This document shows, in pieces, positions 1 through 64,000 of a stretch of 64,000 bases of DNA. The position numbers were made by a program, and so were the translations under genes. How positions within the stretch are numbered: position 1 is the stretch's first letter; each line of letters begins with the position of its first letter. Source of the DNA: an uncultured Hyphomicrobiales bacterium (GTDB lineage: Bacteria > Bacteroidota > Ignavibacteria > Kapaibacteriales > UBA2268). The notes under the pieces are model-generated. The model did not search any database, was not told the origin of the DNA, and was given only the letters and a program-made list of their open reading frames with translations. The stretch is from contig CAYXFU010000016.1 in assembly GCA_964464375.1 (NCBI GenBank), forward strand, positions 15,074 to 79,073, given 5' to 3'.

Positions 1-397
1 TTTTAATGATAAATAAAAATACATATTCAAAATTGAAAAAATTTAATTTGGCTAAGATTATTCAGCTGTTTATTTTTAGCCATAATTTTAATCTAACCAA
101 TATTAAATGTGTTATTATTAATCAAATATGATCATGAAAACGTTATTCTTTAATTTTTCTTCTATTGTAATTATTTTTTATTGAAATCGGAAATAGCTGT
201 ATCGCGGCAATAGATAACGTATATTGGCATTTCTTGAATGATTTTGTGGACAACTATTTGCGATTAAGTAAATTTCGTAGGTTTGAAAGCGTAAATATTT
301 GTCTTATGATTGGCATTAAAAAACATCATTTTCAATACGTAAAATCATTAAGAAGTAAGCTCTGAGTTGCTAATTTTGGTACTTTGATGCAAAAAAC

Positions 398-436
398 CTG
401 CTTTAGATTTAACTCAGAAAGCAGGTTTCTTTTGAT
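398..436. terminator. Symmetric GC hairpin (cctgctttc...gaaagcagg) flanked by A-run and T-run; bidirectional intrinsic terminator downstream of the 458..1921 gene
   Basis: stem-loop with flanking poly-A/poly-T read directly from the sequence. Confidence 0.6.
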
Positions 437-457
437 TAGCAGATTTATTAATTCAAA

Positions 458-1921
458 TTATTTAATCAATATTTTAATTGCTTTATAGTATTGTACAGAT
501 GATATTGATATAAGATAAACACCATTCTGCAAAGTTTCAATATTATTAAGAGGTAGATAGGTTTCGCATGATATTGATGCCTTTTGCTCCAGCAACTTGT
601 CGCCTAGAACATTGAAGACTGTTATTGTTAGGTCAGAATTAATGCAATTTAGATTTCCAAAAAATAATTTATTGTTTTGAAAATACATGTTATTCTGGTC
701 ATTTTTAAAATCTTCCGCACTCAGAACATGATTAAAATCGTATATTTTACCGTCAGAATCTATGCCTTTCAGCTCAGAAAAATGAATTATTGGTGTCAAT
801 TCTGAATACTTTTTTGGCTCAAGAATTAAATTTGCTATAATATTATTAGTATTGTCAATTAGGGCACTTTCCTGCTCGTAGGAGCCTGTTGTAAATATAA
901 ATGACTTAGTATTCGGTTCAATAGCTGAGAATGTATAGGAATCGCTAAAAACGTTCCCGGATTCGATACCTAATATATTATAGTGTTCAGATAAATTAGT
1001 TAAATCGATCGATCCAGCGAAAGCAATAATATTTTCCACTGTATTAATCGAAATTGGATATCGTTCATATCTTGAATTGATATCAAATTTAATATCATCT
1101 TTTAGTTTTGGAAAATCAGAATTCAAAAAATTATGCCTTTTGGTGAAGTTTACAGGAACAACAAGCAGATCATTAATATTCACTTCACCGTTGCCGTCAC
1201 AATCAGAAAAAGTTACCAGTGAACTGTCCCAGGCTAGACATCTCTGGCTTGTCCAGTTTGTACTTGAGTATTGTCTCGAAAATGTTCTCGAATCCAAATG
1301 TCTTTGCCCAAAGTTGAGATATAAACCAATATTAGTGATATCAGTGACATCAACAACTTTGTCATTGTTTGCATCACCGGGCCACACATTAACAAAACCA
1401 TGAATAAAGTATGAAATATCAGTCTTCTGCAACTCGATAACTTTCTGGTTATTATTTGTATCAAGAACGAACCCCTGTGCCGTTGGGAATGACAATGTTA
1501 TAGATTGTCCATAAGGAGCGTTTTGGCTGACAGCAAACTCAAGAGTGATTATCTTTATGGGAGCAGGTTTCAGCTTGTTTGCGAAATCATTGGTCAATAC
1601 ACCGATGATTATATCGCCCTTATTCGTTGTTGTGTCAACTTTTGGAATAACCACACTGGCACTTTTGTCCCAAACGTCACCATAGCTGACAGCTGAGAGA
1701 CTAATATATTTACTTTGGTTATAGCTGATATGGATATTACTTCCATAACAATTTTGGATGCTGTCTATGCTTAGATCGATGGAAAAAAGATATGTTGCCG
1801 TTATGAAAGATGAACGGTTTGTATCGACATCGTTTCTGATAACTTTCAATTTTTGTGCATAATTTACGTTATAGGACAAAATGAGCAACAAAATGGTTAA
1901 TAATATTTTTTTCATATCCAA
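458..1921 (-). CDS. Secreted protein with dockerin-like or EF-hand-like Ca-binding repeats (GDANNDKVVDVTDI, CDGNGEVNINDLLV) and a T9SS-CTD-like C-terminus (GVYLISI...)
   Basis: N-terminal signal peptide MKKILLTILLLILSYNVNYAQ; paired D-x-N-x-D-G-x-V-N-x-x-D motifs; C-terminal beta-strand motif typical of Por secretion tails. Confidence 0.5.
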   Translation of the reverse strand: MDMKKILLTILLLILSYNVNYAQKLKVIRNDVDTNRSSFITATYLFSIDLSIDSIQNCYGSNIHISYNQSKYISLSAVSYGDVWDKSASVVIPKVDTTTNKGDIIIGVLTNDFANKLKPAPIKIITLEFAVSQNAPYGQSITLSFPTAQGFVLDTNNNQKVIELQKTDISYFIHGFVNVWPGDANNDKVVDVTDITNIGLYLNFGQRHLDSRTFSRQYSSTNWTSQRCLAWDSSLVTFSDCDGNGEVNINDLLVVPVNFTKRHNFLNSDFPKLKDDIKFDINSRYERYPISINTVENIIAFAGSIDLTNLSEHYNILGIESGNVFSDSYTFSAIEPNTKSFIFTTGSYEQESALIDNTNNIIANLILEPKKYSELTPIIHFSELKGIDSDGKIYDFNHVLSAEDFKNDQNNMYFQNNKLFFGNLNCINSDLTITVFNVLGDKLLEQKASISCETYLPLNNIETLQNGVYLISISSVQYYKAIKILIK

Positions 1922-2082
1922 AACTTCAATAATTTAGTAATATCAAAAGAATTTCAGCAATCAACGTGCCAAAAGGTAATGATTTGATTGAATTGTATAT
2001 TAATAAAGCGGAACGTTGAATTGTCAAAATATGAAAGCAGGTCTGGGATGGCTTTAGAAAACCATCTCCAACAATTGGAGAG

Positions 2083-2125
2083 GGAATTAATACATTGCAA
2101 TTTGCGAAATATGAGGAATCATATC
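2083..2125 (+). repeat. ~40-nt intergenic motif GAGGGAATTAATACATTGCAATTTGCGAAAT..GAGGAATCAT, second copy at 36365..36410
   Basis: near-identical strings at two distant intergenic sites, same orientation. Confidence 0.5.
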
Positions 2126-2155
2126 AACGAATCGGTTTTTTAAAGGAAATGAAAA

Positions 2156-2239
2156 TTATATCTTTATAAACTTCCCTACTTTATCCCCAATTCGGACAAT
2201 ATACATGCCCGGAGCAAAGCCGGAAACATCAGGAATTTT
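2156..2239 (-). pseudogene. Orphan 28-codon 3' fragment of a T9SS C-terminal domain (..KIPDVSGFAPGMYIVRIGDKVGKFIKI*), no upstream gene body; overlaps the antitoxin stop in another frame
   Basis: reverse-strand translation matches the conserved CTD ending GMYFVRIGDKVGKF(V/I)K(L/I) of four full-length genes in this window. Confidence 0.6.
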
Positions 2240-2513
2240 TAAAAAGTACTTCAGGATTCCTTTCTGCAATCAAAAGAAGTACATTAGCAGGACCTGTTGG
2301 TTTTCTTCTGCCTTGTTCCCAGTTTTTTAAGGTACCAACACTTATACCGAGAAGATCAGCAAATTTATCCTGAGATAGATTGTGTTTCAGTCTTATTTCT
2401 TTTATTTCATTAGATTTTATCTCAAATCTTCTAGAAGGCTGGATTTCTTTTTTTAATATTTTACCACCTTCATGAATGCTTTGGACAAGATCATCGAACA
2501 TTTCTTTTTTCAT
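2229..2513 (-). CDS. HTH XRE-family antitoxin (HigA-like)
   Basis: LSQDKFADLLGISVGTLKNWEQGRRKPTGPA helix-turn-helix; 1-nt overlap with the upstream toxin gene. Confidence 0.7.
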   Translation of the reverse strand: MKKEMFDDLVQSIHEGGKILKKEIQPSRRFEIKSNEIKEIRLKHNLSQDKFADLLGISVGTLKNWEQGRRKPTGPANVLLLIAERNPEVLFKNS

Positions 2514-2839
2514 TATGAGAATTCCTCTTCAATAATTTTACTCAGTATTTTAATTTGATTGGGAGATAAATCGTCCCGCTCAGATTTTGAATAAGCATAT
2601 AATAGTAAAATTGTGTCTTTCATATCGACCCAAAAATAAATAATTCTTATTCCTCCACTTTTGCCTTTTGATTTGGTTTTCCATCTGATTTTTCTCAATC
2701 CACTTGACCCCTTAATAACCTTACCAAAAGCCGGATCGTTTGCCAGAAAATTTTGAAAATCCCTATATTCTTCACTATCTAGTAGAACAAGAATTTGCTT
2801 AGTAAATATTTTTGTCTCTACAATTATCATGTAAGTCAT
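2513..2839 (-). CDS. RelE/ParE-superfamily toxin (HigB/Gp49-like)
   Basis: ~108 aa; GKSGGIRIIYFW..LLLYAYSKSERDDLSPNQIKIL resembles the phage Gp49-like/HigB family; toxin-first order typical of HigBA. Confidence 0.6.
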   Translation of the reverse strand: MTYMIIVETKIFTKQILVLLDSEEYRDFQNFLANDPAFGKVIKGSSGLRKIRWKTKSKGKSGGIRIIYFWVDMKDTILLLYAYSKSERDDLSPNQIKILSKIIEEEFS

Positions 2840-2858
2840 TGACGTAGTAAATTCAACA

Positions 2859-4763
2859 TTATTTAATTTTCACAAATTTCCCGACTTTATCTCCAATCCG
2901 CACAAAATACATCCCAGTAGTTAGAGAAGTGACATTGATTTGTAGGGGTTCAAAATTTTGAACCCCTACAGTCATTACAGTTTGACCGAATACATTGAAG
3001 ATACAGATACCCTCAGATGGACTCCACTTGGCAAGTGGAGCCCATCTTCTCATATCGATTTCTACGAAATCTGATGCTGGATTGGGTGAAAGAATAAAAG
3101 ACTCTGCACTTTTGATATCCGATACATCTGTGATTAAATGAATAGATAATCTGGCTCTTTGAGGTGTCTTACATTCAGTTGTTAAACTTTGTGCTTCAAT
3201 ATAAACAACTGTATCTTTATAAACATATAATGAGAAATAATTTCTTGCTGACTGAAGCAGATTACCACCAACAGGTGAATCATACAGATAAAATGTTGAA
3301 TTTTTGGGAGACAAAGGTATTATTGAAATGTCCTGTTTTTTAATAAGCACAGTATCATTTACTAATACAGGTATTCCAGGATACACTTTAATAGATGTTT
3401 GATTTTCTTCCCCGATTGAAACAGGGTCGGTACTCCTAACTCTGATTTTGTAACTCTCACCTTCTGTAACATCTGAAGGTATTCCTACCTTAATTTTGCC
3501 TTGATAAATACTTTTGCTTTTACCTATAATTTTGACATTTGATGACCATGAACCGTTTGTGTCTGACAATTCTGCAATAAATTCATTTCCTGTTTTATAT
3601 AGTATATAAGTTTTGAAAGCCAGATCAAAGCTATCTCCAGGGCAAAATTGAAGTTTCATTGGCTTGGGGTCATCTGTATTAATTGTTAGCTTTTTGTTCC
3701 TGTAATAAATAATATAAAATTCTTTTATTGTTGTATCACTAATTACAAATTGATGTCTTGAAGGCTGGATTTGTGCTATTTCCCTCATGTCTGATTTGAA
3801 TTTGGAATTTGAATCAAGACTTTCATATAATAAAAATGTTGAATTTTGTGGGAAATTAATATCTTCATATTCTAATTTCAGTGGATAATCTGTTGCCTTA
3901 GAAAAGAACTTTACATGATAAATAAGAGGTGTAGATTCGTTTTTAAATTCTCTGATATCTCTAGAATTTGAATATGGTTTCTCGTCATTAGGGGCAATAT
4001 CGTATATTCCGTATTCTAAAGTATATGGAAGACTATCTATATAAAACCTGGCTTGAAAATTACGCATAATATAGTCAAAAGGACCTTCAGCATAACATGT
4101 ATCAGCATTCATACTTGCTCTGTAATGTGATCCAAATATCAGATTTGTTGTATCTATATTTTTTGAAACTAAAAATAACTCAATACCGGGTTTTGAAGTT
4201 GAATCAAACCATTCATAAGGATTATAGAAAATCCAAATCGGTACATCAACATTGACATAACCGCTGTCATTTAATTCTTTTGCAGTAAATAATAAATTTG
4301 CTGTATAATAGCCGGGTTTCATTGTTTTTGGAGGGATAAATTTCAAATCCAAATCTAAATAATTACCTTTTGTTAGGTTGAAAACATTACCACTAGTTAC
4401 ATAATTTGGAAAGGGATTCTGCTTTCCGGCTCCGGCAACTGATTTGAATACCAAGTATGGCTGATCGGAGCTAATCAGCATTGATTCGATCTTGGATGTA
4501 TCAGTTTTCAAGCTGATATTCATTATGCCGGAATGGGTATTACCTGTTCCTGAATCGGATGAAAATGGATTCCTGATTGAATAAGAATAAAGAGAGTTCT
4601 TCATTGTCGTTGGCAACCAACCAGTTTTTCTGTCAATGTTAAACATTAATTCTGCATTTGATGAGATTTTAGCCGAATTGTTATCCATTGCAGTAATAGA
4701 TTGAGCTGATGTGAGAGCATATCCCAGTAGGGTGACAATAACTATTAAGTATTTCATCTTCAT
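2859..4763 (-). CDS. Secreted protein with T9SS C-terminal sorting domain
   Basis: signal peptide; C-terminus SPNPASDFVEIDMRRWAPLAKWSPSEGICIFNVFGQ..GMYFVRIGDKVGKFVKIK. Confidence 0.6.
   Translation of the reverse strand: MKMKYLIVIVTLLGYALTSAQSITAMDNNSAKISSNAELMFNIDRKTGWLPTTMKNSLYSYSIRNPFSSDSGTGNTHSGIMNISLKTDTSKIESMLISSDQPYLVFKSVAGAGKQNPFPNYVTSGNVFNLTKGNYLDLDLKFIPPKTMKPGYYTANLLFTAKELNDSGYVNVDVPIWIFYNPYEWFDSTSKPGIELFLVSKNIDTTNLIFGSHYRASMNADTCYAEGPFDYIMRNFQARFYIDSLPYTLEYGIYDIAPNDEKPYSNSRDIREFKNESTPLIYHVKFFSKATDYPLKLEYEDINFPQNSTFLLYESLDSNSKFKSDMREIAQIQPSRHQFVISDTTIKEFYIIYYRNKKLTINTDDPKPMKLQFCPGDSFDLAFKTYILYKTGNEFIAELSDTNGSWSSNVKIIGKSKSIYQGKIKVGIPSDVTEGESYKIRVRSTDPVSIGEENQTSIKVYPGIPVLVNDTVLIKKQDISIIPLSPKNSTFYLYDSPVGGNLLQSARNYFSLYVYKDTVVYIEAQSLTTECKTPQRARLSIHLITDVSDIKSAESFILSPNPASDFVEIDMRRWAPLAKWSPSEGICIFNVFGQTVMTVGVQNFEPLQINVTSLTTGMYFVRIGDKVGKFVKIK
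3019..3043. repeat. In-frame 25-nt palindrome ggactccacttggcaagtggagccc inside the CTD coding region (encodes WAPLAKWSP); identical copy at 53907..53931
   Basis: palindrome seen directly; same sequence at the same CTD position in a second gene. Confidence 0.7.
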
Positions 4764-4774
4764 TTTATCCCATT

Positions 4775-5563
4775 TTACAATTTTATAAATTTCCCAACTT
4801 TATCCCCAATTCTCACAAAATACATCCCCGGAGGCAAACTGGAGATATCGATTCTTACTCCCTCCCTGCTCGCGGGGAGGGTTGGGGTGGGGTTAGGTGT
4901 GGCCTGTATTTCTCCCAGCACATTATATATACTCACGTCGCTTTGTAGGGGCGAACGGCCGTTCGCCCCTACGGATATTTCTATGAAATCTGTAGTTGGA
5001 TTAGGCGATACTTCAAAATCTTCTTTATTTTCTGGATTTTTTGATGGAACGTCCAAATTAGTATCCTCGTATCTTCTTAGATAATTGAAATTTGTAACAA
5101 GGCTTACATGTCCTATCTTATTTTCAACTGAATCTATGTTAGAATAATTCATCAGTCTTAGAAGCAAAACTCGTGGTAAAAATTTGGTGGTATCGGGTTC
5201 TTGAGGTAAATACTCCCTAAACCAAAATGTTCCATAAAGCGATTCAAAATGCTGAAATTCATTTTTTGTATTTAAATAGGTTGTAAGAATATCATGCCAT
5301 GTATATTCTATTATTGTGTCTTTTGGATAAATTCCAGATCTAGGAATAACATTATACTGAAATTCAACTCGAAAAATTTGTTTGGCATATAATTGTCCAA
5401 ATGTCGGTGACCAGTAACAGCTATCAACTTTGACCGAATCGGGATTTTGAAATCCCATCTTTTGATGCTTAAGTAGTTTTAGGCAACTGTCTGGTACTTG
5501 TGCATAATTTGCACCCAAACCAATAAAACTAAAATAAAGAAACATAAAGAATAATCTTTTCAT
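4775..5563 (-). CDS. Secreted protein with T9SS C-terminal sorting domain
   Basis: signal peptide MKRLFFMFLYFSFIGLGANYAQ; C-terminus SPNPTTDFIEISVGANGRSPLQSDVSIYNVLGEI..GMYFVRIGDKVGKFIKL. Confidence 0.6.
   Translation of the reverse strand: MKRLFFMFLYFSFIGLGANYAQVPDSCLKLLKHQKMGFQNPDSVKVDSCYWSPTFGQLYAKQIFRVEFQYNVIPRSGIYPKDTIIEYTWHDILTTYLNTKNEFQHFESLYGTFWFREYLPQEPDTTKFLPRVLLLRLMNYSNIDSVENKIGHVSLVTNFNYLRRYEDTNLDVPSKNPENKEDFEVSPNPTTDFIEISVGANGRSPLQSDVSIYNVLGEIQATPNPTPTLPASREGVRIDISSLPPGMYFVRIGDKVGKFIKL
4858..4881. repeat. In-frame GC hairpin ccctccctgctcgcggggaggg at a second variable site of the CTD (between NVLGEI and IDISSL)
   Basis: inverted repeat seen directly; the analogous site in the 53712 gene and the 52735 fragment carries a different hairpin, cctctcctttccaaggagggg. 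Confidence 0.55.
4945..4972. repeat. Perfect 28-nt palindrome gtaggggcgaacggccgttcgcccctac, in-frame in the CTD (encodes VGANGRSPL); related copies at 23153..23180 and 52927..52954
   Basis: perfect palindrome seen directly; recurs in orphan CTD copies. Confidence 0.75.
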
Positions 5564-5596
5564 TTTTGTAGCCTCATAAAAATTTATCCATTATTA

Positions 5597-5625
5597 ACCC
5601 CAACTTAAGCATGGGGTTAATAAAT
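5597..5625 (-). terminator. Hairpin ttaacccca..tggggttaa between the 5706 and 4775 genes, possible terminator
   Basis: 9-bp stem; weak T-tract. Confidence 0.35.
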
Positions 5626-5705
5626 TCTTTTAGTTTATTAACCTCAGTGAATAACTTAACACATTTAACTCAAAAAAGTTACATAGAATACCAAAATTTC
5701 TTCGA

Positions 5706-6497
5706 TTATCTAGAAAGATAAATTCTCTTGCGGATTAGTTTTTCCTTACCAATACGGACTTCGCCGACATAATCGCCAACGGGCAGTAGTCTTCCCGAAT
5801 CATCGCGTCCGTTCCATGTGTAAGTGAAGTCGCCGGGGCTCTGGATTCCGTCGAACATTGTAGCGATGATCACCGCATTCATAGAATAGACAACAACCTG
5901 CACTCTGGTTCTATATTCTAATGTATATTTCATTACGGGCGAAACATCCTCAACTAGTCCGAGAAAACTCCCAATCATTGAAAAAGGAATTTTAAGTCCA
6001 TTGGGGTTATAAAGAGTTGTGTTATTATAGGTCGATGCCTGCTGTAGATTGTATTCATGCTGGAACATCTCTCTAGCCGATGGTTTGAAGTATTCCGGAG
6101 GTATGTCGAGATTCTCACGGATTCTTTCGTATGGAGAATATGGTTTTTTAGCTACTGTAGGTAAATATTGGGAAAACATTCTGAGGTCATTGTTTAGCCT
6201 TGTCGAAAGTGGGATTCTCAATCGCAAAGCTCTTGTATAATTGCTGTCCTGAAACATTGATGTAGGTCTGCCGAATGCTCCGGGCATAGCATCCAATTTA
6301 GTTTTGACAGTGTCAATCTTTATTGTATCGCCTTTTAATATCTGAAGCGGAGTGAAGTTATTATCCTTGAGAATAACCTTAGAACTATCAGCTCCTGTTT
6401 TAAGGGCAAATGAAGAATTTGTGAATATAAAAAGGAACACAATGGCACTTAAAATAAAATGCAGATTTGACAGAGTATGTTTGATTTGACCGGACAT
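5706..6497 (-). CDS. Hypothetical secreted or membrane-anchored protein with C-terminal FlgD-Ig-like motif (FTYTWNGRDDSGRLLPVGDY)
   Basis: N-terminal hydrophobic segment; C-terminal motif. Confidence 0.35.
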   Translation of the reverse strand: MSGQIKHTLSNLHFILSAIVFLFIFTNSSFALKTGADSSKVILKDNNFTPLQILKGDTIKIDTVKTKLDAMPGAFGRPTSMFQDSNYTRALRLRIPLSTRLNNDLRMFSQYLPTVAKKPYSPYERIRENLDIPPEYFKPSAREMFQHEYNLQQASTYNNTTLYNPNGLKIPFSMIGSFLGLVEDVSPVMKYTLEYRTRVQVVVYSMNAVIIATMFDGIQSPGDFTYTWNGRDDSGRLLPVGDYVGEVRIGKEKLIRKRIYLSR

Positions 6498-6643
6498 AAA
6501 GATTCAAATATTATTTCTAATCAATTTATCATAAAATTAACGTTAAAGCTGAAATTTAAGTATAATTTTTAAAAATATAAATTGGAAGAATTAAATCATA
6601 TCTTTTGTTACTATATTTCCTAGAGTGTAAACATCAAAAATAG

Positions 6644-7783
6644 CTACAATTTTTTCAGCCACGCAGAAAAGAAAACATCCGTAACAAAATATGATCCCTT
6701 TTCGGTATGTATCAGTTCTTTGTCAAGAAGTGACTTCAGAGCCTGGCTAACTGTGCTTGTAGAACTCAAATGATACTTACGGATGAATTCTCCTGAAGTT
6801 GGTTCTTTTATAGCATCTTCTCCTGCGATCGCTCTAAGCAGCTGCCATTGGTTGTTTGTCAGAAGGCTTCGGTAGCTGTGATATACAGATTCATTTCCGT
6901 TGATTATATTGTTCAAGGTTGTTTCGATGTCCTTTTGTTTTATCGTCTTTAGTCTCTGCTCAAATAATCTGTTGCATAAAAACTGAACGTAGTAAGTATG
7001 TGTACGGGCTTTACTCAGTATTAACTTAGCTTCTTTTTCTGCTATCGTCTGCTTTCCTGTTCTGAATTGCTTGATGATAAATTCTATATACTTTTTGTCA
7101 TTTATTTTTTGCAATTCAAAAAACTCACTGCTCTGATAAAATGGTCTTCCTGCGTCGCTGAACATTGACATCAGAAGATGCTTCTTACTTCCCGAAAAGA
7201 CAAAATTTGCATTGGCAATCGATTGAATATGCGAACGAAGCACAGCTTCGACATTTTTCTCTGGATATTCGGATATTTGTTGAAATTCATCGATGCAGAT
7301 GTAAAAATGCTTTTTTACTGACTTTATATATCTGAAAACATCATCAATCGTGCTGAGGGCTTCATCATCGTCACTTATTTTCAGCTCAATCGATGGAAGA
7401 TTTGTATTAGAGTCAATTGTCAACGAGGGTGTTATCCTTGTCAGTAACGACTTAATCGCAGCAAATGACTTCATTGTCAGAGTTGCCGACTGCTCGAAGA
7501 CACTTTTAGCGAATACTCTTGTGAAGGAAGCCAGGTCAGTTGTCGGCATGATGTCGATATAGACGGGAACAATTTCATTCTTCGACTGCATAATATTCTG
7601 AACATGTTTAACCAGAACGGACTTGCCGAGTCTGCGAATTGAAGCCAGAACCACATTTCTGCCATTAGTAGCAGCATTCGTGAGCTTTTTAGTTTCCACC
7701 TCCCTGTCGCAGAAGTATTCAGGGGAATCGTATCCAAATATCACGAATGGATTTTTAATGTCTGTTTTTATGTCGTATACCAT
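6644..7783 (-). CDS. AAA+ ATPase of the Arch_ATPase/DUF234 type
   Basis: Walker A GRNVVLASIRRLGKS, Walker B CIDEFQQI, C-terminal wHTH-like region. Confidence 0.55.
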   Translation of the reverse strand: MVYDIKTDIKNPFVIFGYDSPEYFCDREVETKKLTNAATNGRNVVLASIRRLGKSVLVKHVQNIMQSKNEIVPVYIDIMPTTDLASFTRVFAKSVFEQSATLTMKSFAAIKSLLTRITPSLTIDSNTNLPSIELKISDDDEALSTIDDVFRYIKSVKKHFYICIDEFQQISEYPEKNVEAVLRSHIQSIANANFVFSGSKKHLLMSMFSDAGRPFYQSSEFFELQKINDKKYIEFIIKQFRTGKQTIAEKEAKLILSKARTHTYYVQFLCNRLFEQRLKTIKQKDIETTLNNIINGNESVYHSYRSLLTNNQWQLLRAIAGEDAIKEPTSGEFIRKYHLSSTSTVSQALKSLLDKELIHTEKGSYFVTDVFFSAWLKKL

Positions 7784-7897
7784 AGTATCTATTCCATATT
7801 TTACGTTACATGTTTTATATAACGTAAATTATGGAATTATAGTTTATTTTGCAAATAAAAATGTATTTTTAGGGGTTAAGTTGCGGATAATTATCAA

Positions 7898-10800
7898 TCA
7901 CTCAGTGATTGCTTCAGTGAAGATATCCTTGGATGGAACTGTAAAATAGAAGCTGGTGCCTTTGCCCAATCTTGATTCAACCCGGATTTTTCCATGGTGT
8001 TTATCAACAAATTCCTTGCATAGAACAAGTCCAAGACCTGTGCCTGGTTCACCTTTTGTTCCGATAGATATTATTTTTTCGTCTATCTTGAAGAGTTTCC
8101 GTCGTATCTCATCAGTCATGCCAATGCCATCGTCTTTGATGCAGATTTCCACCATATCATTATCGAGAACTACAGAAGTGATGTCAATATGCCCGCCTTC
8201 ATTGGTGAACTTCAGTGCATTCGAAACAAAATTGCGGACGATTGTGTTTATCATATTGAGGTCAGCAAAGATAAAAATATTCTCGTCAGAGTTATTTAAT
8301 AATTCTATTTTTTTGGTTGAGGCATTCGACATCAGAATATCCATCGGAATATCTATAGCATCCCGTAAGGAGAGATTTTCGGGATTGAACGGGATAGCAC
8401 CATTCTGAATCCTTGACCATTCAAGAAGATTATTGAGCAGGCGATTCAATCTGTTGGCATTAATATTCAGCTCCGACAGGAATTCACTTAACTCTGTAAA
8501 GCTAAGGTTATAGACTTCCTTTGTCATCATTTCTGTTAACATCAGGAACGAAGACAATGGACTTCTAAGGTCGTGGGCAATAATTGAAAAGAATCTATCC
8601 TTGCTTGCATTGAGCTCCTTCAGCTGAGTTGAAGATTCCGACAGTGAAAGATTGAGTTCCTGAACCACTTTCGCTTCTTCTTCTATTTTGTCATGTGAAA
8701 TCTGAAGCTCATCGATCAGCTTTATTTTCTCATTCTCATGGATTTTATCTATTGTAACGTCCTGTATAAAGCCCATTAATTTGTTTGCTTTGTTATTCTC
8801 ATCGAACAGGACTTCATTGGAAGTGATAACGTAGCGGACAGAACCATCAACCCGGATAATTCTATGTTCAAATTCAAACATTCCTGAACCTGAAATTGAG
8901 TCTTCAATTCTGCTAGTATATTCTTCAAGATCATCGGGATGAATAAACTTCTTCATAATTTCGTTTGAAGGCTCTATCTCGCCAACCATCAAGCCGTAAA
9001 TTCTATAAATCTCATCGGACCAGTAAGATTCACCAGATTTGAGATTTACCTCCCAGCTTCCCAGATGAGCAAGTTTTTCTGAGTAAAGGAGGCGCTTTTC
9101 ATTATTCTTCAGAATTTCCTCAAACCGTTTTGCTTCAGTTACATCATGTCCAATTGCTTCATAGGTACGCACATACTTGCTTTCATCTCTCACCGGAATA
9201 AAAGTGAATTCCATCAATTTGTGCTGACCTTTTCTCGTTATCCATGTCAGAAGCTGGTTTTTGACGATTTTTTTTCCGCTCTTCAGCATTTCGATTATAT
9301 TTATGCTGGTTTCTATCGAATCCGGATGAAGAATTTTGAAGGATAGACTCGAATCTTCCTGGAATTCCGATAGTCTGTATCCGAGTAATTGCTCAGCGGC
9401 AGGGTTCAGAAATATAATCTGACCAGTATCAGCTTCCGCTCTGTATATAGCTTCACCTGCGTTGAGTGTTAATCGCTCATAAGTATCACTCAATTCTCTT
9501 AGCTTGTTCTTTAATTTCTTGCTTTCGGTTCTGTCTATTATTGTTATCAGTCCATGCGGAGTATTGTTCTTTGTGAAAGGAACAATAATATAATCCAGCC
9601 AGATTTCGCGACCGTCGTAGCTTTCTGATAGAATCTCGCCGTAAGCTTTTTTGTCGGTTTCCATAACAAACTTAAATTCATCGTAGATAGTCGATGTGAG
9701 GCAGATTATACTTTCCTTGAGAGTCAGTTTCTGCATTTTGTCGAGCTCTATACCAAGTATCTTGCAAAAAGAGGTGTTTACAAATACGCAATCACCATTA
9801 CAGTTGTAAGCCGCTTTACCCAAAGGAGATGCTTCAATAATTTTGATGTTAAGATCGAGTTCATCCTGGATTTTCTTCTCAAGAATTTTTCTTTCGGTGA
9901 TATCTCGTGCAATACCTGTCGTACCAAGAACATTCCCATCGTTATCGATAATTGGTGCATTATGAATTTCAATCCAGCTGTCTTCACCGTTTATCTCTAA
10001 ATGTTCTTCTGTACTTATCTTTTTTCCCTGCGTCATAACTTCGATGTCGTTCTGAAGATGCCGGTAAGCCAAATCATCAGGGAAGACATCGTGATCGTTT
10101 TTCCCGATTAATTTATCGGGATCCTTTTCGGGACTAAGCTCAGCAAGAGTCTTATTCACGAGAAGATACTTTCCTTCTTCGTCCTTAAACCAGGAATAAA
10201 ATGGTAGGTTATCAAAGATTGCCCGAAAATGTGCTTCTTTAACCCTCAGATCATTTTCCGTTTTAAGTCTCTCTGATATATTTCTTGAAATACTGAGAAT
10301 CACTTCTCTGCCATTGAGTTCGATAATACTGCTCTTAGCTTCAACCGGAATAATCTCGCCGGATTTATTCACATGGAATGAATCGAACACAATCACGCGA
10401 TTCTCAATGAGCTGAGCTAATTTCTGCGGACGAATCTCCTGAATATGCTGTGGCATAAAGTCATAGAGAGTTGAGCTTGTCAGGACTTCATAACTGCATC
10501 CAAAATGCTGAGTGGCGGCATAGTTAGCCTCGATTATTCTGCCATCGAATTCGTGAATCAGCACGGGATCGAGCAGGTTGTCCAGAATTGCCTTGAAGTA
10601 GTTTCGTGCAGAACGCAGTTCTTTTTCTATATTAATAAGTTTAGTGATGTTACGGCAAACAATAATTGTAGCTTTATAAGTTCCATTTTCGTCAAGATCG
10701 GGTGTGGCTGCAATAGATAGAATCCTACTTTCACCGTTTGGGCGGATAATTTGCAATTGGTAATTACTGCTTTCGCCACGTTTACGCTTTTCAGTTTCTT

Positions 10801-11011
10801 TACGCAAAAGAATGATCTGGCTTTCGGGAACGAAATCGAGGAGACTCTTGCCGGTAAGCTCACCGTGGGTAACCCCGAATATCCGCGATAGAGCTTTATT
10901 GCAGTATATAATGTTTTCATTTTCATCCACAACGAAGAATCCGTCATTGATGTTCTCAATGAGTCTGTTATAATCGAGTTTATAATCCTGGTTGTCAGGT
11001 AAATCAGTCAT
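7898..11011 (-). CDS. Multi-PAS sensor histidine kinase
   Basis: several PAS-like repeats; H-box FFSIIAHDLRSPL; HATPase_c GTGLGLVLCKEF..GKGTSFYF. Confidence 0.85.
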   Translation of the reverse strand: MTDLPDNQDYKLDYNRLIENINDGFFVVDENENIIYCNKALSRIFGVTHGELTGKSLLDFVPESQIILLRKETEKRKRGESSNYQLQIIRPNGESRILSIAATPDLDENGTYKATIIVCRNITKLINIEKELRSARNYFKAILDNLLDPVLIHEFDGRIIEANYAATQHFGCSYEVLTSSTLYDFMPQHIQEIRPQKLAQLIENRVIVFDSFHVNKSGEIIPVEAKSSIIELNGREVILSISRNISERLKTENDLRVKEAHFRAIFDNLPFYSWFKDEEGKYLLVNKTLAELSPEKDPDKLIGKNDHDVFPDDLAYRHLQNDIEVMTQGKKISTEEHLEINGEDSWIEIHNAPIIDNDGNVLGTTGIARDITERKILEKKIQDELDLNIKIIEASPLGKAAYNCNGDCVFVNTSFCKILGIELDKMQKLTLKESIICLTSTIYDEFKFVMETDKKAYGEILSESYDGREIWLDYIIVPFTKNNTPHGLITIIDRTESKKLKNKLRELSDTYERLTLNAGEAIYRAEADTGQIIFLNPAAEQLLGYRLSEFQEDSSLSFKILHPDSIETSINIIEMLKSGKKIVKNQLLTWITRKGQHKLMEFTFIPVRDESKYVRTYEAIGHDVTEAKRFEEILKNNEKRLLYSEKLAHLGSWEVNLKSGESYWSDEIYRIYGLMVGEIEPSNEIMKKFIHPDDLEEYTSRIEDSISGSGMFEFEHRIIRVDGSVRYVITSNEVLFDENNKANKLMGFIQDVTIDKIHENEKIKLIDELQISHDKIEEEAKVVQELNLSLSESSTQLKELNASKDRFFSIIAHDLRSPLSSFLMLTEMMTKEVYNLSFTELSEFLSELNINANRLNRLLNNLLEWSRIQNGAIPFNPENLSLRDAIDIPMDILMSNASTKKIELLNNSDENIFIFADLNMINTIVRNFVSNALKFTNEGGHIDITSVVLDNDMVEICIKDDGIGMTDEIRRKLFKIDEKIISIGTKGEPGTGLGLVLCKEFVDKHHGKIRVESRLGKGTSFYFTVPSKDIFTEAITE

Positions 11012-11090
11012 ATCGCCGCTTTTCGCTTTAAAAGCCTGTTGTTTGTCCTAGACCAATTCGCACTCAAACATATAATTTAAATACAAAGTT

Positions 11091-11155
11091 GTCATTCCTG
11101 CACATGCAGGAATCTCGTAAAGTTAGAGAGATTCCGGGACAAGCCCGGAATGACA
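11091..11155. repeat. 65-nt hairpin repeat bounded by GTCATTC...GAATGAC (attcctgcacatgcaggaat + ttccgggacaagcccggaa)
   Basis: inverted termini and internal palindromes; member of a dispersed repeat superfamily. Confidence 0.6.
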
Positions 11156-11414
11156 CGATGATATTATTTTTCATCTATGTTATCATCTTGGTATCGGACT
11201 CAGAAATTCGTACAATTTCAGTCTAATCTAATATAATCGACAATATAAGGAATATATTGAGAGAGTGTGGAAAAAAAATCAGAATTTTTTGAATAATTTA
11301 ACCAAATTGTTCTATTGTGAATGGTTAGATGGGATTGCATCTAAAATGGATAAATATTAAACCCAGATAGTGCATTGGAACGTTTTCTATTCTTTGAAAA
11401 CGCTGTTCTGTCAT

Positions 11415-11460
11415 GTCATTCCTGCAATCACAAAGTAACAGCGAAGCTAATGCAGGAATC
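11415..11460. repeat. Partial copy of the same repeat family (gtcattcctgca...tgcaggaatc)
   Basis: shared terminus and stem sequence. Confidence 0.5.
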
Positions 11461-11581
11461 TTTTTTTGGTAAGAAAAGCATAGATTCCCGCCTTGTCTGG
11501 AATGTCATAATCAATAAATTGCAACGCCTGTATTAGCCCCCTTTTTTCAAAGGAAGTTTGGGGGTTTCTCCGGAATAATTC

Positions 11582-12256
11582 TTACTCTTTTGTTGCAATA
11601 ATCCTGTAAAAAGGAATGTTCATTTTTCGGCAGAACGTTTCTTTGTTGGTGATGGGTAATCCCCATTCATCGTCACTTTCTATAAATTTTGGGTTCAGCG
11701 ATTTAATATCTTTCAGCATCTCCAGATGATATTCATGAACTTCTTCGACATCGGTAGCAAGGAACAATCTGCCACCCTGCCTCAATACACGTATGAATTC
11801 TAGCAGAACAGGATTGTTGAAAGCTCTGCGTTTGTGGTGCTTCTTCTTGGGCCATGGATCGGGGAAAAGATAATATATTTCGTCGATAGATTCACTATTG
11901 ATGAACCCTAATCCATTCACAACGCTATACCACAGAATGCCGCAGTTAGGAATATTTTCTCCAGCGATCACTTCCTGAAGCCAGTCAACTGCACCTTTGC
12001 GAACTTCTATCCCCAAGATGTTAATTTCCGGATATGCCTCGGCAGTATCGAGCAGAAGTCTGCCCTTGCCGCAACCTACGTCTAGTCTTGATGGCGGGAG
12101 TGAATTGCTGTAAACATCCTTCCAATCAATTGATTCAATCAATGGGGGATAGAAGTTCGGCACTTCCTTCAGCTCACTCAATGGCAGATAGAGATTAGGC
12201 GATGTGTGATGCCTCATCCTGTTAGGAAGCGGATATTTTTCTGAATCTATTTTCAA
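11582..12256 (-). CDS. trmB: tRNA (guanine46-N7)-methyltransferase
   Basis: VGCGKGRLLL SAM motif and the signature FPDPWPKKKHHKRR. Confidence 0.85.
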   Translation of the reverse strand: MKIDSEKYPLPNRMRHHTSPNLYLPLSELKEVPNFYPPLIESIDWKDVYSNSLPPSRLDVGCGKGRLLLDTAEAYPEINILGIEVRKGAVDWLQEVIAGENIPNCGILWYSVVNGLGFINSESIDEIYYLFPDPWPKKKHHKRRAFNNPVLLEFIRVLRQGGRLFLATDVEEVHEYHLEMLKDIKSLNPKFIESDDEWGLPITNKETFCRKMNIPFYRIIATKE

Positions 12257-12265
12257 TATATTTAA

Positions 12266-14686
12266 CTAAAATTTTCTCAATTCTGCATTGAACTTTGTTT
12301 CTAAAAACTTGATAATCAGTGCAACAGAATTATCTACTTCGGTGTCTGTCAAAGTTCTGTCATTAGCTGAATAGCTCACCGAAAAGGCAAGGCTCTTCTT
12401 ACCTTCGGCTAAATTCTTGCCCTTGTAAACATCAAAAATATCAACAGATTTGCAGATATTCCCAGCGTTCTTTTGGATAGCCTGACGCAGATCCTCAGCC
12501 GGGATAGTGTCATCAACGAGTAAAGCCAGATCGCGTGTTACAGTTGGGAACGGCGATACAGAATCGAACTTCCACTGCTTGCGGTCAATTTTGTAGAGCT
12601 TGTGCAAATCCAGATTAGCTGCGAAAACCGGATAATTTATGTCGAATTGTTTTAGTATTTTTTGGTTTACTTCACCGATATAGCCAATTACCTGATTGCC
12701 AATATTGATGCTGACTGTATTCTTCGAAAGAACAGAATGATCCTCGCTTATGGGAAGCAAGCGGACTTTCTTGATTTTCATAGAAGTCAATAAATCCTCA
12801 ACTATGCCGCGGATATCATAGAAATCAGATTGTCTGTCGGTTGAGCCCCACTGCGTCGGCAGTGGTTTTCCAGTCATCACGATCAACAATTCTTCATTTT
12901 CATAAATGCCCGGAATAAATGTGGAAGTTTCTTTCGACACTTTTTGGAATGTCTTTCCAACCTCAAACAATTTGAGATCAAGATTTCTCAGTCTGTGATT
13001 TCTCTCAATCGTCTTGAACATCGATGGGAAAAGAGAGGATCTCAAAATGGACAATTCTTCCCCAAGCGGATTGGAAATAACAACGGGGTCTTCAGTGAAA
13101 ACTGCTGATGATTTTGGATCGATCATGTTTTGTGTTAAAGCTTCATTGTAGCCGTTCGCAACCAAATACTCTCTTATAACTGAGCGCAGCACCGGTACTT
13201 TCAGCTCATCAATCGAACCAGTTCCCGAGCTGTCGATGGATACAGAGAAGTCGGGTTGAATATTGTCGTAATTATACAATCTGGCAATCTCTTCGATCAG
13301 ATCTATCTCCATCGAAATGTCAACGCGGTATGTCGGCACTTTCAGTGTAACCGATTCTGAATTTTCGCTGATAATTTCGAAATCAAGAGCAAGAAGCATT
13401 TCCCTTATTTCTTCATTATTAAGATAAGTTCCAATCACATCATTAGCTCTTTTATATCTTAGAGTTACTTCCTTAGGACTAATCTTAGCAGGATATACAT
13501 CGATAATTCCTTCGCAAACTGTTCCACCTGTAATCTCTGCGATGAGTGTTGCTGCTCTGTCCGAAGCATAAGCAACATTTTCCCAATCAATTCCGCGTTC
13601 AAATCTATAAGATGATTCGCTCTGCAGTGCTAATCTTTTGGATGTTCTTCTGATAGATGCCGGGCTGAAGTAAGCAGATTCGAGAAGAATATCAACAGTG
13701 TCATTCTTGACTTCGCTGTTCTCTCCACCCATAACACCTCCGACAGCTACTGGACGTTCAGCATCGCATATCATCAGCATCGATGAATCGAAAATTCTTT
13801 CTTTACTGTCGAGTGTAGTGAACTTCTGCTCATTCTCGGCAGTCTTTACAATTATCTTGTTACCCTTTAAATCTCTCAGATCGAAAGCATGAAGCGGTTG
13901 ACCACATTCGAGAAGGATGTAGTTTGTTACATCAACTACTGCATTGACAGGTCTCTGACCGAGCATGATAAGTCTTTGTTTGAGCCACTGAGGCGATTCC
14001 TGCATTTTAATGTTTTTAATAACTCTGCCTGTGTATCTCGGGCATTTGTCTGCATCCAGGATTTCAACTGAAACAAAATCAGATGACTTCTCATTGCCTT
14101 CGGCGAATTTGACTTGCGGTTTTCTGACCTTTTGTCTGGAATATGCTGCAATTTCACGGGCAATACCAAGATGACTCAGACAATCCGATCTATTGGGCGT
14201 GATACCAATTTCATAAATAACATCATTCAGATTCAAATAATCGAGAAGAGTCATGCCTACCTCAGCTGATTCAGGAAGAACCCAGATACCATCGTGATCT
14301 TCACCAAGCTCGAGTTCAACCTGTGCACAGATCATGCCTTCTGACTCTACATTGCGGACTTTACGTTTTTCAAGGACTATCTTTGAGTTTGGCACACAAG
14401 CTCCGGGGATGCCTACGACAACTTTCTGCCCCTGTGCAACATTAGGAGCACCACAGACAATAGTTTTTTCCCCATCACCATAATCAACTCTGCAGACTGA
14501 AAGTTTATCGGCATTGGGATGTTTTTCATGATGAAGAACATGACCGATAAAGAAATTTTTATATTTTTCGTTGTAATCAACAATGTGTTCAACCTCAATC
14601 CCGAGACCAGTTAAAATATTGTCAATTTCGGATGGAGAATAATCAAAGTCAACAAACTCTTTCAGCCAATTGTGAGATATATACAT
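12266..14686 (-). CDS. pheT: Phenylalanine--tRNA ligase beta subunit
   Basis: 806 aa; N-terminus MYISHNWLKEFVDF; tRNA-binding, B3/B4 and B5 domain pattern. Confidence 0.9.
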   Translation of the reverse strand: MYISHNWLKEFVDFDYSPSEIDNILTGLGIEVEHIVDYNEKYKNFFIGHVLHHEKHPNADKLSVCRVDYGDGEKTIVCGAPNVAQGQKVVVGIPGACVPNSKIVLEKRKVRNVESEGMICAQVELELGEDHDGIWVLPESAEVGMTLLDYLNLNDVIYEIGITPNRSDCLSHLGIAREIAAYSRQKVRKPQVKFAEGNEKSSDFVSVEILDADKCPRYTGRVIKNIKMQESPQWLKQRLIMLGQRPVNAVVDVTNYILLECGQPLHAFDLRDLKGNKIIVKTAENEQKFTTLDSKERIFDSSMLMICDAERPVAVGGVMGGENSEVKNDTVDILLESAYFSPASIRRTSKRLALQSESSYRFERGIDWENVAYASDRAATLIAEITGGTVCEGIIDVYPAKISPKEVTLRYKRANDVIGTYLNNEEIREMLLALDFEIISENSESVTLKVPTYRVDISMEIDLIEEIARLYNYDNIQPDFSVSIDSSGTGSIDELKVPVLRSVIREYLVANGYNEALTQNMIDPKSSAVFTEDPVVISNPLGEELSILRSSLFPSMFKTIERNHRLRNLDLKLFEVGKTFQKVSKETSTFIPGIYENEELLIVMTGKPLPTQWGSTDRQSDFYDIRGIVEDLLTSMKIKKVRLLPISEDHSVLSKNTVSINIGNQVIGYIGEVNQKILKQFDINYPVFAANLDLHKLYKIDRKQWKFDSVSPFPTVTRDLALLVDDTIPAEDLRQAIQKNAGNICKSVDIFDVYKGKNLAEGKKSLAFSVSYSANDRTLTDTEVDNSVALIIKFLETKFNAELRKF

Positions 14687-14852
14687 AAAATTTGCTTAAT
14701 TAATTGATAATCATTAAAATTAAAAGATATGCAATTTACGGAAATATGGTTATTTATAAAAATTTGGTTAATCAACTCAGTTTCATATCAAAATATCCGA
14801 TAATAAATAATTATAACAGAAATTAATCGTCTGATGAAAAAAATTATTTTTG

Positions 14853-14860
14853 TAGATTTG
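14853..14860 (+). promoter_or_regulatory. Candidate Bacteroidetes-type -7 element TAGATTTG ~33 nt upstream of the 14893 start
   Basis: matches the TAnnTTTG consensus; position plausible; no further support. Confidence 0.3.
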
Positions 14861-14892
14861 TAGTGGTGCCTAATAAATAAGTTTATATTAAC

Positions 14893-15567
14893 TTGAAAAA
14901 GAGAATTTTATATATAACTTCCTTGTTTCTTTTGCTGATATTCCCCATCTCGGCTATCGGTATGGATATTTCTGTGCACAAATGCAAGCATTCAGGCAAT
15001 TTACATTTCTCATTCTATCAGTTAGATTCTAAAAATCAGTATGATGATTGCTGCTGTAAAACTGAAGCGGAGAAAGCTGCAGAGCCAATACCAATGTCCT
15101 GCTGCGATTCTGAAACCACAGAAACAGCAAAACCCATTAACAAAGTGATAGAAAAGCAACAGGAATCTACACAAGTTGAGTCATGCTGCTCAAAAGCAAA
15201 AATGCCACCCAAAAGTAAGACAACTGTTGAAATTGAATCTAAATCAAATACTTCCGAGTCAACCAGTACAATTACTGAAAATATCAAATGCGAAAATGAG
15301 ATATCAAAACCAGTTACCTGCTGCGATATTTCTAAAGTATCTTTTTCTCTATCTTCAGCACCAATTCGGATTTTAAGTTCAGAGAAAACAATCAGAGCAA
15401 ATGTTTACATACCTCATTTGACTTTGATATCGATCCTTAGCTATCAAACTTCAGACAAATCAAAATGTGTTACAATTGACTATCCACTAAAGGAACCGGT
15501 TAATAAGATCATATCATTCATATCACTTCAATCCAATCAAAAGGATGATTCGGACAGTCATTCCTAG
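14893..15567 (+). CDS. Cysteine-rich secreted protein (CCC, SCC, TCC, HKCKH motifs), possible metal-binding
   Basis: signal peptide; many CC doublets and one triplet; acidic and low-complexity. Confidence 0.4.
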   Translation: MKKRILYITSLFLLLIFPISAIGMDISVHKCKHSGNLHFSFYQLDSKNQYDDCCCKTEAEKAAEPIPMSCCDSETTETAKPINKVIEKQQESTQVESCCSKAKMPPKSKTTVEIESKSNTSESTSTITENIKCENEISKPVTCCDISKVSFSLSSAPIRILSSEKTIRANVYIPHLTLISILSYQTSDKSKCVTIDYPLKEPVNKIISFISLQSNQKDDSDSHS

Positions 15568-15743
15568 TGTCTCTACAGTTATTAGCTGTAGAAACTTCCA
15601 ATATTATCAAGATAAAAAAAAGAACATGTCATTCTGATAAAACGAAGTATTTCAGGTATCTATAATACGGATTCGTTAATCAGAAATGACAAAGCAGAAG
15701 TATATTCCTGCATGAGAGATTACGTGAAAAGTCTGATTTAGAT

Positions 15744-15820
15744 GTCATTCCGAACGAAGTGAGGAATCTAGTCCGCATGAATACTAGATTCTCACGGTCG
15801 CTTCGCTCCCTCAGAATGAC
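15744..15820. repeat. 77-nt GTCATTC...GAATGAC hairpin repeat (family A, inverted orientation)
   Basis: gtcattccgaacgaagtgaggaatc...ctcacggtcgcttcgctccctcagaatgac. Confidence 0.65.
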
Positions 15821-15895
15821 AAAATCGTAGTTTTTACACAGCCGCAGGAGTAGGAATAACAAAAACATATTAATAAAATAACATTTGGAAAAAAA

Positions 15896-18145
15896 ATGAA
15901 ATTTAATAGAAGAAAAGCATTAATCTTTAATATTTGTTTGTTTGTAATAGCATTATCCTCCTTTGTATTCTCAAAAGATATTAGTGGTACAGTTTCAGGT
16001 CTTGGAGCAGACAATAAACCTGCGCCGCTGGTCAAAGCCTCGGTTCATTGGATTGGAACTTCTATCGGTGCAATTACCGATAAATCAGGAAAATTCCAGA
16101 TTGCGTCAACAAATAAATCAAACAAACTTGAAGTATCATATATTGGATACAAGAAAGACACATTGGAAGTGTCAGATTATTCTAAACCGATTGATGTCGT
16201 TTTAAAGGCCGATCTAACTCTGGACGCAATCACAGTCAATGCCGTTCAGCCTTCAAGACTTTTATCAAACAGCACCATAAAAACTGAATCAACAACATTG
16301 CGTGGCTTGCAGAAAGCTGCATGCTGTAATTTATCCGAGAGCTTTCAGACGAATCCATCTGTGGATGTGTCATTTACAAATGCAGTTACGGGTGCCAAGC
16401 AAATACAGTTGCTTGGGCTTCAGGGTGTATATATTCAAGCGCTAAATGAACAAGTTCCTTCAATGAGAGGTTTATCCGCTAATCTTGGTTTGGAATATGT
16501 ACCCGGACCATGGATGGAATCAATTCAGATATCTAAAGGATTAGCTTCTGTAGTTACTGGTTTTGAATCCATTAGCGGTCAAATGAATATCGAGTTTAAG
16601 AAACCTGAACATGAAATTCCTCTTTTCTTCAATGCATATATTAATAATATTGGGAGAGGAGAAGTAAACCTTACCTCAGCAATTAAACTTAGCGATAATG
16701 TCAGTACAATGATATTTGGGCACACAAGTTTCAATCAAGTTAAGGTAGATGATAATGCTGATTCATTCATTGATAAACCATTATCAAAGCAGTTCAATTT
16801 CATGAATAGATGGGACATTTGGGATGGTATATGGGAATCACGTACCATTATTAAAGGTCTCTATGATGAACGCAATGGCGGTCAGTCTGAATACTGGCCC
16901 AACAAGAACAACACTTTTTATGGCATGCAGATGAAGTCCCAGAAATTTGAATTCATAACAAAAAATGGATTTATTTTTCCTGAGGCTTCATATAGCAGTA
17001 TCGGGACTATCGTATCGCTCACACATTACAAAGTTGATTCATACTTTGATAAAGTGCTGTACAACGGGGAGGAAAATTCCTTGTATGCTAGAGTAATGTA
17101 TCAGTCACAACTGTTTGATTCAACTCATAAATACATGATTGGACTCAGCTATACTTCTGATAATTTTATCGAAAATCTTCAATCATTGGGCAAAACACAA
17201 CTTAAGTACTCACCCAAACTCGAATCTATACCGGGTGCTTTCATCGAATACACTTATTCAGGAATTCAGGATCTAACACTGATGGCTGGTTTCAGAGCTG
17301 ATTTTCCTAATAAATTTGCCCGTTTTCTTACTCCGAGATTTCATGCTCAGTACAGATTTGACGAAAATAATGCTATCAGGGCTTCTGTTGGGAAGGGATA
17401 CAGAATAGCAAATATTCATGCAGAAGATATCGGAATATTTGCAAGTTCCCGAAAACTGTTCATGGATGGAAAACAATCACCTGAAGAAGCATGGAATTAT
17501 GGAATGAACGCTTCAACATTGATTCCTTTGTTTGGTATCGATTTTACAGTGAATGCTGAGTTCTATAGAACGGAGTTCAAAAATCAGATTATAGTCGATA
17601 TGGAACAGAAGCAAACCGAAATGCATATCTATAACTTAAAGGGTCAATCATATTCAAATAGCTTTCAGATTGATGTGAGCGCAGAGCCGATTAATGGATT
17701 CATTATTACTACTGCTTACAGATTGAACGATGTAAAAATGACAATCAATGGTTCACTTGTCGATAAGCCGCTGCAGAGCCGTCAAAAGGGATTTTTGAAT
17801 CTTGCATATTCTACTTTCGGAGATGAATGGACATTCGACTTTACAGCAGAATACAATGGTAGCGGGAGATTGTTATCACTTGGATTCCTTGATACGTCAA
17901 TTTCAAAAGACCCATCAAATTGGATTGGCAATTCTCCGTCATTTATGTTGTATCATGCTCAGATAACAAAGAAATTCAAGAATTTTGATATCTATTTGGG
18001 CGGAGAAAATCTTTCGAATTACACACAGAAGGAAGTTATTCTTTCGCCGGATAACCCCAGAGGTCCATACTTTGATGGTGCTTTGGTTTGGGGACCGGTT
18101 ATCGGACGTATTATTTATTTAGGTATTAGATTAAGTATCAATTAA
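15896..18145 (+). CDS. TonB-dependent outer-membrane receptor (CarboxypepD_reg-like N-domain + plug + barrel)
   Basis: signal peptide; SGTVSG..KASVHWIGTSIGAITDKSGKFQI N-domain; plug motifs; 749 aa. Confidence 0.8.
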   Translation: MKFNRRKALIFNICLFVIALSSFVFSKDISGTVSGLGADNKPAPLVKASVHWIGTSIGAITDKSGKFQIASTNKSNKLEVSYIGYKKDTLEVSDYSKPIDVVLKADLTLDAITVNAVQPSRLLSNSTIKTESTTLRGLQKAACCNLSESFQTNPSVDVSFTNAVTGAKQIQLLGLQGVYIQALNEQVPSMRGLSANLGLEYVPGPWMESIQISKGLASVVTGFESISGQMNIEFKKPEHEIPLFFNAYINNIGRGEVNLTSAIKLSDNVSTMIFGHTSFNQVKVDDNADSFIDKPLSKQFNFMNRWDIWDGIWESRTIIKGLYDERNGGQSEYWPNKNNTFYGMQMKSQKFEFITKNGFIFPEASYSSIGTIVSLTHYKVDSYFDKVLYNGEENSLYARVMYQSQLFDSTHKYMIGLSYTSDNFIENLQSLGKTQLKYSPKLESIPGAFIEYTYSGIQDLTLMAGFRADFPNKFARFLTPRFHAQYRFDENNAIRASVGKGYRIANIHAEDIGIFASSRKLFMDGKQSPEEAWNYGMNASTLIPLFGIDFTVNAEFYRTEFKNQIIVDMEQKQTEMHIYNLKGQSYSNSFQIDVSAEPINGFIITTAYRLNDVKMTINGSLVDKPLQSRQKGFLNLAYSTFGDEWTFDFTAEYNGSGRLLSLGFLDTSISKDPSNWIGNSPSFMLYHAQITKKFKNFDIYLGGENLSNYTQKEVILSPDNPRGPYFDGALVWGPVIGRIIYLGIRLSIN

Positions 18146-18176
18146 TTCTATTCACATTCACATAAAGAGGTTTATA

Positions 18177-18890
18177 ATGAAAATAAATATAAGCAATTCC
18201 GGTATATTCCTTACAGTCTTAGTTATTACTATGTTCGGAATAATATCATTATCGCAGGCACAGACAGTAACTCAGCCACTTGCAGGAGTATCCACTTCAG
18301 CAAAGGTGTACACTTATACTCACATGCTTTCTCAGACTCAGAAAAAGGATATCAGATACATTATTATAAAAGCATCTAATGGCGATGTTAAGTCTTGTTT
18401 CGATGCTTGTGACGTTTGTTATCTTGCAAATAAAGGATATGTTCAGTCAGGGAATCTTCTAAGATGCAATAACTGTGGAAACACTTTTGCTATAGACGGA
18501 CTTGGATCACAAGGTGTAGGAGGATGTTGGCCCGGTCACCTTCCTCATACTCTTGATGCACAAAATGTGATCTTCACAGTTTCCGATCTTATCACCGGCG
18601 ATAAATACTATCCAACTAAAGCAGTAACAGCTGTTCAGGATGAACCTGTAAGAGAAATGGCTTTGAGCTTTAACTGGTTCATTAAATCTGATTTGCTGAC
18701 AGTCAGTATGGATAATGCAAGCGAGAGAAATATTTCCATATTCAATATTTCCGGTAAAATCTGTAAAACGCTCGCTTTTTCTTCTAATCAGATTACAGTT
18801 GATATTTCTGATTTATCTGTAGGTGTTTATTTGCTTTCGGTTGAAGAAAATGGCAGAACAACAAGTCAGACAATTGTTATTAACAGATAA
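18177..18890 (+). CDS. CxxC-x(n)-CxxC..GGCWP protein (possibly DUF2318-like metal-binding) fused to a T9SS CTD
   Basis: CFDACDVCYLANKGY..LRCNNCGNTF..GVGGCWPGH; C-terminus ISGKICKTLAF..LSVGVYLLSV. Confidence 0.45.
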   Translation: MKINISNSGIFLTVLVITMFGIISLSQAQTVTQPLAGVSTSAKVYTYTHMLSQTQKKDIRYIIIKASNGDVKSCFDACDVCYLANKGYVQSGNLLRCNNCGNTFAIDGLGSQGVGGCWPGHLPHTLDAQNVIFTVSDLITGDKYYPTKAVTAVQDEPVREMALSFNWFIKSDLLTVSMDNASERNISIFNISGKICKTLAFSSNQITVDISDLSVGVYLLSVEENGRTTSQTIVINR

Positions 18891-18924
18891 AATTTAACTA
18901 AGTCTAAAATTTGAAAGAAAAATA

Positions 18925-19581
18925 ATGAAAAAGATATATTTATACATATCTATATTCGCTTTGGTACTGTCTATGTTATTATCCGGTTGCAAAAAGGATA
19001 GTACACCTGTAGATCCAAATGTGGTTACAACTATTCCATCAATTCAAAGTTTATCTGCTGATAAGCTAGTGATAATGTATGGCAATGAGGATCATGCAAT
19101 CATCACATGCAATGCAAGCGGTGGAAATCTGAAATATACATGGGAAGTAGATCTGGGAGATATTATACCCCAAAATACTGACCGATCAAAAGTTAGTTAC
19201 ACAGGAGCCGCATGTTGTGTCGGAGAAAAGACAATAAATTGTACAGTATCTAACGATAAGGGTAGTGCAAGCAAGACAATTATTATTACTATACTGGAAA
19301 ACATTATTGTTCCGGATATTATTTCGATTGGAGTAGATAAAACTGAAATCAAGGCTGATGGCGTTGATGCCGCCAATCTTGTTTGTTATGCTATAGGTGG
19401 AAAACTCAATTACAAATGGGAAACAGATTGCGGCAACCTGACACCTGTTCCTGACGATAGCACTAGAATTACATTCACAGCTACAAATCAATGTATAGGT
19501 GATAAAACAATAAAGTGTACCGTCAGCAATGAAAAAGGGAATGTTTCCAAAACACAGGTTATCACAGTAGTTGCTAAGTAG
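18925..19581 (+). CDS. Lipoprotein with two tandem Ig/PKD-like repeats containing conserved Cys
   Basis: lipobox LLSGC; internal repeats ITCNASGGNLKYTWEVD../LVCYAIGGKLNYKWETD.. Confidence 0.5.
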   Translation: MKKIYLYISIFALVLSMLLSGCKKDSTPVDPNVVTTIPSIQSLSADKLVIMYGNEDHAIITCNASGGNLKYTWEVDLGDIIPQNTDRSKVSYTGAACCVGEKTINCTVSNDKGSASKTIIITILENIIVPDIISIGVDKTEIKADGVDAANLVCYAIGGKLNYKWETDCGNLTPVPDDSTRITFTATNQCIGDKTIKCTVSNEKGNVSKTQVITVVAK

Positions 19582-19653
19582 GTTTAGTCCATAAATTTAT
19601 TAAAACACACTTTGTCATACTTTCGCGTGCGACAGTGTAAAAACTACGATTAT

Positions 19654-19767
19654 GTCATTCTGAGGGAGCGAAGCGACCGTGAGTTCCGGAGGACTGCGAA
19701 GCACATCCAGTCTGTTTTTTTACTGTAAAAGACAAATACATGGATTCTTCACTTCGTTCAGAATGAC
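19654..19767. repeat. 114-nt GTCATTC...GAATGAC hairpin repeat (family A)
   Basis: gtcattctgagggagcgaagcgaccgtgag...cacttcgttcagaatgac. Confidence 0.65.
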
Positions 19768-19790
19768 GTCAACAATTGACTTTTTTATCC
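19768..19790 (+). terminator. Hairpin gtcaacaattgac + T6, intrinsic terminator after the 18925 gene
   Basis: stem-loop followed by T-tract. Confidence 0.5.
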
Positions 19791-19873
19791 AGTTCTTTCA
19801 CAGGAATGACAAAAAATATACTAGACACAAACTAAATTAACAAAAATTTGAAATATCAAAAGTACTCAATATC

Positions 19874-21142
19874 ATGAAATCAAAATTAAGGATATTAACC
19901 TTGCTATTCTATACATTTGCTCTTATTGTAATATCAAACACTGATGCTATGGCTCAGTGCTGCGCTGCAGGAAACCCCTCCAGCACAAACTGTTCATTCG
20001 ATCAAGGTGGCAAGAATAGTCTTCAGATAAGCTATTTCCACATGTACTCTTCGTCAGACGTATATTATGAAGGTGTAAATCAATCAAACTATAAATATGC
20101 CACAAGTGATTTCAACTTCTCATCGCTTGCTTTATCTTATGGAATAACTAATGATCTTAGATTGACTGCTGATCTGGGATATTTCTTGAATAAAAGCCAG
20201 ACTTTCACTAATGGTTACAATCGCCAGACTTCAGGATTGTCCGATGCGACTTTTGGAATAAGTTACCAAACTTACATAAGTTCAGACAAATTATTCGATA
20301 TAACGCAGTCATTAAGATTTACGGTACCCGTAGGACAGTTCAATCAGGAATATGAAGGAGTTATCCTTCCTATTGATTTTCAGCCATCATCGGGAAATTT
20401 CAAATATAATCTTGGATTAGTTCTATCCAAAAGATTTAACGGAAGTCCATTTTCACTGGTTTCTGTCAATTCTATGGAAGTTTCACAATTCATAGAGACA
20501 GAAAATTCCAGATATAAATATGGAAATCTATATAATGTATCATTGATTGGAAGGTATGCTTTTGAGTTTGGGCTGACTGCCTCTCTACAGATGCGTTTCG
20601 AGGTTAGAGAGAAAGCATTGAACGGACCGAAATCTCAGGACAATACATTCAATTACATCAATGCTTCAGGAGGTGTTGTTGCGTTTATATCTCCACAATT
20701 ATCATATAATTTTTACAAGGATTTTGGTTTCACACTTCAGTACAATCATCCCCTTTATAAGAATGTAAACGGACTTCAGCTTACAAATAAATATTCGATA
20801 TCAGCAGGTTTGTCCAAAAGTTTTAACTTTTCCTCAGATGAAGAGCCAATCGCTGAAATCGAGCGGGATGCATCTTTGTCAAAATTATCGATAAATGTAA
20901 GCGGTAACTGCGAGATGTGCAAAGCAAGGATTGAAGAAACTGTCAACGAAATAAGCAATGTATCTTCATCAGACTGGAACTCCGATACTAAGGAATTGAT
21001 AGTATATTATAAAGATAACAAGCCCGATGTCGATAAAATAGAACAAGCTCTTGCGTCAGTTGGACACGACACAGAAAAGTATAAAGCCAAACTTGAGGTT
21101 TATGAAAAACTCCCTAAATGCTGTCTATATAGGAACAAATAA
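19874..21142 (+). CDS. Outer-membrane beta-barrel (transporter/porin-like) with C-terminal heavy-metal-associated (HMA)-like domain
   Basis: signal peptide; alternating barrel-like body; C-terminus LSINVSGNCEMCKARIEETV..ALASVGHDT resembles the GMxCxxC ferredoxin-like HMA fold. Confidence 0.5.
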   Translation: MKSKLRILTLLFYTFALIVISNTDAMAQCCAAGNPSSTNCSFDQGGKNSLQISYFHMYSSSDVYYEGVNQSNYKYATSDFNFSSLALSYGITNDLRLTADLGYFLNKSQTFTNGYNRQTSGLSDATFGISYQTYISSDKLFDITQSLRFTVPVGQFNQEYEGVILPIDFQPSSGNFKYNLGLVLSKRFNGSPFSLVSVNSMEVSQFIETENSRYKYGNLYNVSLIGRYAFEFGLTASLQMRFEVREKALNGPKSQDNTFNYINASGGVVAFISPQLSYNFYKDFGFTLQYNHPLYKNVNGLQLTNKYSISAGLSKSFNFSSDEEPIAEIERDASLSKLSINVSGNCEMCKARIEETVNEISNVSSSDWNSDTKELIVYYKDNKPDVDKIEQALASVGHDTEKYKAKLEVYEKLPKCCLYRNK

Positions 21143-21179
21143 CAAAACAATGTTATCCAAGTGAATATCTATAGTTAAA

Positions 21180-21211
21180 GGGTTGTCTCAAAACTGGGAC
21201 AACCTTTTTGT
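21180..21211 (+). terminator. Hairpin ggttgtctcaaaactgggacaacc + T5
   Basis: stem-loop followed by T-tract. Confidence 0.65.
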
Positions 21212-21397
21212 TATTCATTAAGGTCACTTTTTTTTGATATATTAAAAATTGTGAAACATTTTTCTAATTTATCCGTAAATCGAATTGAATTAACAATTAG
21301 TAGTATAAAAATTAATTAATATATAGAATAATTTTTACCAATCATAAATCCTTAGATAACAGAGTATTTTATTAACAAACTAAAAGGAAAGACAGAT

Positions 21398-22933
21398 ATG
21401 AAGCAGAACGCTTTAAAATCCGCCGGATTTATTGCATTGGGCAGTATAGCATTGGTGATGCTTGTGCTTAGCCTAAGTCCGAGTTTTATGACAAAAGTAT
21501 TTGCAGAAGACATAGGGGCGAAACAACCTCCAGTCAAGATGAATGAACATGTACGAGCTTTGAATAATGCTTTTGAAGAAGTAAGCAAGGCAGTCGTGCC
21601 TTCAGTCGTGAGCATTAGTGTGGTCATTGAAAACAAGGGAATGAAAAACCAGATGCACGATGAATTCAGAGACTTTTTCAAATTCTTTGGACAGCCCAAT
21701 CCCGATGATAACCAGCAGGAAAATCAGGCTCCACAGGAAAGTGAAGCTAGCGGTTCAGGTGTTATTGTTACAGAGAACGGTTATATTGTAACTAATTATC
21801 ATGTTATTGAAAACGCAAAAGAGATTAAGGTTACAACCAATGATAAAAAAGAACACAAGGCAAAGTTAATAGGAACCGATCCATTGACAGATCTTGCTGT
21901 TATTAAGATAGAAGGCAGCGGTTTCCCGATGGCATATATAGGCAATATCGAAGATGTGAAGATCGGCGAATGGGTGCTGGCAGTTGGCAATCCATTAGGA
22001 TTAAATTCAACTGTGACAGCCGGCATAGTAAGCGCAATAGGCAGAGGCGGATTATCTATATTAAGAGACAGAGGACCTTCGGCTGTGGAGAATTTCATTC
22101 AGACTGATGCTGCTATCAATCCAGGAAACAGCGGTGGTGGTTTGTTCAATCTTGAAGGATCGCTAGTTGGTATCAATACAGCTATTGCAACTAGAACCGG
22201 TTCATATATCGGTTATGGTTTTGCTATTCCGATTGACTTAGTTAAATCCGTCATAACGGACCTTATTCAGAACGGTAAAATCAGCCGCGGACAAATTGGT
22301 GTTATGATACGCAGTGTGGACGAACTTATGGCTAAATCACTCGGATTGAATGATGTCGCAGGAGTTCTTGTAAATGATGTCATCAAGAACAGTGCCGCAG
22401 ACAAAGCCGGAATCGAATCCGGTGACGTTATACTTGAGCTTGACGGAAAAACTCTTTCTACATCGAATGAATTACAGAGTATTGTTGCAAAAAAGAAAGC
22501 CGGCGATAACGTAAACATGGTAATCTGGAGAGACGGTAAGAAAATCAATAAACAAGTTAAGTTGCAACCAAGAGAAACGAAGGATGATATTGCATCTAAA
22601 GAGGCTTCAAAGGGCGATGATGAAGACATGACAGATAATGCTAACTCTCTGAACTTCGATAAGCTTGGGTTCACTGTGAAACCTCTGACAGCAGACGATA
22701 AGGATAATTATGATGTACAGAATGGTGTAATCATTTCGAAAGTTGACAGAAATGGTGAAGCAATTAAAAGAGGCATAGTACCTAATGGTATTATTATTAA
22801 AGCAGACAGAACAAAGATAACATCAATGAAAGAGTTGAAAAAGGTTCTTTCGGAGAAGAAATCGGGCGATGCTGTAATGCTCCAAATAAAGTACAAAGAC
22901 TCAAATAGAATTGTGGCATTGGAAATTCCATAA
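21398..22933 (+). CDS. htrA: Periplasmic serine endoprotease, Do/HtrA family, with two PDZ domains
   Basis: catalytic H..D..GNSGGGLFN serine motif; two PDZ-like C-terminal domains. Confidence 0.85.
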   Translation: MKQNALKSAGFIALGSIALVMLVLSLSPSFMTKVFAEDIGAKQPPVKMNEHVRALNNAFEEVSKAVVPSVVSISVVIENKGMKNQMHDEFRDFFKFFGQPNPDDNQQENQAPQESEASGSGVIVTENGYIVTNYHVIENAKEIKVTTNDKKEHKAKLIGTDPLTDLAVIKIEGSGFPMAYIGNIEDVKIGEWVLAVGNPLGLNSTVTAGIVSAIGRGGLSILRDRGPSAVENFIQTDAAINPGNSGGGLFNLEGSLVGINTAIATRTGSYIGYGFAIPIDLVKSVITDLIQNGKISRGQIGVMIRSVDELMAKSLGLNDVAGVLVNDVIKNSAADKAGIESGDVILELDGKTLSTSNELQSIVAKKKAGDNVNMVIWRDGKKINKQVKLQPRETKDDIASKEASKGDDEDMTDNANSLNFDKLGFTVKPLTADDKDNYDVQNGVIISKVDRNGEAIKRGIVPNGIIIKADRTKITSMKELKKVLSEKKSGDAVMLQIKYKDSNRIVALEIP

Positions 22934-22968
22934 GCAAGGTTCTAAGCAAAGATAAGAAAAAGATTTCA

Positions 22969-22999
22969 GATGTCCAACACCTTGAAGGTGTTGGACATC
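22969..22999. terminator. Hairpin gatgtccaacacc..ggtgttggacatc downstream of htrA
   Basis: 13-bp perfect stem; weak T-tract. Confidence 0.45.
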
Positions 23000-23008
23000 T
23001 TATCTACT

Positions 23009-23190
23009 CTAAAGCTTCACAAACTTCCCGACTCTCTCCCCAATCCTCAAAAAATACATACCCGGAGCTAAGCCTGAAACATCGACTCGTTTGGGCAATT
23101 CATGAATTGCCCCTACAGACAATACAGTTTGACCATAAACATTGATTATTTTGTAAGGGCGAACGGCCGTTCGCCCCTACGAAAATTTGT
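23009..23190 (-). pseudogene. Decayed tandem copy of the CTD 3' end of the adjacent 23361..24602 gene (..VGANGRSPLQ, frameshift, NVYGQTVLSVGAIHELPKRVDVSGLAPGMYFLRIGERVGKFVKL*)
   Basis: two-frame translation; no start codon or gene body; contains palindrome 23153..23180. Confidence 0.6.
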
Positions 23191-23264
23191 TTAGATTTAT
23201 TTTCCGTTTTCTACACACAGGTCGCTACTCCGTAGCTGAATACAAAGTACATCTATTGAACGTT

Positions 23265-23288
23265 GTCATACCTGCGTATGCAGGTATC
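23265..23288. repeat. Small hairpin of the repeat superfamily (gtcatacctgcgtatgcaggtatc)
   Basis: palindrome with GTCAT terminus. Confidence 0.45.
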
Positions 23289-23360
23289 TTTTTCCTTTGT
23301 TTGAATTGTATTCATCATGCCTTTAATCCCATAAATCCCATAAATCCCAGTTCAGACAAT

Positions 23361-24602
23361 TTATAACTTCACGAATTTACCGACTCGATCCCCAATCCTC
23401 ACAAAATACATCCCCGGAGCTAAACCGGAAATGTCTATCCGTAGGGGTAATTCATGAATTTCCCCAACAGACAATACAGTTTGACCATAAACATTGAAGA
23501 TTTTGAATTCGCTTTGTTCGGACACGGCACGCCGTGTCCCTACGGATATTTCAATGAAATCGGATGCGGGATTGGGAGAAATAGAAAAATTAAAGTCGTT
23601 AATTGTTTCTTGAATACCAGTTATACTTTTTAAACTGATTAGACTTATATATTCAGAATTACTTATAACTAAATAATTGCTATCTGATGTAAACTTAGCA
23701 TATAAAGCTCTTAGACTTGTTGATGCGATAACAGTACCATCATTAATATCCCATATTAAAATAGGATCTAAACTCCAAAATACACCTGCAACAATAAATC
23801 TATTATTAGGTGATACAGATAATGAATATACTGCGCTACTTGTTTTGATATTTCTTAATAGAGACCTGCTCTTTGTATCACATACATTAACTCCACTTGT
23901 ATTGTTATATTTAAAATAATCGCAAACAAATTTAGAGCCGTCATTATTAAATGTAGCATAATATGATGAACCCTCGTCTTTAATTACGATGGAATCAGTT
24001 TGTAGATCGGTTAATGAGGCAGGAGTAAATCTTGTTGCTACGGCTAAATATCTATCATCTTTAGAAAATTCGATAAAATTGGGTTGTTGTCTTTCCATCC
24101 ATTCACCTATCAAGCATGGATATTGTTTATAGATTTCATCAGTTTGGAAATTTCTTATAATTACGCCTTTCTCCATTAAAGAATAAGCTAAATACTTATT
24201 ATCATGGGAGAGCGCAGCATAAAATGATCCACTAGATAAATTAACCTTTATTTCTTTAACTAAAACCCATGTTTTCGTATCCCAAACAGTTAATTTACCA
24301 TAGTTTCCATCATCAGAACCAGTAGCAATGAGAAATGAACCGTCATAAGAATATTTTACAGCAAATAATGTATAATCACAGACTTTTATTTGCTTGAATA
24401 TAGTTCCAGTTAAAAGATTAACAATTCTTATTGTTCCATCTTTTCCGCTTAATGAAATAAATTTATTGTCTGGTGAGACGTCGAAATAAGAAGAAATACC
24501 AAATTCATTTCTCCAAACCACACTAGAGTCAAGTGATATTTGGCTCTTTACATTTGCAATAAAGAAGATGAAGAAGAGTAGAATAAGAATGAATTGTTTC
24601 AT
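23361..24602 (-). CDS. WD40/beta-propeller-like secreted protein with T9SS CTD
   Basis: signal peptide; C-terminus SPNPASDFIEISVGTRRAVSEQ..GMYFVRIGDRVGKFVKL; in-frame palindrome ggacacggcacgccgtgtcc at 23516..23535. Confidence 0.6.
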   Translation of the reverse strand: MKQFILILLFFIFFIANVKSQISLDSSVVWRNEFGISSYFDVSPDNKFISLSGKDGTIRIVNLLTGTIFKQIKVCDYTLFAVKYSYDGSFLIATGSDDGNYGKLTVWDTKTWVLVKEIKVNLSSGSFYAALSHDNKYLAYSLMEKGVIIRNFQTDEIYKQYPCLIGEWMERQQPNFIEFSKDDRYLAVATRFTPASLTDLQTDSIVIKDEGSSYYATFNNDGSKFVCDYFKYNNTSGVNVCDTKSRSLLRNIKTSSAVYSLSVSPNNRFIVAGVFWSLDPILIWDINDGTVIASTSLRALYAKFTSDSNYLVISNSEYISLISLKSITGIQETINDFNFSISPNPASDFIEISVGTRRAVSEQSEFKIFNVYGQTVLSVGEIHELPLRIDISGLAPGMYFVRIGDRVGKFVKL

Positions 24603-24688
24603 GATACACGCTTTTCAAATTTAATTTTACTAATCTAATTTACTACTAAGACACATCAAAGTAGAAATAGTTACAATACTCCTAAACT

Positions 24689-26299
24689 TTATTTCCTCAG
24701 CCTGACAAACTGCTTTCCATTGAAAATGAAGATTCTGTTCAGAAGCGTTGAGTCTAATATATTTACAATGGCTTTGGTCGTGATTTGGGGCTTTATTTCG
24801 GTTGTTATCTTGATTGTCTGGAAGCCGTCGCGATAGGAGAGCTTCTCGTCTTTGATCACTGCACGCGAGATAGTGCCGTAAGGTACGAATCGGGCATTTG
24901 TGGCTGTGAGTTCGATTTGGCTTGGAGTTATCAGCTTATAGGTTATCTTTGTGTCCTTCTGCATTTCGATTCTCAACTGTGGCGATACCTCGATGTTACG
25001 GTTGTTCAGATAGTACCAGACAGCCTGTGTGAAACCGATTTTGTAGGTGTTGATCCTGTCAATCTTATCGGGGACTGCAAGGAAGATCATTGTGTCCTTG
25101 ACTCCCGGAGTATATTTCAGATTCGAGAGCGATGTTTGGGCAACATTCGCTGCGTTATGCCACTTGCCGGCTCGCACAGCAGTAACGGTGATAGAGAAAA
25201 TGCCTGCAATTATGATTATGAGCATAATAGCCTGATGCAGTGGTTTGCGGTAATCTATCCTGAACAGGCTGAGAGCCGAGATAATCAATCCCATTGATGC
25301 TGTGAACGAATACCACTGCCCGAACCTGGCGCATGCCGGAATGATGAATATGATGAACCAGCCTATTCCGAAGAGGAAAAGTTTCAGTTGTTTTCCTCGA
25401 AGAGTGATTAGTTTCCTGATTATCAGATAAAGTAATGAAAATGCGATTGTCCAGCCGAAAAGTGCGTAGATAAAGTTTGACCTAAGCCAAGTGACAAGAA
25501 TCTCGAACTGGTCTGCCTGTATGAAGCTGATCGGAATGTATAGAAGGAAGTTCTGAATGAATTTCCATAAGCTAATGCTCTCGAAGTTCGATGACTGGAA
25601 AGGAGTTCCGCCGATAACGAAGAATCTGTAAAGAAGCACAAACGAAACCAGAGCAAATGCTATGATGGATGCGTATAGAGCAGGTTTTATCCTTGATTTA
25701 TTTGTATCTTCTTTCAGGAGTAACAGTAATGGAAGCAGAACTGCGGCATAAGCAGGTTCCTTGCTCATGATTGAAAGCATAAACAGAAAGGCTGATGATA
25801 TTATTAGTAGTATTTTCTTTTCCGATCTTAGAAATACATGTAACGATAAAAGAAGGAACAGAGCCATGATAGTATCGGTGCGTCCAGCAATCCATGCGAC
25901 TGATAGTTCATGTGCAGGGAGAACAGTGAATATAAACGCTCCGATTCGTGCAGATATTTCCTCGAACTCCAGTTTTTGAAGGAGTTTGTAGAAAAGCCAG
26001 CAAATCGCTGAATAGATGGCGATGTTCGTGATATGATAGGGAATGGAGTTGTATTGGTAAAAGAACTTGGTCAGCGAATCCAGAGTCCAAACGACGGGAC
26101 GCCAGTATGGTCCGCCTACTTCGCGCTGGAAGAAGTTATTGAATGTCTCGAAGAATGTATGTGGCGACATCCAGCTTAATATTAAAAAGTCCTCATTGAT
26201 TATTCCGACTGAGATGTATCCTATCCATGGGATTACAGCCAGAACCAACAGGAACTTGGTGAAGAATTTTGAATTCGACCAGACTTTTTGTTCTTCCAT
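24689..26299 (-). CDS. Polytopic integral membrane protein, possibly a GT-C/PMT-like glycosyltransferase
   Basis: more than 10 predicted TM helices; family call is weak. Confidence 0.35.
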   Translation of the reverse strand: MEEQKVWSNSKFFTKFLLVLAVIPWIGYISVGIINEDFLILSWMSPHTFFETFNNFFQREVGGPYWRPVVWTLDSLTKFFYQYNSIPYHITNIAIYSAICWLFYKLLQKLEFEEISARIGAFIFTVLPAHELSVAWIAGRTDTIMALFLLLSLHVFLRSEKKILLIISSAFLFMLSIMSKEPAYAAVLLPLLLLLKEDTNKSRIKPALYASIIAFALVSFVLLYRFFVIGGTPFQSSNFESISLWKFIQNFLLYIPISFIQADQFEILVTWLRSNFIYALFGWTIAFSLLYLIIRKLITLRGKQLKLFLFGIGWFIIFIIPACARFGQWYSFTASMGLIISALSLFRIDYRKPLHQAIMLIIIIAGIFSITVTAVRAGKWHNAANVAQTSLSNLKYTPGVKDTMIFLAVPDKIDRINTYKIGFTQAVWYYLNNRNIEVSPQLRIEMQKDTKITYKLITPSQIELTATNARFVPYGTISRAVIKDEKLSYRDGFQTIKITTEIKPQITTKAIVNILDSTLLNRIFIFNGKQFVRLRK

Positions 26300-26306
26300 T
26301 TATGAA

Positions 26307-26609
26307 TTAAACCTCGTAATCGCAGGAATGTGTTACTTCGCGCACCTTGTTAAGGAATTCGACGACAGCAACATGAGCCGGATGCTTAGTATATAAATCC
26401 AGATCTTCCCAATTGTCATAATCAGCGAGAATCGAAAGATCATAAGCTCTCGGTGAATCGAGCTGATTGATTCCCACTTCGAAGCTTTTGATTGTTTCGA
26501 TTTGTGCAGGTAAAGCTCTTAGCATTGTTGCGACAAGCTGCACATTCTCGGCTTTTGATCTGCCGTCAGCTTCATCGTAGAATTTTATCATTATTATGTG
26601 TCTTATCAT
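26307..26609 (-). CDS. Dabb-family stress-responsive A/B-barrel protein
   Basis: ~100 aa; MIRHIIMIKF..HPAHVAVVEF pattern. Confidence 0.55.
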   Translation of the reverse strand: MIRHIIMIKFYDEADGRSKAENVQLVATMLRALPAQIETIKSFEVGINQLDSPRAYDLSILADYDNWEDLDLYTKHPAHVAVVEFLNKVREVTHSCDYEV

Positions 26610-26648
26610 GATATATCTTGATATATTTATTAATAGTAAAATTCATTC

Positions 26649-26790
26649 GTCATTCAGAGCGCAGCGAAGAATCCATGTATTTGTATTTTCTTGTAAAAAC
26701 AGCCTGGATTCTTCAGTCGCAGTGCCCCTTCTGAAGGACAGCGATTCCGTCATTCTGAACGAAGTGAAGAATCCATGTATTCATACTATT
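26649..26790. repeat. Composite of two family-A hairpin units; first 64 nt repeated directly at 27189..27252
   Basis: gtcattcagagcgcagcgaagaatccatgtatttgtattttcttgtaaaaacagcctggattct. Confidence 0.65.
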
Positions 26791-26828
26791 GCTAGATTCT
26801 TAGTACCGATTCCTCAAAAAGACAGCCA

Positions 26829-27116
26829 CTAATACCACTCTTCACTTAAATCATTCCAATTAGGATTATTACCTTCAATCAATTTAATTTTTTTTACTCT
26901 TGAATATCCTTTAATATGCTTTTCTCTGACAATAGCAGATTCAATATTTCCACAGTCTTCAAGGAATACTAGTTGATGAACAGAATATTTGGAAGTAAAA
27001 CCTTCAAATAAATTATTTTTATGTTCATAGACTCTTTTTAATAAATTAGATGTTACACCTGTGTAAAGTGTTCCATTTTTTTGCGAAGCCATAATATATA
27101 CAAACCCGTTTTTCAT
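26829..27116 (-). CDS. GIY-YIG nuclease-superfamily small protein
   Basis: GFVYIMASQKNGTLYTGVTSNLLKRVYEH (GIY..YIG motif), 95 aa. Confidence 0.7.
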   Translation of the reverse strand: MKNGFVYIMASQKNGTLYTGVTSNLLKRVYEHKNNLFEGFTSKYSVHQLVFLEDCGNIESAIVREKHIKGYSRVKKIKLIEGNNPNWNDLSEEWY

Positions 27117-27140
27117 TCATTTTTTTTTATTGATGATAAA

Positions 27141-27280
27141 TACATGGATTCATCAGTCGCTTCGCTCCTTCTGAATGACAGCCATTTCGTCATTCAGAGC
27201 GCAGCGAAGAATCCATGTATTTGTATTTTCCTGTAAAACAGCCTGGATTCTCACTGTCGCTCCGCTCCTTCTGAATGACA
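27141..27280. repeat. Composite family-A hairpin repeats; contains the direct copy of the 26649 segment
   Basis: sequence identity to 26649..26712. Confidence 0.65.
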
Positions 27281-27294
27281 CTTTTGAGACAACC

Positions 27295-27915
27295 TCATCC
27301 TAAATTTTGTTCGGGAATAAAATCCGAAAAATTATTACTTTGATTAACAGATTTAATTTCGGTCAGAACCTCATCGATAGAACTGAAGACCTTCCACGAT
27401 GTAACGAAAGCTTCACCCATGAATTTTTCGGAGATTGATTTCTCCATCATTCTGAGCAGGTCATCGTAGTAACCATTGAGATTTATGATGTAAACAGGTT
27501 TATCTATAATCCCGAGGAACTTCCAGGCTAATGCCTGAAGGAGCTCCTCCATAGTGCCGATACCGCCGGGAAGAGCTATGATAGCATCAGCACTGTGAAT
27601 AAGCTTTGATTCTCTGTGATGGATAGTTTCTACAACATTCAGCTCATCTAAATCCTCTCTGCCCCATTCTTTAGCTACCATGAACTCAGGAATGAAACCG
27701 ATAACCTTTCCGCTGTTCGCAAGTGCACCATCGGAGAGCCGCCCCATCAATCCAACTTTGCCGCCACCATAGATAATTCTGATATTCATCTTAGCCAGAG
27801 CAGTACCAAGTTCGAAAGCAGAATCAAGAAAAAATGGATCTACATTTTTGCTTGATGCACAAAAAACGCATATACTATTAATCATACTCTTGTTTTTATC
27901 ATTTAACCAATTCAC
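27295..27915 (-). CDS. LOG-family protein (cytokinin riboside 5'-monophosphate phosphoribohydrolase-like)
   Basis: PGGIGTMEEL and GGGKVGLMG motifs. Confidence 0.8.
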   Translation of the reverse strand: MNWLNDKNKSMINSICVFCASSKNVDPFFLDSAFELGTALAKMNIRIIYGGGKVGLMGRLSDGALANSGKVIGFIPEFMVAKEWGREDLDELNVVETIHHRESKLIHSADAIIALPGGIGTMEELLQALAWKFLGIIDKPVYIINLNGYYDDLLRMMEKSISEKFMGEAFVTSWKVFSSIDEVLTEIKSVNQSNNFSDFIPEQNLG

Positions 27916-28046
27916 AAAGTTAAGAAATTAGATAGACATTAAATAAGCAATATATCAATGAAAAAATGAAAATGACTTGAAAAGAATGAATTAATTTCTT
28001 ATTTTTAAATTCACAAATTTTTTTGTCAGAAAAATATTAATTTGTT

Positions 28047-28694
28047 ATGAAACTAATTTTTATAGGTCCTCCCGGAGCCGGCAAAGGCACACAAGCGGCA
28101 CGCATTTGTGAAGAATACAATACTGTCCAATTGTCAACAGGTGATTTGTTCAGATTGAATAGAAAGCTCGGTACGGAACTCGGCAAGAAAGCACAGCTCT
28201 ACATGGATGGCGGGAATTTAGTCCCAGACGAAATTGTAATCGGTATGCTGAAAGATGAAATCATCAAACCGGAATATAGCAATGGATATATTCTCGATGG
28301 CTTTCCACGCACAGTTAAGCAAGCTGAAGCCCTAGATGTACTCCTCGAAGAGCTTGGGGATCAACTGGATGGAGTGCTGGTTCTTTCCGTTCCGGCTGAA
28401 GCACTGATCAGCAGGCTTACAGCACGCAGAACATGCCGTTCCTGCAACAGATCCTATCATATTCTGTACAATCCTCCTATTGTTCCAGGTGTTTGCGATT
28501 TCGATCAGGGTGAGCTCTATCAGCGCGATGACGATCAGGAAGAGGCAATCAAGAACAGGTTGAATGTATATGAGGCACAAACAAAACCTCTGATAGATTT
28601 CTATAAGAATGAAGGCAAAGTTATGATGATAAATGGCGTTGGCGAAATCGACGAAATCTATTCATCGATAAAATCGGCTTTGGATGGGATTTGA
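28047..28694 (+). CDS. adk: Adenylate kinase
   Basis: P-loop GPPGAGKGTQA; LID domain with CRSC..C. Confidence 0.9.
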   Translation: MKLIFIGPPGAGKGTQAARICEEYNTVQLSTGDLFRLNRKLGTELGKKAQLYMDGGNLVPDEIVIGMLKDEIIKPEYSNGYILDGFPRTVKQAEALDVLLEELGDQLDGVLVLSVPAEALISRLTARRTCRSCNRSYHILYNPPIVPGVCDFDQGELYQRDDDQEEAIKNRLNVYEAQTKPLIDFYKNEGKVMMINGVGEIDEIYSSIKSALDGI

Positions 28695-28879
28695 TAAAAT
28701 TATTACTACTCTTATCAAGTATTTCAGTTTCTAAAGATGGTGCTTTTGGATGAAATGTACCAGGACCTTCATGAGGACGTTCCGGGCTCCAAATAACACA
28801 ATTACGATTAATACATGGATGAATACACTGATATTGAGGATAGTTCTGAGCAGTTTTAACAAAAGTTACACTAGTGAAT

Positions 28880-29030
28880 AAAATATTTCTCTCCCGCTAG
28901 GGAGAACAGGTCGGTAGAAAATAGTTTATCTTTTGCTAAGTACCGTCCCTTCGGGACGGCAGGTGGTTTTGGGGCATTTGTTTCTACCAACATGCTGTAC
29001 CTACGGCACAGAATAGAGAGATTTCTTGCT
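28880..29030 (+). other. Candidate structured leader RNA in the 620-nt untranslated region upstream of rpmI-rplT
   Basis: stable hairpins including gtccCTTCGggac (UUCG-like loop); ctctcccgctagggag..ctaccaacatgctgtacctacggcacag; no CDS. Confidence 0.25.
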
Positions 29031-29100
29031 TCGTATGACCATGCTTCTTATCCGTGCAATCCTTTAATCCTTTTAATCCGCGATTCAGACATTGGGAGAA

Positions 29101-29140
29101 TACATAGATTCTTCAGTATCTACGCTACCTCTGAATGACA
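29101..29140. repeat. Partial family-A repeat arm (tacatagattcttcag...ctctgaatgac)
   Basis: matches the right arm of the GTCATTC..GAATGAC repeats. Confidence 0.5.
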
Positions 29141-29319
29141 TGCTCTATTGTGCTCTCACAGACTCTTTTGCAGGCATATTTTTGAAAAATATAAAAATAT
29201 CGTAAATAATTTTTTATAATTCACAGGAATTATTTATTTTTGTAGTCCTGTTGTTTACGATTGCAGGAAATCTTTACTTTTAGAGAAATAAACAACTTAT
29301 ATAATATAGGGTAGATAAA

Positions 29320-29517
29320 ATGCCTAAGATGAAAGTAAAAGGAGCTGCCAAGAAGCGCTTCAAACTTACCGGCTCCGGTAAGATCAAAAGAGAAAAGGCT
29401 TACATGAGCCACATTTTAACCAAGAAATCTCGCAAGACAAAGAGAAATCTACGTCAATCAACTCTTGTTCATAAATCTGATATGAGCAGAGTTACTAAAA
29501 TGCTAGCTATCGGTTAA
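29320..29517 (+). CDS. rpmI: 50S ribosomal protein L35
   Basis: [24 protein letters not shown].. Confidence 0.85.
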
Positions 29518-29592
29518 TACAATCAAACAACTGGCACGCGGGGTGAGGCTCTCCCACGGCCGTTTTATTAAACATATAACAGGAGTTATAAA

Positions 29593-29940
29593 ATGCCACG
29601 TTCGGTAAACAAAGTAGCCGCTCATCGCAGACGTAAAGAGTTCATGAAGCACGCCAAGGGTTATTGGGGCAGAAGGAAAAACGTCTGGTCTTTAGCGAAA
29701 AATCACATTGAAAAAGGTATGCAATACGCATATCGCGACCGCAGACAAAAAAAGAGAAACTTCCGCTCACTCTGGATTATCAGAATAAATGCAGCGGCAC
29801 GCCTCCATGGTACAACCTATTCGAGATTAATTCATGCGCTTAAGTTGAAGAATATCGACATCAACCGTAAGGTTCTTGCTGATTTTGCCACAACAAAGCC
29901 CGAATTGTTTACATTAATTGTAAATCAGGCAATCGGATAA
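29593..29940 (+). CDS. rplT: 50S ribosomal protein L20
   Basis: [30 protein letters not shown].. Confidence 0.9.
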
Positions 29941-30050
29941 TAGAGATTGACATTTTATTCCCGCGCATTTGTCCTGTCAATATTCTGACAGCAAATTCGC
30001 GGGATTTTTTTATATTTGTATTTCTTATTGAGTAATTATTTTAATCTGAT

Positions 30051-31064
30051 ATGATCAACGAAATAAATTCACTTAGAGCAGAAATCGCGGCTAAACTGCC
30101 CGAGATCAAAACTATCAACGATCTGGAGAACTTCAGACTCGAGTACCTTGTCAAAAAAGGTAAGCTTACAAACCTTTTCGAGAGACTTAAAGAAGTTTCG
30201 AAAGAGGATAAACCTGTTGTTGGTAAAGAACTCAATCTGCTGAGACAGTTCACAGAGAGTGAATTTAATTCCTTGAAAGATAAATTAGAGGATACGGCTG
30301 AAAGCGTTCCGGATATTGATTTGACATTGCCCGGACGTAGAAACCGTACTGGCAGCAAGCATCCCGTGCTTCAGACAGTTCAGGGAATGGTTGATATTTT
30401 CCAGAGTATGGGATTCACCGTCGCAGAAGGTCCTGACATCGAGGATGGTTATCATAATTTCGATGCGCTTAACTTTCCTCCCGATCATCCTGCTAGAGAT
30501 ATGCAGGACACATTCTTCATAAAATCAGACTCTGAGTTACTTCTCAGAACTCATACATCTCCTGTACAGATAAGAGTTATGAAGTCCCAAAAACCACCTA
30601 TCCGCTGTATCATGCCGGGCAGAGTCTATCGCAACGAATCGATAAACGCTCGTTCACTGGCAGAGTTCCATCAGATAGAAGGACTGTATATCAATAAGAA
30701 AGTTACGTTTGCCGAACTAAAGGGAACACTCATGACATTTGCCAAGAAGATGTACGGTGAGGATTCCAAGTTCAGATTCCGTCCATCATTCTTCCCATTC
30801 ACAGAACCGAGTGCCGAACTCGACATGTCCTGCTTCCTCTGCAAGGGCAAGGGATGCCGTATCTGCAAGCAGAGCGGCTGGCTCGAAATTCTTGGCTGCG
30901 GAATGGTCCATCCGAACGTACTCAGCGAATGCGGTATCGACCCCGAAGAATACTCAGGTTATGCCTTCGGTTTCGGTATTGAAAGAGTTACCCTGCTCCG
31001 CACAGGTATGGATGACATCAGGTTGCTTTATGAAAATGACATCAGGGTTCTGGAGCAATTCTAA
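30051..31064 (+). CDS. pheS: Phenylalanine--tRNA ligase alpha subunit
   Basis: class II motifs; FPFTEPSAE; [16 protein letters not shown]. Confidence 0.9.
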
Positions 31065-31229
31065 AGATCAATTGAGATTATTTGAGGGAAAAAATCATTT
31101 AATATTTGATTTTATTCATGTCATTTTTTTATTATATTTAATATTATCCTCATTTATACTTTAATAATATTACAAACTTTTGTAATTTATAAGCTGTTAA
31201 TTTCACTAAACCTGAAAATCTATTTAACT

Positions 31230-31889
31230 GTGAAAGAAGAATACTATACCACATCGAACATTTATGACAAGGCTGACACTATAATCAATCAGTCTTACAT
31301 GACCTCCGGCAGAACCCAGTCGGACGAAATCAATGTAGAAAATTCAGCATTACTTGTTTTGGATATGCAGGATTATTTTCTCAGGGAAGAATCAAAAGCA
31401 TATATTCCTTCAACAACAGCTATCTTACCTAATTTGGTTACATTAACCGAAACAATTAATGATAAGAACATACCTGTTATTTACACACGTCATGTGAACA
31501 ACTGTGAAGATGCAGGAATGATGGGAGTCTGGTGGCACAGGTTAATAGAAAGCGGCAACCCATTGTCAAATCTGAGTAGATTGTTCGATACAGATGGAAA
31601 AACTGTTATCGACAAAACTCGTTATGATGCTTTCTGGGGCACAGAACTGAATAATATCTTGAAGCAAATGGGAATCGAAAGACTTATAGTTACTGGTGTT
31701 ATGACTAATTTATGTGTAGAAACCACAATCAGATCAGCATTTCAGCATGGATATGAATGTACTTTATTAGTAGATGGCACAGCAGCTTATAATTTTGATA
31801 TGCATCTGGCAACTTGTGTTAATCTTTCTTTTGGGTTTTGTAAATTGAATCTTATTTCTGAAATATTAGGAGCATTTAATGCTGAATAA
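31230..31889 (+). CDS. Isochorismatase-family cysteine hydrolase
   Basis: LLVLDMQDYF..VIYTRHV..LIVTGVMTNLCVETT catalytic Cys motif. Confidence 0.7.
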   Translation: MKEEYYTTSNIYDKADTIINQSYMTSGRTQSDEINVENSALLVLDMQDYFLREESKAYIPSTTAILPNLVTLTETINDKNIPVIYTRHVNNCEDAGMMGVWWHRLIESGNPLSNLSRLFDTDGKTVIDKTRYDAFWGTELNNILKQMGIERLIVTGVMTNLCVETTIRSAFQHGYECTLLVDGTAAYNFDMHLATCVNLSFGFCKLNLISEILGAFNAE

Positions 31890-32760
31890 ATACCAGGTAG
31901 TTGTTATTGGAGGAGGACCGGCAGGGTGTGCTTGTGCTATTCAGCTAAAACGCTACGGAATTGACTGTATAATTATAGAAAAAAACAGAATCGGCGGACT
32001 GCTCTGGAATGCTAATCTGATCGAAAATTATATGGGATTTCCTATTGGCGTTAGGGGTAGCCAGCTAATTCAGCTTATTAATGATCATCTGGAATACACA
32101 AAAACCCCAATAATTTTCGATGAGGTTAAGCATTGTACTTATGCAGATTATGTCTTCACATTAAAACTAAAAGAAACTACAATCCAGGCAGATTATCTTG
32201 TTCTTGCGAATGGAACTGTTCCTAAGAAACCTTTTGCGGAAATCACTGAAGAAGCCGCTAAAAGAATGTTTTACGAAGTTGCTGACACTAATGAAAGGGC
32301 TTATCAGCATTTTGCAATCATTGGTTCCGGTGATGCTGCATTTGATTATGCTATCAATCTGTCTCAATATGGAACAAAGTCCGATATCTTTTGCAGAACC
32401 TCTGAAATCAAGGCTATTCCACTTCTGGCAGAGAGATCAAAGACAATTCCGGGAATAAATGTTTATTTAAATCATAGTTTAACCAAAGTTGTCATTGATG
32501 GCGAGAAGCTTAGACTAACATTCGAATCCGATGGCATGATGAAAGAAGTAGAAGTTGATTACATTATATTCGCAATTGGGCGTGAGCCTGATTTCTCGAT
32601 ATTTAGTGAATCAATTAACTCAAAAAGAGAAGAACTGATTAAGGAAGAAAAGCTTGTTTTTATCGGCGACTGTGTTAATGGAATGAACAGACAATCGTCA
32701 ATAGCTAGCGGAATGGGCATTAATTCCGCAATGAACATTTATAGAAAAATCAACAGTTAG
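31879..32760 (+). CDS. FAD/NAD(P)-binding oxidoreductase (thioredoxin-reductase-like fold)
   Basis: VVVIGGGPAGCACA dinucleotide-binding motif; 11-nt overlap with the upstream gene. Confidence 0.65.
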   Translation: MLNKYQVVVIGGGPAGCACAIQLKRYGIDCIIIEKNRIGGLLWNANLIENYMGFPIGVRGSQLIQLINDHLEYTKTPIIFDEVKHCTYADYVFTLKLKETTIQADYLVLANGTVPKKPFAEITEEAAKRMFYEVADTNERAYQHFAIIGSGDAAFDYAINLSQYGTKSDIFCRTSEIKAIPLLAERSKTIPGINVYLNHSLTKVVIDGEKLRLTFESDGMMKEVEVDYIIFAIGREPDFSIFSESINSKREELIKEEKLVFIGDCVNGMNRQSSIASGMGINSAMNIYRKINS

Positions 32761-32761
32761 A

Positions 32762-33697
32762 ATGAAAGTAATCAGCAAAACAAGTGATAGTGAAATAGCA
32801 TCTGTATTTATAGCGGAAGACAATAAAGGGAGACTACTTGAATTCGTTGAATCGACACAGCCTCCGTTTACAATTAACCAAAAATGGGTTCTGATTATAT
32901 CAACCTTGTTCGGTTGTCCGGTTGACTGTAAATTCTGCGATGCAGGAGGATCTTACAATGGCATAGTGTCATACGATCAGCTTAAATTCCAGATAGATTA
33001 TCTGATTAACAGAAGGTTCCCGGATGGTAACGTTGACACCGACAAATTCAAGATACAATTTGCAAGAATGGGCGAACCGGCATTCAATCCTAATGTTCTA
33101 AGCATACTAGAGGATTTTCCTACTTTATATAATTATAGATATTTCCTGCCATCGCTATCGACTATAGCACCTGCATCCACCGGAAGCTTTTTCGATAAAC
33201 TGCTGGAAATCAAACACAAATTATATGCTGATACCTTCCAGCTCCAATTCTCGATTCACTCCACAGACATTGAACAAAGAGATCAACTGATTCCCGTAAA
33301 AAAATGGAGCTTTGAACAGATTGGGAAATATTCACAGGAATTCTTTCAACAGGGCGGAAAGAAGATTACATTGAATTTTGCTGTATCGCAGCAGAATATC
33401 ATCGAGCCCGAAAAGATCGTCGAATACTTCGATCCCGCAATTTTCCTTATTAAATTAACACCGTTAAATCCAACATATAAAGCTTCAGCGAATGGGATGT
33501 TCAATGTAATAAGTGGCGACGGTCAAAATTTAGAAATTGTCGAGAGATTCACATCTTGTGGCTATGATGTAATCATCAGCATTGGAGAACTTGAAGAAAA
33601 CAAGATCGGCAGTAACTGCGGACAGTACATCAGCAAACACCTGGGCTGTAATGCAGAACCAGAAGATACCTACCTTTATCCATTGATAAGCGTTTAA
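32762..33697 (+). CDS. Radical SAM enzyme
   Basis: CPVDCKFCDAGG (CxxxCxxC) near the N-terminus; GEPAFNP; starts 2 nt after the upstream stop. Confidence 0.6.
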   Translation: MKVISKTSDSEIASVFIAEDNKGRLLEFVESTQPPFTINQKWVLIISTLFGCPVDCKFCDAGGSYNGIVSYDQLKFQIDYLINRRFPDGNVDTDKFKIQFARMGEPAFNPNVLSILEDFPTLYNYRYFLPSLSTIAPASTGSFFDKLLEIKHKLYADTFQLQFSIHSTDIEQRDQLIPVKKWSFEQIGKYSQEFFQQGGKKITLNFAVSQQNIIEPEKIVEYFDPAIFLIKLTPLNPTYKASANGMFNVISGDGQNLEIVERFTSCGYDVIISIGELEENKIGSNCGQYISKHLGCNAEPEDTYLYPLISV

Positions 33698-33763
33698 ATT
33701 TTATACAATCAGGATTTAAGAAATCTAGTATTATGACGATACTTCTATTTAAGTTAATGTTAT

Positions 33764-35101
33764 TTGTATAGATTCATGGAAATTAATAGAATGTCGGCTT
33801 GGTTCAAGAATTTTTTGTTCAGTACCCAAGGCACAATGATATTAGAAGAGAAGATGCTAATTACTGCTATAGCAAGTGGTTGCATCACAAGCATTATTGG
33901 TGGGATTACAAATTTACTTCTGGGTTATTCATTTATAGCGTCAATTATTCCTTGGATATTAGCTCTTGGATTGATGGTACTTTTTTATTTTGTAAGATAT
34001 CAGAAGAAATATTCCCGGATTATATTTCCTTTCATAATTTCAGCATTTTTGGGTGTAGGATTAATTTGGATTAATAATGGCGGTTACAACGGAACTAATA
34101 CTATAGTTCTTTTCACAATCTTTGTGTTGACTCTGTGTATTCTTCCAACAAACAGACTTCATTTCATCTTCATTTTCTTCGTTGTTCTCTTAGTTATACT
34201 TCACCTTTATCAATATCATTATCCTGATCGAATTACCAATTTTCCAAATGAAGCAACAAGATTTGCCGATACTCTATTCACTGTAATCAACGGTTCAGCA
34301 TTCGTATATTTGATGATTTCGTTTCTTGTTAAGAATTACAGAAAAGAACGACAAATAGCGAATGAAAGAGGCGATCAGCTTGAAAAATTATACAAGGAAG
34401 TAAAGCAGCTGAATGAAGCAAAGGATAAATTCTTTTCGATAATTGCCCACGATCTGAAGAATCCAGTGGCTAATTTATTCCAAATATCACACCTGTTTGA
34501 CGATGAGTTCGACTCAATGAACGAAGTTGAAAGAAAAGAAATGATTGGAATGATTAAAGAATCATCTGTGAGCTTGCTGGACTTGCTTAACAATCTACTC
34601 TTCTGGTCTAGGAGTCAGCGAGATAAGATTATATTTACTCCCGAACTAATCGATGTTAATGATATTATAATTGCGAACCTAACGCTGCTAAAATTAAGTG
34701 CAGCTAATAAAAATATAAAATTGGATTTCCGTAAGAATGTAAATTGTGAGTGCTATTGCGACAAGCATCTGATCGATATTGTTTTCAGAAATCTTATCTC
34801 AAATGCAATTAAATTTACAAATAAAGGTGGTACAATTTCAATTTTCAGTGAAACTGCTGCAGATGAAAAATTTAATTTGATTAAAATTAAAGATTGTGGC
34901 GTTGGTATCCGCGAAGAAGATATAGATAAACTGTTTCAGCTTGATTCACATGTAAAAACCAGAGGTACGAATAACGAGAAGGGAACAGGATTGGGTTTAA
35001 TACTATGCAAAGAATTCGTTGAATTAAACGGCGGAAACATCTGGGTTGAAAGTGAAGTTGGTAAAGGAAGCACTTTTTATTTCACGATACCTAAAAATTA
35101 A
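33764..35101 (+). CDS. Membrane sensor histidine kinase (multi-TM sensor + HisKA + HATPase_c)
   Basis: 6-7 TM N-region; FFSIIAHDLKNP H-box; GTGLGLILCKEF..GKGSTFYF; true start may be M at 33791. Confidence 0.8.
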   Translation: MYRFMEINRMSAWFKNFLFSTQGTMILEEKMLITAIASGCITSIIGGITNLLLGYSFIASIIPWILALGLMVLFYFVRYQKKYSRIIFPFIISAFLGVGLIWINNGGYNGTNTIVLFTIFVLTLCILPTNRLHFIFIFFVVLLVILHLYQYHYPDRITNFPNEATRFADTLFTVINGSAFVYLMISFLVKNYRKERQIANERGDQLEKLYKEVKQLNEAKDKFFSIIAHDLKNPVANLFQISHLFDDEFDSMNEVERKEMIGMIKESSVSLLDLLNNLLFWSRSQRDKIIFTPELIDVNDIIIANLTLLKLSAANKNIKLDFRKNVNCECYCDKHLIDIVFRNLISNAIKFTNKGGTISIFSETAADEKFNLIKIKDCGVGIREEDIDKLFQLDSHVKTRGTNNEKGTGLGLILCKEFVELNGGNIWVESEVGKGSTFYFTIPKN

Positions 35102-35131
35102 GACTAAATGCTTTTAGTATTTCGTTGTTTA

Positions 35132-35162
35132 AGGAGAAGATGAATTTCTTCTCCTTTTCTTA
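35132..35162 (+). terminator. Hairpin aggagaagatgaatttcttctcct + T-tract after the kinase gene
   Basis: stem-loop followed by T-tract. Confidence 0.6.
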
Positions 35163-35179
35163 ATTATTTTTTGTAAGTT

Positions 35180-35548
35180 ATGATTGACAAAAAGAAATTA
35201 AAACAAGATTATTTGAACATGGTTCCGCCAAAAGGGGTGTTTGTTTTCCGGAATGAGAAGACTGGAAGAGTATATCTGGGAAGTTCGCTCAATTTGAAGA
35301 ATAAGGAAGTTAGAATTAAGTTGATGCTGAAAACCGGAAATCACTTCAACAATGCACTGCAAGAGGATTGGAACAAATACGGAGAAGATGCATTCACTTA
35401 TGAGGTAGCCGAAACATTACAGCTGAAGGATGATCCAAACTATGATTATAATGAGGATCTTGAGATACTCGAAATGCTCTTGATTGATAAGTTCAGACCA
35501 CTGGCTGAGAAATGCTATAATCAGAATGAGAAGATAAGATTGGTGTGA
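35180..35548 (+). CDS. GIY-YIG domain small protein
   Basis: GVFVFRNEKTGRVYLGSSLNLKNK matches the GIY-x(10)-YIG spacing. Confidence 0.5.
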   Translation: MIDKKKLKQDYLNMVPPKGVFVFRNEKTGRVYLGSSLNLKNKEVRIKLMLKTGNHFNNALQEDWNKYGEDAFTYEVAETLQLKDDPNYDYNEDLEILEMLLIDKFRPLAEKCYNQNEKIRLV

Positions 35549-35660
35549 TCTATTTCCTAGGGTTTGCACGCTCAGTTAATCAGATTCAGCCGCTTTGTGG
35601 CAGAAAAAAATATTAAGGCACTTGATTCTCCACTTCGTTAAGAATGACAGAAAAGGCAAC

Positions 35661-36209
35661 ATGGGAACAGCACTACTAATAATAGATATTCAAAACGACT
35701 ACTTCGATGGTGGAGCTAACCCTCTTGTCGATTCTGAAAAAGCGTGCATCAATGCGCGTTTGATTCTCGATGCTTTCCGTGAGGATGGAATGCCGGTAAT
35801 CTTCGTACAACATATATCTAATCGACCAGACTCAACATTCTTTCTGCCATGCACTTTTGGTGCTGAGATCCATCGCGTTTTAACTCCAATTGGTAATGAA
35901 ATGGTAATCACCAAGAATTATCCAAACAGCTTCAAGAATACAGATCTGCTTGAATATCTGAGAGCAAACGAAATACATAACCTGATAATCTGCGGTATGA
36001 TGACTCACTTATGCATAGACTCAACCGTAAGAGCCGCTAAAGATCTTGGGTTTAACTGCACTCTGATCGGTGATGCCTGCGCTACAAAGAATCTGGAGAT
36101 TAATGGACAGTTGGTCATTGCAGAAGTAATACAGAACAGCTTCCTTGCTGCACTTAACGGATTTTATGCAACAGTGATCAAAACTGAAGAATATTTGGGT
36201 GGAGAGTAA
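35661..36209 (+). CDS. Isochorismatase-family hydrolase (second paralog); start moved to M at 35661
   Basis: MGTALLIIDIQNDYF..IICGMMTHLCIDSTV; the 35595 extension would translate through a repeat arm. Confidence 0.65.
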   Translation: MGTALLIIDIQNDYFDGGANPLVDSEKACINARLILDAFREDGMPVIFVQHISNRPDSTFFLPCTFGAEIHRVLTPIGNEMVITKNYPNSFKNTDLLEYLRANEIHNLIICGMMTHLCIDSTVRAAKDLGFNCTLIGDACATKNLEINGQLVIAEVIQNSFLAALNGFYATVIKTEEYLGGE

Positions 36210-36364
36210 AAGCAATGAACAATTTAGATAAATCTGAAATAATCAACACACTTGACTCAATCACAAACCGGTGGCTGGAGTTATCAGAAAAGTTGTGAAG
36301 TAGCTGATTACCGTCATAAGCGATAAATACATGCCAAGCACCAAAACCAACTCCGGCAATCAGA

Positions 36365-36410
36365 GAGTGAATTAATACATTGCAATTTGCGAAATGGGAG
36401 GGAATCATGG
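36365..36410 (+). repeat. Second copy of the 40-nt AATTAATACATTGCAATTTGCGAAAT motif
   Basis: identity to 2083..2125. Confidence 0.5.
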
Positions 36411-36516
36411 CATGAATACTATATTGCCACATTTTCTACAAATCCTTATGGGATTATTATAAAACTTCCGAGAAAACCCAAACCCCTTTGAAAAAGGGGG
36501 CTAATACATTCTTTGT

Positions 36517-36672
36517 AAATCAATGAATAGCCACGAGCTTTAGCTCGTGGTGAAAAGAAAAAATGATTTTATTTGGGGATTTATCCCCACAAAAAGAGTG
36601 ATTTCGACTAAAGTCAATGAAAATAATTAGGAATCTTCCACGAGCTAAAGCTCGTGGCTATTGATTCCATCA
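36517..36672. mobile_element. MITE-like element: ~33-nt terminal inverted repeats (each containing the palindrome ccacgagctttagctcgtgg) flanking a ~90-nt AT-rich core with hairpin ggggatttatcccc
   Basis: caatgaatagccacgagctttagctcgtgg at 36517.. and its reverse complement at 36640..36672; no ORF. Confidence 0.4.
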
Positions 36673-37017
36673 TATTTTATGAGAACGCACCAGCCCTTCT
36701 TGTTCCAAGGGGGATTAAGGGGGTTTCCGTTATTCATTTTTATATTCAAATATCGCTTTCATTAGCTTTTCACCGCTAATAGATATCTTAATCACTTCCA
36801 TGGAAGAATGAGGACGATGTAAACAGGTGCTTTTTTCATGATATTACCGATCTTAAATTTATATGAACAATTTAACATCAAAGAACTTGGTGGTGGCGAA
36901 TTCCTATCGCCACCACCATCTATCATCGCCAAACACTTTATTTGGATTCTGCTGTCAATTGTCTTCTTTTGAAATGCTAATCCGGAGTTTGCATAGCATA
37001 TTCTTGCCATATTCAAT

Positions 37018-37665
37018 CTACATCTTCGCCAGATCTGCCAATTTCATTGATTTTGCGAGTGATTTAGCGAAATCCGTATTTGACTGATTCTCAACTCTGA
37101 TTGTTAAAATGAATCTGTAGCCCACGGCAAATGTAAGTTCCGCAGTTTTGCTCGATTTAGTATATTTTTCGAATCCGGGGACTTCTTTGACACCAATGTC
37201 GATTGTTCTCTCATAACCATTGGCATCTTCTCTCGAAAAGTTTGTGCTCATCCAGAAGAAAGCGGCAGAAAAGAGATCTTGAGTGGCATTATAATCCACC
37301 AGCTTTATTTCGATGTCTTCGGCGGCTCCGGTTGCATTTTCTTTAACGTATCTTCTCGAAGATTCCGAATAGCTTAGTCCTGGCATGTTCATATTCTGTC
37401 CGGCTGGTTCTTCTGATTTATATCCGCTTATGGTAGGAGGCATGAATTCCTCAAGTTTTTTGAAAGGTAAGGACAGAGTATCACCTTTCTTTTTTCGTTC
37501 TTCCCAACGCGCTTTTGATTGTTCCTGTGCAGACTGCATATTCTTTGCCATTTCGGGAGCTTTTTGAGCTAGCTCGATAGCATCCTTAATTTCCTTGGCT
37601 TTTTCGCCACAGGACACAAGTATAAATGCAAATAAAGCGATAATGAGGGTAAGGAGTAGTTTCAT
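37018..37665 (-). CDS. Hypothetical lipoprotein
   Basis: signal peptide + lipobox LVSC; Lys/Glu-rich N-region. Confidence 0.45.
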   Translation of the reverse strand: MKLLLTLIIALFAFILVSCGEKAKEIKDAIELAQKAPEMAKNMQSAQEQSKARWEERKKKGDTLSLPFKKLEEFMPPTISGYKSEEPAGQNMNMPGLSYSESSRRYVKENATGAAEDIEIKLVDYNATQDLFSAAFFWMSTNFSREDANGYERTIDIGVKEVPGFEKYTKSSKTAELTFAVGYRFILTIRVENQSNTDFAKSLAKSMKLADLAKM

Positions 37666-37746
37666 AATAGACCTCTGATTTATTTAAGAAAATATTAAAG
37701 AACAGATTCTAATTTGATAACAAATATATAATTATTTTTTTTAATT

Positions 37747-38613
37747 TTAGATGTATTTTTTTAAAAGAAGATTTACTTCATTATACATTTCTTTTGTGAG
37801 GATTTCAGAGGCATAAGCACGATCGGCTGTAGCAAGCCCGATCAAACAATATGACCTGAGATTTTCGGGATTGCTTTTGAGTGCTTCTAAATGTGAAACA
37901 AGAGTTTCAATTTCACCTCTTGCAATAGGCCCGGTTAATGGAATAATTTCTGAACTGAAATTATTCTCAAGAGTTGTTCTCATTATGGGTGGAATGAAAA
38001 GATCAGGGTTAATTCCGGCAGATTGAGCGATAGATCTTCCAAGATCGGCTATAGTACTTAAGAAATTCGAAACAGTAACAGCCGATGCATGGTAAAGTGT
38101 TTTTTGATTTGGAGAAAGATGGTTTAGATTTATAGCTTTACCATCAAATCCGGAAATAATCTCTTCAATTATTTTGAATTCAGAACTAGTCTGAACACCC
38201 CAGCAAATATCTTTTAGAATCGATGGATCGGGATAGTAGAAAGTTTGGTATGGATGCGCCGAGGCTGTAATCACTCCTTCTTCAACAAAACCATCAAACA
38301 ATTCAATTCCCTTGCTGCCGGATAAATGCATAATCACTTTACAGGAAAGAGATGAATCAAACTGGCTTCTGAGTGTACTTATGGTTTCTGAAATATATTT
38401 ATCGGCTTTGGCAATAATGACTATATCGGGGAGTGACTGAATTAATCTTATATTTTTATAAAAATCTATTCCAGGAAATTCATCCAAAACTAATTCGGAA
38501 TTATAACTCTCGGAGCAAAGCCACTGCAGTTGATTTCTGTTGAATAAATCTCTTGCAAGAGTGAGTCCAACCTTGCCTAAACCTACTATTCCATATTTCT
38601 TTATTTTATTCAT
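37747..38613 (-). CDS. Rossmann-fold NAD(P)-binding protein (DUF2520 / prephenate-dehydrogenase-like)
   Basis: GIVGLGKVGLTLARDL dinucleotide motif. Confidence 0.5.
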   Translation of the reverse strand: MNKIKKYGIVGLGKVGLTLARDLFNRNQLQWLCSESYNSELVLDEFPGIDFYKNIRLIQSLPDIVIIAKADKYISETISTLRSQFDSSLSCKVIMHLSGSKGIELFDGFVEEGVITASAHPYQTFYYPDPSILKDICWGVQTSSEFKIIEEIISGFDGKAINLNHLSPNQKTLYHASAVTVSNFLSTIADLGRSIAQSAGINPDLFIPPIMRTTLENNFSSEIIPLTGPIARGEIETLVSHLEALKSNPENLRSYCLIGLATADRAYASEILTKEMYNEVNLLLKKYI

Positions 38614-38623
38614 TTTCAGATAT

Positions 38624-38657
38624 AAAAAAAGAGGACGGAAAAACCGTCCTCTTTTCT
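38624..38657 (-). terminator. A-run + hairpin gaggacgg..ccgtcctc + T-run; intrinsic terminator for the 38671..41355 gene
   Basis: seen directly. Confidence 0.7.
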
Positions 38658-38670
38658 AGATAATAAATTT

Positions 38671-41355
38671 CTATTTCTTTTCAATTGGTGTGTTAATCTT
38701 AACAAAGACTGTTCTGTTATAAAATCTTCCTTCAGGAAGGGTATTGTTATAAAGCGGTTCATCTTCGCCAACTCCACGTTTGGAAATTTTGCCGACTTTA
38801 CTCTTTGTTTGTTTCATTATACCGTCATAGACTGTATTTGAACGTTTGTCAGATAATTTCTGATTGTGGTCATAAAGTCCGACAACATCTGTATGTCCAA
38901 CAACTTCAATTGAAGAATTTGGCATACAACGATCGTAAACATAATCTCTCATAATTCTCTCATTCAATGGACCTGCAAGAGGACTATCAAATGGGAAGAG
39001 AATCAAGCTATAGTTTTCCTTTGTAGAATCTTTGTCAGTAACGATTCTTTTCTTTCGTGTGGTAACCTGTTTTACTGGAATAGTTATAGGATCTGATTCG
39101 CATTCCTTACCTGATTTTGTAGTAAGAACTAGTTTGGCTACAAATGATTCTTCATCTTTTGGATAAAATTCACTTTCATTCTGCCAGTTCCAAACAATAT
39201 CCTGATCTGTAATGCCAACATTGGCGAGTGTTTTCCAACCTCCAGCACCATGTTTAACTTCAATTCTTCTCTTGGCAATAAGATCATCTTCGATACCATT
39301 TTTCATAGTGAATTTCATTTCGTCGGGTTGAGGGAATGTCTTTGGATCTTTATCAAAAACCGGTTTCATAACATTCCATTCGGGACAAAGAATTTCTACG
39401 CGACGGTTTTCTGTGATACCAAGCGAATCTTTAAGATTTGAAATTCTTTCGGGTTTGTCTCTTACAACGAGTTTCATTCTGCTTTCAGAGATGTTCCAAA
39501 CGTCCTTCAAATAATTATAAACGTTTGTTGCTCTTTCTTTTGAAAGACCTGCGCGTTTTTCTTCAGCAGTTGTTCCGTCGTTGCAACCAACAACTTCAAT
39601 TTTTGCATCGGGGAATTGATTTAATCTATATCCATAGATATTCAAAACATGATAATATCTGTCAAGAGTTCCGCCATTGATTGTAGAATCGGTGAAATCC
39701 TTTGTAGCAGAATTAGAGCTGAATATGTTGTATCTTGAAGGAATATCAGATTTACCCAGATCAAAGAATACATAATTAAGAAGTGGATACAAATCCCATG
39801 TCATGAATTCTTCCATAACAAGACCATTGTAACCTGCTAATGCAGGTTGCGATGCTTTATTATTTTTAATGTATGAGGCTTCGTCAATTTCTTTTCCGAT
39901 AACCGGACGCTGACCTAATGTAAGTGTGATTTCAATAAAGTCAGCAAATTCCTGTGTTTCTTCCAATTTCTTGGTCTTTGCAGGTTTCATTACGCGCTGA
40001 ACTTTTTGAGTAACACCATATTTTGCATTTACAGCAGAAACCTGCAAATCAACAAATTTTAATGAATCCTTAGGATTACCGTAATCAGTATTAGAAACGA
40101 TCATTTCAATTTCAGTTCTATTCATTGTCAAACTGTCACTGAACACTCTGTTAGTTACTGGATTTGAGATAGTAACCGTTGCAGGAATATTCTGTCCTGA
40201 ACATTCGTCAACAACTTTCACCTTAACGTTCACTGCGCGGAAGAATGATGGAACGAAAGCCATGAAAACATCAAGGTCACCCTGGTAGTGGGGCAAATCA
40301 GTTCTTCTTGAAGAAAAATAAAGAATATCTCCGGAAGCTGGCAAAGTGATAAACTGATCGTCCTCACCTGTATTAATTGGCTCAAGAAGGTTTTGTGGTT
40401 TTGTCCATTTCATATTCTTGTCGTCCCCTTCGTTACGGGTCAGATAAAAGTCCAGTCCACCAAGATTAGGAGTATGTCCTTTTGAAGAAAAGAATAATGT
40501 AACGTTATCAGCGGCGATAAATGGTGCAACATCAGCGGCTGGAGTATTAATTACTGACAGGTTCTGAGCTGGCTTCCATTCTTCAGTTTCTGCATCCCAA
40601 TCTGCATACCAAATATCCATATTTTCAGGCTTGGCATCTCCGTTACTATTAGGACCCGGTCTTGTAGAAGTAAAATAAATTCTACTTTGGTCAGGAGCAA
40701 TAGATGGCTGGGAATCCCAATATTTTGAGTTTACATTTTTTCCTAAATTAACAGGACGACCCCAACGGTCTCCTTCAATAGTTGTTTTATAGATGTCGCA
40801 GCTGCCTAAACCATCCGGACGTTCACAACCGGTAAAATAGAGAGACTGTCTGTCTGCAGCGATTGAAGCCGCACCTTCATTCAACACTGTGTTAACACCA
40901 AGATTACCAAGGTTCGTTGTTGTGTCGATATTATAAAGAGGTAAGAAAACAGTATCCATTCTGTCATTCTTTTTTGCAGCCCAAAAGTCATGAGAAAAAA
41001 CTTTCTCGTTGTAAGATTTGCTTCCGGGACGGTTCGACACAAAGTACAGCGTTTTACCGTCGGCACTTACTGTTGGAGCATAATCCACAACATTAGTATT
41101 AATCATAGGACCAAGGTTGATTATTCTGATTCGTGCCCTGCTCTCAGGGCTCAGTATTCCTTCATCCTGCTGCTGCGTGCTTGTTGGAGTTGCAGTTTCC
41201 AAAACTGCACCATAAAGAATAAGAGTTGATCCGGCTGGATTGACAGCTAAATCGGAGTTTTTCGAATTGTTCATTATTGCTTTATCTTCAGATCTTAAAG
41301 CCTGAATAAAGAAAAATGACACCAGAACTAATACAAATAGAACTTTTCGACACAT
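38671..41355 (-). CDS. OmpA-family outer-membrane protein with TolB-like (PD40/WD40-like) beta-propeller repeats
   Basis: PD40-like repeats (DYAPTVSADGKTLYFVSNRPG etc.); C-terminal OmpA motif IEVVGHTDVVG..NQKLSDKRSNTVY. Confidence 0.7.
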   Translation of the reverse strand: MCRKVLFVLVLVSFFFIQALRSEDKAIMNNSKNSDLAVNPAGSTLILYGAVLETATPTSTQQQDEGILSPESRARIRIINLGPMINTNVVDYAPTVSADGKTLYFVSNRPGSKSYNEKVFSHDFWAAKKNDRMDTVFLPLYNIDTTTNLGNLGVNTVLNEGAASIAADRQSLYFTGCERPDGLGSCDIYKTTIEGDRWGRPVNLGKNVNSKYWDSQPSIAPDQSRIYFTSTRPGPNSNGDAKPENMDIWYADWDAETEEWKPAQNLSVINTPAADVAPFIAADNVTLFFSSKGHTPNLGGLDFYLTRNEGDDKNMKWTKPQNLLEPINTGEDDQFITLPASGDILYFSSRRTDLPHYQGDLDVFMAFVPSFFRAVNVKVKVVDECSGQNIPATVTISNPVTNRVFSDSLTMNRTEIEMIVSNTDYGNPKDSLKFVDLQVSAVNAKYGVTQKVQRVMKPAKTKKLEETQEFADFIEITLTLGQRPVIGKEIDEASYIKNNKASQPALAGYNGLVMEEFMTWDLYPLLNYVFFDLGKSDIPSRYNIFSSNSATKDFTDSTINGGTLDRYYHVLNIYGYRLNQFPDAKIEVVGCNDGTTAEEKRAGLSKERATNVYNYLKDVWNISESRMKLVVRDKPERISNLKDSLGITENRRVEILCPEWNVMKPVFDKDPKTFPQPDEMKFTMKNGIEDDLIAKRRIEVKHGAGGWKTLANVGITDQDIVWNWQNESEFYPKDEESFVAKLVLTTKSGKECESDPITIPVKQVTTRKKRIVTDKDSTKENYSLILFPFDSPLAGPLNERIMRDYVYDRCMPNSSIEVVGHTDVVGLYDHNQKLSDKRSNTVYDGIMKQTKSKVGKISKRGVGEDEPLYNNTLPEGRFYNRTVFVKINTPIEKK

Positions 41356-41595
41356 AGCCTAAAACCTATAAAAAAATTTATAAATTAAAATTAATTGTTG
41401 AAATTAATTAAAAAAACTAAAAAAGTGTAATTGAACTTTTAGGAAAGAATAATATACTCTAAATCAAATTAATACACAACAAAATAATGAAAGATTGTTA
41501 AAAAAAATTCACACTAAGGCAAAAATGTTAATTTTTATTAACACCTATATCTGAAAAAGGTTAGCAGAAAATATTTATATACGTTTAATACAATT

Positions 41596-42480
41596 CTAAT
41601 TGAATCTTTTTTGTAAAGCTACTCTGAGTTCAAATAAAATCCGCCAGTTCAATACCTTGAAGCCATCACCTTTGGTGCTCAACGAAGTTAATGGATAACC
41701 AAAATCAAAAACTGGTGTTAGATTAACGTTTTTGGCGAGTTCAATATTCACTCCTATTGCAGGAACAAGATAAATCTGGAATTTATTTATATCAGAATAT
41801 TCACCTTCTCTGACAACTGCAACATTTCCTGAAAAATCTTTAAATTCAAATTGTCCAATTTCTCCGCTAGAGAGTAGTGCTGTCTTCTGAGTCAATTCTT
41901 CCGTATGCCGGACATGTGAATAAACAAGATATCCTGCTTCAACGCCCATCCTCACAAAGAATGAATTTGACGGTGACCACTTGATAAAAGGCATTACGGT
42001 TAAATTTACTAATCCTGTCTCTGACTTTTCCCTAATCATAACATTAACCATTTCTTTAGTCTGCGATACCTGGGAAGTAAATAATAGAGCACGATAATCA
42101 AGAAAAGAACTGACAACATTAAGAACATTCAATCCAACTGCTGCACCTAACTGCCAGGTTGGAGATAAATCAAATTCATAAAGAAGTCCAGCTTTAAAGC
42201 CGAATCCATTGCCACTATCAAAATTACAACTATCGCAACCGGTATTATAGTAACCTGATTGAATATTTTGGCCTAATCCGACGAAAATTCCTAACTCCTT
42301 CTGAGTAAAAGTTTTACCGGGATTTAAAGGAGAGGCACCTAACGTCTGTGCAAATAAATTTTTAGTTGATATAAAATTGAAAGAAATAATTAATAAAATA
42401 ATTATTAATTTTGTTAACTTTATTCTTTGCATAATCGTCTCAAACTTTGTTAAATTTTTCATAATAATTATATAAAGCAC
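41596..42480 (-). CDS. Outer-membrane beta-barrel protein (porin-like)
   Basis: signal peptide; alternating hydrophobic pattern; C-terminal F; start uncertain. Confidence 0.4.
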   Translation of the reverse strand: MLYIIIMKNLTKFETIMQRIKLTKLIIILLIISFNFISTKNLFAQTLGASPLNPGKTFTQKELGIFVGLGQNIQSGYYNTGCDSCNFDSGNGFGFKAGLLYEFDLSPTWQLGAAVGLNVLNVVSSFLDYRALLFTSQVSQTKEMVNVMIREKSETGLVNLTVMPFIKWSPSNSFFVRMGVEAGYLVYSHVRHTEELTQKTALLSSGEIGQFEFKDFSGNVAVVREGEYSDINKFQIYLVPAIGVNIELAKNVNLTPVFDFGYPLTSLSTKGDGFKVLNWRILFELRVALQKRFN

Positions 42481-43959
42481 ATGGATAACATTAAACTAAC
42501 CGAATCCGATGATCCAAACATGCTACACGACAGTCAGTATGCTGATTTTCCAGAACAATTTAATAATCAGCATTTAGACTTAGCGGATGACCACGAATTT
42601 AAATCACAAGACGAAGAGAAAGTGTTTCTTAGTGGAGCAAGATTTTCTGCAATACGAATATTAAGCAGATTCGAAAGAAGCGATTCGTATATCGACAAGC
42701 TTTTAGATTACGAAATGAAGACTGGCAACCTTAATCCAATGGATAAAAATCTACTGAATGAGATTGTTCATGGAGTTATTCGTTGGAAAGGAAAGATTGA
42801 TTGGGTTCTAGTCGGATTCTATCATGGCGATTATCTCAAATGCCTGAATATCGTAAAGAATGCTATGCGGGTAGCTCTTTACCAGATTCTTTATCTCGAC
42901 AGAATTCCAATTCCTGCCGCCATCAATGAATCAGTTGAAATTGTGAAGCGTGTTCAAGGTGAAAAAACAGCCGGAATAGTAAACGGTGTTCTTCGCAACA
43001 TAGCAAGAAATATCGACAACATTCGCTTCCCCGATAAAGGCGAAGACATTATATATCATTTTTCTGTTATGTATTCTCATCCTCGATGGATGGTAAAAAG
43101 ATGGCTTGAAAGATACGGTGAAATTCAAACTGAAAAACTTCTGTTCACTAACAACCGCAGACCTTATACAACATTAAGAGTCAATCTGCTAAAAGCTAAA
43201 ACTGAACATGTTATCGAAGTGCTCAGAAATTATAATATGTATTACTTCGTATCACCATATATAAAAGATTCTATCGTTGTGAAATCCAATAAGCCGGAAG
43301 TTCCGTCACTCGACATGTTCAAAGATGGCTGGGTTACTATTCAGGATACGAGTGCTTCTCTAGCTGCATATCTTGCACAGCCAAAGGAAGGCAACAGAAT
43401 AGCTGATGTTTGTGCCGCTCCCGGTGGCAAATCCTTTTATCTTGCAGAAATGATGAACGATAAAGGGAAAGTTTACGCTATCGACCAGTACCCATCCAAA
43501 TTGAAATTTATAGAAGAAGGTGCCGAAAGATTGGGCTTGACATCTATCGAAACTATGATTGGAGATGCTACTTGTATTGAATTTGATGAACAGGTTGACA
43601 TAGTATTTACTGACGTTCCTTGTTCCGGACTGGGCACATTGGCGAAGAAGCCTGACATAAAATGGAAGCGTGAACGTGAGGACATTTATGTTCTTGTTGA
43701 AACACAAAGAAAAATTCTAAAAAATGCAGCCAAGATACTCAAACCAGGTGGAGTACTGCTTTACTCTACCTGCACTATCGAACCCGAAGAGAATGTAGAA
43801 AACATTGAATGGTTTTTGAAGAATTATCCTGAGTTCGAACTCGATCCTGCTGAGAATTATCTTCAGCCTGAACTATGTAAAGCCGGTTACATGATGCTAT
43901 ATCCACATACTCATAATATCGACGGTGCTTTTGCGGCGAGATTGATTAAAAAGGGATAG
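42481..43959 (+). CDS. rsmB: 16S rRNA (cytosine967-C5)-methyltransferase with NusB-like N-domain
   Basis: DVCAAPGGKS, DVPCSGLG, TCTIEPEEN motifs. Confidence 0.8.
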   Translation: MDNIKLTESDDPNMLHDSQYADFPEQFNNQHLDLADDHEFKSQDEEKVFLSGARFSAIRILSRFERSDSYIDKLLDYEMKTGNLNPMDKNLLNEIVHGVIRWKGKIDWVLVGFYHGDYLKCLNIVKNAMRVALYQILYLDRIPIPAAINESVEIVKRVQGEKTAGIVNGVLRNIARNIDNIRFPDKGEDIIYHFSVMYSHPRWMVKRWLERYGEIQTEKLLFTNNRRPYTTLRVNLLKAKTEHVIEVLRNYNMYYFVSPYIKDSIVVKSNKPEVPSLDMFKDGWVTIQDTSASLAAYLAQPKEGNRIADVCAAPGGKSFYLAEMMNDKGKVYAIDQYPSKLKFIEEGAERLGLTSIETMIGDATCIEFDEQVDIVFTDVPCSGLGTLAKKPDIKWKREREDIYVLVETQRKILKNAAKILKPGGVLLYSTCTIEPEENVENIEWFLKNYPEFELDPAENYLQPELCKAGYMMLYPHTHNIDGAFAARLIKKG

Positions 43960-43965
43960 AGCAGA

Positions 43966-45279
43966 ATGGATATAATTAAGGTCGGTGGTGCCGTCCTTCG
44001 TAATATTGACGGATTCAACAAATTCGCTAAGATATTGGGTGATCAACAATCCGATAATCTCATCATTGTTGTCTCAGCTTTTTCCTTATCTACTCGCGAG
44101 CTTTCTTCTATGGCTCATTTAGCAGAGATAGGTAACAAGGAAAAAGCTTTTGCTTCAACCGAAAAGTTTATCAAAAAACACCTCAAATTAGCTGAGAATA
44201 TCATCAAGAGCCATGATCTGTTGATTCAATTAAATAATCAGCTAGATTTGATTTCTCAGAAGCTTTACAGCATCATCGAAGGTATTGCCATTACAAAAGA
44301 GCTATCATCGAGAATTCTCGATCTTGTGCTCAGCTTCGGTGAATTATACGCACTGACGATTATTGATGCTCTTTTAACCGATAGAAAATTCCCACATAAG
44401 ACCATTGATTCTACTACTTTGATTGTTTCCGATAATTCCTACGGTAATGCAAAACCTATCGAAAAAGAGACACTGGAAAGAATCAATAAACTTTTAATCC
44501 CTGAAATTGATAGACATAAGCTGATTCTTACTCAAGGATTCGTTGCTTCTACCATGAACGGTGACATCACAACAATGGGAATAGAAAGCTCCAACCTTAC
44601 TGCCGCGATTCTTGCAAAAATGACTGGGGCAAAAAGATTAACACTCTGGACAGACGTTCGCGGCATCAGATCTGCCGATCCGAAAATTGTGGGCAAAACC
44701 AAACTTATAAGAAACATGAGCTATTCTGAGGCATATACTGCCGGTGCCCTGGGATTAAAGCTGATTTATCCGGGAATGATTGATTATGCTAAGGAAAATA
44801 ATATTGAATTAATTTTCCGTTCCGCATTCGATGGTCATAAGGAATTCACAACAATAAGCAAGAAGTCCGGCGAGAATAAACTAATTATATGTTCCGATGG
44901 ATACCGACTTATTGAAATAACACCGGAGGACAGCACTCAATACCAAATAGCAAGTAACTGGGCACAGCAACTTATAAATAATCCTGAAATAATTGTTAAG
45001 TCAAGCACCATTTCATCCGGAAAGATTTCAGTTCTAATCAAGCAGAATGGAACAAAAATTATCCCACCAAAGGAATTGAAACCGGAAATATTTGATAGTA
45101 TATCGCAAATCTCTACTGTTAACATCCCAAAGGATAAACTTCTGAAAGTATTAGCAAAGGAAGAATTTTCGATCAGATATTTATCGGTAAGCGATGTTGG
45201 CACAAATTCTTCAGTATTCCTAGTAGAACAGAAAGATTCTGAAGAAATGATAAATCAACTGCATAAGAAATTAATATAA
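43966..45279 (+). CDS. Aspartate kinase (amino-acid kinase family)
   Basis: KVGGAVL..IVVSA..; TQGFVAST..LWTDVRGIRSADPK..MSYSEA pattern. Confidence 0.65.
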   Translation: MDIIKVGGAVLRNIDGFNKFAKILGDQQSDNLIIVVSAFSLSTRELSSMAHLAEIGNKEKAFASTEKFIKKHLKLAENIIKSHDLLIQLNNQLDLISQKLYSIIEGIAITKELSSRILDLVLSFGELYALTIIDALLTDRKFPHKTIDSTTLIVSDNSYGNAKPIEKETLERINKLLIPEIDRHKLILTQGFVASTMNGDITTMGIESSNLTAAILAKMTGAKRLTLWTDVRGIRSADPKIVGKTKLIRNMSYSEAYTAGALGLKLIYPGMIDYAKENNIELIFRSAFDGHKEFTTISKKSGENKLIICSDGYRLIEITPEDSTQYQIASNWAQQLINNPEIIVKSSTISSGKISVLIKQNGTKIIPPKELKPEIFDSISQISTVNIPKDKLLKVLAKEEFSIRYLSVSDVGTNSSVFLVEQKDSEEMINQLHKKLI

Positions 45280-45305
45280 TAATAGTGTCTTATTTTGATG
45301 GACTC

Positions 45306-45336
45306 AACTTCGGAAGTAGAGTCCATCTTGCATGGG
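45306..45336. terminator. Hairpin gatggactc..gagtccatc between convergent genes
   Basis: 9-bp stem; no clear T-tract. Confidence 0.35.
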
Positions 45337-45362
45337 CTTTCAATCCTATCTTAAGACTTTCT

Positions 45363-46667
45363 CTACATCCAGCCGTAAGCATCAAAACTTCCAAATCCAT
45401 AAACGCTTATTCCGAATGGAAGCGACGATTTAATGATATGCGCACCCGGTTTTAATTTTATGGTTCCGGTCATCATAGTTGTATCATAAAATTCGTTGAA
45501 CTTTTGTGTGTCAACTTTCACTCCGTCAATCGTCAGATCTGCCAATCCATCTTTAGGAATTGAAATATTTACAAAACTCTCGAAACTTGGCAGTTCGGGC
45601 ACATTCACAAGGTAGTTCAACTGATAAATGCTCTCGGGACGTACAAGTAACATCATCGGATCTCCAACGCTGTCGCCATTTCTGTTACCCTGACTGTACT
45701 GAGTGACAATTACAGGTTTACCGGATTTAATGGTAACATTTTCATTCATAGCGTCATTTTCATAAGACTCACCGCGATTAAGCAATATACCCTCATTACC
45801 GTTAATTACGAGTATATTATTTTCATCCTGTCCCACTATCTTAATCGAATATTTTGAGCGCATAGATAATGGGGAGATGAAGAAAGTAGTGCCTGCGAAA
45901 TTGTTTGGAAGCAGCTGTTCTACTAAAAAATTACATGCCATAATCTTCTCAGGCACATAACTGCACTGATGCCCGCTAAACACAGATATTTTCTTATCTG
46001 CCGTAATCTTAGTCCCGGTCAAATCCTTGAATTTCAAATCCTGATAAGCGGAATTGAATTGGAAGGATTCACCACGATTAAGAGTAATATTAATAGGAGC
46101 TTTTAGCTTTCGAGTTTCAGGATCTGTTTGTGGTGTAACGATTGATATGCGGGTGTTATCTTCAGACGCTACCACAGCGAACTCCGAGTTCAAGCCCTCG
46201 TTTGTGTTTCTGCTTGTAATAAAATAGTCTTTACCCGTTGTCTCAACAGGCAGAACAGTGAAACCATCTGTTGTCTGTAATCTGGAACTTAGGGCATTGA
46301 CCACGATCTTCGCATCCGAAGTGATATGAATACCCTGCTCGCTTTTGACGTTGCTCGATGTAATCTGCAATTCAGGAGGAAGCATAACAGTTGCCATTTT
46401 ATTTGGTTCCAGCTCTAAGCTTGTGCTGTAATTATTTCCCTTACAGGTAATTTCAACTTTAGCCTTGCTTTCAGATGAAATATAAAGGGTTAGAGTTAAA
46501 GCCGATGATGGAGGTCCGGATATGTTTCCGGATGTTGATGGTTTGCTTTCCTTATAATTCTGCATAAAGCACAGCCAGAAATCAGTGCCCGACTGAGAAA
46601 ACTGTGAAAAAGCCGGAAGTGCAGACAGAATCAAAAGACCAAACAACAAGATACTCTTCAGTTTCAT
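45363..46667 (-). CDS. Secreted protein with IgGFc-binding-like N-terminal motif (GTDFWLCFMQN)
   Basis: signal peptide; G-T-[DE]-F-W..F-M-x-N motif; no CTD. Confidence 0.4.
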   Translation of the reverse strand: MKLKSILLFGLLILSALPAFSQFSQSGTDFWLCFMQNYKESKPSTSGNISGPPSSALTLTLYISSESKAKVEITCKGNNYSTSLELEPNKMATVMLPPELQITSSNVKSEQGIHITSDAKIVVNALSSRLQTTDGFTVLPVETTGKDYFITSRNTNEGLNSEFAVVASEDNTRISIVTPQTDPETRKLKAPINITLNRGESFQFNSAYQDLKFKDLTGTKITADKKISVFSGHQCSYVPEKIMACNFLVEQLLPNNFAGTTFFISPLSMRSKYSIKIVGQDENNILVINGNEGILLNRGESYENDAMNENVTIKSGKPVIVTQYSQGNRNGDSVGDPMMLLVRPESIYQLNYLVNVPELPSFESFVNISIPKDGLADLTIDGVKVDTQKFNEFYDTTMMTGTIKLKPGAHIIKSSLPFGISVYGFGSFDAYGWM

Positions 46668-46812
46668 ATTAACCTCATGTATGTAAGAATTGAATATTCA
46701 GATCTATGTTAGAAAGATAATTCGATTTCAGATTTGTAGCATTAGTAATTTATAATATTTACAACTTACTTCAAAGTAATTAATATTAATTAATTATATG
46801 TTAATTGAAAAC

Positions 46813-46842
46813 CCGCTCCAAATATGGATTTGAAGCGGATTA
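46813..46842 (-). terminator. Hairpin ccgctccaaat..atttgaagcgg downstream of the 46858 gene
   Basis: ~10-bp stem. Confidence 0.4.
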
Positions 46843-46857
46843 GAGATTGAATAGTTT

Positions 46858-48744
46858 TTATAATTTCACAAACCGCTTGTTCACTCGCTCGGAATTATCG
46901 GTTGAGATATTGATGATGTATGTTCCACTTTGGAGTCCATTCATATCGAAATCGATTGTCTGTTCACCTTTTTGCAATTTTTCCCAATTTACCAACGTTT
47001 TTATATAATTGCCTGAAACATCGTGAATCGTAATATTTACAATTCGATCATTTAGAAGGAAGAACTTTATTTTGCCATTATCGTTGAATGGATTTGGAAA
47101 TACATTGATATCCTTGACTGATTCGGAGGAAAGTTTACACAATTCAAAGAATGTTTCATCGACGCTGAGCCCTTTACATGCTTCTTCGGGCATCATCTTA
47201 CCTGATTCAATCAACTCAATAGCTTTCAATTCCCTGCTTAAAACATTTCTGTATCTTTCGGGCAGTGCTTCAACAAACTCTTTGGTCGGTAAATACCAAA
47301 GTACTTCGGAAATTTGATCATAAGAAGAATCTGTTGATTTTTTATAAGGGAACATTACTTCAACCGGTACTAAATAGTTCATTAATAATCTGTTCTGATA
47401 GGCTTGTGAATAGACAGACCACCTATCAGAATCTTTTTGTATAACAGATTTCGCTGTTGAATCATTAAATTCTTCTGCTAATAGCCTTTTAAGCAATTCC
47501 TTAAGTAATTGAGTTTCAGTATATTTCATATAATATTCTTTTAAAATCGTATTATCATGTCCAAGAGGAGAGTAATCATACTTAATACTTTTTCCGGTTC
47601 CTGTCATAACAGGACATGTCATACAGAATTCTTTATTGCTCCAGCCATCGTATGGTATTATATTGTCTTTAGGAATAAAGATGTTTTTTTCTTTTCTCAA
47701 TTGATAATCATCTGAACCTATTAACATAACAGTACCAATACCTTCGGGATTGGTTTTCCAAAGAATTTCCTGCTTGTGTTTAATTAATGCAGGTTCAGGA
47801 CTATCTTTGTATTTTGAAACAATATCTTTGGGAACATCTTGACCAATAAAACTAACGAAATATGATTCAGTATTGTAATACAACGAAGAGTCACCATAAT
47901 TGATTCCCAAATTCTTAAGTTCATTAATATCAAGATTGATAACATTGATAGAAGAGGGCTTATTGTTTAATACAGTAGCCAATAAAACATATTGGGAGAA
48001 TTTTTTTACATTTTCAACTGGATTATCCTGCAAACTGATAGTTTTGGTTGCTTCATCATAAAGTTTTTTGAATTCTTCATCATCCTTAGCAAATCCAATT
48101 TTATCAAGATTCGGAATATTCTGTGCTGATAAACTTGCATATAATTCCTTATAGTGTGTTAATGCTTCGGAAGTTTCTATAAAATTATAAAATTGTATTG
48201 TTTGAGCTTTTGAAGAATCTATTCGGGTAAAATACATGTGACATGTATAAAAGAATTTATTACTATAATTATCATATCCGAGCTTTTCCCAGCCAGGCAT
48301 TGTATCATATCTTGCAATGTCAAATGTATCAATTCCAACGTATATTCGTTTTAAAAATTCTTGCTCATTTAGCGAAGTATTTGATGTTTCTTCCCGATTC
48401 TTAGTTTCTCTTTTGTTAATATTAACAATTTCTTTTAGAACTTCTTTATCAACCTTTTCCTCAATTCTCGCATTTGCTTGCTTCACTTTTGCTGTCTGCG
48501 ATTTGACTGTGGCTGGTTGCGGGTCATTGGATAAGTAGTTTATTCCAAAAATACCCAGCATTAAGATTGATGTTATTATAGATGTCATTTTGATTCCCCT
48601 TTTTGTAAAATGTTTAGAATTACCTAATGATTCGCTTCTGTCCACTCTTTCCAGAACACTTGTAAGTTCTGATTTGTCGAGGGGGAAGGGCGGAATATCG
48701 GTATTCTGCACATTTTTGATTATATTGGATAAATCCTTTTTCAT
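46858..48744 (-). CDS. Membrane protein with anti-sigma-like N-terminus, single TM, large extracytoplasmic region and T9SS C-terminal domain
   Basis: 4-nt overlap with the ECF sigma gene; TM IITSILMLGIFGINYL; C-terminus VFPNPFNDNGKIKFFL..GLQSGTYIINI..KRFVKL. Confidence 0.5.
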   Translation of the reverse strand: MKKDLSNIIKNVQNTDIPPFPLDKSELTSVLERVDRSESLGNSKHFTKRGIKMTSIITSILMLGIFGINYLSNDPQPATVKSQTAKVKQANARIEEKVDKEVLKEIVNINKRETKNREETSNTSLNEQEFLKRIYVGIDTFDIARYDTMPGWEKLGYDNYSNKFFYTCHMYFTRIDSSKAQTIQFYNFIETSEALTHYKELYASLSAQNIPNLDKIGFAKDDEEFKKLYDEATKTISLQDNPVENVKKFSQYVLLATVLNNKPSSINVINLDINELKNLGINYGDSSLYYNTESYFVSFIGQDVPKDIVSKYKDSPEPALIKHKQEILWKTNPEGIGTVMLIGSDDYQLRKEKNIFIPKDNIIPYDGWSNKEFCMTCPVMTGTGKSIKYDYSPLGHDNTILKEYYMKYTETQLLKELLKRLLAEEFNDSTAKSVIQKDSDRWSVYSQAYQNRLLMNYLVPVEVMFPYKKSTDSSYDQISEVLWYLPTKEFVEALPERYRNVLSRELKAIELIESGKMMPEEACKGLSVDETFFELCKLSSESVKDINVFPNPFNDNGKIKFFLLNDRIVNITIHDVSGNYIKTLVNWEKLQKGEQTIDFDMNGLQSGTYIINISTDNSERVNKRFVKL

Positions 48745-49304
48745 TTTGTAACCTCTCCCAGGATTGGATGAACCGGTAGATCAATATCATCTGAAATATC
48801 ATCTAAAATATTATTATTCACTCCGAGTAGCTCTGCCAGTTGCTTCCTGCCACGATATAGTCGTTTCTTCAGTGCATCGAGCGAGCAGTCCTGTATCGTG
48901 GTAACTTCGAGCTGAGAGTAACCCATGAGATCGAACAGCACGATTGCTGTCTTCTGCTCGTGTGGCAACTGATCGAGAGCACGATACATCAGGGCAATAT
49001 CAGTAAGTGTTTCCGGAGAAACCGTGTCGGACACAAGCGAAGAGCAATCCCACTCATCGAGAGGGACGTTCCCGTTAGTCCGGAGCGACATTTTCTGATA
49101 CTGACGCGATGCAATTGTGAACAAAAAGCTTAAGAAAGCACCCGTGTGAGTCAATGAATCGAAAGCTGAATAAGCACCGGCAATGGTTTCCTGCAGTAAA
49201 TCCTTTGCCAGATCTCTATTCCTTGTCATCGATAGACAGAACCGCCAGAGATTGTCCCTCAGCGGATCGAACATATCAAGGAATATTTTTTGCTTATTTG
49301 TCAT
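48741..49304 (-). CDS. ECF-type RNA polymerase sigma-70 factor
   Basis: region 2 (LLQETIAGAYSAF) and region 4 HTH (GYSQLEVTTIQDCSLDALKKRLYRGRKQL). Confidence 0.75.
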   Translation of the reverse strand: MTNKQKIFLDMFDPLRDNLWRFCLSMTRNRDLAKDLLQETIAGAYSAFDSLTHTGAFLSFLFTIASRQYQKMSLRTNGNVPLDEWDCSSLVSDTVSPETLTDIALMYRALDQLPHEQKTAIVLFDLMGYSQLEVTTIQDCSLDALKKRLYRGRKQLAELLGVNNNILDDISDDIDLPVHPILGEVTK

Positions 49305-49445
49305 CCCGATTCATCCTGATTCAAATGATTTAGAAATTTCAGATGTACAAAAGGGTAAGTGCAAATTAATGGAAAAAGGGGGACAAATAATAGAAAAGTA
49401 ATTTTTGGGGGGATTTTATATTTTAGCTGTGGTGATTACAAAATG

Positions 49446-49536
49446 GTCATTCTGAGGGAGCGTAGCGACCGTGAGAATCCAGACTGTTTTACAAGAAAAT
49501 GCTAATACATGGATTCCTCACTTCGTTCGGAATGAC
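49446..49536. repeat. 91-nt GTCATTC...GAATGAC hairpin repeat (family A)
   Basis: gtcattctgagggagcgtagcgaccgtgag...cacttcgttcggaatgac. Confidence 0.65.
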
Positions 49537-49666
49537 CTCTTAAACAGACTTTTCATACAGGCTCATTTGCATGAATGAAGAATTTACTTACAGACTAAAG
49601 CTAATAATATAATTTGCGATTTCAATAATAATTCATTAAATTTGATAAAACAAAAGAAATGTACAA

Positions 49667-49984
49667 ATGGTTAAAATCCCTGAAGAAATAGCAGATAAAA
49701 TCAAAAGATTTATTGATTTGCTCGAGAAATCTCAAATTCACATCGAGCAGGCAATTCTTTTTGGATCTTATGCTAACGGCACCCAGAATAAATGGAGTGA
49801 CATCGATCTGGCTTTAGTCTCTTCGAATTTCGAAGGGAATAGATACTACGATTTAGACAAACTGACAGATGCTCAATTCATGGTTGATACTGATATATCG
49901 CCATTACCCTACCGACCGGAAGATTTCACAAATGATGATCTATTCGTAAGAGAAATTAACAAAAGTGGAATCCGAATCGTATAA
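49667..49984 (+). CDS. Nucleotidyltransferase-domain protein (MNT-type antitoxin-like), no adjacent HEPN partner
   Basis: LFGSYANGTQNKWSDIDLALV (GS-x9-DxD). Confidence 0.7.
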   Translation: MVKIPEEIADKIKRFIDLLEKSQIHIEQAILFGSYANGTQNKWSDIDLALVSSNFEGNRYYDLDKLTDAQFMVDTDISPLPYRPEDFTNDDLFVREINKSGIRIV

Positions 49985-50002
49985 ATTGACATCACAAGCT
50001 AA

Positions 50003-50212
50003 TTATTTAATATTTTTAAATTCTTCGAGACTAATACCTGCTTGTTTTAAGATTGCTCTGAATGTTCCTTCGGGGATGTCTTTTGAATGAATGGATACGT
50101 AAGTTTGTCTACCGTCGTTATGACGAAGAATAACATGAGAACCGGATTGCCTTTTCTTCTCAAATCCAATTTTTAGTAATTTAGCTAGGACTTCAATAGA
50201 TTTATACGGCAT
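50003..50212 (-). CDS. hicA: HicA-family mRNA interferase toxin
   Basis: YKSIEVLAKLLKIGFEKKRQSGSHVILRH.. Confidence 0.7.
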   Translation of the reverse strand: MPYKSIEVLAKLLKIGFEKKRQSGSHVILRHNDGRQTYVSIHSKDIPEGTFRAILKQAGISLEEFKNIK

Positions 50213-50441
50213 ACTCCTCTAAATCCAGGACTGAATAAAATGTTTCGTTAGGAATTGGAACTGGCTCATGATTCTCTCTTTTCTCTTCGATCCATAATGA
50301 AATCAGATCCTTCGCAGCTTCTAATGCTCCTTCAATTCCTTCACCATGGGTAGTTAGTCCTAAAGTAGGCACATGTGCATAAAAATATCCATCAGGAAAC
50401 TCTCCTTCGGATATTTTTTCTAATAATATTCCATATTTCAT
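50202..50441 (-). CDS. hicB: HicB-family antitoxin (UPF0150-like)
   Basis: YFYAHVPTLGLTTHGEGIEGALEAAKD; overlaps hicA by 11 nt. Confidence 0.6.
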   Translation of the reverse strand: MKYGILLEKISEGEFPDGYFYAHVPTLGLTTHGEGIEGALEAAKDLISLWIEEKRENHEPVPIPNETFYSVLDLEEYAV

Positions 50442-50491
50442 AACATACTCATAGATTATTCAGTTAGTTATAAGACACATATATTGAGTTT

Positions 50492-50998
50492 TTATTTAAT
50501 ACTCGCACCGAAGTTCAGCATAAAGAATCCGTTGGTTATTGTGTTAGATCGACCTAATGTCCTAAAAGTGCAGCCCAGCATAAGTTTTTTAACATATATC
50601 TGAAAACCTAAACCAAATATTGTTCCTGCATAATCATTAATATAAAATCCGTTTTGTCCCATGCTGATTCGTGTATATCCAACAAGAGCCTGAAGTGCGA
50701 AGCCTTTGTTCAACTGAAGGAAAAGACTAGGCTCGATGGAATACCAGCTGATATGTCCAAGAGATGCGATTATTCCGCTCATGCCGAATGGTCCTGATCT
50801 TGCTCCTAAAGCACATAAACCAAAATCATACTTCTTAGATCCTAAAATGCTAAATCCAAAATAGGCATTTCCTTTTATAGGTTTTTCGGTACTGTCGATG
50901 GCTTTTACTTTTGTGGGCTTTACCTGAAGATTCTCTGCAAATGACAGAGAAATGGAGGTAATAATAACTATTATAAGGATGCTGAGGTACTTCTTCAT
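50492..50998 (-). CDS. Small outer-membrane beta-barrel protein (OmpW/OmpA-like barrel)
   Basis: signal peptide; Gly/aromatic-rich alternating pattern. Confidence 0.4.
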   Translation of the reverse strand: MKKYLSILIIVIITSISLSFAENLQVKPTKVKAIDSTEKPIKGNAYFGFSILGSKKYDFGLCALGARSGPFGMSGIIASLGHISWYSIEPSLFLQLNKGFALQALVGYTRISMGQNGFYINDYAGTIFGLGFQIYVKKLMLGCTFRTLGRSNTITNGFFMLNFGASIK

Positions 50999-51196
50999 AA
51001 TTCTCCTGAATATGCTTATTCAATTATTCAAATAACTCAAATTTATTGAAATGATGTCTGCGTAACTATTTTATTTTATTTCAAATCTATTTGGGAAGAG
51101 ATTTCAATTTACATTTACTTTTTTTGTGATTTATACTTAATTTGTCTTTTTCCCAATGAACAAACCAAATATTAATATTATTATAAGGAGTAGAAA

Positions 51197-51856
51197 ATGG
51201 ATATTTATGTCGATACGGCTAATATAGGTCACATTCGCCATTGTGCTGAGCTTGGCTTCATTTCAGGTGTAACAACCAACCCATCGCTTTTGGCTAAGGA
51301 AGATCCAAGTGTGGACGTTAAACAACGAATCCTCGAGATATACGAACTTATCGGCGGACATCTTTCGGTCGAGGTTAATGCTCTCGACACAAAGGGAATG
51401 CTAAAAGAGGCAGAAGAAATTCTCAGCTGGTTCCCCGATGCAACGATTAAATTACCAATGCTTCCTGCAGGATTAGCAGCATGTAATGCACTATCAAAGC
51501 AGGAAATCCCGACAAATGTTACGCTCGTTTTCAGTCCTACTCAGGCAATCGCAGCTAACAATGCAGGTGCAACTTATGTCTCGGTGTTCATGGGCAGACT
51601 CGATGATATAGCAATTCCAAGCAGTGCTGTTCTCGAAGACATCTGCGATATATGGGACATTCAGGGCTATGAGTCACAGATTATCGCTGCATCGGTACGC
51701 CATCCGATTCACATGATCGAAGCAGCTAAAGCAGGCGCACACATCGCAACAGTTCCATATAACGTTATCATTCAATCGCTGAAACATCCATTGACAGATG
51801 CCGGAGTTGCAGCCTTCACAGCAGACTACGAGAAGATGAAAGCAGCGAGAAGTTAA
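51197..51856 (+). CDS. tal: Transaldolase / fructose-6-phosphate aldolase (Tal/Fsa subfamily)
   Basis: MDIYVDTANIGHI..GVTTNPSLL; ~219 aa. Confidence 0.8.
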   Translation: MDIYVDTANIGHIRHCAELGFISGVTTNPSLLAKEDPSVDVKQRILEIYELIGGHLSVEVNALDTKGMLKEAEEILSWFPDATIKLPMLPAGLAACNALSKQEIPTNVTLVFSPTQAIAANNAGATYVSVFMGRLDDIAIPSSAVLEDICDIWDIQGYESQIIAASVRHPIHMIEAAKAGAHIATVPYNVIIQSLKHPLTDAGVAAFTADYEKMKAARS

Positions 51857-51960
51857 TTAATAAAATCTTGATAAATGAAAACCTAATCCAATTCAGGTAA
51901 AGGACAGGCTATAATCGATTATTGAGTTTATAAAAAATTCAGATTATCGAATACGAAGCG

Positions 51961-52007
51961 TGGCTAATGCAGGAATCTCGAAAAACCAGAGGAGATTCCT
52001 GAATATA
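51961..52007. repeat. Hairpin of the repeat superfamily (gcaggaatctc..gagattcctg) between convergent genes, probable terminator
   Basis: 10-bp stem. Confidence 0.45.
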
Positions 52008-52020
52008 ATTTTGGAATTTT

Positions 52021-52680
52021 TTATTCCTTATAGTCATACTCGATATACTTAGCTGTTGCTCTGGCAACTTCTTTGCCAAATAATCGTCCGACTACATAGA
52101 GAGAGCCATCTATTCCGGCGGAAATTCCTGCTGTTGTAACAATTTTACCGTTATCGGTATATCTCTGCCCAGCTTGAACAAGAATCTTTGGATATTTCTT
52201 CTGAAGTCGGGTAGTTGCACCGTACCACGTTGTTGCTTTCTGCCCGTCGAGAATCCCAAGGTCTGCTAGTATGAATGCACCTGTGCAAACAGACATAGTT
52301 ATTTCTGTCTGCGTTGATACAGATTTTATCCAATCAGCTACAGATGAATTCTCTGTTGCAAGTTTTAAATTCCCGCCTGGTACAACAAGTATATCGGGTT
52401 TCGGACTATTTTCGATTGAATATTGTGGATTAATCGTAGTATTGGTATGGCTCTTAATGGGGGCAAGTGAGGGAGCGACCAGATACACCTCGAAAGCTGA
52501 AGTCGAATCGTTGATCATGGCATCATTGAATATTTCGAGCGGTCCGCAGAAGTCCAGAAGATAAACGCCATCGTAAATCAGGATTGCTACTGTCATCTTC
52601 TTATGTGATTGCTGAGCATTAATAACATTCATAAAGCCGGCTTGAATAATTATTAGCAAAGTTAAAAATATTGCTTTCAA
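52021..52680 (-). CDS. DJ-1/PfpI-family protein with signal peptide
   Basis: VCTGAFILADLGILDGQKATT nucleophile-elbow Cys. Confidence 0.7.
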   Translation of the reverse strand: MKAIFLTLLIIIQAGFMNVINAQQSHKKMTVAILIYDGVYLLDFCGPLEIFNDAMINDSTSAFEVYLVAPSLAPIKSHTNTTINPQYSIENSPKPDILVVPGGNLKLATENSSVADWIKSVSTQTEITMSVCTGAFILADLGILDGQKATTWYGATTRLQKKYPKILVQAGQRYTDNGKIVTTAGISAGIDGSLYVVGRLFGKEVARATAKYIEYDYKE

Positions 52681-52734
52681 TTTTAATCCCTTATTTTTAT
52701 ATAATTAATTTAAGAACTCACAGTTCAGACTACT

Positions 52735-52988
52735 TTACAGCTTTATAAACTTTCCGACTCTGTCCCCAGTCCTCACAAAATACATTCCAGGAGCCAAACC
52801 GGAGACATCGATTCTTGCTTTTTCCTCTCCTTTCCAAGGAGGGGTGTCACGATTGCGAAGCAACGGCGAAGCCCACTCCGGGGTGGTCTTGATTTCTCCA
52901 AGAACATTATATATCATCACCTCGCTTGTAAGGGCGAAGGACAGTTCGCCCCTACGGAAATTTCTATAAAATAAGAACTAGGATTGGG
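52735..52988 (-). pseudogene. Stand-alone frameshifted T9SS CTD cassette (..TPNPSSYFIEISVGANCPSPLQAR* then MMIYNVLGEIKTTPEWASPLL..GMYFVRTGDRVGKFIKL)
   Basis: two-frame translation gives a complete ~80-aa CTD with no gene body; ~150 nt near-identical to the 3' end of the 53712 gene; palindrome at 52927..52954. Confidence 0.6.
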
Positions 52989-52996
52989 AGTGACAA

Positions 52997-53308
52997 TTAA
53001 TTAATATCAATTCCGGTTCTCAGAATTTCCTGAATAAAAGGATCCCCTTTATAAAAATATTCAGTTGGGAATGTTTGTGCATCAATATCGAGATAGTTTT
53101 TTGTTATAGGTGCTATCATTAGAGCATTTTCGAATCTGTCACTCGTGAATTGACTTGAAACTAATGCCAGATCGATGTCTGTATTATCATTGTTTATATC
53201 TTTGGCAAGAGAACCAAAAAGAATTACCCGATCGAAAACCAAGTTGATTTTTCGGCATTCATCGATAAACTCCTTTGTTATATCTATTGCATTTTGTCTA
53301 GTAAGCAT
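52997..53308 (-). CDS. Nucleotidyltransferase (MNT antitoxin)
   Basis: ILFGSLAKDINNDNTDIDLALV. Confidence 0.7.
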   Translation of the reverse strand: MLTRQNAIDITKEFIDECRKINLVFDRVILFGSLAKDINNDNTDIDLALVSSQFTSDRFENALMIAPITKNYLDIDAQTFPTEYFYKGDPFIQEILRTGIDIN

Positions 53309-53676
53309 TTTCTGATTTCACCAGCTTTTTGAATTAATTCTTTTGTTTTTTCTGTGGTTGTTGTTTTGTAAATATTGCCCAAATAGTCGGGATATCGACC
53401 TTCCAGATTATAGACGTTGAATGCCTTTAGAAAAACAATCATATCGTCATCAAATTCAATATTAGTAAAAGATAAAAGTTTCACAATATCATGCGTTTTG
53501 GGAGGATAAATTTCATCAGTAAATCGTACATATATTGCTTTACTGATTTTTTCCATTGTCAAATGAACAAAAAATAATGCTTGTACAAATTTCCCGCCAT
53601 CCAATAATAAGGTTACTGATTCCCAGTCGCTTTGAGCAGAATCAATCCAATACGCAATATGTTCCTGTTTTGTCAT
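53284..53676 (-). CDS. HEPN-domain protein (toxin partner of MNT)
   Basis: size and helical pattern; 25-nt overlap with the NTase gene. Confidence 0.6.
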   Translation of the reverse strand: MTKQEHIAYWIDSAQSDWESVTLLLDGGKFVQALFFVHLTMEKISKAIYVRFTDEIYPPKTHDIVKLLSFTNIEFDDDMIVFLKAFNVYNLEGRYPDYLGNIYKTTTTEKTKELIQKAGEIRKCLLDKMQ

Positions 53677-53711
53677 ACTCGGTATACGAATATTTTCAAC
53701 TTATATTATTT

Positions 53712-54950
53712 TCAATATTTTATAAACTTCCAGATCTTATCCCCAATCCTCACGAAATACATACCCGGAGCCAAACCGGAGACATCGATTCTTGCTTTTT
53801 CCTCTCCTTTCCAAGGAGGGGTGTCACGATTGCGAAGCAACGGCGAAGCCCACTGCGGGGTGGTCTTGATTTCTCCAAGAACATTAAAGATTCTTATCTC
53901 AACAGATGGACTCCACTTGGCAAGTGGAGCCCATCTTGCCAAGTCGATTTCTATAAAGTCCGTGGCGGGATTAGGGAAAATATAATTATCTTTAACATTA
54001 ATATTATCATCAAATCCAGATTGTAGTGGTGAAGTTGCAACAACCAGATTATCGATCCACATAGTCTGTTCAATGGGAGAGCCATCGCCAATATAGGGAG
54101 CAATCAGGAACTGATTGAGCTTCATATCGGGGAATTGTGCTGTTCTGAATATAATATTATCATAACTTATCAAAATCTTGGAATCGTACCAGTATCTGAT
54201 CTTCCCGTCAGTAACTCCTTTACCGCCTTGAATACTATTCAGCTTAAAATATGCTTCCACATGATGCCAGTCATTCTTGTAGTTGAGTCCCTGTGCGTCT
54301 GTGAAATAAACTGTGTCGGCATCCCATATTCTTGCACTATAATAGTATCCACCGCCATAGTTGAAGCAATCGCTTCTATCGAAACCACCCTCGATACCAT
54401 TGCATGCGGCTATGGAACGATTCTCGGAGAACTTATAGCTATTAAAATCTCCATCGCAGCCGATAAAATTACCGTTGTTCTGCAAGATACACGTCTGATC
54501 TACATTCTTGCTGTCCTGAAGTGCAAGCAGGGGCTTACCCTCATTCTGTTCGATATATAAAGTTAGATGAGTGATTGCCGGACCGACATATTTATCATCA
54601 GCATTTGTCATAATATTAAATTCATGAGGATGATACGGCTTGTTCGAGCCTTCCCAGTTTGCACTATACTTCACCCAATAGCTTACGTAGAGTTCATCTG
54701 TTTCGGTGAACAGATGACGGCTGGGGGTCCCTGCGGCGCATCCTCTCTGCCCCTGCAGGAATTTACACTCGAAGCAGGCAGTACTCCCATTGATATGCTC
54801 AGCCGTTGAAATTGTCCCTTTAGACGCATCGTACCACCCACGCAAAGCAAAGTCATTATCATCAAAATTCTCAATAAAGAGAATGGTTTGAGCTAATAGA
54901 GCTACAAAACCAAAAGTGCTTATAAACAATATGATGAATAATGTTCTCAT
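53712..54950 (-). CDS. Secreted protein with T9SS CTD carrying two in-frame hairpins (WAPLAKWSP palindrome 53907..53931; cctctcctttccaaggagggg 53801..53821)
   Basis: signal peptide; C-terminus FPNPATDFIEIDLARWAPLAKWSPS..NVLGEIKTTPQWASPLLRNRDTPPWKGEEKARIDVSGLAPGMYFVRIGDKIWKFIKY. Confidence 0.55.
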   Translation of the reverse strand: MRTLFIILFISTFGFVALLAQTILFIENFDDNDFALRGWYDASKGTISTAEHINGSTACFECKFLQGQRGCAAGTPSRHLFTETDELYVSYWVKYSANWEGSNKPYHPHEFNIMTNADDKYVGPAITHLTLYIEQNEGKPLLALQDSKNVDQTCILQNNGNFIGCDGDFNSYKFSENRSIAACNGIEGGFDRSDCFNYGGGYYYSARIWDADTVYFTDAQGLNYKNDWHHVEAYFKLNSIQGGKGVTDGKIRYWYDSKILISYDNIIFRTAQFPDMKLNQFLIAPYIGDGSPIEQTMWIDNLVVATSPLQSGFDDNINVKDNYIFPNPATDFIEIDLARWAPLAKWSPSVEIRIFNVLGEIKTTPQWASPLLRNRDTPPWKGEEKARIDVSGLAPGMYFVRIGDKIWKFIKY

Positions 54951-54963
54951 AGGCTTTTCAACT

Positions 54964-57900
54964 TTATAACTTTATGAACTTTTGAACTGATGTTGCAATC
55001 CTAACAAAATAGACTCCTGACACTAATCCAGAGACATCGATCTTAACTCCCTCTACAAGAATGGAGAGGGTCGTGGTGAGGTTGATCTTTTTCCCATAAA
55101 TATTATAAATTTCAAAACTCAAACCTTCATCAATCTCGAATCCCTTCGCAAATACTATATTCAGCTCATCTATCACAGGATTTTCTGTAATTGTAAATTC
55201 AACAGGATTTATAAGTTGTATTCTGGCTATGTTAGGTTGACAGATGCCGGATACTTTGATGCTTCCATTTGTGATTTTGTTGATTATATCCTTGTCGCTC
55301 CATTCAAAATTTATTATTTCAATGGGTGTTATATCTCTATCCCCGATGAAGATCTGACCACAGATTTCACCGATTTTGGTTGGATTTTCTGTTAATTGAA
55401 TGTTGTCTCCGATCAGTTCTATTGTTCGTTTGCCGGATACTATTGTACCTTTGTTGGTTGTAGGGTTCATAACGGAAGCATCGAGTGTGATTACTGCTTT
55501 GTAGCTTACTTTGTCATCGTAAGGTTCGTTATCATCCTTCTTAGCCATTAGCGGAATGCAGAAATTCAGTTGTCCTATTTTTGCAGACATATCAGGTATC
55601 CAGACTGATGTGCTGATCTGTGTTTTGATGCTGTCTGACGCTGAGCCTTTGACTGCAATTAATAAAGACTGAACACACGGCTCGGTTATATCAATTATTA
55701 GTGAGTCCAGATATGATTTTGAATCAGTTGGCAGATAATCTATTTCGATATTTATTGATTCATTTTGAGCGAGTGTTTTTGGTGGCACAGGTGTTGGCTT
55801 AGCGGTGAAAGTATTTGCTTCAAGTCCCTTTATCTTTATGCTGAAGATTGTGACCTGTTGTGTATTTGTGTTCTTCAGTTCAATATTCTTTTTGCTTGTG
55901 GAGTTAACTTTCCTAGTACCGAAGTCAATATCAGTCAGCTGAATGACATCTGGTTTAAATTCAGTTATGGTGGTTGTTGCAGTTCCTTCGCATCCGTTAG
56001 TGTCGGTAACCGTCACGGAATAAATACCCGGATTTGATATAGAAATTGATTTTGTCGTTTCAGCTGTGTTCCAGAGATATGATTGAAAATCGTTTTGGAC
56101 AAGCAGGATGCTTGTCCTACCGGGACATAGGAATAAATCGCCTGATATTATCGGCTTTGGTTCTGCAACCTGAATTATATCAATTATTTCCGATGTTCCT
56201 TCGCATCCACCGTCATCTTTAACGTGAACTGAGTACTTTCCGGGTTTTGTGATCGTTATTGATTTTGTTGTTTCACCTGTGTTCCAGAGGTAAGATGTAT
56301 AGTTGTACTCTGTAGTTAGGTTCAAAGATCCATTTGGACAGAGAATTCCATTGTTACTAATTATCACAATTGGTTTCAGACTATCTACCAGTGTTACTTT
56401 CACTGTATCCGATATTGCTTTGCATCCGTTTATGTCAGTAACTTCTACATAGTAGTTTCCGGGTAGATTAACCGTTATGTTGTCTTCTGTGTTGCCTGTA
56501 CTCCAATTGTATGCGGTATATTTATCTTCTGTCGAGATGTTTAGTTTTGAGCCTGCACATAGTTCGGGGTTACGGCTCAGTTTAAGCTTTGGTGATATTT
56601 TGGGATAACTTTGAACGACTAAAGTGTCATATACCTCACAGCTACCGTTAATGCTTACCTTAACCCAATAAGTACCTGCTTTGTCTATGTCGATTTCTGA
56701 TGCTGTACTTCCATTTGACCACAAATATTTGTATGCATCATTTGGTGGCATTACTTTCAGTTTAGAGTTAATACCATCACATATCAAAGAATCACCCGAT
56801 ATATCAATGGTTATTGCTGGAAGCACATTTACCTCCACAGTGTCGCATCTGCTGCAGCCTGCATTATCAATTACGCAAAGAATATATTGGAATTTCCCGT
56901 TTGTATCCAAAGTTAGTTTGGGCGTTATAGAATTTGGATTGTCGAGTCCCTTAGACGGTGTCCATAAAATCGATTGAATTGGCTGAACACCACCGCTCAA
57001 CTGTCCTTTCAAATCGATTGTCGCATTGGTGCAGATATCAATATCAGGACCCGCAGAAATATTAATCTTTTGATGAATTCTAACAAAAAGCGAATCTGAT
57101 TTTGAACATCCGGCAGAATCAGTTACAGTTAATATATATTTCGTTGTCTTTTCCGGTGAAACGAGTGTGATTGCTGAATCAGGATCAACTATTCCTTCAG
57201 TTGGATTCCATTTATAGCGATATGGCGGAGTTCCTGATTTTGCTAAATTTCCTATAAATATCGATGAGCCGTAACAGATTGTTGTATCCTTGCCTGCCTC
57301 TATTTTAGGACCGATAACCTTTGCGACAAGGACTACAACCTTATTCCTGCCGCAACTATCGTAAACATCAATAAACTGAGTAAATGTTCCGGTATCTGCC
57401 GGAGCTGTAAATCTTACTTTTATTGCTTTAGTTTCATTAGCATTGAATTGTACAGAAGAAGGATTGCCCGATACGTAAGAAAACGGTGATTTTAAATCAT
57501 TAAAAGAAAATTTTGTACCAATAGTAGATTTGTTTTCTATATTAAAAATTGTGTCTTTTACAGAATTAGGGCATACAATTCCAAAATCAAGAGTATTAAA
57601 TCTCAATCCGCTTAACTTAAAAGATATACTGTCTTTAACTGCATTTAATGCAATACTAAATGGACTTTTAGGGGAATTATTTATAAGGTTTAAATTTGCA
57701 GATTTATTCCCCGATATTGATGACTTAAAACTAATTACAAACTTAGCAGAATCACCATACGGTATGATAATTGGCAATGCTGGTGAAATCAGAGAAAAGT
57801 CTGTAAAGTTAATTCCAGATGGATTTGAGTTTGATATTATTAGATCACAACCACCGGTATTCTTTACCCAAATAGAATCAAGCTCTGAATTTTCACAAAC

Positions 57901-60093
57901 TAAATTTTTAAATCTAAGATTTTTATTGGAAGAAATTCCAGGAGTAAGATATATTTGACTGAATTTTGTTACAAAACCATCATGTTGACCTTTTAGGGAA
58001 GTTTGAAATGCACCTGCTGTAACTGGATAATCATGGGAAAGGGTTGAGCCAGTGATATAAATATCATTCTTATTATCAATACAAATAGATGTTCCATACT
58101 CTCTATATGAACCAGAAATAAATGTTGAATAACTGAATTTTGAATCATTAAAATTCAATTTAAATAAAAAACAATCAGAGTAATAAGTCAATGGAGTAGT
58201 TTGATAAGCACATTGAATTATTGGGAAATCGTCAGAGATTGTATATCCTGTGATATATGGATTTTTCTCTGAATCCAATGCAATTGACAACCCATAATCA
58301 TCTTTTGAGCCACCTACAAAAGAAGAATATAAAATACTTGTGCCGGTATTATTGAATTTGGTGATAAAAGCTTCATTCATTTTCTTTTGTGTGGGTTGAA
58401 ATGAACCAGGTGTAGTTGGAAAATTAGGAGAAGCGGTACTTCCGGTGACAAAGGCATTTCCATTATTATCAACAACTACACCTGAAATTTGATCTGTACC
58501 TGAGCCACCAAGATAAGATGAATACAAAGCATCTGTGCCAGTTTGATTTAATTTAGTAATGAATCCGTCATGAGACCCACCGGCATAATTTATCTGAAAA
58601 GCTCCGGTTGTAGTAGGATAATCAGTAGTAGAAGTGTAGCCAGCAATATAAGCACATCCAAACGAATCAATTGTTAAGCTCAGCACAGATAGCCAATTTA
58701 ACAAAGATACCCCTAATTCTCCACCTAGAAATGTTGAATATATTAAACTTGTGCCTGTTGAATTACATTTAACTACGAACAAATCTGAAGAATTTCTTAA
58801 TGTTGTACGATAAGCACCGGAAGTAGTTGGAAAATCACTTGATAATGTTCCTCCTGTTATATATGAATTACCTGCAATATCTACAGATATGGAATTTCCC
58901 CAATCATCATTCAAACCGCCTAAAAAGGTTGAAAAAAGTAATGTAGAACCAGTAGAATTAAGCTTAGTAATAAATGCTTCAGTACCATTCCTTGTTTGGC
59001 GTAAAGCACCATTTGTTAAGGGGTAATTATCCGACCAGGTCGTACCAGTCATGTAAACATTTAAATTAGAATCGATTGCTAAACCTGCTCCCTCTTCTAC
59101 ATCATTACCACCGATAAATGTTGAAAATATAGGATATGTACCATTTACATTCATTTTTGTCACAAAATAATCAGCTATTACTCCTTTTGATGTATCAATA
59201 TTCGTTTGATATGCTCCTACTGTTGTTGGAAAATCTTTTGAATCGCTCTCTCCGCAAATATAAGAATTTGAATTTCTATCCACTACAATCCCATGTGGAA
59301 AATCTGGTCCAGATCCACCTAAATATGTAGAATACACCATTGGGTCAATTATCAAAGCTAAATCATGATTATAATCATCGATTTTGAAAGTGGCGGTTCC
59401 ATCGTAATTTAAAATAAAGCGGCAATCAACTTTGGTGCCTTCAGCAAGACTAAGCAATGCTTTGGGTTGATAAGCATAGATTTTATTATTGAGAACATTT
59501 CCTATGCTTGTACCAATAACCAATTCACCATTTTCATTGATTGCAAGGTTGTTCTGTCCTTCAAATTTCATCTTAATTTGAGATATATCTGCACCGGGAC
59601 TGACAATATAATCATATCTCAAACCAGCTAAAGTTTGTCCTTCTGTAGTTTTTGTATCAAAATAATATCTAATATCTATACCCTGATAAGCATCCTTTAC
59701 GATTACTTCTTTATACAGAGGCACAAATGAAGCCCATTTTGTAGAATCATTACCAATAAAGTAGTTATAATAAGTCTCCAGTTTTTCTTTGGTTAGATTA
59801 GTGCAGCTCTCATTTAAACCATCATATTTTAACCCAACAACATGACCTTTCAAAAACTTGTCTTCTATCTTGTTAAAGTCATAAACAACGCCGCTTTTGG
59901 TTATCCAGGCATTTATTCCATTCATCTTAGCAAGGAATTGTACTTCAGGATTCCACTGTCCTTTGTTTTCAATGAAGGAATTTGAATTGTTGATCTTTGA
60001 CAGGGTAGTCTCATCCATGCCGGTAAGCACAAGAGATGGATAGATGCAAATTAACAGGCAAATAAACAGATTTCTCATTTTCCGCCTCAGCAA
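54964..60093 (-). CDS. Giant (1709 aa) secreted adhesin-like protein: SBBP beta-propeller repeats + multiple Ig/PKD-like domains + T9SS CTD
   Basis: repeated ..GGSGxDxxxGIAVD..NVYVTGxTxSxDFP.. units; Cys-containing Ig-like repeats; C-terminus LVSGVYFVRIATSVQKFIKL. Confidence 0.7.
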   Translation of the reverse strand: MLRRKMRNLFICLLICIYPSLVLTGMDETTLSKINNSNSFIENKGQWNPEVQFLAKMNGINAWITKSGVVYDFNKIEDKFLKGHVVGLKYDGLNESCTNLTKEKLETYYNYFIGNDSTKWASFVPLYKEVIVKDAYQGIDIRYYFDTKTTEGQTLAGLRYDYIVSPGADISQIKMKFEGQNNLAINENGELVIGTSIGNVLNNKIYAYQPKALLSLAEGTKVDCRFILNYDGTATFKIDDYNHDLALIIDPMVYSTYLGGSGPDFPHGIVVDRNSNSYICGESDSKDFPTTVGAYQTNIDTSKGVIADYFVTKMNVNGTYPIFSTFIGGNDVEEGAGLAIDSNLNVYMTGTTWSDNYPLTNGALRQTRNGTEAFITKLNSTGSTLLFSTFLGGLNDDWGNSISVDIAGNSYITGGTLSSDFPTTSGAYRTTLRNSSDLFVVKCNSTGTSLIYSTFLGGELGVSLLNWLSVLSLTIDSFGCAYIAGYTSTTDYPTTTGAFQINYAGGSHDGFITKLNQTGTDALYSSYLGGSGTDQISGVVVDNNGNAFVTGSTASPNFPTTPGSFQPTQKKMNEAFITKFNNTGTSILYSSFVGGSKDDYGLSIALDSEKNPYITGYTISDDFPIIQCAYQTTPLTYYSDCFLFKLNFNDSKFSYSTFISGSYREYGTSICIDNKNDIYITGSTLSHDYPVTAGAFQTSLKGQHDGFVTKFSQIYLTPGISSNKNLRFKNLVCENSELDSIWVKNTGGCDLIISNSNPSGINFTDFSLISPALPIIIPYGDSAKFVISFKSSISGNKSANLNLINNSPKSPFSIALNAVKDSISFKLSGLRFNTLDFGIVCPNSVKDTIFNIENKSTIGTKFSFNDLKSPFSYVSGNPSSVQFNANETKAIKVRFTAPADTGTFTQFIDVYDSCGRNKVVVLVAKVIGPKIEAGKDTTICYGSSIFIGNLAKSGTPPYRYKWNPTEGIVDPDSAITLVSPEKTTKYILTVTDSAGCSKSDSLFVRIHQKINISAGPDIDICTNATIDLKGQLSGGVQPIQSILWTPSKGLDNPNSITPKLTLDTNGKFQYILCVIDNAGCSRCDTVEVNVLPAITIDISGDSLICDGINSKLKVMPPNDAYKYLWSNGSTASEIDIDKAGTYWVKVSINGSCEVYDTLVVQSYPKISPKLKLSRNPELCAGSKLNISTEDKYTAYNWSTGNTEDNITVNLPGNYYVEVTDINGCKAISDTVKVTLVDSLKPIVIISNNGILCPNGSLNLTTEYNYTSYLWNTGETTKSITITKPGKYSVHVKDDGGCEGTSEIIDIIQVAEPKPIISGDLFLCPGRTSILLVQNDFQSYLWNTAETTKSISISNPGIYSVTVTDTNGCEGTATTTITEFKPDVIQLTDIDFGTRKVNSTSKKNIELKNTNTQQVTIFSIKIKGLEANTFTAKPTPVPPKTLAQNESINIEIDYLPTDSKSYLDSLIIDITEPCVQSLLIAVKGSASDSIKTQISTSVWIPDMSAKIGQLNFCIPLMAKKDDNEPYDDKVSYKAVITLDASVMNPTTNKGTIVSGKRTIELIGDNIQLTENPTKIGEICGQIFIGDRDITPIEIINFEWSDKDIINKITNGSIKVSGICQPNIARIQLINPVEFTITENPVIDELNIVFAKGFEIDEGLSFEIYNIYGKKINLTTTLSILVEGVKIDVSGLVSGVYFVRIATSVQKFIKL

Positions 60094-60174
60094 GATAATA
60101 GAATTGTATTATTCAAATTTAAAATTATTATTATTATAAAGCAAGTTTATTTAGTGAGGAGTGAATAGTTTGGA

Positions 60175-60492
60175 ATACATAGATTCCTCACCTACGGTTC
60201 GGAATGACGAAGGGGCTGTCATTCAGAAGGAGCGTAGCGACTGAAGGAATCCAGGCTGTTTTCTTCGAGAAAAATACAAATACATGGATTCCTCATTTCA
60301 TTCGGAATGACGGAATGGCTGTCATTCTGCGGGAGCATAGTGACTGAAGGAATCCAGGCTGTTTTTTTACAGAGGGAATACAAAATACATGGATTCCTCA
60401 CTATGTTCGGAATGGCAAAAAGGCTGTCATTCAGAAGGAGCGTAGCGACTGTAAGTTCCGAAGGACTGCGAAGCGCATCCAGGCTGTTTTTT
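60175..60492. repeat. Tandem array of three ~104-nt units of the GTCATTC...GAATGAC hairpin repeat
   Basis: gtcattc begins at 60218, 60321 and 60425; each unit carries gtcattc[at]g[ac]..gagcgtagcgactg..ggaatccaggctgtttt and tacatggattcctca..ttcggaatgac arms. Confidence 0.7.
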
Positions 60493-60544
60493 GAGCAGCA
60501 CTGTTCCTCTCTTTTTCTGCTGAATATCATAGGCACTGAAATTC

Positions 60545-60571
60545 AAAAAAAAAGGCGTTGAATTCAACGCC
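60545..60571 (-). terminator. Hairpin ggcgttgaattcaacgcc with T9 on the minus strand; terminator for mrp
   Basis: seen directly. Confidence 0.7.
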
Positions 60572-60600
60572 TAATAAAATTATAATATCTTAACAAGATT

Positions 60601-61695
60601 CTATATCGATATTTCTACTTTTGGATTCTCCCAGATTGTGAGGTTGTGGCGTCGAACCTGTGCTACAACTTTTGATGCGATCTCTTTGATTACTCCAGCC
60701 TGATAACCATTCTCATCTTTAATGACTATGGGAGTCCCTCCGTCATTAGCTTCGCGCATTTCCATATTTAACGGAATTTCACCTAGGAAGGAAATTTCGC
60801 TCTCATTTGCAACGTTCCTACCTCCACCTTGTCCGAAGATGTAGTATTTTTTGTCTGTCATGTCGGGTGGAACGAAATAAGCCATATTTTCGACTATTCC
60901 AAGAATGTCAACATTAACCTTGCGGAACATAGCTATCGAGCGACGAACATCGGAGACGGAAATCTCCTGAGGAGTTGTAACAATCACAGCTCCAGTCATT
61001 GGTATCTTCTGCGTCATAGTCAGCTGAATGTCTCCGGTTCCCGGAGGAAGATCAAAAATAAGGAAGTCAAGCTCTCCCCATTCAAGCTGTTCGAATAGCA
61101 GGGAGAAATATCCTGCAAGCATCGGTCCGCGAATTATAGCGGCATCGTCTCTGTTGAGTAGAAAGCCCATAGACGCAACTTTGATGCCATGAGATTCGAG
61201 TGGGAAAGCAACTGAATTGCCATGTCCGTCATCAATAGCTTCGAAAGATCCGCCGACAAGACCGAACATGGTTGGCTGGCTTGGACCGTAAATGTCGCCA
61301 TCGAGAATCCCGACACTGGCACCATTAAGCGATAATGCCGCTGCCAAATTTGATGCAACAGCAGATTTACCGACACCACCTTTACCTGAAGCCACTGCAA
61401 CGATGTTCTTAACTTTTGGTAGAATCTTACGACCGCCATTGTCTTGTTCCTTTTCTGTGCATACGATTTCAGTTTCAACACCCGGTGCTAATTTACCAAT
61501 GGCATCGGCACTCATTTTACAGACAGTTTCTGCAATCCAATGAACAGGACCAATCATCTCAAGGTTTACTTTAATAATACCATCTTTAATTATCACCTGT
61601 TTAACAGCTTCTAGTTCGGAAAAGGTTTTGCCAAGATCCGGATCAATCAAGGAATTGAGAGATTGCTTAATGTCGTTTTCTAAGTTATTACTCAT
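60601..61695 (-). CDS. apbC: Fe-S cluster carrier ATPase, Mrp/ApbC/NBP35 family
   Basis: VASGKGGVGKSAVASNLAAAL P-loop; N-terminal DUF59-like domain. Confidence 0.85.
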   Translation of the reverse strand: MSNNLENDIKQSLNSLIDPDLGKTFSELEAVKQVIIKDGIIKVNLEMIGPVHWIAETVCKMSADAIGKLAPGVETEIVCTEKEQDNGGRKILPKVKNIVAVASGKGGVGKSAVASNLAAALSLNGASVGILDGDIYGPSQPTMFGLVGGSFEAIDDGHGNSVAFPLESHGIKVASMGFLLNRDDAAIIRGPMLAGYFSLLFEQLEWGELDFLIFDLPPGTGDIQLTMTQKIPMTGAVIVTTPQEISVSDVRRSIAMFRKVNVDILGIVENMAYFVPPDMTDKKYYIFGQGGGRNVANESEISFLGEIPLNMEMREANDGGTPIVIKDENGYQAGVIKEIASKVVAQVRRHNLTIWENPKVEISI

Positions 61696-62270
61696 AATTT
61701 AATACCTGATTCTGAAATATGACTAAATTTATCCTATTTAACGAAAAGTATAATGATAAATTGTGGGAGGAAAAAAAATTGCTGGAATGTAAATTAGATT
61801 TTATAACCATGATTAATAAAAAAATTATCAGGTGCTACAATCTTAATACTTTTATATGGATTTAGCAATTTAAGTTCTGAGTACCCCTTAGGAATTTTGA
61901 TTGCTGTGATTTGCTCGTACAAATATTGGGATTCAGCTTTTTAGCGATGGAAATAAATAGAAAAATATAATCAATCTTGTCTTATATACTTGTTGAAATG
62001 TTTGTTTATATATACTAATTTCATCTTTTTAAATCGGTTATTTATTTTTTTTTTTAAAATTATTTCTTTACTTTTGAGTTTATTATTAAAAACTTTTAAT
62101 AAAATTAAAGGTTTTATTTTTATATTTGATTGTGATATTATAGATATTTAGGCTCTTACATCTAATCCTATGGCTAACATCTATGAATATATAGCTCCCA
62201 ATTTTTAACAAATTATTGGGTGGATTTTTAGTAATAGTTTAAGGCTTCTTTAATTAAAGCGAAAGTAATA

Positions 62271-63359
62271 ATGCACGAAACGTTACCCGATTTAGTAATC
62301 GGAAAATTGAAAATAAATCCTCCTTTTATACTTGGCGGAATGGGCGTTAGAGTAACTGAACATAAATTATGCGCCGCTGCGGCTAATACCGGAATGGCTG
62401 GTACAATAGCCAGTGTTGGTCTAGGTCACAATGCCGTCAAAGGTAGAAACTACGTTCAGGGATCTAATAATGCTCTTGCCAAAGAAATAAAACTTGCCAG
62501 GAAGCTCACCAAAGGTGTTATCGGCGTTAATATCATGGTTGCACTTACTAACTACGCAGAAATGTGTACGACAGCAGCCAAAGAAAAGGCAGACTATATA
62601 ATTTCCGGTGCAGGCTTGCCAATGAAGCTTCCCGAATATGTTGGAGAATCCGATATAGCATTGATCCCAATTGTTTCCTCAGGTAGAGCAGCGAAAATCC
62701 TCTGCAATAAATGGCTAACAAGCTATAACCGTTTACCTGACGCTTTTGTCGTCGAAGGCGTAGATGCAGGTGGGCATCTGGGGTTTAACATGGCGGAAGT
62801 TGAGGCTTGGAATGAGGATAGTCACGTAAGAGTTTGCAAGGAAGTTCTTCAGGTTGCTAAAGACTATGAGGAAATATCCGGCAAACATATTCCGGTGATA
62901 GCTGCCGGTGGCATATTTGATGGAAACGATATAGGAAAAATGCTGGCAATTGGCTGCGAAGGTGTGCAGATGGCTACGAGGTTCGTAACCACCGAAGAAT
63001 GCCAGGCTCCAGACAATTTCAAACAGGCAATCATCAATTCAACAATTGATGACATGGTAATTATCAAAAGTCCTGTCGGCATGTTAGGACGTGCTATTAA
63101 AAGCCCATTCACAGAACGAGTAAATGCCGGCGAGACAATTCCTTTCAAATGCCCTTTCCATTGTATTAGTGTCTGCAAACCCAAGGAAGTTCCATTCTGT
63201 ATTGCTGTTGCATTGCTCAACGCAGTCGATGGCGATATCGACAATGGAGTCATGATGGCAGGTCACAACGCATACAGAGTAAAAGAAATACTTCCTATTA
63301 AGAAACTTGTCGATGAATTAACATCTGAGGCAGTAGCATATCTGAACAGAGCAAAATAG
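62271..63359 (+). CDS. Nitronate monooxygenase family / FabK-like FMN TIM-barrel oxidoreductase
   Basis: GGMGVRVTEHKLCAAAANTGMAGTIAS..; IPVIAAGGIFDGNDIGKMLAIG. Confidence 0.65.
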   Translation: MHETLPDLVIGKLKINPPFILGGMGVRVTEHKLCAAAANTGMAGTIASVGLGHNAVKGRNYVQGSNNALAKEIKLARKLTKGVIGVNIMVALTNYAEMCTTAAKEKADYIISGAGLPMKLPEYVGESDIALIPIVSSGRAAKILCNKWLTSYNRLPDAFVVEGVDAGGHLGFNMAEVEAWNEDSHVRVCKEVLQVAKDYEEISGKHIPVIAAGGIFDGNDIGKMLAIGCEGVQMATRFVTTEECQAPDNFKQAIINSTIDDMVIIKSPVGMLGRAIKSPFTERVNAGETIPFKCPFHCISVCKPKEVPFCIAVALLNAVDGDIDNGVMMAGHNAYRVKEILPIKKLVDELTSEAVAYLNRAK

Positions 63360-63380
63360 GGCTTTAGACCAAGAATAATT

Positions 63381-63416
63381 TAAAAATGGGTTCATTTTGT
63401 AATGAACCCATTTTTA
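63381..63416. terminator. Hairpin atgggttcatt..aatgaacccat flanked by A5/T5; bidirectional terminator
   Basis: seen directly. Confidence 0.7.
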
Positions 63417-63444
63417 ATTATGTCTAATTCAAGATAATTGATTC

Positions 63445-63882
63445 TTACATATTCGTAATCATCTGTGATTTCCCTTCCTCTATAGCTTTATTGAATTTTA
63501 CTTTTGTATGTAATGCAATTCCTATTATAAAAAATACAATCAATGATAAAATTGCAATTCTATAACTGCCGGTTAGCTGGAGTCCGATACCAAAACAAAG
63601 TGGACCTAACCAACTAGAACCTCTCTCACTGATTTCATAAATTCCAAAATATTCCGCTTCGCTTCCCTTGGGTATCATTGATGAAAAAGCTGATCTGCTC
63701 AGAGCCTGACTTGCAACAATAATCAGACCGAAGAATATTGATAATGCGTAGAAACCAGACTCTCCATTTAAGAATCCGTATGACCAGATCAATGCTAAAC
63801 TAAACAGGTATAAAGTAACCAAAATATGCGAGCCTGGCTTGCGAATAAATGACAAAAGATGCTCTGGACACGCAAACACCAT
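63445..63882 (-). CDS. C-terminal part of an MFS transporter (UMF1/Atg22-like); upstream portion continues in another frame to the window end (probable frameshift)
   Basis: 4 TM helices; ..YFGIYEISERGSSWLGPLCFG..; reverse-strand frame 63883..64000 encodes a protein-like stretch without stops but out of frame. Confidence 0.4.
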   Translation of the reverse strand: MVFACPEHLLSFIRKPGSHILVTLYLFSLALIWSYGFLNGESGFYALSIFFGLIIVASQALSRSAFSSMIPKGSEAEYFGIYEISERGSSWLGPLCFGIGLQLTGSYRIAILSLIVFFIIGIALHTKVKFNKAIEEGKSQMITNM

Positions 63883-64000
63883 TTTTGTAGCATAATAATA
63901 ACTTTAATTTATTAGCTTTAAAATAAGGATTTCTCTTGGAATCCAATTGCCGTTTTACTTCTGATTTTAATTCGGGAACCCAATTAGGATCGGCGGCATA

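Follow-up and report, generated by a model that had tools for sequence, protein, structure and literature searches.

The window, i.e. the whole stretch of 64 kb that was analysed, contains an orphan tail of a type IX secretion system (T9SS) C-terminal sorting domain (CTD), enclosed by two intact genes facing each other. The gene on the plus strand (21398..22933) encodes a DegP/HtrA-type serine protease and was used as the anchor for comparison across genomes. The gene on the minus strand (23361..24602; hereafter the neighbour gene) encodes a protein of 413 aa, composed of a WD40-like beta-propeller and a complete CTD (23364-23594), which scored 45.5 bits against PF18962 (cut-off 27) and 32.9 bits against TIGR04183 (cut-off 23); both a signal peptide and a cargo body are present. 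Next to the DegP gene is a hairpin terminator (22968..23000), which would be common to DegP and a former, convergent CTD gene. The T-run of this terminator lies on the minus-strand side, in agreement with a minus-strand gene ending there, and its pairing is preserved in relatives through two double changes. On the 3' side of the orphan tail, the terminator leads directly to DegP with no small ORF in between, and neither Rfam searches of the locus and the whole window nor a tRNA scan gave any match.

Anatomy of the orphan CTD tail

The orphan tail is located on the minus strand at 23009..23143, and consists of 44 sense codons (23012-23143, minus-strand sequence NVYGQTVLSVGAIHELPKRVDVSGLAPGMYFLRIGERVGKFVKL) and a TAG stop (23009-23011). 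The initial annotation described 23009..23190 as a frameshifted, bodiless repeat of the last ~50 codons of the neighbour gene. The likeness to the end of that gene was reproduced, but the coding-like stretch is 44 codons long, the rest of the segment being linker and palindrome. The linker (23144..23152, minus strand) is only 9 nt, as against 20 nt in intact CTDs, and this 11-nt deletion shifts the frame so that the TAG within gTAGggg is read in frame. The orphan has neither a start codon nor a gene body; the upstream segment 23185-23360 contains stops in all frames and shows no similarity to a gene body, and no ORF of at least 40 aa is included at this site in the ORF list of the window. The frameshift and the missing body were thus both borne out, and with them the description as a decayed CTD 3' end.

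Against the Pfam profile PF18962, the orphan aligned with positions 24-69 of 75 at 26.1 bits (cut-off 27), and against TIGR04183 with positions 23-70 of 72 at 23.6 bits (cut-off 23). Because profile coverage starts only at about position 23-24, the orphan is, as predicted from these alignments, a domain fragment comprising the C-terminal two thirds of a type A sorting domain. Homology to part of a functional gene, a broken frame and the absence of a start together give it the properties of a pseudogene, and it does not form the C-terminus of a protein with signal peptide and cargo body. Private K, L and E substitutions are found at conserved positions. Searches with the 44-aa orphan peptide yielded only four small ORFs as scoring homologs. 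Two of them, P0089 and P0090, had the look of further orphans but turned out to be contig-end truncations.

The same 700 nt were found in an independent JGI assembly (L001), identical base for base except for two SNPs, and the neighbour gene is present on four contigs from different samples; in the two of these contigs that were inspected, DegP is located 428 nt downstream. CTD-tail repeats do break short-read assemblies, and several contigs end inside such tails, but the above agreement leaves a collapsed or mis-joined repeat with virtually no probability: independent metagenome assemblies share the orphan locus, and it is not an assembly artefact. The initial annotation had named an artefact or a continuous upstream ORF as fatal to its reading, and neither was observed. 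Both SNPs (2/2) between the two assemblies fall inside the orphan, and one alters the Gly of YGQ, a motif present in every CTD compared. This distribution gives a hint of relaxed constraint, the number of SNPs (two) being small.

Palindrome slots and the spacer

Two palindromes are associated with the orphan. The GC-rich slot-1 palindrome of the VGANGRSPLQ type, gtaAgggcgaacggccgttcgcccctac (23153..23180), precedes the tail and differs by one mismatch from a perfect copy, GTAGGGGCGAACGGCCGTTCGCCCCTAC, at 4945-4972, for a chance expectation of zero matches. The slot-2 palindrome, gggcaattcatgaattgcccctac (23093..23116), is read as VGAIHELP and lies inside the orphan, and the neighbour gene carries the same type in its slot 2 (23441-23468). 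The slot-1 types, however, differ, as had been pointed out in the initial annotation: that of the neighbour gene (23520-23539), with the core ggacacggcacgccgtgtcc, is of the ggacacggcRYgccgtgtcc type. The accompanying claim that simple tandem duplication does not fit, on the ground of this difference, can be maintained.

The palindromes at 4945-4972 and 23153-23180 both possess a GTAG head and a GC-rich stem-loop, in line with the definition of the GTAG-tagged REP family (Di Nocera et al. 2013, PMC3733652). Like these elements and the Rickettsia palindromic elements (PMC3733652), they are short, GC-rich, GTAG-headed palindromes placed in frame and translated as loop insertions, with several sequence types at the same kind of site. 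The elements of the window are, however, not spread over many genes or intergenic regions but cluster within two loops of a single domain family: the 23153-23180 type has only two copies in 64 kb, both within CTD sequence, and almost all GC-rich palindromes inside genes of the window are in CTDs, so that dispersed and mostly extragenic copies were not seen in the 64-kb window. One slot type (agatgg…ccatct) has no GTAG head, and no RAYT (Y1) transposase was detected among the window ORFs of at least 150 aa.

The spacer (23181..23360), which forms the 3' flank of the minus-strand neighbour gene, is a patchwork of small dispersed elements. These include a stem-loop motif at 23206-23243, which directly follows CTD stops in L015 and L014, the sequence cccataaatcccataaatccca at 23328-23349, and the hairpin and micro-tandem already recognized in the initial annotation, i.e. 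atacctgcgtatgcaggtat at 23268-23287 and a 9-nt micro-tandem within a 46-55-nt piece (23306-23359) that recurs in L016 and L017. No second copy of 23185-23360 (176 nt) was found in the window, nor any copy upstream of the CTD of the neighbour gene.

Comparison with the neighbour gene

One conceivable origin of the orphan is a tandem duplication of the last ~50 codons of the neighbour gene, followed by decay and conversion of the palindrome to another type. The two tails are in direct orientation, ~350 nt apart, and a tblastn search within the window matched the orphan to the end of ORF 23361..24602 at E=1e-24 (83% over 48 residues). The neighbour gene is nominally its best protein match (38/44 residues; DNA identity 83.9% over 137 nt), but this similarity is at the family level: among unrelated CTDs, taken from other loci and genomes, P0018 and P0006 share 37/44 residues with the orphan and four more share 36/44, and over the last 78 nt that of L014 is 88.5% identical as against 79.5% for the neighbour gene. 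The orphan is thus not closest to the neighbour gene along its whole length, and the flank is not repeated: the post-stop sequences are unlike and the spacer is not duplicated, although a repeat of the 3' flank would be expected. A run of 31 nt immediately after the linker is identical between the two tails (p≈0.03), and all seven informative sites within it (7/7) agree with the neighbour gene. This tract hints at a later gene conversion with that gene.

Relatives at the DegP site

DegP-anchored scans of metagenomes and genomes yielded only two close relatives, L002 and L009. In L002, a related Ignavibacteria MAG represented by a single contig, DegP is 97% identical in amino acids and 87% in nucleotides to that of the window, and a single blastn block spans DegP and the terminator and reaches into a CTD, ending at window position 23188. 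This end coincides with the outer edge of the slot-1 palindrome and places the breakpoint to within ~20 nt. The CTD located at the DegP terminator of L002 is part of an intact 702-aa BNR/Sortilin-like gene, and has in common with the orphan the VGANGRSPLQ slot 1, the IHELP slot 2, the end GTGAAGCTTTAGA and the TAG stop, the last being limited to these two among the 13 distinct CTD ends that were compared. The 702-aa gene gave CTD-level matches only, both in the window and among homologs, and its body showed no similarity to the spacer (score equal to the shuffle mean). L027 carries a partial 702-aa gene, uninformative on the 3' end.

The initial annotation regarded the neighbour gene as the parent. 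This part could not be upheld, in view of both the comparable closeness of unrelated CTDs and the match of palindrome, last codons, TAG stop and flank with L002 and not with the neighbour gene. Tandem duplication is largely refuted already, and we consider it very improbable in spite of the protein match, the 31-nt run and the direct arrangement.

In coding DNA the orphan and the L002 tail are only 78-80% identical, no closer than other CTDs, and the linker between stop and terminator is short and not alignable; common ancestry therefore rests on the position, the palindrome types and 13 shared terminal nucleotides. On these grounds we infer that the orphan shares ancestry with the L002 gene end. 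The imperfect arm cccTTAC was dropped as a marker of this ancestry, being present also in the third orphan of the window (see below) and in L016. In L009, whose DegP is closer to that of the window (92% nt), gcvT directly follows the terminator and no CTD is present at the site, so that parsimony is even between shared ancestry and two independent arrivals. The 702-aa gene adjoins a Tricorn protease in three assemblies of the species of L002 (L016-18), and the sequences of L002 and L016, which agree fully as far as slot 2, are ~85% identical beyond it. Because of this context and the divergence at slot 2, the L002 contig may be a chimera joined within the CTD repeat, and the lost gene may have been another than the 702-aa one. 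The site downstream of DegP is unstable, with five different neighbours in five relatives. Beyond L002 and L009, the DegP cluster supplied three further contexts, none with a CTD at the site, and L028 ends inside the terminator.

Origin of the orphan tail

With a probability of roughly 0.6, we consider the orphan to be the decaying remnant of another gene for a secreted protein, one that formerly had its end here, and not a copy of the neighbour gene. The lost gene would have been a T9SS cargo gene, convergent with DegP and ending at the terminator. A rearrangement, either deletion or replacement of the gene body, would have broken at, or within ~20 nt of, the GC-rich slot-1 palindrome in the first CTD loop, and would have brought the 3' flank of what is now the neighbour gene up against the palindrome; the tail would later have gained the 11-nt deletion and the private substitutions. 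The likeness to the neighbour gene would then reflect a shared dispersed CTD family, to which a short later conversion tract may add. We infer this order of events, and likewise that the palindrome caused the break. At present the orphan probably lies only in the 3' untranslated region of the neighbour gene, upstream of the shared terminator. It is most likely an ordinary, non-functional gene remnant in a genome whose secretion tags recombine often.

On this reading the orphan resembles known gene remnants, the 3' pseudogene fragments that ectopic or illegitimate recombination among dispersed repeats leaves behind, in that a truncated, frameshifted and promoterless piece of a gene family member is flanked by intact genes, relatives vary at the locus, and the similarity to paralogs is at the family level. 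It differs from them in that a short protein-sorting domain serves as the repeat and that the break lies at a palindrome within coding sequence.

An ortholog of the neighbour gene (P0002, 76%) shares the same body but carries an unrelated CTD exactly from the body/CTD boundary onward, indicating that the tails of this gene swap. The orphan could then be the former tail of the neighbour gene itself, pushed downstream when an incoming CTD (slot-1 VGTRRAVSEQ) together with its 3' flank recombined in the conserved first strand (…PNPASDFIEISVG) and became the new end of the gene. A crossover of this kind would use up the conserved first strand, which is precisely the part missing from the orphan, and the spacer motif elsewhere directly follows CTD stops (L015, L014). 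Against this, a different complete gene owns the tail at the same position in L002, no relative was found in which the WD40-like gene has a VGANGRSPLQ-type tail or adjoins DegP, and the 64-kb window showed no recombinase, transposase or integrase. We regard displacement as unlikely, albeit credible.

Other orphan tails and the CTD repeat family

Displacement draws further support from two other loci of the window, each with a complete CTD, an inserted toxin-antitoxin pair and an orphan tail in succession. The second orphan (2159..2230, minus strand; DVSGFAPGMYIVRIGDKVGKFIKI plus stop) adjoins a HigB/RelE-like and HTH antitoxin pair (2229-2839), both lying on the 3' side of 2859..4763, a complete CTD gene. 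The third (52735..52994, minus strand), a nearly whole but frameshifted CTD, adjoins a HEPN and MNT pair (52997-53676) and is likewise preceded by a complete CTD gene, 53712..54950; its middle 120 nt are identical at 119/120 positions to the CTD of that gene, a pattern that reads as a clear gene-conversion tract. The initial annotation had proposed exchange or conversion between CTD cassettes. Exchange between copies does play a part, and conversion is moderately supported by this 119/120-nt tract and the 31-nt run (p≈0.03). Exact-match searches for the HEPN and HigB-like proteins in other contexts recovered no locus other than the present ones, in the same species.

The window includes three orphan tails in 64 kb, and about 10 of its ~50 genes carry CTDs, so that chance co-location is not negligible. 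The ~10 CTD-bearing ORFs would imply a working T9SS in this genome. The copies of the dispersed CTD family are ~80-90% identical in DNA, with a coding tail of ~230 nt and palindromes in two loops, and slot contents combine freely across the family. Junctions fall at palindromes, both between the window and L002 (slot 1) and between L002 and L016 (slot 2). The two orphans behind toxin-antitoxin pairs suggest that CTD tails are recurrent recombination junctions. A literature search on CTD recombination or palindromes in T9SS tails returned nothing specific.

Comparison with other tail-exchange systems

The arrangement of a complete gene followed by one or more 5'-truncated copies of its variable or conserved end is reminiscent of Rhs and CdiA orphan modules, and so are the small gene pairs between gene and orphan at the two other loci. 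In Rhs/CdiA loci the explanation is recombination within a conserved coding stretch, by which the old end is displaced downstream. Here, however, the role of that stretch falls to the secretion tag at the extreme C-terminus and not to a core/tip junction; the orphan at 23009..23143 has no immunity gene of its own, and the generic toxin-antitoxin pairs of the other loci stand upstream of the orphans. By extension, the CTD tails with two in-frame palindrome slots might constitute genome-wide recombination cassettes in this Ignavibacteria lineage, palindrome breaks driving both tail swapping and the capture of small mobile cargo (toxin-antitoxin pairs), each event leaving a displaced orphan, of which 23009-23180 would be one footprint. 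This reading, comparable to the displacement of Rhs/CDI tips except that a secretion signal is its basis, is speculative and we hold it to be unlikely.

Promoterless partial copies beside an expressed gene, with mosaic conversion tracts, are also a feature of the pilS and vls silent cassettes. The orphan tails might likewise be kept as conversion donors that diversify or repair the CTDs of expressed cargo, considering that conversion-like tracts join orphans to adjacent expressed CTDs, that three orphans occur in 64 kb and that slot contents are freely combined. The T9SS CTD is, however, cleaved off during secretion and is removed from the mature protein, so that varying it brings no evident advantage; the orphans are marked by frameshifts, deletions and changes of conserved residues, and neither a dedicated recombinase nor an array organisation nor a sign of programmed switching was seen in the window. 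We judge such a role very improbable.

Taken alone, the orphan is a pseudogene scar that changes little. Its interest is as one data point beside the palindrome junctions, the whole-CTD swaps in orthologs and the three orphans in 64 kb; if this pattern holds genome-wide, it would represent a route by which repertoires of secretion-tagged genes are reshuffled. For annotators and binning pipelines the locus is also a warning, in that contigs break or mis-join inside CTDs.

Anatomy of the orphan CTD tail

The window is AT-rich (37% G+C) and, judged by its relatives, comes from an uncultured member of the Ignavibacteria. Read on the minus strand, 23012-23143 gives NVYGQTVLSVGAIHELPKRVDVSGLAPGMYFLRIGERVGKFVKL and runs into a TAG stop codon at 23009-23011. 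This orphan is the end of a C-terminal sorting domain (CTD) of type IX secretion (T9SS), covering only positions 23-70 of the sorting-domain profile and scoring at the curated cut-offs (PF18962, TIGR04183). When it was compared with the end of the neighbouring gene 23361..24602 (413 aa, WD40-like beta-propeller plus T9SS CTD; PF18962, TIGR04183), tblastn gave E=1e-24 with 83% identity over 48 residues; 38 of 44 residues were identical, and the DNA was 83.9% identical across 137 nt. The palindrome gtaAgggcgaacggccgttcgcccctac, located upstream of the orphan at 23153-23180, shows one mismatch to a perfect copy at 4945-4972 (chance expectation, none); at the corresponding position the neighbour has ggacacggcRYgccgtgtcc. 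The linker from palindrome to first sense codon is 9 nt in the orphan instead of the 20 nt of intact CTDs, so that the palindrome is out of frame and its own TAG closes the frame. The spacer of 176 nt between this palindrome and the stop codon of the neighbour includes stops in all frames.

The initial annotation described a frameshifted CTD 3' end without gene body, next to a spacer with a hairpin and a micro-tandem. This anatomy is correct, the hairpin being located at 23268-23287 and the 9-nt micro-tandem at 23328-23349. The same 700 nt were found with two SNPs in L001, an independent JGI metagenome assembly, and the neighbour gene was found on four contigs, excluding an assembly artefact. 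Both SNPs are inside the orphan. One of them substitutes the Gly in YGQ, a motif found in every CTD of the tail comparison. This distribution would fit lost constraint, two SNPs being too few for a test.

In-frame palindromes of the sorting-domain family

In family-A T9SS sorting domains, two loop slots hold GC-rich palindromes that are translated in frame (in the window at 2941-2970, 3015-3047, 4945-4972, 23441-23468, 23513-23546 and 53904-53936). Slot 1 follows …DFIEIS, with variants including VGANGRSPLQ, VGTRRAVSEQ, RRWAPLAKWSPS and VGAGSKPALT, and slot 2 follows …GQTVLS, with variants including VGAIHELPLR, VGVQNFEPLR, RAGLEPAPT, NPTPTLPASREG and TPPWKGEEK. Many of these variants share a GTAGGG…CCCTAC frame. 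Among about 45 homologs compared (within P0001-P0087), the slot contents mix freely between proteins; for instance, VGANGRSPLQ is paired with IHELP, VQNFEPL, RAGLEPAPT or NPTPTLPASREG. The GC-rich palindromes within genes of the window are almost all in CTDs. GTAG-headed palindromes in coding sequences have a precedent (Di Nocera et al. 2013, PMC3733652). Neither transposase nor recombinase was found among the larger ORFs of the window.

Short-read contigs of these organisms often terminate within CTD tails or the terminator hairpin (L014, L015 and L028). P0089 and P0090, two mini-ORFs that could pass for orphan tails in protein databases, were rejected as truncations at contig ends.

Relation of the orphan to its neighbour

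The 44 residues of the orphan were compared with the tails of homologs returned for the neighbour protein. The neighbour matches at 38 of 44 positions, P0018 and P0006 at 37 and four other proteins at 36, and the bodies of these six proteins, which come from other loci and genomes, are unrelated (Kelch, BNR, esterase and others). For the last 78 nt of the orphan, identity among the sequences compared was highest, at 88.5%, with an unrelated CTD from contig L014, against 79.5% with the neighbour. A second copy of the spacer was not found in the window, the spacer shows no similarity to the sequence upstream of the CTD of the neighbour, and the sequences 3' of the two stop codons differ. On these grounds the resemblance is one of family level and does not establish the neighbour as the parent, and tandem duplication of the 3' end of the neighbour, proposed initially with the neighbour as the parent, fails as an explanation. 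The exchange among CTD copies proposed together with it is accepted. A run of 31 nt between the two slots is identical in orphan and neighbour (permutation, p≈0.03), suggesting that local gene conversion may have taken place later between them. A role for the orphan as a silent donor cassette is unlikely, since T9SS is established to remove the CTD during secretion and the copies have decayed.

The DegP site in related genomes

The convergent serine protease gene DegP (21398-22933) was used as the anchor for comparison of this site between genomes. Pairing in the terminator hairpin at 22968-23000 is preserved across two compensatory double substitutions that distinguish the window, L002 (a related Ignavibacteria MAG contig; 9568-9604) and L009 (1521-1558). 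The T-run of the hairpin is on the minus strand, as suits a minus-strand gene ending there. The DegP of L002 is 97% identical in amino acids and 87% in nucleotides to that of the window, and a single blastn block, beginning upstream of DegP, extends across this gene and the terminator into a CTD and stops at window position 23188, the outer edge of the orphan's palindrome. The L002 gene that terminates in this CTD is intact and codes for a 702-aa BNR/Sortilin-like protein. The orphan and the L002 tail have in common the slot-1 type, the slot-2 type, the last 13 nt GTGAAGCTTTAGA and the TAG stop; of the 13 distinct CTD ends collected, no others use TAG. Upstream of the palindrome, similarity of the window to the 702-aa gene was not detectable. 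The coding DNA of the orphan is 78-80% identical to that of the L002 tail, no closer than to other CTDs, and the bases from stop to terminator are unalignable, L002 having a 39-nt hairpin-bearing insertion there.

Other relatives carry different genes at the DegP site, indicating a rearrangement hot spot: gcvT immediately after the same terminator in L009 (DegP 92% identical in nucleotides to the window), a PKD gene on the same strand in L019 and a TldD-like gene in L020. The L002 species is also represented by three JGI assemblies (L016-18, 98.7% nucleotide identity), in which the 702-aa gene adjoins a Tricorn protease gene, not DegP. L002 9651-9760 and L016 6990-7109 are identical through the 702-aa gene to slot 2, then about 85% identical to the stop, and unrelated beyond it (DegP versus Tricorn protease). 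Thus either recombination at slot 2 genuinely produced L002, or this contig was assembled as a chimera within the repeat; contigs L027 and L028 are too short to decide. Both alternatives leave a CTD end against the DegP terminator in the L002 species, with less certainty about which gene body was lost.

The orphan is most likely the remnant of a cargo gene that formerly ended at the DegP terminator. A rearrangement whose break fell on the slot-1 palindrome, or no more than about 20 nt away from it, would have removed or replaced the body and first CTD strand of this gene. The palindrome would thereby have become attached to the 3' flank of what is now the neighbour, whose transcript would at present continue across the relic as far as the old terminator. 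As a gene remnant the feature is real and of an ordinary kind, within an unusual sequence family.

Other orphan tails in the window

Two further orphan CTD tails, 2159-2230 and 52735-52994, are located downstream of complete CTD genes, each abutted by a toxin-antitoxin pair. The 24-codon orphan 2159-2230 starts at the stop of an HTH antitoxin (2229-2513), which together with a HigB/RelE-like toxin (2513-2839) separates it from the CTD gene 2859..4763. In L016, the 702-aa gene ends in a tail that, with its 3' flank, is 82% identical to this orphan and its flank. The second, a nearly whole but frameshifted CTD annotated by pipelines as a 60-aa gene, is abutted by MNT (52997-53308), the partner of HEPN (53284-53676), and this pair lies between the orphan and the CTD gene 53712..54950. 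The middle of the orphan is identical to the CTD of that gene at 119 of 120 nt, against about 80% outside (p≈1e-4), and the slot-1 palindromes of the two differ. Exact look-ups of the toxin-antitoxin proteins gave no context other than the one seen here. Taken with the slot-1 and slot-2 junctions, these two orphans suggest that CTD tails may be recurrent recombination substrates.

The parallel layout at these loci would also agree with displacement, in which the tail was the neighbour's own and was shifted downstream by an incoming CTD with its flank. Further support for displacement comes from P0002 (L013 8001-9281), the 76% ortholog of the neighbour, which has the same body and an unrelated palindrome-free CTD, divergence beginning exactly at …LISLKSIT, the body/CTD boundary; this is a whole-CTD swap between orthologs. 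We consider displacement improbable, roughly a one-in-five chance, and the remnant of a former cargo gene is preferred. The genomic context of P0002, with a resolvase and MmeI-type restriction-modification, differs from that of the neighbour.

Spacer motifs and small elements

The motif gtattcaGCTACnnaGTAGCgacctgtNtgtagaaaac, with a 5-bp stem-loop and no Rfam match, was found in the spacer (23206-23243) and, shortly 3' of CTD stop codons, on the unrelated contigs L015 (184-221) and L014 (204-222); L015 carries a second, covarying copy, GCTCCgtaGGAGC. The piece 23306-23359 recurs in L016 and L017. Given the recurrence of both, the spacer resembles the 3' flanks that CTD genes of this lineage ordinarily have. 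L016 (7946-7984) carries a 92% copy of the DegP terminator hairpin beside the unrelated Tricorn protease gene, and this hairpin may itself be a dispersed element.

Hairpins of the family gtcatWcctgYRYatRcaggWatc, with VIPAYAGI-like translation in both directions, are located at 11091-11116, 11128-11155 and 23265-23290 of the window and at 9611-9634 of L002. The L002 copy is within the 39-nt insertion between DegP terminator and CTD stop that the window lacks, indicating that this hairpin acts as a small mobile insertion. A MITE-like element (36440-36740, within the intergenic region 36209-37018) has terminal inverted repeats …aatcaatgaatagccacgagct… and …agctcgtggctattgatt… with outer G-rich arms. 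The motif atttcgcaaattgcaatgtattaatt, repeated near it (36375-36400), is also found 3' of the orphan 2159-2230, at 2100-2130. A small ORF at 26829-27116 codes for a 95-aa protein of the GIY-YIG nuclease family, with a repeat-like flank at 26600-26830.

Follow-up and report, generated by a model that had tools for sequence, protein, structure and literature searches.

We identified, in a 64-kb window of DNA (the whole stretch analysed, 64,000 nucleotides) from a Kapabacteria-like bacterium, a small GIY-YIG gene that very probably encodes a member of the Ssn family of site-specific single-stranded DNA (ssDNA) endonucleases. The GTCATTC...GAATCC hairpin repeats that flank this gene and recur through the window, here called arms, would be its cognate recognition hairpins (Ssn-related motifs, SRMs). 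Family membership is assigned from the homology of the 95-residue product to proteins that are themselves flanked by canonical motifs. The link between gene and repeats that an initial annotation had picked up unaided from the raw sequence is real but already known: it is the linkage that defines Ssn, published in 2025, and the locus is a new Ssn example that extends the system to a Kapabacteria-like genome.

In the Ssn/SRM system, the gene for a site-specific ssDNA endonuclease has on its flanks the hairpins that the enzyme recognizes (Chenal et al., Nat Commun 2025, PMC11893778). At least one motif was reported at 71% of Ssn homolog loci and motifs on both sides at 42%. Four Ssn homologs cleaved ssDNA next to their own flanking hairpin and had no activity on double-stranded DNA (dsDNA), with a GTC 5' of the palindrome mapped as important for cleavage and a C 3' of the palindrome as important for binding. 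The N. meningitidis nuclease acts as a barrier to the recombination of incoming motif-bearing ssDNA (PMC11893778). Our literature search found no follow-up paper to this work and nothing relevant that linked GIY-YIG proteins with REP, RAYT or MITE elements.

The ssn-like gene occupies positions 26829-27116 on the minus strand (288 nt including the stop codon) and encodes a 95-aa single-domain GIY-YIG nuclease, close to the ~94 aa of the published single-domain proteins. Pfam assigned residues 4-74 to the GIY-YIG family (PF01541, E = 1.8e-13) and detected no other domain. The AlphaFold2 model (pLDDT 96) has the order beta-beta-alpha-alpha-beta-alpha-alpha, and its closest folds in the PDB are UPF0213 (1zg2), Slx1 and the N-terminal domain of UvrC, all of them GIY-YIG proteins; the GIY-YIG fold is predicted with confidence. 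A sequence search of the PDB with the 95-aa protein returned a weak match to UPF0213 (E = 0.003), a separate family, and no solved Ssn structure. Residues Y7, Y18 and E65 are spaced by 11 and 47 residues, identical to the spacing of Y6, Y17 and E64 in N. meningitidis SsnA, which are essential for catalysis (PMC11893778). Among 35 homologs, Y18 never varies, whereas conservation of Y7 and of E65 is at least 90%.

Arms around the gene and across the window

The initial annotation had described near-identical 64-nt direct repeats on either side of the ORF, and we confirmed them: 26649-26712 and 27189-27252 are identical in 62 of 65 aligned columns, with one mismatch and a 1-nt indel, and weaker similarity reaches 26646-26741 and 27186-27281. 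Their flanking position stands, but they are not the functional bracket: the arms nearest to the gene are inverted relative to each other. Each 64-nt direct repeat corresponds to the spacer and short arm of one of two neighbouring gene-less units of ~95 nt. On the upstream side of the gene, the unit at 27189-27279 contains the second repeat and comprises a short arm (27189-27214, plus strand), a spacer and a long arm (27245-27279, minus strand); as ssDNA it is predicted to form a ~95-nt imperfect hairpin of -21.7 kcal/mol (z = -6.4). Its counterpart on the downstream side, at 26649-26739, contains the first repeat and has the same layout, with a short arm at 26649-26674 (plus), a spacer and a long arm at 26706-26739 (minus), and a predicted fold of -19.3 kcal/mol (z = -4.9).

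Between these two units lie the two arms closest to the gene. The putative upstream recognition hairpin is a long arm at 27146-27179 on the minus strand, in the orientation of the gene and 29 nt before its ATG; it reads GTC-ATTCA-GA-AG-GA-GC-GAA-GC-GA-CT-GA-TGAAT-CC and is made up of two nested tandem-G.A modules. The putative downstream hairpin is a short arm, GTCATTCTGAACGAAGTGAAGAATCC, at 26749-26774 on the plus strand, opposite to the gene and 54 nt past its stop codon, and an identical copy lies downstream of the homolog in another Kapaibacteriales locus (L009). Between this short arm and the gene, a degenerate long-arm-like sequence at 26795-26828 (minus strand), read by eye and missed by our scans, abuts the stop codon, and the two together may be the remains of a unit that has decayed and whose spacer has become shorter. 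In several close homologs the C-terminus, ...DSSLRSE*, is translated arm, the ORF reading into the repeat. The gene thus has oriented motifs on both sides, as in the published Ssn/SRM system, and it sits between an inverted arm pair, with gene-less units around it in a short tandem array.

The nucleotides published as important, GTC 5' of the stem and C 3' of it, are present in the arms of the window. By analogy with the four characterized homologs, an arm in single-stranded DNA would fold into a hairpin, and the protein would bind the base of its stem (ATTC/GAAT) together with the C just 3' of the stem. It would require the GTC just 5' of the stem and hydrolyse the same strand a few nucleotides upstream, leaving dsDNA, RNA and the complementary strand uncut.

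The same repeats are dispersed widely in the window. The motif GTCATTCNGA occurs 17 times against 0.78 expected, and a Hamming scan with the arm consensuses yielded 19 arms (36 raw matches) against 0.05 raw matches in shuffled sequence. Altogether, the 64 kb hold 19 clear and 3 degenerate arms, spread over 8-9 intergenic sites; the crude ORF calls that five of the arms overlap are probably spurious. Gene-less units lie at 15744-15820 (short arm plus, long arm minus; fold z = -4.3), with a further degenerate arm nearby at 15628; at 19654-19767 (long arm plus, with a ~22-nt insertion before its 3' end, and short arm minus; z = -1.9); and at 49446-49536 (long arm plus, short arm minus; z = -4.3). 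At 60183-60459, ~3.5 gene-less units repeat in tandem every 103-105 nt; this array is opposite in orientation to the one at 26.6-27.3 kb and has no ssn gene. A degenerate solo long arm with 6 mismatches is found at 29106-29139 on the minus strand.

These copies share a constant frame. GTC followed by ATTC opens 16 of the 19 arms, the exceptions being 26706 (GTCCTTC), 60391 (GCCATTC) and 29106, which keeps GTC-ATTC and carries 6 mismatches, and every arm ends in GAAT-C except the insertion-bearing long arms at 19654 and 60426. Short arms read CGTC-ATTC...GAAT-CCA and long arms TGTC-ATTC...GAAT-CCA. A scan of the whole window returned no Rfam family at threshold, and the repeats are therefore not a curated RNA family.

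The putative stem of the arms is not a perfect palindrome: 5 bp are followed by a tandem G.A/A.G mismatch, which is conserved, and then by 2 bp and a 3-nt GNA triloop. In a unit, a short and a long arm are arranged tail to tail around a conserved spacer of 25-31 nt (~95 nt in all); arms meet head to head only where two units of an array adjoin. Pairing within arms is supported by covariation, with 98.6% of cells paired, compensatory changes in 3 of 7 pairs and none of 500 shuffles scoring as high, and a comparison of seven lineages shows covariation in the inner stem together with conservation of the tandem G.A bracket. In a nearest-neighbour model, single arms folded as ssDNA gave only -0.5 to -4.7 kcal/mol (z > 0 in 4 of 5), compared with -9 kcal/mol (z = -5.5) for the canonical NTS. 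Stable folding was predicted here only for the combined short and long units, mostly at z = -4 to -6, the unit at 19654-19767 being the weakest of those given above.

The published SRM pattern, HGTCWYN(0-2)YYVSBRHN(0-5)WNVSBRGN(0-2)RNCYNB, has no match in the window. Our implementation matches the canonical NTS and gave 176 matches in the 80 homolog loci described below; the pattern was derived from 29 genomes for use in searches and does not define the family. The window motif is a divergent subtype of the Ssn/SRM hairpin. It shares with the published system the oriented 5' and 3' repeats around the gene, the frame (C/T)GTC-ATTC...GAAT-CC, the many dispersed intergenic copies and an association that spans phyla. 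Unlike the published motifs, its stems are imperfect with a tandem G.A mismatch, its arms come as short and long forms paired tail to tail in ~95-nt units that form tandem arrays, and its host is a Kapabacteria-like bacterium of the FCB group. Because the pattern misses this G.A-mismatched, paired-arm subtype, surveys that use it undercount the family. Tools that cut ssDNA could potentially gain a new specificity from each pair of nuclease and hairpin.

The arms fall into one class with the Neisseria NTS/dRS3 repeats and with the 'CGTC-tagged REPs', which have a CGTC or TGTC tag, a stem that starts with AT and a CCA tail and were described as having 'no dedicated transposase' (Di Nocera, De Gregorio and Rocco, BMC Genomics 2013, PMC3733652). 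Here too we find the unpaired CGTC/TGTC tag, the AT stem start, the CCA tail and an intergenic, dimeric organization, and CGTC-tagged REPs were reported in Bacteroidetes and Chlorobi. Those repeats differ in having perfect 8-9-bp stems, 4-5-nt loops and mostly head-to-head dimers (PMC3733652), whereas the arms here have internal G.A mismatches, a 3-nt loop and a tail-to-tail basic unit. The GIY-YIG gene that the repeats flank is the missing associated gene of the CGTC-tagged REPs.

Association of gene and repeats across genomes

The initial annotation had proposed that small GIY-YIG genes act on, or travel with, the GTCATTC repeats. We assembled 80 loci from many phyla that hold 85 homolog genes whose products are 54-68% identical to the 95-aa protein, many of them flanked by the exact NTS consensus. 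Arm density fell steadily with distance from the gene, from 5.35 arms per kb within 100 nt through 1.53, 0.29 and 0.11 to 0.053 per kb at 3-10 kb, that is, ~100-fold. As controls, we used 79 loci of distant LOG homologs, taken from a metagenome scan with the neighbouring LOG protein; these loci, anchored on an unrelated gene, contained no arm in 383 kb. Orientation was consistent as well: an upstream arm in the orientation of the gene was present at 44 of the 85 genes, a downstream arm in the opposite orientation at 40, both at 29, and an arm in canonical position on at least one side at 55. Many of the arms at these loci are the published NTS consensus, CGTCATTCCCGCGMAVGCGGGAATCYRG. Between taxa the stems vary with the lineage of the gene and the GTC...ATTC/GAAT...C frame stays constant. 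The homologs themselves lie in unrelated genomic contexts, one of them inside a cas9-cas2 locus. These data support the view that gene and repeats travel together, and the proposal that the protein acts on the repeats is supported by the cleavage of ssDNA beside their own flanking hairpins by four homologs (PMC11893778).

From the window alone, the arms could have been taken for ordinary intergenic structural or regulatory repeats, such as terminators or mRNA stabilizers, among which the gene had landed by coincidence. They are found in 8-9 of its ~40 intergenic regions, including at least 6 sites with no GIY-YIG gene, and a rough estimate, made for the window only, put the chance of arms on both flanks of a gene at ~0.05. 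Such a coincidence is extremely improbable given the fixed orientation and the ~100-fold, distance-dependent enrichment at 80 loci with its empty controls, the change of stem sequence with gene lineage, and the direct binding and cutting shown biochemically (PMC11893778). A scan of 26250-27950 also found no terminators, along with 4 sigma-70 promoter-like sites against 5.5 expected. The cross-genome enrichment refutes random association.

Filled and empty sites and movement of the unit

A metagenome scan with the neighbouring LOG protein recovered one close relative, contig L083, whose LOG protein is 89% identical in amino acids and which carries a single repeat unit between its LOG and Dabb genes. 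Aligned with this contig, the window has a clean 540-nt indel: the segment 26646-27185, comprising the gene, two arms and one gene-less unit, is absent from L083, and the unit at 27189-27279 is orthologous to the single unit there. Presence and absence of the repeat-gene-repeat unit in relatives, raised by the initial annotation as a check, is thus seen as the loss or gain of exactly one direct-repeat period, the boundary of which can be slid anywhere within the repeat. That the units are direct repeats would explain the difference, because recombination or slippage between them could add or remove the gene and one unit as a block. As for the origin of the gene-less units, their junctions fit both deletion of the gene from a full unit and insertion of the gene between a long arm and its spacer. 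The filled and empty sites, together with the discrete duplicated units described below, lend modest support to movement of the cassette, which bears on the spread of CGTC-type REPs, long noted without a transposase.

Small GIY-YIG genes are often homing endonucleases, and the initial annotation had noted that such proteins are frequently homing or mobility nucleases; a classical free-standing enzyme of this kind would make a double-strand break in empty units and be copied in by repair. The filled/empty polymorphism bounded by the repeat is compatible with this, as is a weak match of the protein to the group I intron endonuclease model TIGR01453, which covers only residues 4-39 and scores 22 bits, below the cutoff of 56. 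Homing endonucleases such as I-TevI and the Seg proteins have the same GIY-YIG catalytic fold, and their genes too are small and patchy in distribution, but the 95-aa single domain has no linker and lacks any DNA-binding domain of the sort on which GIY-YIG homing enzymes depend, and the gene lies outside introns and phage genomes. Moreover, the arms are inverted on both sides of the gene and are not the two halves of one split target, and the characterized family members, which likewise have no separate DNA-binding domain, cut ssDNA only and are inactive on dsDNA (PMC11893778). We therefore judge classical homing very unlikely.

RAYT/REPIN REPtrons comprise an IS200/IS605-like Y1 transposase flanked by inverted REPs. 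The locus studied here resembles them in that one small gene is bracketed by inverted copies of a genome-dispersed hairpin repeat, in its REPIN-like inverted hairpin doublets and in a presumed action on single-stranded hairpins. It differs in that the enzyme is a GIY-YIG hydrolase and not an HUH/Y1 transposase, with no covalent intermediate or strand transfer known for it, and in that the tag is CGTC and not GTAG; no Y1_Tnp gene adjoins any arm in the window. It is plausible that the origin was REPtron-like, either selfish or domesticated.

The arm-gene-arm unit might itself be an autonomous, IS- or REPtron-like mobile element mobilized by its own GIY-YIG nuclease, with the gene-less units as MITE- or REPIN-like passengers and the flanking direct repeats as footprints of integration, for instance of a circular intermediate of gene and unit into an existing unit. 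We consider this unlikely, although several observations point towards it besides the REPtron-like inverted arms and the 540-nt polymorphism bounded by repeats. At one locus, L007, the similarity between two paralogous copies extends for exactly 403 nt (TGTC-arm to arm-GACA), with terminal inverted repeats of 36-38 nt and unrelated flanks. Several loci hold 2-3 copies, and homologs occupy unrelated contexts that include the cas9-cas2 locus. Flanking direct repeats that score at least 20 were found at 27 of 74 genes compared with 1.8% of controls; one of them is a non-arm repeat of 44-57 nt spaced by 545 nt in L009. The authors of the 2025 paper themselves raised the hypothesis (PMC11893778).

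Several points count against such an element. Most of the flanking direct repeats are simply additional arm dimers or arrays, which means that their enrichment is not independent of that of the arms, and deletion between direct repeats explains the 540-nt indel equally well. The L007 copies show no sign of a target-site duplication, and no family member is known to transpose. GIY-YIG enzymes hydrolyse DNA, and the superfamily is not known to have strand-transfer or joining activity.

In its specific form, the proposal is that the arm-ssn-arm unit of ~400-540 nt is an autonomous element whose nuclease acts on single-stranded hairpins, and that the ~95-nt units are its non-autonomous, REPIN-like derivatives; we regard this reading as unlikely. 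If true, it would amount to a route of transposition or integration without known prokaryotic precedent, its footprints would be the 540-nt polymorphism relative to L083, the 403-nt duplicates of L007 and the long direct repeats at about one third of loci, and the conservation of the tandem G.A mismatches would indicate that this subtype is recognized in a mode of its own.

A second GIY-YIG-like ORF

The initial annotation had also drawn a second GIY-YIG gene, at 35180-35548, into the association with the repeats. This 122-aa ORF belongs to a different, unrelated family. It has no Pfam match, its match to TIGR01453 is below threshold, and a PF01541 domain is present in some of its homologs, which bear the name GIY-YIG. 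The arm that follows it is a degenerate, intergenic solo short arm at 35623-35648 (minus strand), with 3 mismatches to the consensus; at the syntenic site in locus L163 it is more decayed still. No arms lie near homologs of the 122-aa ORF in three other genomic contexts, and by a rough estimate chance alone would place ~40% of the genes in the window beside an intergenic region that holds an arm. We therefore rejected the ORF as part of the system and regard the neighbouring arm as incidental. In a relative, a Y1_Tnp gene, absent from the window, lies ~1.1 kb downstream of a homolog of the 122-aa ORF.

A single-domain GIY-YIG gene among hairpin repeats

The initial annotation described near-identical 64-nt direct repeats (26649-26712 and 27189-27252) flanking a small GIY-YIG ORF, and this was borne out: 62 of 65 aligned columns are identical, with 1 mismatch and a 1-nt indel, and weaker similarity around the repeats spans about 96 nt. 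The ORF between them (26829-27116, minus strand) encodes a 95-aa protein for which a Pfam search returned GIY-YIG (PF01541, E = 1.8e-13) and no other domain. This protein fits the Ssn family (CDD cd10448), whose members are GIY-YIG proteins of about 94 aa with a single domain and with hairpin repeats flanking their genes (Chenal et al., Nat Commun 2025, PMC11893778). The assignment is based on strong homology with proteins whose flanks carry the Neisseria repeat NTS in its exact consensus form, CGTCATTCCCGCGMAVGCGGGAATCYRG; NTS is a superset of dRS3 (PMC11893778). In an alignment of homologs, its residues Y7, Y18 and E65 are spaced like Y6, Y17 and E64 of SsnA from N. meningitidis, which are essential for catalysis (PMC11893778). 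Its AlphaFold2 model (pLDDT 96) had GIY-YIG proteins as top PDB matches, with no solved Ssn structure returned by this fold search. The window has a G+C content of 37%, and its nearest named protein relatives come from Candidatus Kapabacteria and FCB-group MAGs.

Ssn-flanking hairpin repeats, generally called Ssn-related motifs (SRMs), are present at least once at 71% of homolog loci and on both sides at 42% (PMC11893778). For four purified Ssn homologs, hairpin binding was restricted to ssDNA and cleavage fell a few nucleotides upstream; cutting required GTC before the palindrome and binding required the C after it, cutting of a stem built from two strands was demonstrated, and the N. meningitidis nuclease reduces transformation by motif-carrying DNA (PMC11893778). 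These repeats are the same as the CGTC-tagged REPs catalogued in 2013, in which a stem beginning with AT lies between a CGTC or TGTC tag and a CCA tail, and which occur in Bacteroidetes, Chlorobi and other phyla without a dedicated transposase (PMC3733652). The system in the window is already published (2025); described here are a new member, a divergent motif subtype and a new lineage. The earlier proposal that the nuclease acts on the repeats is supported by analogy with the four purified homologs, and its putative role here would, on the same analogy, be site-specific ssDNA cutting at hairpins, affecting recombination of incoming or replicating DNA.

Layout and structure of the repeat arms

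The window holds far more copies of the repeat family than chance would give: GTCATTCNGA is present 17 times against 0.78 expected, and a Hamming scan based on consensus arms found 19 arms (36 raw matches) against 0.05 raw matches in shuffles. Arms are either short (26 nt, (C)GTCATTCnGAnCGnAGnGAAGAATCC) or long (34-35 nt, (T)GTCATTCnGArGGAGCGnAGCGACnGTGAGAATCC), and a gene-less unit of about 95 nt consists of one of each, inverted, with tails facing across a conserved 25-31-nt spacer. Single units lie at 15744-15820, 49446-49536 and, with an insertion-bearing long arm, 19654-19767; tandem arrays of units lie at 60183-60459 and around the ssn-like gene. Two long arms have in common, at 19682-19705 and 60453-60478, an insertion of about 22 nt (GTTCCGGAGGACTGCGAAGCAC) before the 3′ end, a third arm variant.

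Read in the gene's orientation, the LOG gene is followed by a unit (27279-27189), a 9-nt linker (27180-27188), a long arm in the same orientation as the gene (27179-27146), a 29-nt leader and the ORF. A degenerate long arm (26828-26795) abuts the stop and, after a short spacer, comes an oppositely oriented short arm (26774-26749), then a linker, a second unit (26739-26649) and the Dabb gene. The 64-nt repeats are the spacer and short arm of these two outer units, and the arms closest to the gene are inverted relative to each other.

The published degenerate SRM pattern matched none of the window arms, but the same implementation does match canonical NTS sequences. The pattern misses these arms because of their stem structure, which consists of 5 bp (ATTCy/rGAAT), a conserved tandem G.A/A.G mismatch, at least 2 bp and a GNA triloop. 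This G.A bracket is also found in homolog-adjoining arms of Kapabacteria (L009, L167), Hyphomicrobiales (L003), Bacteroidetes (L020), Saccharibacteria (L056) and Doudnabacteria (L079), with inner stems that covary (AC/GT, GC/GC, GCC/GGC, TTCCGC/GCGGAA), and the arm directly upstream of the ssn-like gene has two nested G.A modules. Across ten 26-nt arms, pairing holds in 98.6% of cells, 3 of 7 pairs have compensatory changes, and the covariation score was reached by 0 of 500 shuffles, slid controls being far lower. This covariation supports within-arm pairing, with ten arms being a small, related set that makes it supportive rather than conclusive. Nearest-neighbour folding predicted no stable hairpin for single arms; for whole units it gave -17 to -22 kcal/mol, z being -4.3 to -6.4 in four of five tested and -1.9 for the insertion-bearing unit 19654-19767. 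The protein may recognise each arm, its sheared G.A pairs being undervalued by the folding model, or the long inter-arm hairpin.

Gene–arm association across genomes

We scanned 80 genome loci carrying homologs at 54-68% identity (Pseudomonadota, Planctomycetota, Nitrospirota, candidate phyla radiation groups, Chloroflexota, Bacteroidota, Kapaibacteriales and others) for GTCATTC-N6-30-GAAT(C/T)C. Arms were found in 64 of 83 sources, at densities falling with distance from the gene from 5.35 per kb (<100 nt) through 1.53, 0.29 and 0.11 to 0.053 (3-10 kb); none occurred in 383 kb of control DNA, 79 loci selected for an unrelated gene. This agrees with the initial suggestion that the nuclease travels with the repeats. 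An upstream arm in the gene's orientation accompanies 44 of 85 homolog genes and a downstream arm in the opposite orientation 40 of 85; 29 have both and 55 at least one. The window has this canonical arrangement. The GTC-ATTC...GAAT-CC frame is constant among these loci and the stem varies by lineage (ATTCCCGC/GCGGGAAT, ATTCCTGC/GCAGGAAT, ATTCCGGC/GCCGGAAT, plus long-loop forms).

Several proteins of other organisms in the close-homolog alignment end in ...W(F/L)LDSSLRSE*, where DSSLRSE* is the translated complement of a short arm overlapping the 3′ end of the gene. In many homolog ORFs (P0003, P0007, P0009, P0012, P0013, P0020; loci L015, L034, L044, L010, L078) the reading frame continues into the downstream arm and ends at the TGA within its GAATGAC, so that the repeat provides the stop codon; the resulting tails are lineage-specific (DSSLRSE*, GFLPPQE*, GFPPSRE*). 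In a Chloroflexota MAG (GCA_050260015.1; L169, 4800-5800), an ssn homolog lies between cas9 and cas2 genes, with no cas1 called between them, and has one upstream and three tandem downstream arms of an ACTC/GAGT stem variant.

A second GIY-YIG-like ORF (35180-35548, 122 aa) had also been linked to the repeats, an association that we consider incidental. It belongs to a narrow, uniformly sized family (47 homologs at 51-100% identity in the FCB group, Bacteroidota and Chloroflexota) with gene neighbourhoods that differ between genomes; its product has no Pfam match of its own and resembles the ssn product in the GIY-YIG motif region alone (7 of 20 residues). No arms lie close to its homologs in three other genomic contexts, and at the syntenic site (L163) the arm is more decayed than that beside the window ORF. 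Arms occupy 8-9 of about 40 intergenic regions of the window, from which chance alone is estimated to place an arm-bearing region beside about 40% of genes.

Filled and empty sites, and other repeats

Two contigs (L001, L002) are identical to the window. One metagenome contig (L083), whose LOG protein is 89% identical, has the same outer flanks and a lone unit separating the LOG gene from the Dabb gene. It differs from the window by a clean indel of 540 nt, equal to one direct-repeat period, which takes in the ssn-like gene with its arms as well as one unit; this fits loss by recombination or slippage between repeats, and also gain of a gene-plus-unit block. A hypothesis also raised by the 2025 authors is that the arm-gene-arm unit is an IS-like or REPtron-like mobile element (PMC11893778). 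We keep this reading alive, as locus L007 carries two paralogous copies alike over exactly 403 nt, with unrelated flanks and with the arms forming terminal inverted repeats of 36-38 nt; four loci have 2-3 ssn copies each, and L009 has a 44-57-nt non-arm repeat at a spacing of 545 nt. Flanking direct repeats scoring at least 20 surround 27 of 74 genes against 1.8% of 395 control positions, but this enrichment is not independent of that of the arms because most such repeats are arm dimers or arrays. These observations do not demonstrate transposition, and GIY-YIG enzymes are hydrolases for which no joining activity is known. A selfish origin is possible.

Other repeats were seen in passing. In L009, a Kapaibacteriales MAG, at least seven tandem copies of the 21-nt GTAAAGACCTTTCCGAAyrGC (6071-6279) lie roughly 2 kb upstream of its ssn homolog and are preceded by two 21-nt copies containing AGAATGACGGGCGG. 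In the window, the gene-poor stretch 36215-36790 has a truncated pterin-4a-like start, CCACGAGCTTTAGCTCGTGG hairpins (near 36529-36550 and 36638-36657) and a repeat of 59 nt also present at 2058-2116; in a related genome the matching position holds Pterin_4a and a Y1_Tnp (IS200/RAYT-like) gene of 124 aa. A repeat of about 99 nt in seven copies (66-79% identity; 2142-2240, 2848-2946, 4761-4859, 22995-23093, 23347-23445, 52721-52819, 53698-53796) looks as if it encodes a shared C-terminal domain, perhaps the type IX secretion sorting domain; Por_Secre_tail was found in a neighbouring gene. A G+C-rich palindrome (GGGGCGAACGGCCGTTCGCCCC) adjoins this repeat in four cases (4943-5005, 23151-23213, 23514-23576, 52926-52988).

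What the first reader, a model, noticed from the sequence alone, without database searches (positions are those of the whole stretch)
31230..36209. Isochorismatase-flavoprotein-radical SAM operon with sensor kinase, GIY-YIG gene and second isochorismatase
Three tightly packed genes make up the operon: an isochorismatase-like Cys hydrolase, an FAD/NAD(P) oxidoreductase overlapping it by 11 nt, and a radical SAM enzyme (CPVDCKFCDAGG) starting 2 nt after the oxidoreductase stop. A multi-TM histidine kinase follows with no cognate response regulator nearby, then a small GIY-YIG protein and a paralogous isochorismatase. The rSAM + flavoprotein + hydrolase trio suggests modification of a small molecule, nucleoside or cofactor. 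I cannot assign it to a known pathway.
Basis: partly seen in the sequence, partly recalled or inferred. Interest (0 to 1): 0.6.

Follow-up and report, generated by a model that had tools for sequence, protein, structure and literature searches.

The report
Conserved hydrolase–flavoprotein–radical SAM gene cassette
Three tightly packed genes (a cysteine hydrolase, a flavoprotein and a truncated RlmN/Cfr-like radical SAM enzyme) form an uncharacterised cassette that moves as a unit across many bacterial and archaeal phyla, and the kinase, GIY-YIG-like gene and second hydrolase next to it are only local neighbours.

Summary
The six ORFs are real and lie at the stated coordinates. Only the first three form a conserved unit.

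- **Conservation:** Of 48 genome loci with enough upstream DNA, 44 keep flavoprotein→rSAM and 39 keep all three genes. Junctions are mostly 4-nt overlaps. All three pairwise gene fusions occur. The three distance matrices correlate at r = 0.82–0.87.
- **Neighbours:** Flanking genes are heterogeneous. The kinase, GIY-YIG-like gene and second isochorismatase recur only in a 91%-identical relative.
- **The partners:** The flavoprotein has a thioredoxin-reductase fold but no CxxC. The hydrolase keeps its Asp-Lys-Cys triad.

My best guess is a three-enzyme complex that C-alkylates a small heteroaromatic amide, with the flavoprotein supplying electrons. The substrate is unknown. I found no paper describing it.

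The parts
31230..31889 (+). iso1: isochorismatase-family cysteine hydrolase, first gene of the conserved cassette
   Evidence: PF00857 at 131 bits. The D44/K129/C161 triad is conserved in at least 95% of 35 orthologues. It is adjacent to the flavoprotein-rSAM pair in 39 of 48 loci. It is fused to the flavoprotein in L028 and L029 and to the rSAM in P0152, P0161 and P0171. All NCBIfam equivalogs score far below cutoff (BiuH 73/370, RutB 57/378, PncA 38/174). The GTG start at 31230 is favoured because in L001 the internal Met24 is Arg while the N-terminal residues are conserved.
31879..32760 (+). Thioredoxin-reductase-fold FAD/NAD(P)H flavoprotein without a redox disulfide, second gene of the cassette
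   Evidence: Pyr_redox_2 at 93 bits. TIGR01292 scores 137 bits against a cutoff of 343. The best PDB relatives are thioredoxin reductases at E 6e-23. No cysteine is conserved among 39 orthologues, and the CxxC position reads FYEVAD. It lies directly upstream of the rSAM in 44 of 48 loci. It is fused to the rSAM in L035, P0128, P0151 and P0185.
32762..33697 (+). NTD-less RlmN/Cfr-like radical SAM enzyme, third gene of the cassette
33764..35101 (+). Multi-TM histidine kinase: local neighbour, possibly co-transcribed here, not part of the conserved cassette
   Evidence: HisKA+HATPase_c. It follows the trio only in L001. No terminator-like site lies between the rSAM and the kinase. No response regulator was found in the neighbouring ORFs tested.
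35131..35156 (+). Terminator-like hairpin (10-bp stem followed by a T-run) after the kinase gene
   Evidence: It marks the likely 3' end of the local transcription unit. This is a consensus match only.
35180..35548 (+). 122-aa GIY-YIG-like protein: not part of the cassette
   Evidence: Only sub-threshold hits. It recurs only in L001.
35595..36209 (+). iso2: second isochorismatase-family hydrolase, a distant paralogue, not part of the cassette
   Evidence: PF00857 at 138 bits. It is 28% identical to iso1. It recurs only in L001.

Best explanation
Genes 31230-33697 encode a self-contained, horizontally mobile three-enzyme system whose proteins work together, probably as a physical complex. Shown: the synteny, translational coupling, fusions and co-evolution. 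Also shown: the radical SAM protein is a derivative of the RlmN/Cfr class-A methylase fold. It has lost the N-terminal RNA-recognition domain and the resolving cysteine, and it keeps the Fe-S motif, the SAM-binding motifs and the C-terminal cysteine that carries the methyl group in RlmN/Cfr. Inferred: one SAM methylates C286. A second SAM is cleaved to a 5'-deoxyadenosyl radical that turns the S-methyl into a methylene radical. That radical adds to an sp2 carbon of a small heteroaromatic metabolite rather than of RNA. Inferred: the disulfide-less thioredoxin-reductase-fold flavoprotein carries electrons from NAD(P)H, either to the [4Fe-4S] cluster or to resolve the enzyme-substrate adduct reductively in place of the missing cysteine. 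Inferred: the isochorismatase-family hydrolase, with its intact Asp-Lys-Cys triad, hydrolyses an amide or ureido group of the substrate or product. This step is dispensable in lineages that keep only the flavoprotein-rSAM pair. The kinase, GIY-YIG-like gene and second isochorismatase are unrelated neighbours. The substrate is unknown.
Against: No substrate, product or activity is known. No transporter, regulator or riboswitch is conserved next to the trio to point to a metabolite. An RlmN-type mechanism without the resolving cysteine is expected to stall as a covalent adduct, so the chemistry may differ, for example with C286 acting as a hydrogen-atom donor. Loss of the N-terminal domain does not exclude an RNA or protein substrate. 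Phage relatives sit near tRNA genes and tRNA-repair genes. The flavoprotein could act on the substrate rather than on the cluster. The Mantel correlations are partly inflated by shared ancestry.
Confidence: 0.4

Rival explanations
1. The rSAM is an RNA (tRNA or rRNA) adenine C-methyltransferase variant. The flavoprotein is its dedicated reductase, and the hydrolase has an auxiliary or unrelated role.
For: RlmN and Cfr are the closest structures and the closest sequence families. The methyl-carrier cysteine is retained, as is a conserved Glu (E27); its equivalence to RlmN E105 is my manual alignment using the E. coli RlmN sequence recalled from memory. Related phage clades (phrog_24834) lie beside tRNA genes, RNA ligases, KTI12/PNK-like genes and PTH2.
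Against: The N-terminal RNA-recognition domain is absent, and identity to RlmN is only 14-21%. The resolving cysteine is absent. This reading gives no role to a catalytically intact amidohydrolase that is fused to the rSAM or to the flavoprotein in several lineages. The protein is acidic.
Confidence: 0.2
2. The substrate belongs to nicotinamide/NAD metabolism. The hydrolase de-amidates a nicotinamide-type amide, the flavoprotein uses NAD(P)H, and the rSAM modifies the pyridine or adenine ring. This is a specific version of the small-molecule model.
For: Divergent members of the same rSAM superfamily sit in NAD gene clusters in three independent contexts. These are NadE-NMNAT-rSAM in a Peregrinibacteria locus, NUDIX-NAMPT-rSAM-NUDIX-NAD kinase on a phage-like contig, and a Prs-like gene plus a 559-aa NAPRT-family gene (the NARP1 gene types) followed by the rSAM in Vibrio phage 496E54-1. 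A Tad2-like gene follows the rSAM in another phage clade. The isochorismatase superfamily includes nicotinamidases.
Against: These are 27-35% identical paralogues, not the trio clade. Other phage lineages examined show no NAD genes nearby. iso1 scores 38 bits against a cutoff of 174 on the PncA model, and by eye it lacks the Asp/His metal motif of nicotinamidases. No NAD gene recurs beside the trio. The NARP papers read do not mention an rSAM.
Confidence: 0.15
3. The trio is a split RlmN-type machine. The nucleophilic cysteine of the isochorismatase-like protein acts in trans in place of the missing resolving cysteine, and the disulfide-less flavoprotein re-reduces the resulting protein disulfide.
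For: The rSAM lacks the C118 equivalent. iso1 has an invariant activated cysteine. The flavoprotein has the fold of a disulfide reductase but no disulfide of its own. All pairwise fusions imply a tight complex.
Against: Five lineages keep flavoprotein plus rSAM without an adjacent iso1. The full Asp-Lys-Cys hydrolase triad is conserved, which argues for real hydrolysis. From established knowledge, current views of RlmN favour C118 acting as a base rather than as a disulfide partner.
Confidence: 0.08
4. It is a queuine/7-deazaguanine salvage enzyme related to queuine lyase QueL.
For: Three distant representatives fuse a QueT-family transporter domain to the rSAM domain. Two of the three pass the Pfam cutoff for QueT.
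Confidence: 0.04
5. It is an ordinary housekeeping RlmN placed next to unrelated genes by chance.
For: JGI pipelines label many family members '23S rRNA (adenine2503-C2)-methyltransferase'.
Against: It scores 34 bits against the 290-bit cutoff, and it lacks both the N-terminal domain and C118. The neighbours are linked across phyla and fused.
Confidence: 0.02

Closest known systems
RlmN / Cfr (class A radical SAM methylases of 23S rRNA A2503 and tRNA A37)
   Different: Identity is 14-21%, and it scores 34 bits against cutoffs of 290-550. It has no N-terminal RNA-recognition domain. The resolving cysteine (RlmN C118 / Cfr C105) is Ile. It is always partnered with a flavoprotein and usually with a cysteine hydrolase. 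The substrate is unknown.
phrog_24834 (phage protein family of unknown function)
   Same: This is the best profile match of the window rSAM, at 102 bits and E 5.5e-29. It shows the same NTD-less architecture with a C-terminal 'CG' cysteine.
   Different: Identity is 27-33%. The phage members stand alone, without flavoprotein or hydrolase partners.
Low-molecular-weight thioredoxin reductase and TrxR-type ferredoxin-NADP reductases
   Same: The two-Rossmann-domain FAD/NAD(P)H architecture. PDB thioredoxin reductases match at E 6e-23 and FNRs at about 1e-9.
   Different: No CxxC and no conserved cysteine at all. It scores 137 bits against a cutoff of 343 on TIGR01292. It is fused to an rSAM or to a hydrolase in some genomes.
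Isochorismatase-family cysteine hydrolases (RutB, biuret hydrolase BiuH, N-carbamoylsarcosine amidase, PncA, YecD)
   Same: The PF00857 fold, the Asp-Lys-Cys triad and the 'TNLCVETT' nucleophile motif.
   Different: It falls below every equivalog cutoff. There is no evidence for any of the known substrates.
Queuine lyase QueL (PDB 6p78)
   Same: It is a radical SAM enzyme, and a QueT-type transporter is fused to a distant clade of this superfamily.

Membership tests
RlmN/Cfr class A radical SAM methylases | Whole-protein score above the curated family cutoff (TIGR00048, TIGR04432, NF000424) | tested here: not met
   34, 30 and 33 bits against cutoffs of 290, 550 and 530
RlmN/Cfr class A radical SAM methylases | CX3CX2C cluster motif and an RlmN-like core fold | tested here: met
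RlmN/Cfr class A radical SAM methylases | C-terminal methyl-carrier cysteine (RlmN C355 / Cfr C338) | tested here: met
   C286 is invariant within 'SNCGQ' and aligns with Cfr C338 'ACGQ'. Whether it is actually methylated was not testable.
RlmN/Cfr class A radical SAM methylases | Resolving cysteine (RlmN C118 / Cfr C105) | tested here: not met
   The aligned position is Ile45, and the family has no other invariant cysteine
RlmN/Cfr class A radical SAM methylases | N-terminal helical RNA-recognition domain | tested here: not met
   The protein starts at about RlmN model position 92. The model shows only the beta-extension before the core.
RlmN/Cfr class A radical SAM methylases | Methylation of adenine C2 or C8 in rRNA or tRNA | not testable with these tools
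   This needs biochemistry
Queuine lyase QueL | Sequence and fold similarity to the solved, characterised enzyme (6p78) | tested here: not met
Queuine lyase QueL | Q-salvage context (QueK or QrtT neighbours, preQ1 riboswitch) | tested here: not met
   None of these lies beside the trio. No riboswitch lies upstream of the QueT fusions.
Thioredoxin reductase (TrxB) | Redox-active CxxC in the NADPH domain | tested here: not met
   No cysteine is conserved in 39 orthologues, and the position reads FYEVAD
Thioredoxin reductase (TrxB) | Score above the TIGR01292 cutoff | tested here: not met
   137 bits against 343
Thioredoxin reductase (TrxB) | Two-dinucleotide-binding-domain FAD/NAD(P)H fold | tested here: met
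   Pyr_redox_2 and Pyr_redox_3 across the full length. The GxGxxG and GxGxxA motifs are conserved.
Isochorismatase-like cysteine hydrolases (PF00857) | Pfam domain above the gathering score | tested here: met
   iso1 scores 131 bits and iso2 138 bits against a cutoff of 27
Isochorismatase-like cysteine hydrolases (PF00857) | Asp-Lys-Cys catalytic triad | tested here: met
   D44, K129 and C161 are conserved in at least 95% of 35 iso1 orthologues
Nicotinamidase PncA | Equivalog score, and the metal-binding Asp/His motif | tested here: not met
   38 bits against 174. The absence of a DxH motif after the catalytic Asp is a reading by eye.
Known anti-phage defence systems (PADLOC) | Match of any trio protein to a defence-system model | tested here: not met
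   No hit for iso1 or the rSAM, and only noise for the flavoprotein
Two-component system (kinase with a cognate regulator as part of the unit) | Kinase conserved with the trio, and a response regulator adjacent | tested here: not met
   The kinase follows the trio only in L001. No Response_reg domain was found in the neighbouring ORFs tested.
GIY-YIG nuclease (the 122-aa protein) | Pfam or NCBIfam score above cutoff | tested here: inconclusive
   No Pfam hit. TIGR01453 scores 43 bits against 56. A PADLOC homing-endonuclease model matches at 2e-8.

The most novel reading that the evidence does not exclude
The cassette encodes a new type of class-A radical SAM alkylation system. An RlmN-derived enzyme without an RNA-binding domain and without a resolving cysteine transfers a cysteine-borne methylene to a small metabolite, possibly a pyridine or adenine nucleotide. 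A dedicated NAD(P)H flavoprotein completes the reaction reductively, by analogy with flavin-dependent thymidylate synthase. Its phage relatives (phrog_24834), which lie beside NAD-reconstitution and tRNA-repair genes, would then be an unrecognised family of counter-defence or metabolic enzymes.
Probability: 0.2. Interest if true: 0.8.

Novelty: new variant of a known kind. Interest (0 to 1): 0.58.

Why it matters
From established knowledge, RlmN and Cfr are the only characterised enzymes that methylate through a protein-bound methyl-cysteine radical, and both act on RNA. This is a large relative family: about 7,200 sequences at the 90% clustering level, spread over many phyla of anaerobic bacteria, candidate-phyla bacteria and archaea. 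It has shed the RNA-binding domain and the resolving cysteine and has gained two obligate-looking enzyme partners. If it acts on a metabolite, this chemistry would extend beyond RNA and would reveal a missing step in anaerobic cofactor or nucleotide metabolism. It also corrects a widely propagated automatic annotation ('23S rRNA (adenine2503-C2)-methyltransferase'). Finally, it links the family to a phage family of unknown function that sometimes lies next to NAD-reconstitution genes.

Tried and rejected
- **Defence system:** PADLOC gave no hits for the trio, and the flanks are housekeeping genes.
- **Riboswitch clue:** Rfam found nothing in the window, nothing upstream of the trio in 11 loci, and nothing upstream of the QueT fusions.
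- **RiPP system:** The 165-nt AT-rich region upstream and the 66-nt region downstream leave no room for a precursor gene, and no small neighbour recurs.
- **Additional conserved neighbours:** All-ORF clustering and a Pfam census of 92 flanking ORFs found none.
- **NAD link:** It appears in three contexts of divergent paralogues. It is absent from the trio's own flanks and from the other phage lineages examined. I keep it only as a rival.
- **Literature:** Nine full-text searches found no paper on this trio. One search was badly specified and wasted. Yuan et al. 2019 (PMC6754566) is not held.
- **AFDB fold search:** The library was unavailable.
- **Plasmid collection:** Only one weak hit, with no annotated feature under the match.
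- **Cultured carriers:** A cluster look-up returned no organism names.
- **Promoters:** The promoter scan was no better than the shuffled controls.
Full report
**Observation.** The six ORFs exist exactly as described, all on the + strand.

| Gene | Coordinates | Length / note |
|---|---|---|
| iso1 | 31230-31889 | 219 aa, GTG start |
| flavoprotein | 31879-32760 | 293 aa |
| rSAM | 32762-33697 | 311 aa, motif CPVDCKFCDAGG |
| histidine kinase | 33764-35101 | multi-TM |
| GIY-YIG-like protein | 35180-35548 | 122 aa |
| iso2 | 35595-36209 | 204 aa |

iso1 and the flavoprotein overlap by 11 nt. A single base separates the flavoprotein stop from the rSAM start codon. Pfam confirms Isochorismatase for iso1 and iso2, Pyr_redox_2 for the flavoprotein, and HisKA+HATPase_c for the kinase. 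The 122-aa protein is GIY-YIG-like only at sub-threshold level. The two isochorismatases are 28% identical. The window's closest genome match is an Ignavibacteria MAG, at 91% protein identity for the rSAM (L001).

**What belongs together.** The rSAM protein recovered 55 loci from one-genome-per-species contigs. They cover Bacteroidota, Ignavibacteria, Aminicenantes, Zixibacteria, Marinimicrobia, Calditrichaeota, Planctomycetota, Peregrinibacteria, Gracilibacteria, Anaerolineae, Desulfobacteraceae, Methanomicrobia, Methanosarcinales and Thermoplasmata. The evidence that only the first three genes form a unit is as follows.
- Of the 48 loci with at least 900 nt upstream, 44 have the flavoprotein gene directly before the rSAM gene, and 39 also have iso1. 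Thirty-eight of those 39 keep the window's gene order, and L041 has the order flavoprotein-rSAM-iso1.
- Five lineages (L012, L015, L020, L021, L025) keep only the flavoprotein-rSAM pair. Four loci have the rSAM alone, and three of those are 29-35% divergent.
- Gene junctions are dominated by 4-nt overlaps.
- All three pairwise fusions occur naturally. iso1+flavoprotein is found in L028 and L029. Flavoprotein+rSAM is found in L035, P0128, P0151 and P0185. rSAM+isochorismatase is found in P0152, P0161 and P0171.
- Pairwise-distance matrices of the three proteins correlate at r = 0.82-0.87, with 0 of 2000 Mantel permutations reaching that value. Similarity ignores taxonomy: methanogen copies are 58-60% identical to bacterial copies, while three Ignavibacteria copies are only about 50% identical to each other. 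This points to transfer as a cassette.
- Nothing else recurs. All-ORF clustering found no other family in more than 4 loci. The 92 immediately flanking ORFs hit 82 different Pfam families, none more than 4 times.
- The kinase, GIY-YIG-like gene and iso2 follow the trio only in L001. In the window no terminator-like site separates the rSAM from the kinase. A strong hairpin at 35131-35156 follows the kinase. The kinase may therefore be a local passenger of the transcript, and the last two genes lie outside it.

**The radical SAM protein.**
- It has no Pfam hit. Its only curated-family matches are RlmN/Cfr at 30-34 bits against cutoffs of 290-550. Its best profile match is a phage family of unknown function, phrog_24834, at 102 bits.
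- The family holds about 7,200 sequences at 90% clustering. They are unnamed or auto-labelled as RlmN. In a 50%-clustered library of 1.8 billion proteins, 91 representatives match at E up to 1e-30.
- Only four cysteines are invariant: C52, C56 and C59 of the cluster motif, and C286. A profile alignment to Cfr pairs 'iGSNCGQ' with 'DAACGQ', so C286 corresponds to the methyl-carrier Cfr C338 / RlmN C355. The same alignment pairs Ile45 with the resolving cysteine Cfr C105 / RlmN C118.
- The RlmN N-terminal helical domain is missing. The alignment begins near model position 92.
- The protein therefore fails membership of RlmN/Cfr on three defining features while keeping the parts needed to form a methyl-cysteine radical.

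**The partners.**
- The flavoprotein has the thioredoxin-reductase fold. It scores below the family cutoff, at 137 against 343 bits. It has no conserved cysteine, and the CxxC position reads FYEVAD. It cannot be a thioredoxin reductase. It is an NAD(P)H:acceptor oxidoreductase.
- iso1 keeps the Asp44-Lys129-Cys161 triad in at least 95% of orthologues. It falls below every equivalog cutoff (BiuH, RutB, YecD, PncA), so homology does not reveal its substrate.

**Leads followed.**
- *Defence system or riboswitch.* PADLOC gave nothing. No Rfam element lies upstream of the trio.
- *Phage relatives and NAD.* Other divergent clades are phage-borne. In three independent contexts the rSAM lies within NAD gene clusters. 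The first is NadE-NMNAT in a Peregrinibacteria locus. The second is NUDIX-NAMPT-rSAM-NUDIX-NAD kinase. The third is a Prs-like gene plus a NAPRT-family gene, the gene types of NARP1, in Vibrio phage 496E54-1. In others it lies near tRNA genes, RNA ligase, KTI12-like and PTH2 genes. The NARP papers read do not mention it. These are paralogues, and the association is not universal, so I keep NAD as a rival rather than a conclusion.
- *Alternative partners.* In Latescibacterota no flavoprotein is detected upstream. There the rSAM is followed by a metallo-beta-lactamase-fold hydrolase and a BcrAD/BadFG ATP-driven electron activase. This is a possible non-orthologous replacement that repeats the pattern of hydrolase plus reductant plus rSAM.

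**Mechanism.**
- *Shown:* a conserved, mobile three-gene unit whose products are repeatedly fused, and an rSAM of RlmN/Cfr ancestry that keeps the methyl-carrier cysteine.
- *Inferred, about 0.4 overall:* SAM methylates C286. A 5'-deoxyadenosyl radical converts the S-methyl into a methylene radical. That radical adds to an sp2 carbon of a small heteroaromatic compound. The flavoprotein delivers NAD(P)H electrons to the cluster or to resolve the adduct. iso1 hydrolyses an amide or ureido group before or after this step.
- *Rivals:* an RNA methylase variant (0.2), an NAD-related substrate (0.15), in-trans resolution by the iso1 cysteine (0.08), Q salvage (0.04), and chance or housekeeping RlmN (0.02).

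**Novelty and verdict.** I found no curated family, solved structure or paper that covers this cassette. Its components belong to known superfamilies, so I rate it a new variant of a known kind. Interest is 0.58. The cassette is widespread, clearly functional and mechanistically odd for an RlmN relative, but its substrate remains unknown.

Noticed in passing
L084 (Vibrio phage 496E54-1, OX241444) 623-4316; L068-L070 about 2500-7600; L055 85-3285: Divergent paralogues of the rSAM (phrog_24834, unknown function) lie directly beside NAD-salvage or NAD-reconstitution genes. The contexts are Prs-like plus NAPRT-family genes (the NARP1 gene types), NUDIX-NAMPT-rSAM-PTH2-NUDIX-NAD kinase, and NadE-NMNAT-rSAM. 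The NARP papers read do not mention an rSAM.
   Followed up: partly
L061, L063, L064 5001-6320; L074 5001-8763: Gut-phage and prophage clades of the same rSAM superfamily, one of them a cluster of 2,049 sequences. They are followed by a Tad2-like gene (PF11195) or lie near RNA ligase and KTI12/AAA_33 genes, which suggests an anti-defence or tRNA-repair neighbourhood.
   Followed up: partly
L078 6001-8445 (P0259, Bacilli MAG MCQ2753177.1); L079 3423-5885 (P0220): Single polypeptides combine a QueT-family membrane domain, the RlmN-like rSAM domain and an MTA/SAH nucleosidase domain. NCBI names P0259 only by its last domain. No preQ1 riboswitch lies upstream.
   Followed up: partly
L009 3-3966; L011 563-5233 (Latescibacterota): Here the rSAM is followed by a metallo-beta-lactamase-fold hydrolase and a BcrAD/BadFG 'CoA enzyme activase' (ATP-driven electron donor) instead of the isochorismatase and flavoprotein. 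This may be a non-orthologous replacement of both partners.
   Followed up: partly
window 35131-35156 (+): A 10-bp-stem terminator-like hairpin lies right after the kinase gene, and none lies between the rSAM and the kinase. The kinase may ride on the trio's transcript in this genome only.
   Followed up: partly
window 31230 versus 31299: Gene callers disagree on the iso1 start (219 aa from GTG, or 196 aa from ATG). In L001 the internal Met is Arg and the upstream residues are conserved, which favours the GTG start.
   Followed up: yes
L048 4553-6922; L049 2728-6734: In two MAGs whose isolate names begin with MFD, the trio genes are split into fragments, and in L049 about 1.7 kb separates the flavoprotein from the rSAM. 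This could be assembly frameshifts or decaying copies.
   Followed up: no
window 26829-27116 (-) and 35180-35548 (+): Two small stand-alone GIY-YIG-type ORFs lie within 9 kb of each other. The first passes Pfam GIY-YIG at 51 bits. The second is sub-threshold, and the two are barely similar to each other (E 0.004).
   Followed up: partly
window 27295-27915 (-): A LOG/TIGR00730-family gene (Lysine_decarbox, 155 bits) lies upstream of adk-rpmI-rplT-pheS. It is unrelated to the finding.
   Followed up: no
family-wide: JGI/IMG labels dozens of family members '23S rRNA (adenine2503-C2)-methyltransferase'. This is an over-annotation, given the 34-bit score against the 290-bit cutoff and the missing domain and cysteine.
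   Followed up: yes

What the first reader, a model, noticed from the sequence alone, without database searches (positions are those of the whole stretch)
46858..49304. ECF sigma factor translationally coupled to a membrane protein that ends in a T9SS sorting domain
The sigma gene stop overlaps the downstream start (ATGA), as in sigma/anti-sigma pairs. The partner has a short cytoplasmic N-terminus and one TM helix, as anti-sigma factors do. However it continues for ~520 aa outside the membrane and ends in a canonical Por_Secre_tail, here without palindrome insertions. An inner-membrane anti-sigma carrying an outer-membrane secretion signal is topologically odd. It may be a signal-anchored secreted or surface protein whose export status feeds back on the sigma factor.
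Basis: partly seen in the sequence, partly recalled or inferred. Interest (0 to 1): 0.55.

Follow-up and report, generated by a model that had tools for sequence, protein, structure and literature searches.

The report
Sigma factor partner with T9SS tail
A two-gene operon in an uncultured Ignavibacteria genome pairs a stress-type sigma factor with a membrane-anchored protein that looks like its inhibitor yet ends in an outer-membrane secretion tag; the pairing recurs throughout a large uncharacterised family, so gene regulation may be wired to the type IX secretion system.

Summary
On the minus strand, an ECF sigma gene (48741-49304) overlaps by ATGA a 628-aa gene (46858-48744). That protein has a conserved hydrophilic 52-aa N-terminus, one hydrophobic helix (res 53-71, basic residues on the N side), about 475 aa with no known domain, and a terminal Por_Secre_tail. 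The tail's predicted fold superposes on solved T9SS CTDs.

It is not a one-off. About 170 clusters at 50% identity share the architecture, all from Ignavibacteria/Kapabacteria-type MAGs. All 75 members scanned carry the CTD. An ECF sigma lies directly upstream of 34 of 39 genes examined, 27 with the exact ATGA overlap, and four of the other five are cut by contig ends. Six other CTD proteins in the window have ordinary N-terminal signal peptides, so this protein is the exception in its own genome.

The anti-sigma role rests on context and topology only. The N-terminus matches no known anti-sigma family, and sigma binding could not be tested.

Most likely this is a new family of single-pass anti-sigma factors whose ectodomain is a T9SS client, with sigma release coupled to cleavage, docking or export. 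I found no published description.

Verdict: new variant of a known kind, moderately high interest.

The parts
49355..49386 (-). Candidate promoter of the operon: TTGTCCCC-N17-CACTTAC, inside a ~90-nt upstream island
   Evidence: The island is 97-100% identical in L001 and L003 while sequence further upstream diverges. A similar TTGTCCCC...CACATAC lies upstream of the L002 sigma. It is the only copy in the 64-kb window. Function is inferred, not shown.
48741..49304 (-). ECF (group 4) sigma-70 factor gene, 187 aa
   Evidence: Pfam Sigma70_r2 (35.2 bits) and Sigma70_r4_2 (36.4 bits) are above cut-offs. TIGR02937 scores 52.8 against 42.9. No specific NCBIfam equivalog is reached.
48752..48759 (-). 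Shine-Dalgarno-like GGGAGAGG for the partner gene, inside the sigma coding sequence; the ATGA stop/start overlap lies at 48741-48744
   Evidence: Read directly from the sequence. The same ATGA junction occurs in 27 of 34 related pairs.
46858..48744 (-). Partner gene, 628 aa: putative single-pass anti-sigma factor with a T9SS C-terminal domain
48589..48744 (-). Res 1-52: conserved hydrophilic N-terminal region, predicted as two short helices (5-13, 24-36) followed by a K/R cluster; inferred to be cytoplasmic and sigma-binding
   Evidence: A family motif (M-K-x-L-D-K-Y-F-x-x-A-K ... P-L-F-S-x-E-E-L-R-S-I-L-E) is present across 106 full-length representatives. AF2 predicts the helices at low confidence. 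No match to known anti-sigma families.
48532..48588 (-). Res 53-71: the only hydrophobic segment (MTSIITSILMLGIFGINYL), read as a transmembrane signal-anchor oriented N-in/C-out
   Evidence: Kyte-Doolittle 19-aa mean is 1.7, and four K/R lie in the preceding 9 residues. In relatives the equivalent helix always starts at res 44-59.
48503..48600 (-). 98-nt patch (basic cluster + TM helix + 9 aa) that is 95% identical in DNA to a divergent paralogue-like gene in L002
   Evidence: flanking DNA is 35-60% identical, and 17/20 identical-residue codons in the patch use the same codon. There is no RNA-structure signal. Unexplained; recombination is the likeliest cause.
48355..48531 (-). Res 72-130: low-complexity K/E/N/T-rich linker, with a predicted helix at 97-117 and the rest disordered
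   Evidence: pLDDT is below 50. This is the most variable stretch among close relatives, at 32-65% nt identity.
47974..48354 (-). Res 131-257: folded region that varies across the family; candidate signal-specific part
   Evidence: AF2 pLDDT is 65-94. Only the closest relatives align here.
47104..47973 (-). Res 258-547: ectodomain core conserved across the family. It begins with I-x-G-I-x-x-L-E-L-T-x-x-E-L-x-x-L-G-I and ends with a ~90-aa module (res 450-545, 47110-47397) carrying W-Y-x-P-T-x-E-F-x-x-A-L-P-x-R-Y and two invariant cysteines (C523, C536)
   Evidence: The module is found in 149 of 151 representatives and is followed by 80-88 residues to the C-terminus in 145 of 149. No Pfam or PDB relative.
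46861..47103 (-). Res 548-628: type-A T9SS C-terminal sorting domain (Por_Secre_tail), ending ...KRFVKL
46805..46841 (-). Intrinsic terminator: 14-bp hairpin followed by UUUUC, 17 nt after the stop codon
   Evidence: Free energy -17.2 kcal/mol, z -6.9 against shuffles. It closes a two-gene transcription unit.

Best explanation
This is a bicistronic, translationally coupled operon encoding an ECF sigma factor and its cognate single-pass membrane partner. It represents a large, undescribed family in Ignavibacteria and Kapabacteria.

The partner most likely acts as the anti-sigma factor. Its conserved 50-aa N-terminal two-helix region would hold the sigma in the cytoplasm, and one helix anchors it in the inner membrane (N-in). 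Its ~557-aa periplasmic part ends in a genuine type-A T9SS sorting domain preceded by a family-specific disulfide-containing module.

The proposed mechanism is inferred, not shown. The ectodomain is a client of the T9SS. The CTD is captured by the outer-membrane translocon/PorV, either together with or after cleavage of the long disordered post-membrane linker. Loss of the ectodomain exposes the stub to intramembrane proteolysis and the sigma is released. Sigma activity would then depend on a signal read by the variable membrane-proximal domain and on a working T9SS.

Shown: operon structure, the coupling and its conservation, topology signals, authenticity of the CTD, and the contrast with normal cargoes in the same genome. 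Inferred: sigma binding, T9SS engagement, proteolysis.
For: Operon: the ATGA overlap with an SD, a conserved upstream island and a strong terminator right after the partner gene.

Conservation of the pairing: 34 of 39 related genes have an ECF sigma directly upstream, 27 with the ATGA overlap, and four of the five exceptions are at contig ends. Tandem sigma/partner pairs occur in L007 and L010-L012.

N-terminal region: it is conserved at protein level across 106 representatives and is followed by a K/R cluster and a single helix at a fixed distance. Among close relatives, promoter, sigma, N-terminus and TM are 93-100% identical in DNA while the ectodomain is mosaic.

Periplasmic location of the C-terminal part: two invariant cysteines and basic residues on the N side of the helix.

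CTD: all 75 members scanned hit PF18962, and it is always at the extreme C-terminus. The nearly invariant residues are PNP, G578, G593 and G607-x-Y609. The fold matches solved T9SS CTDs, including one bound in the translocon. Its Pfam score (43.3 bits) is at the top of the range of the window's other CTD proteins (32.6-43.2 bits).

Secretion route: at least seven CTD proteins in 64 kb indicate that the T9SS is a major route in this organism. The literature lists Ignavibacteriota among phyla that may have a T9SS (PMC11285876; PMC5837995).

Free-standing versions: rare proteins with a plain signal peptide plus module plus CTD exist (L030; P0148), which fits the ectodomain being exportable cargo.
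Against: The N-terminus has no detectable homology to any anti-sigma domain: Pfam at E<=10 on 46 members, and a profile against all PDB sequences. The AF2 model of this region has low confidence.

Sigma binding could not be tested because no complex prediction was available. A mirror-tree comparison did not discriminate: sigma versus N-terminus r 0.85, sigma versus ectodomain r 0.88.

No T9SS component genes lie in the window or in the fetched loci, so a T9SS in this genome is inferred only from its cargoes.

Known T9SS cargoes are soluble periplasmic intermediates with cleaved signal peptides. No tethered cargo has been described, and a tethered substrate could jam the translocon.

No dedicated signal-peptide or topology predictor was available.
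Confidence: 0.55

Rival explanations
1. A conventional inner-membrane anti-sigma factor in which the Por_Secre_tail-like domain has been co-opted as a periplasmic Ig-like binding or oligomerisation domain. It is never handled by the T9SS. Signalling would follow the usual ligand-triggered regulated proteolysis.
For: The CTD fold is a generic Ig/FN3-like sandwich that also matches many unrelated domains. This reading removes the topological problem. Many paralogues with different membrane-proximal domains look like ordinary sensor families.
Against: The domain is always at the exact C-terminus (145/149). It keeps the motifs and terminal signature of the genome's true cargoes, scores as well as they do, and is retained in 75/75 members. 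A mere structural domain would not be expected to keep the terminal position and the sorting motifs. Free-standing forms with a signal peptide exist (L030, P0148).
Confidence: 0.2
2. The partner is not an anti-sigma factor but a T9SS cargo whose expression is driven by the adjacent sigma. The long conserved N-terminus plus helix would be an extended signal peptide or signal-anchor, analogous to the ESPR of autotransporters, that modulates Sec targeting. The sigma would be controlled by something else.
For: No anti-sigma homology. The CTD is genuine. Extended, conserved signal-peptide regions are known for large secreted proteins (established knowledge, not tested here).
Against: Near-universal pairing of each family member with its own ECF sigma paralogue, mostly with ATGA coupling, is the signature of cognate regulator pairs rather than of a regulon member. 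There is no A-x-A or S-A-Q type cleavage site after the helix, in contrast with the six normal cargoes in the window. Sigma, N-terminus and TM are conserved as one block while the ectodomain is mosaic.
Confidence: 0.12
3. The gene gives two products. The full-length form is a membrane anti-sigma. A shorter form is initiated at the Met that begins the helix (M53), whose hydrophobic start serves as a signal sequence, so that the same ectodomain is also made as free T9SS cargo.
For: A Met at the start of the helix is present in 82 of 106 representatives. In the window it is preceded by AAGGGG at an SD-like distance, and the 98-nt DNA-conserved patch starts there. Some gene callers chose this Met as the start (P0033, P0077, P0107, P0113).
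Against: The K/R/G codons of a low-GC genome give purine-rich, SD-like strings by themselves. The short form would lack a positively charged n-region and a cleavage site. High-GC members lack the Met. No RNA structure marks the site.
Confidence: 0.05

Closest known systems
Classical ECF sigma / single-pass anti-sigma pairs (RpoE-RseA, SigW-RsiW and similar)
   Same: The sigma and its partner are co-transcribed and translationally coupled. The partner has a short cytoplasmic N-terminus, one TM helix and an extracytoplasmic C-terminal part. Release by regulated proteolysis is the default model.
   Different: The N-terminus is about 35-50 aa with two predicted helices and shows no zf-HC2, RskA or other ASD homology. 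The ectodomain ends in a secretion signal for an outer-membrane translocon.
SigI-RsgI multi-paralogue sensors of Clostridia and Bacilli
   Same: There are many paralogous sigma/anti-sigma pairs per genome. Each partner has a short (~50 aa) N-terminal inhibitory domain, one TM helix, a disordered linker and a variable extracellular sensing domain.
   Different: The sigma class differs (SigI-type rather than ECF). Those organisms are monoderm, so no outer membrane has to be crossed. There is no Pfam RsgI_N match and RsgI has no sorting domain.
FlgM / sigma-28 secretion checkpoint
   Same: Conceptually, an anti-sigma factor that carries a signal for a secretion machine, so that sigma activity reports the state of secretion.
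   Different: FlgM is small, soluble and exported by the flagellar T3SS from the cytoplasm. Here the protein is membrane-anchored and only its periplasmic part could be handled, by a T9SS.
PorA - PorXY - SigP signalling of the Porphyromonas gingivalis T9SS (PMC7712824)
   Same: A CTD-bearing protein influences an ECF sigma factor, linking the T9SS to transcription.
   Different: PorA is a small separate surface protein that acts through a two-component system. SigP has no demonstrated anti-sigma. Here the CTD and the putative sigma-binding end are in one polypeptide.
Ordinary type-A CTD cargoes of the T9SS
   Same: The C-terminal ~80-aa beta-sandwich has PNP and GxY motifs and a K-x-F-[VI]-K-L end, and its fold superposes on solved CTDs.
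   Different: Cargoes have a cleavable signal peptide at res ~1-25, as do the six others in this window. This protein has a conserved 52-aa hydrophilic extension and an apparently uncleaved anchor.
FecR-type anti-sigma / TonB-dependent transducer cell-surface signalling (including Bacteroidota PUL regulators)
   Same: Trans-envelope signalling from the outer membrane to an ECF sigma through a single-pass inner-membrane anti-sigma.
   Different: There is no FecR domain and no adjacent TonB-dependent transducer. The link to the outer membrane would be the protein's own CTD.

Membership tests
ECF (group 4) sigma-70 factors | Sigma-2 and sigma-4 domains only, about 170-200 aa | tested here: met
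   PF04542 and PF08281 are above cut-offs and TIGR02937 scores 52.8 against 42.9; length is 187 aa. No specific equivalog or subfamily model is reached, so the ECF group is unassigned.
T9SS type-A C-terminal sorting domain (Por_Secre_tail, TIGR04183) | Match to the family model above the curated cut-off, located at the extreme C-terminus | tested here: met
   PF18962 scores 43.3 against 27 and TIGR04183 40.5 against 23, over res 548-627 of 628. All 75 relatives scanned match, and the domain is terminal in 145/149.
T9SS type-A C-terminal sorting domain (Por_Secre_tail, TIGR04183) | Seven-stranded Ig-like beta-sandwich fold like solved CTDs | tested here: met
T9SS cargo protein | N-terminal cleavable Sec signal peptide giving a soluble periplasmic intermediate | tested here: not met
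   The hydrophobic segment starts at res 53 after a conserved hydrophilic region, and no small-x-small site follows it. The six other CTD proteins in the window have classic signal peptides. No dedicated predictor was available.
T9SS cargo protein | Export or surface attachment that depends on T9SS components | not testable with these tools
   This needs genetics or proteomics.
Anti-sigma factor (functional class) | Gene immediately downstream of, and co-transcribed with, its sigma factor | tested here: met
   ATGA overlap, an SD and a terminator after the second gene. The arrangement is conserved in 34 of 39 relatives.
Anti-sigma factor (functional class) | Direct binding and inhibition of the cognate sigma | not testable with these tools
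   Only single-chain structure prediction was available. The mirror-tree test was uninformative.
Class I anti-sigma domain families (zf-HC2, RskA/RsiW-like), FecR, RsgI_N | Sequence match of the cytoplasmic N-terminus to the family profile | tested here: not met
   No such family appears for any of 46 N-termini at E<=10, nor for the full proteins. A profile against PDB sequences gives only chance-level hits.
Single-pass type II (N-in, C-out) membrane protein | One TM helix, positive-inside bias, and extracytoplasmic markers on the C-terminal side | tested here: inconclusive
   There is one hydrophobic segment with four K/R just before it. Invariant Cys pair and the CTD lie on the C-terminal side. 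This was not confirmed with a topology predictor or by experiment.

The most novel reading that the evidence does not exclude
The family is a T9SS-coupled signalling device. An anti-sigma factor's ectodomain is captured or exported through its CTD, so sigma release is gated by the secretion machine. That could work as a FlgM-like checkpoint for the T9SS. Alternatively, since there are many paralogues with different sensor regions, it could be a way of placing sensor domains at or beyond the outer membrane of a diderm while they remain, at least transiently, linked to a cytoplasmic sigma-binding end.
Probability: 0.35. Interest if true: 0.85.

Novelty: new variant of a known kind. Interest (0 to 1): 0.62.

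Why it matters
ECF sigma/anti-sigma pairs are one of the main bacterial signalling systems, and the T9SS is the main secretion and motility machine of the Bacteroidota-Ignavibacteria lineage. How T9SS activity or extracellular insoluble substrates are reported to the transcription machinery is poorly understood. The only described link is the indirect PorA-PorXY-SigP route.

A whole family in which the presumed anti-sigma itself carries the T9SS sorting domain would give a direct, testable physical link between the two systems. It would also pose a mechanistic question for the T9SS field: what the translocon does with a substrate tethered to the inner membrane.

The family additionally defines three uncharacterised conserved elements: an N-terminal two-helix region, a ~290-aa ectodomain core, and a ~90-aa disulfide module that always precedes the CTD.

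Tried and rejected
1. Homology of the N-terminal 50 aa to anti-sigma families. Pfam on 46 members at E<=10 and a profile against PDB sequences gave nothing meaningful.
2. Word-index protein searches with the N-terminus, as a single sequence and as an alignment. Neither returned a hit, so I could not ask whether this N-terminal domain occurs with other C-terminal architectures.
It was rerun with representative proteins only.
5. The first alignment for the genome scan was too diverse. A narrower one worked but samples only the members with the LWY.PT.EF motif.
6. Search for the 98-nt conserved patch in JGI metagenome contigs: no match. RNA structure in the patch: none, z -0.03.
7. Regulon search with the candidate promoter motif: it is unique in the window and restricted to the closest subfamily, so no targets were identified. 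The downstream IgGFc_binding gene lacks it.
8. Mirror-tree test for sigma/N-terminus co-evolution: all parts correlate equally (r 0.85-0.88), so it is uninformative.
9. The consensus terminator scan missed the terminator. Direct folding showed it.
10. Literature searches for an anti-sigma with a T9SS CTD found none. No supplementary files of the ECF reclassification paper are held in the paper library.
Full report
**What is there.** Both genes lie on the minus strand. ORF 48741-49304 encodes a 187-aa protein. It matches Sigma70_r2 and Sigma70_r4_2 above Pfam cut-offs and the ECF superfamily model TIGR02937 (52.8 bits against 42.9), but it reaches no specific NCBIfam equivalog. ORF 46858-48744 encodes 628 aa. 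The sigma stop and the partner start overlap as ATGA (48741-48744), and a GGGAGAGG Shine-Dalgarno-like string sits 7 nt upstream of the partner ATG. A 14-bp hairpin (-17.2 kcal/mol, z -6.9 against shuffles) followed by UUUUC begins 17 nt after the partner stop, so the unit is bicistronic. The ~90 nt upstream of the sigma gene are 97-100% identical in the two closest relatives, while sequence further upstream diverges. This island contains TTGTCCCC-N17-CACTTAC, which is unique in the window and recurs in similar form upstream of a more distant relative's sigma. I treat it as a candidate promoter only.

**The partner protein.** It has one hydrophobic segment (res 53-71, Kyte-Doolittle mean about 1.7). 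The segment is preceded by KHFTKRGIK and followed by polar residues, which fits an N-in/C-out orientation. Res 548-624 match Por_Secre_tail (E 4.6e-11, 43.3 bits against a cut-off of 27) and TIGR04183 (40.5 against 23). Nothing else in Pfam or NCBIfam matches.

An AlphaFold2 model built on 107 family sequences has mean pLDDT 73.6. Its features, in order:
- two short low-confidence helices in the N-terminus (5-13, 24-36);
- a poorly modelled helix and linker up to about res 130;
- well-modelled folded regions at 134-390;
- a helical stretch at 399-457;
- a confident module at 459-540;
- a confident beta-sandwich at 543-627.

**Contrast within the same genome.** At least seven proteins in the 64-kb window carry Por_Secre_tail. 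The other six all start with an ordinary signal peptide at residues about 4-25 ending in SAQ/AQ-type sites. Only the sigma-coupled protein has its hydrophobic segment at residue 53 behind a hydrophilic extension. All of them share the C-terminal signature K-x-F-[VI]-K-L. The sigma-coupled protein's CTD scores at the top of the window's range (43.3 bits against 32.6-43.2).

**It is a family.** An exhaustive HMMER search with res 1-545 (CTD removed) against 1.84 billion representatives found 172 proteins at E<=0.001. The main findings on these are:
- Of the 151 retrieved, 106 are full-length. They have the same layout: a 44-59-aa hydrophilic N-terminus with a recognisable motif (M-K-x-L-D-K-Y-F-x-x-A-K ... 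P-L-F-S-x-E-E-L-R-S-I-L-E), then a K/R cluster, then one helix.
- A ~90-aa module (W-Y-x-P-T-x-E-F-x-x-A-L-P-x-R-Y ... two invariant Cys) is present in 149 of 151. In 145 of 149 it is followed by 80-88 residues to the C-terminus.
- All 75 members scanned with Pfam hit Por_Secre_tail, and no other domain recurs.
- The nearly invariant CTD positions are PNP, G578, G593 and G607-x-Y609.
- A broader conserved core starts at about res 258 with I-x-G-I-x-x-L-E-L-T-x-x-E-L-x-x-L-G-I. The region between the linker and this core varies between members.

**Is the sigma coupling conserved?** Yes. The two close homologues (84% and 80% identity) and a distant one (29% identity over the C-terminal third) all sit behind a sigma gene with a 4-nt overlap. 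A scan of one genome per species returned 28 loci. Most titles name Ignavibacteria, Kapabacteria or Chlorobiota MAGs. The rest are labelled Bacteroidetes/Bacteroidota, Armatimonadota, Hyphomicrobiales or simply bacterium, and I have not checked whether those labels are binning errors. The closest is uncultured Ignavibacteria KTt_bin-1687. A metagenome scan added four more loci. Across the window and these loci, 34 of 39 family genes have an ECF sigma homologous to the window's directly upstream on the same strand. In 27 the overlap is exactly ATGA. Four of the five exceptions are cut by contig ends. The fifth (L030) is a 283-aa protein with a plain signal peptide plus module plus CTD. Kapabacteria loci L007 and L010-L012 carry two or more sigma/partner pairs in tandem.

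**What the N-terminus is not.** A profile of 46 N-termini against all PDB chain sequences gave only chance-level hits. Pfam scans of each at E<=10 returned no anti-sigma family: no zf-HC2, RskA, FecR or RsgI_N. Two word-index searches meant to find this N-terminal domain in other architectures returned nothing. A mirror-tree comparison of identity matrices was uninformative (sigma versus N-terminus r 0.85; sigma versus ectodomain r 0.88). The anti-sigma assignment therefore rests on four things: gene order and coupling, their near-universal conservation, the topology, and the way promoter, sigma, N-terminus and TM are conserved together (93-100% nt identity) among close relatives while the post-membrane linker (32-65%) and parts of the ectodomain are mosaic.

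**Mechanism.** The best-supported reading is an ECF sigma held by a single-pass anti-sigma whose periplasmic part is a T9SS client. The invariant cysteine pair and the CTD place the C-terminal part outside the cytoplasm. The CTD's terminal position, motifs, score and fold argue that it is still read by the T9SS. The abundance of CTD cargoes shows the organism relies on that system, and the literature lists Ignavibacteriota among phyla that may possess a T9SS (PMC11285876; PMC5837995). Known cargoes are soluble, so a tethered one must either be cleaved or merely dock. I propose that loss or capture of the ectodomain triggers intramembrane proteolysis and sigma release, by cleavage in the long disordered linker and/or pulling by the translocon. 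The multiplicity of paralogues with different membrane-proximal regions suggests signal-specific sensors that share a common T9SS-linked module, rather than one sensor of T9SS status. All of these steps are inference.

**Rivals.**
- The CTD is only a periplasmic Ig-like domain in an otherwise conventional anti-sigma. This removes the paradox but does not explain the retained sorting features.
- The partner is sigma-regulated cargo with an extended signal-anchor, analogous to autotransporter ESPRs. This does not explain one dedicated sigma paralogue per protein or the missing cleavage site.
- The gene gives two products, the second from the Met at the start of the helix. That Met is present in 82 of 106 members and is preceded by an SD-like AAGGGG in the window. 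However, K/R/G codons in a low-GC genome produce such strings anyway, and high-GC members lack the Met.

**Prior knowledge.** Full-text searches found no description of an anti-sigma factor carrying a T9SS CTD. The nearest concept is PorA, a small CTD protein that affects PorXY-SigP signalling in P. gingivalis (PMC7712824). The main text of the 2021 ECF reclassification paper does not mention Ignavibacteria or sorting domains, and none of its supplementary files are held in the paper library. I rate this a new variant of a known kind, a sigma/anti-sigma pair with an unprecedented T9SS-linked ectodomain. It is documented here only by comparative genomics and modelling.

**Unexplained.** A 98-nt stretch (48503-48600) encodes the basic cluster, the TM helix and nine following residues. 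It is 95% identical in DNA to the corresponding part of the distant relative in L002, although the rest of the two genes is 35-60% identical. Synonymous sites are conserved, there is no RNA-structure signal, and the sequence was not found in JGI metagenomes. Given the mosaic pattern among close relatives, a recombination or gene-conversion patch is the likeliest cause, but this is not shown.

Noticed in passing
window 2941-2970, 3015-3047, 4945-4972, 23438-23471, 53904-53936: Perfect or near-perfect palindromes of about 28-33 nt (for example TGTAGGGGTTCAAAA/TTTTGAACCCCTACA, and AGATGGACTCCACTTG/CAAGTGGAGCCCATCT, which is present in two genes) lie in frame inside the CTD-coding ends of other Por_Secre_tail genes. 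They appear as extra loop segments in the proteins (for example WAPLAKWSPS). The sigma-coupled gene has none.
   Followed up: partly
window 48503-48600 (-) versus L002:2008-2105: A 98-nt patch covering the TM helix is 95% identical in DNA between otherwise divergent genes (35-60% nt identity elsewhere), with synonymous sites conserved. There is no RNA structure and no match in JGI metagenomes.
   Followed up: partly
window 48586-48588 (-) (Met53) and family alignment column 100: A Met at the first position of the TM helix is present in 82 of 106 family representatives. In the window it is preceded by AAGGGG at SD-like spacing, and several database gene calls start at this Met (P0033, P0077, P0107, P0113).
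   Followed up: partly
L007, L010, L011, L012 (Kapabacteria/Chlorobiota MAGs): Two or more sigma/partner pairs lie in tandem, with partners of about 820 aa. L011 and L012 overlap on the same contig (OZ223201.1), which gives a run of at least three pairs.
   Followed up: partly
L030:3545-4393; protein P0148: Rare free-standing relatives have an ordinary signal peptide, the conserved module and the CTD, but no N-terminal extension and no adjacent sigma.
   Followed up: no
window 45363-46667 (-): The gene after the terminator encodes a 434-aa IgGFc_binding-domain protein (E 1e-61) with a normal signal peptide and no CTD. An IgGFc_binding gene follows the pair on P0002's contig. In L001 a gene also follows, but its family is not on record there. 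It lacks the candidate promoter motif.
   Followed up: partly
window 49667-50441: A nucleotidyltransferase-domain gene (49667-49984, +) and a HicA toxin gene (50003-50212, -) with an overlapping 79-aa upstream ORF (50202-50441, probably HicB-like; no Pfam hit) lie between the sigma operon and the transaldolase gene. L001 has neither, and the P0002 contig has an ABC transporter there, so this flank is variable.
   Followed up: no
window 48350-48470 (-), partner res ~92-131: The post-membrane linker is low-complexity, rich in K/E/N/T, predicted disordered, and by far the most variable part among close relatives (32-65% nt identity against 85-100% elsewhere). Separate 40-50% patches occur in the ectodomain of one relative but not the other, which indicates mosaic recombination.
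   Followed up: partly
window 2859-4763, 4775-5563, 18177-18890, 23361-24602, 53712-54950, 54964-60093: The density of Por_Secre_tail proteins is high, at seven in 64 kb. They include a 1709-aa DUF7948/SBBP beta-propeller protein and an FtrD-like protein. A neighbouring 263-aa protein (5706-6497) ends in a FlgD_ig-like domain instead.
   Followed up: no
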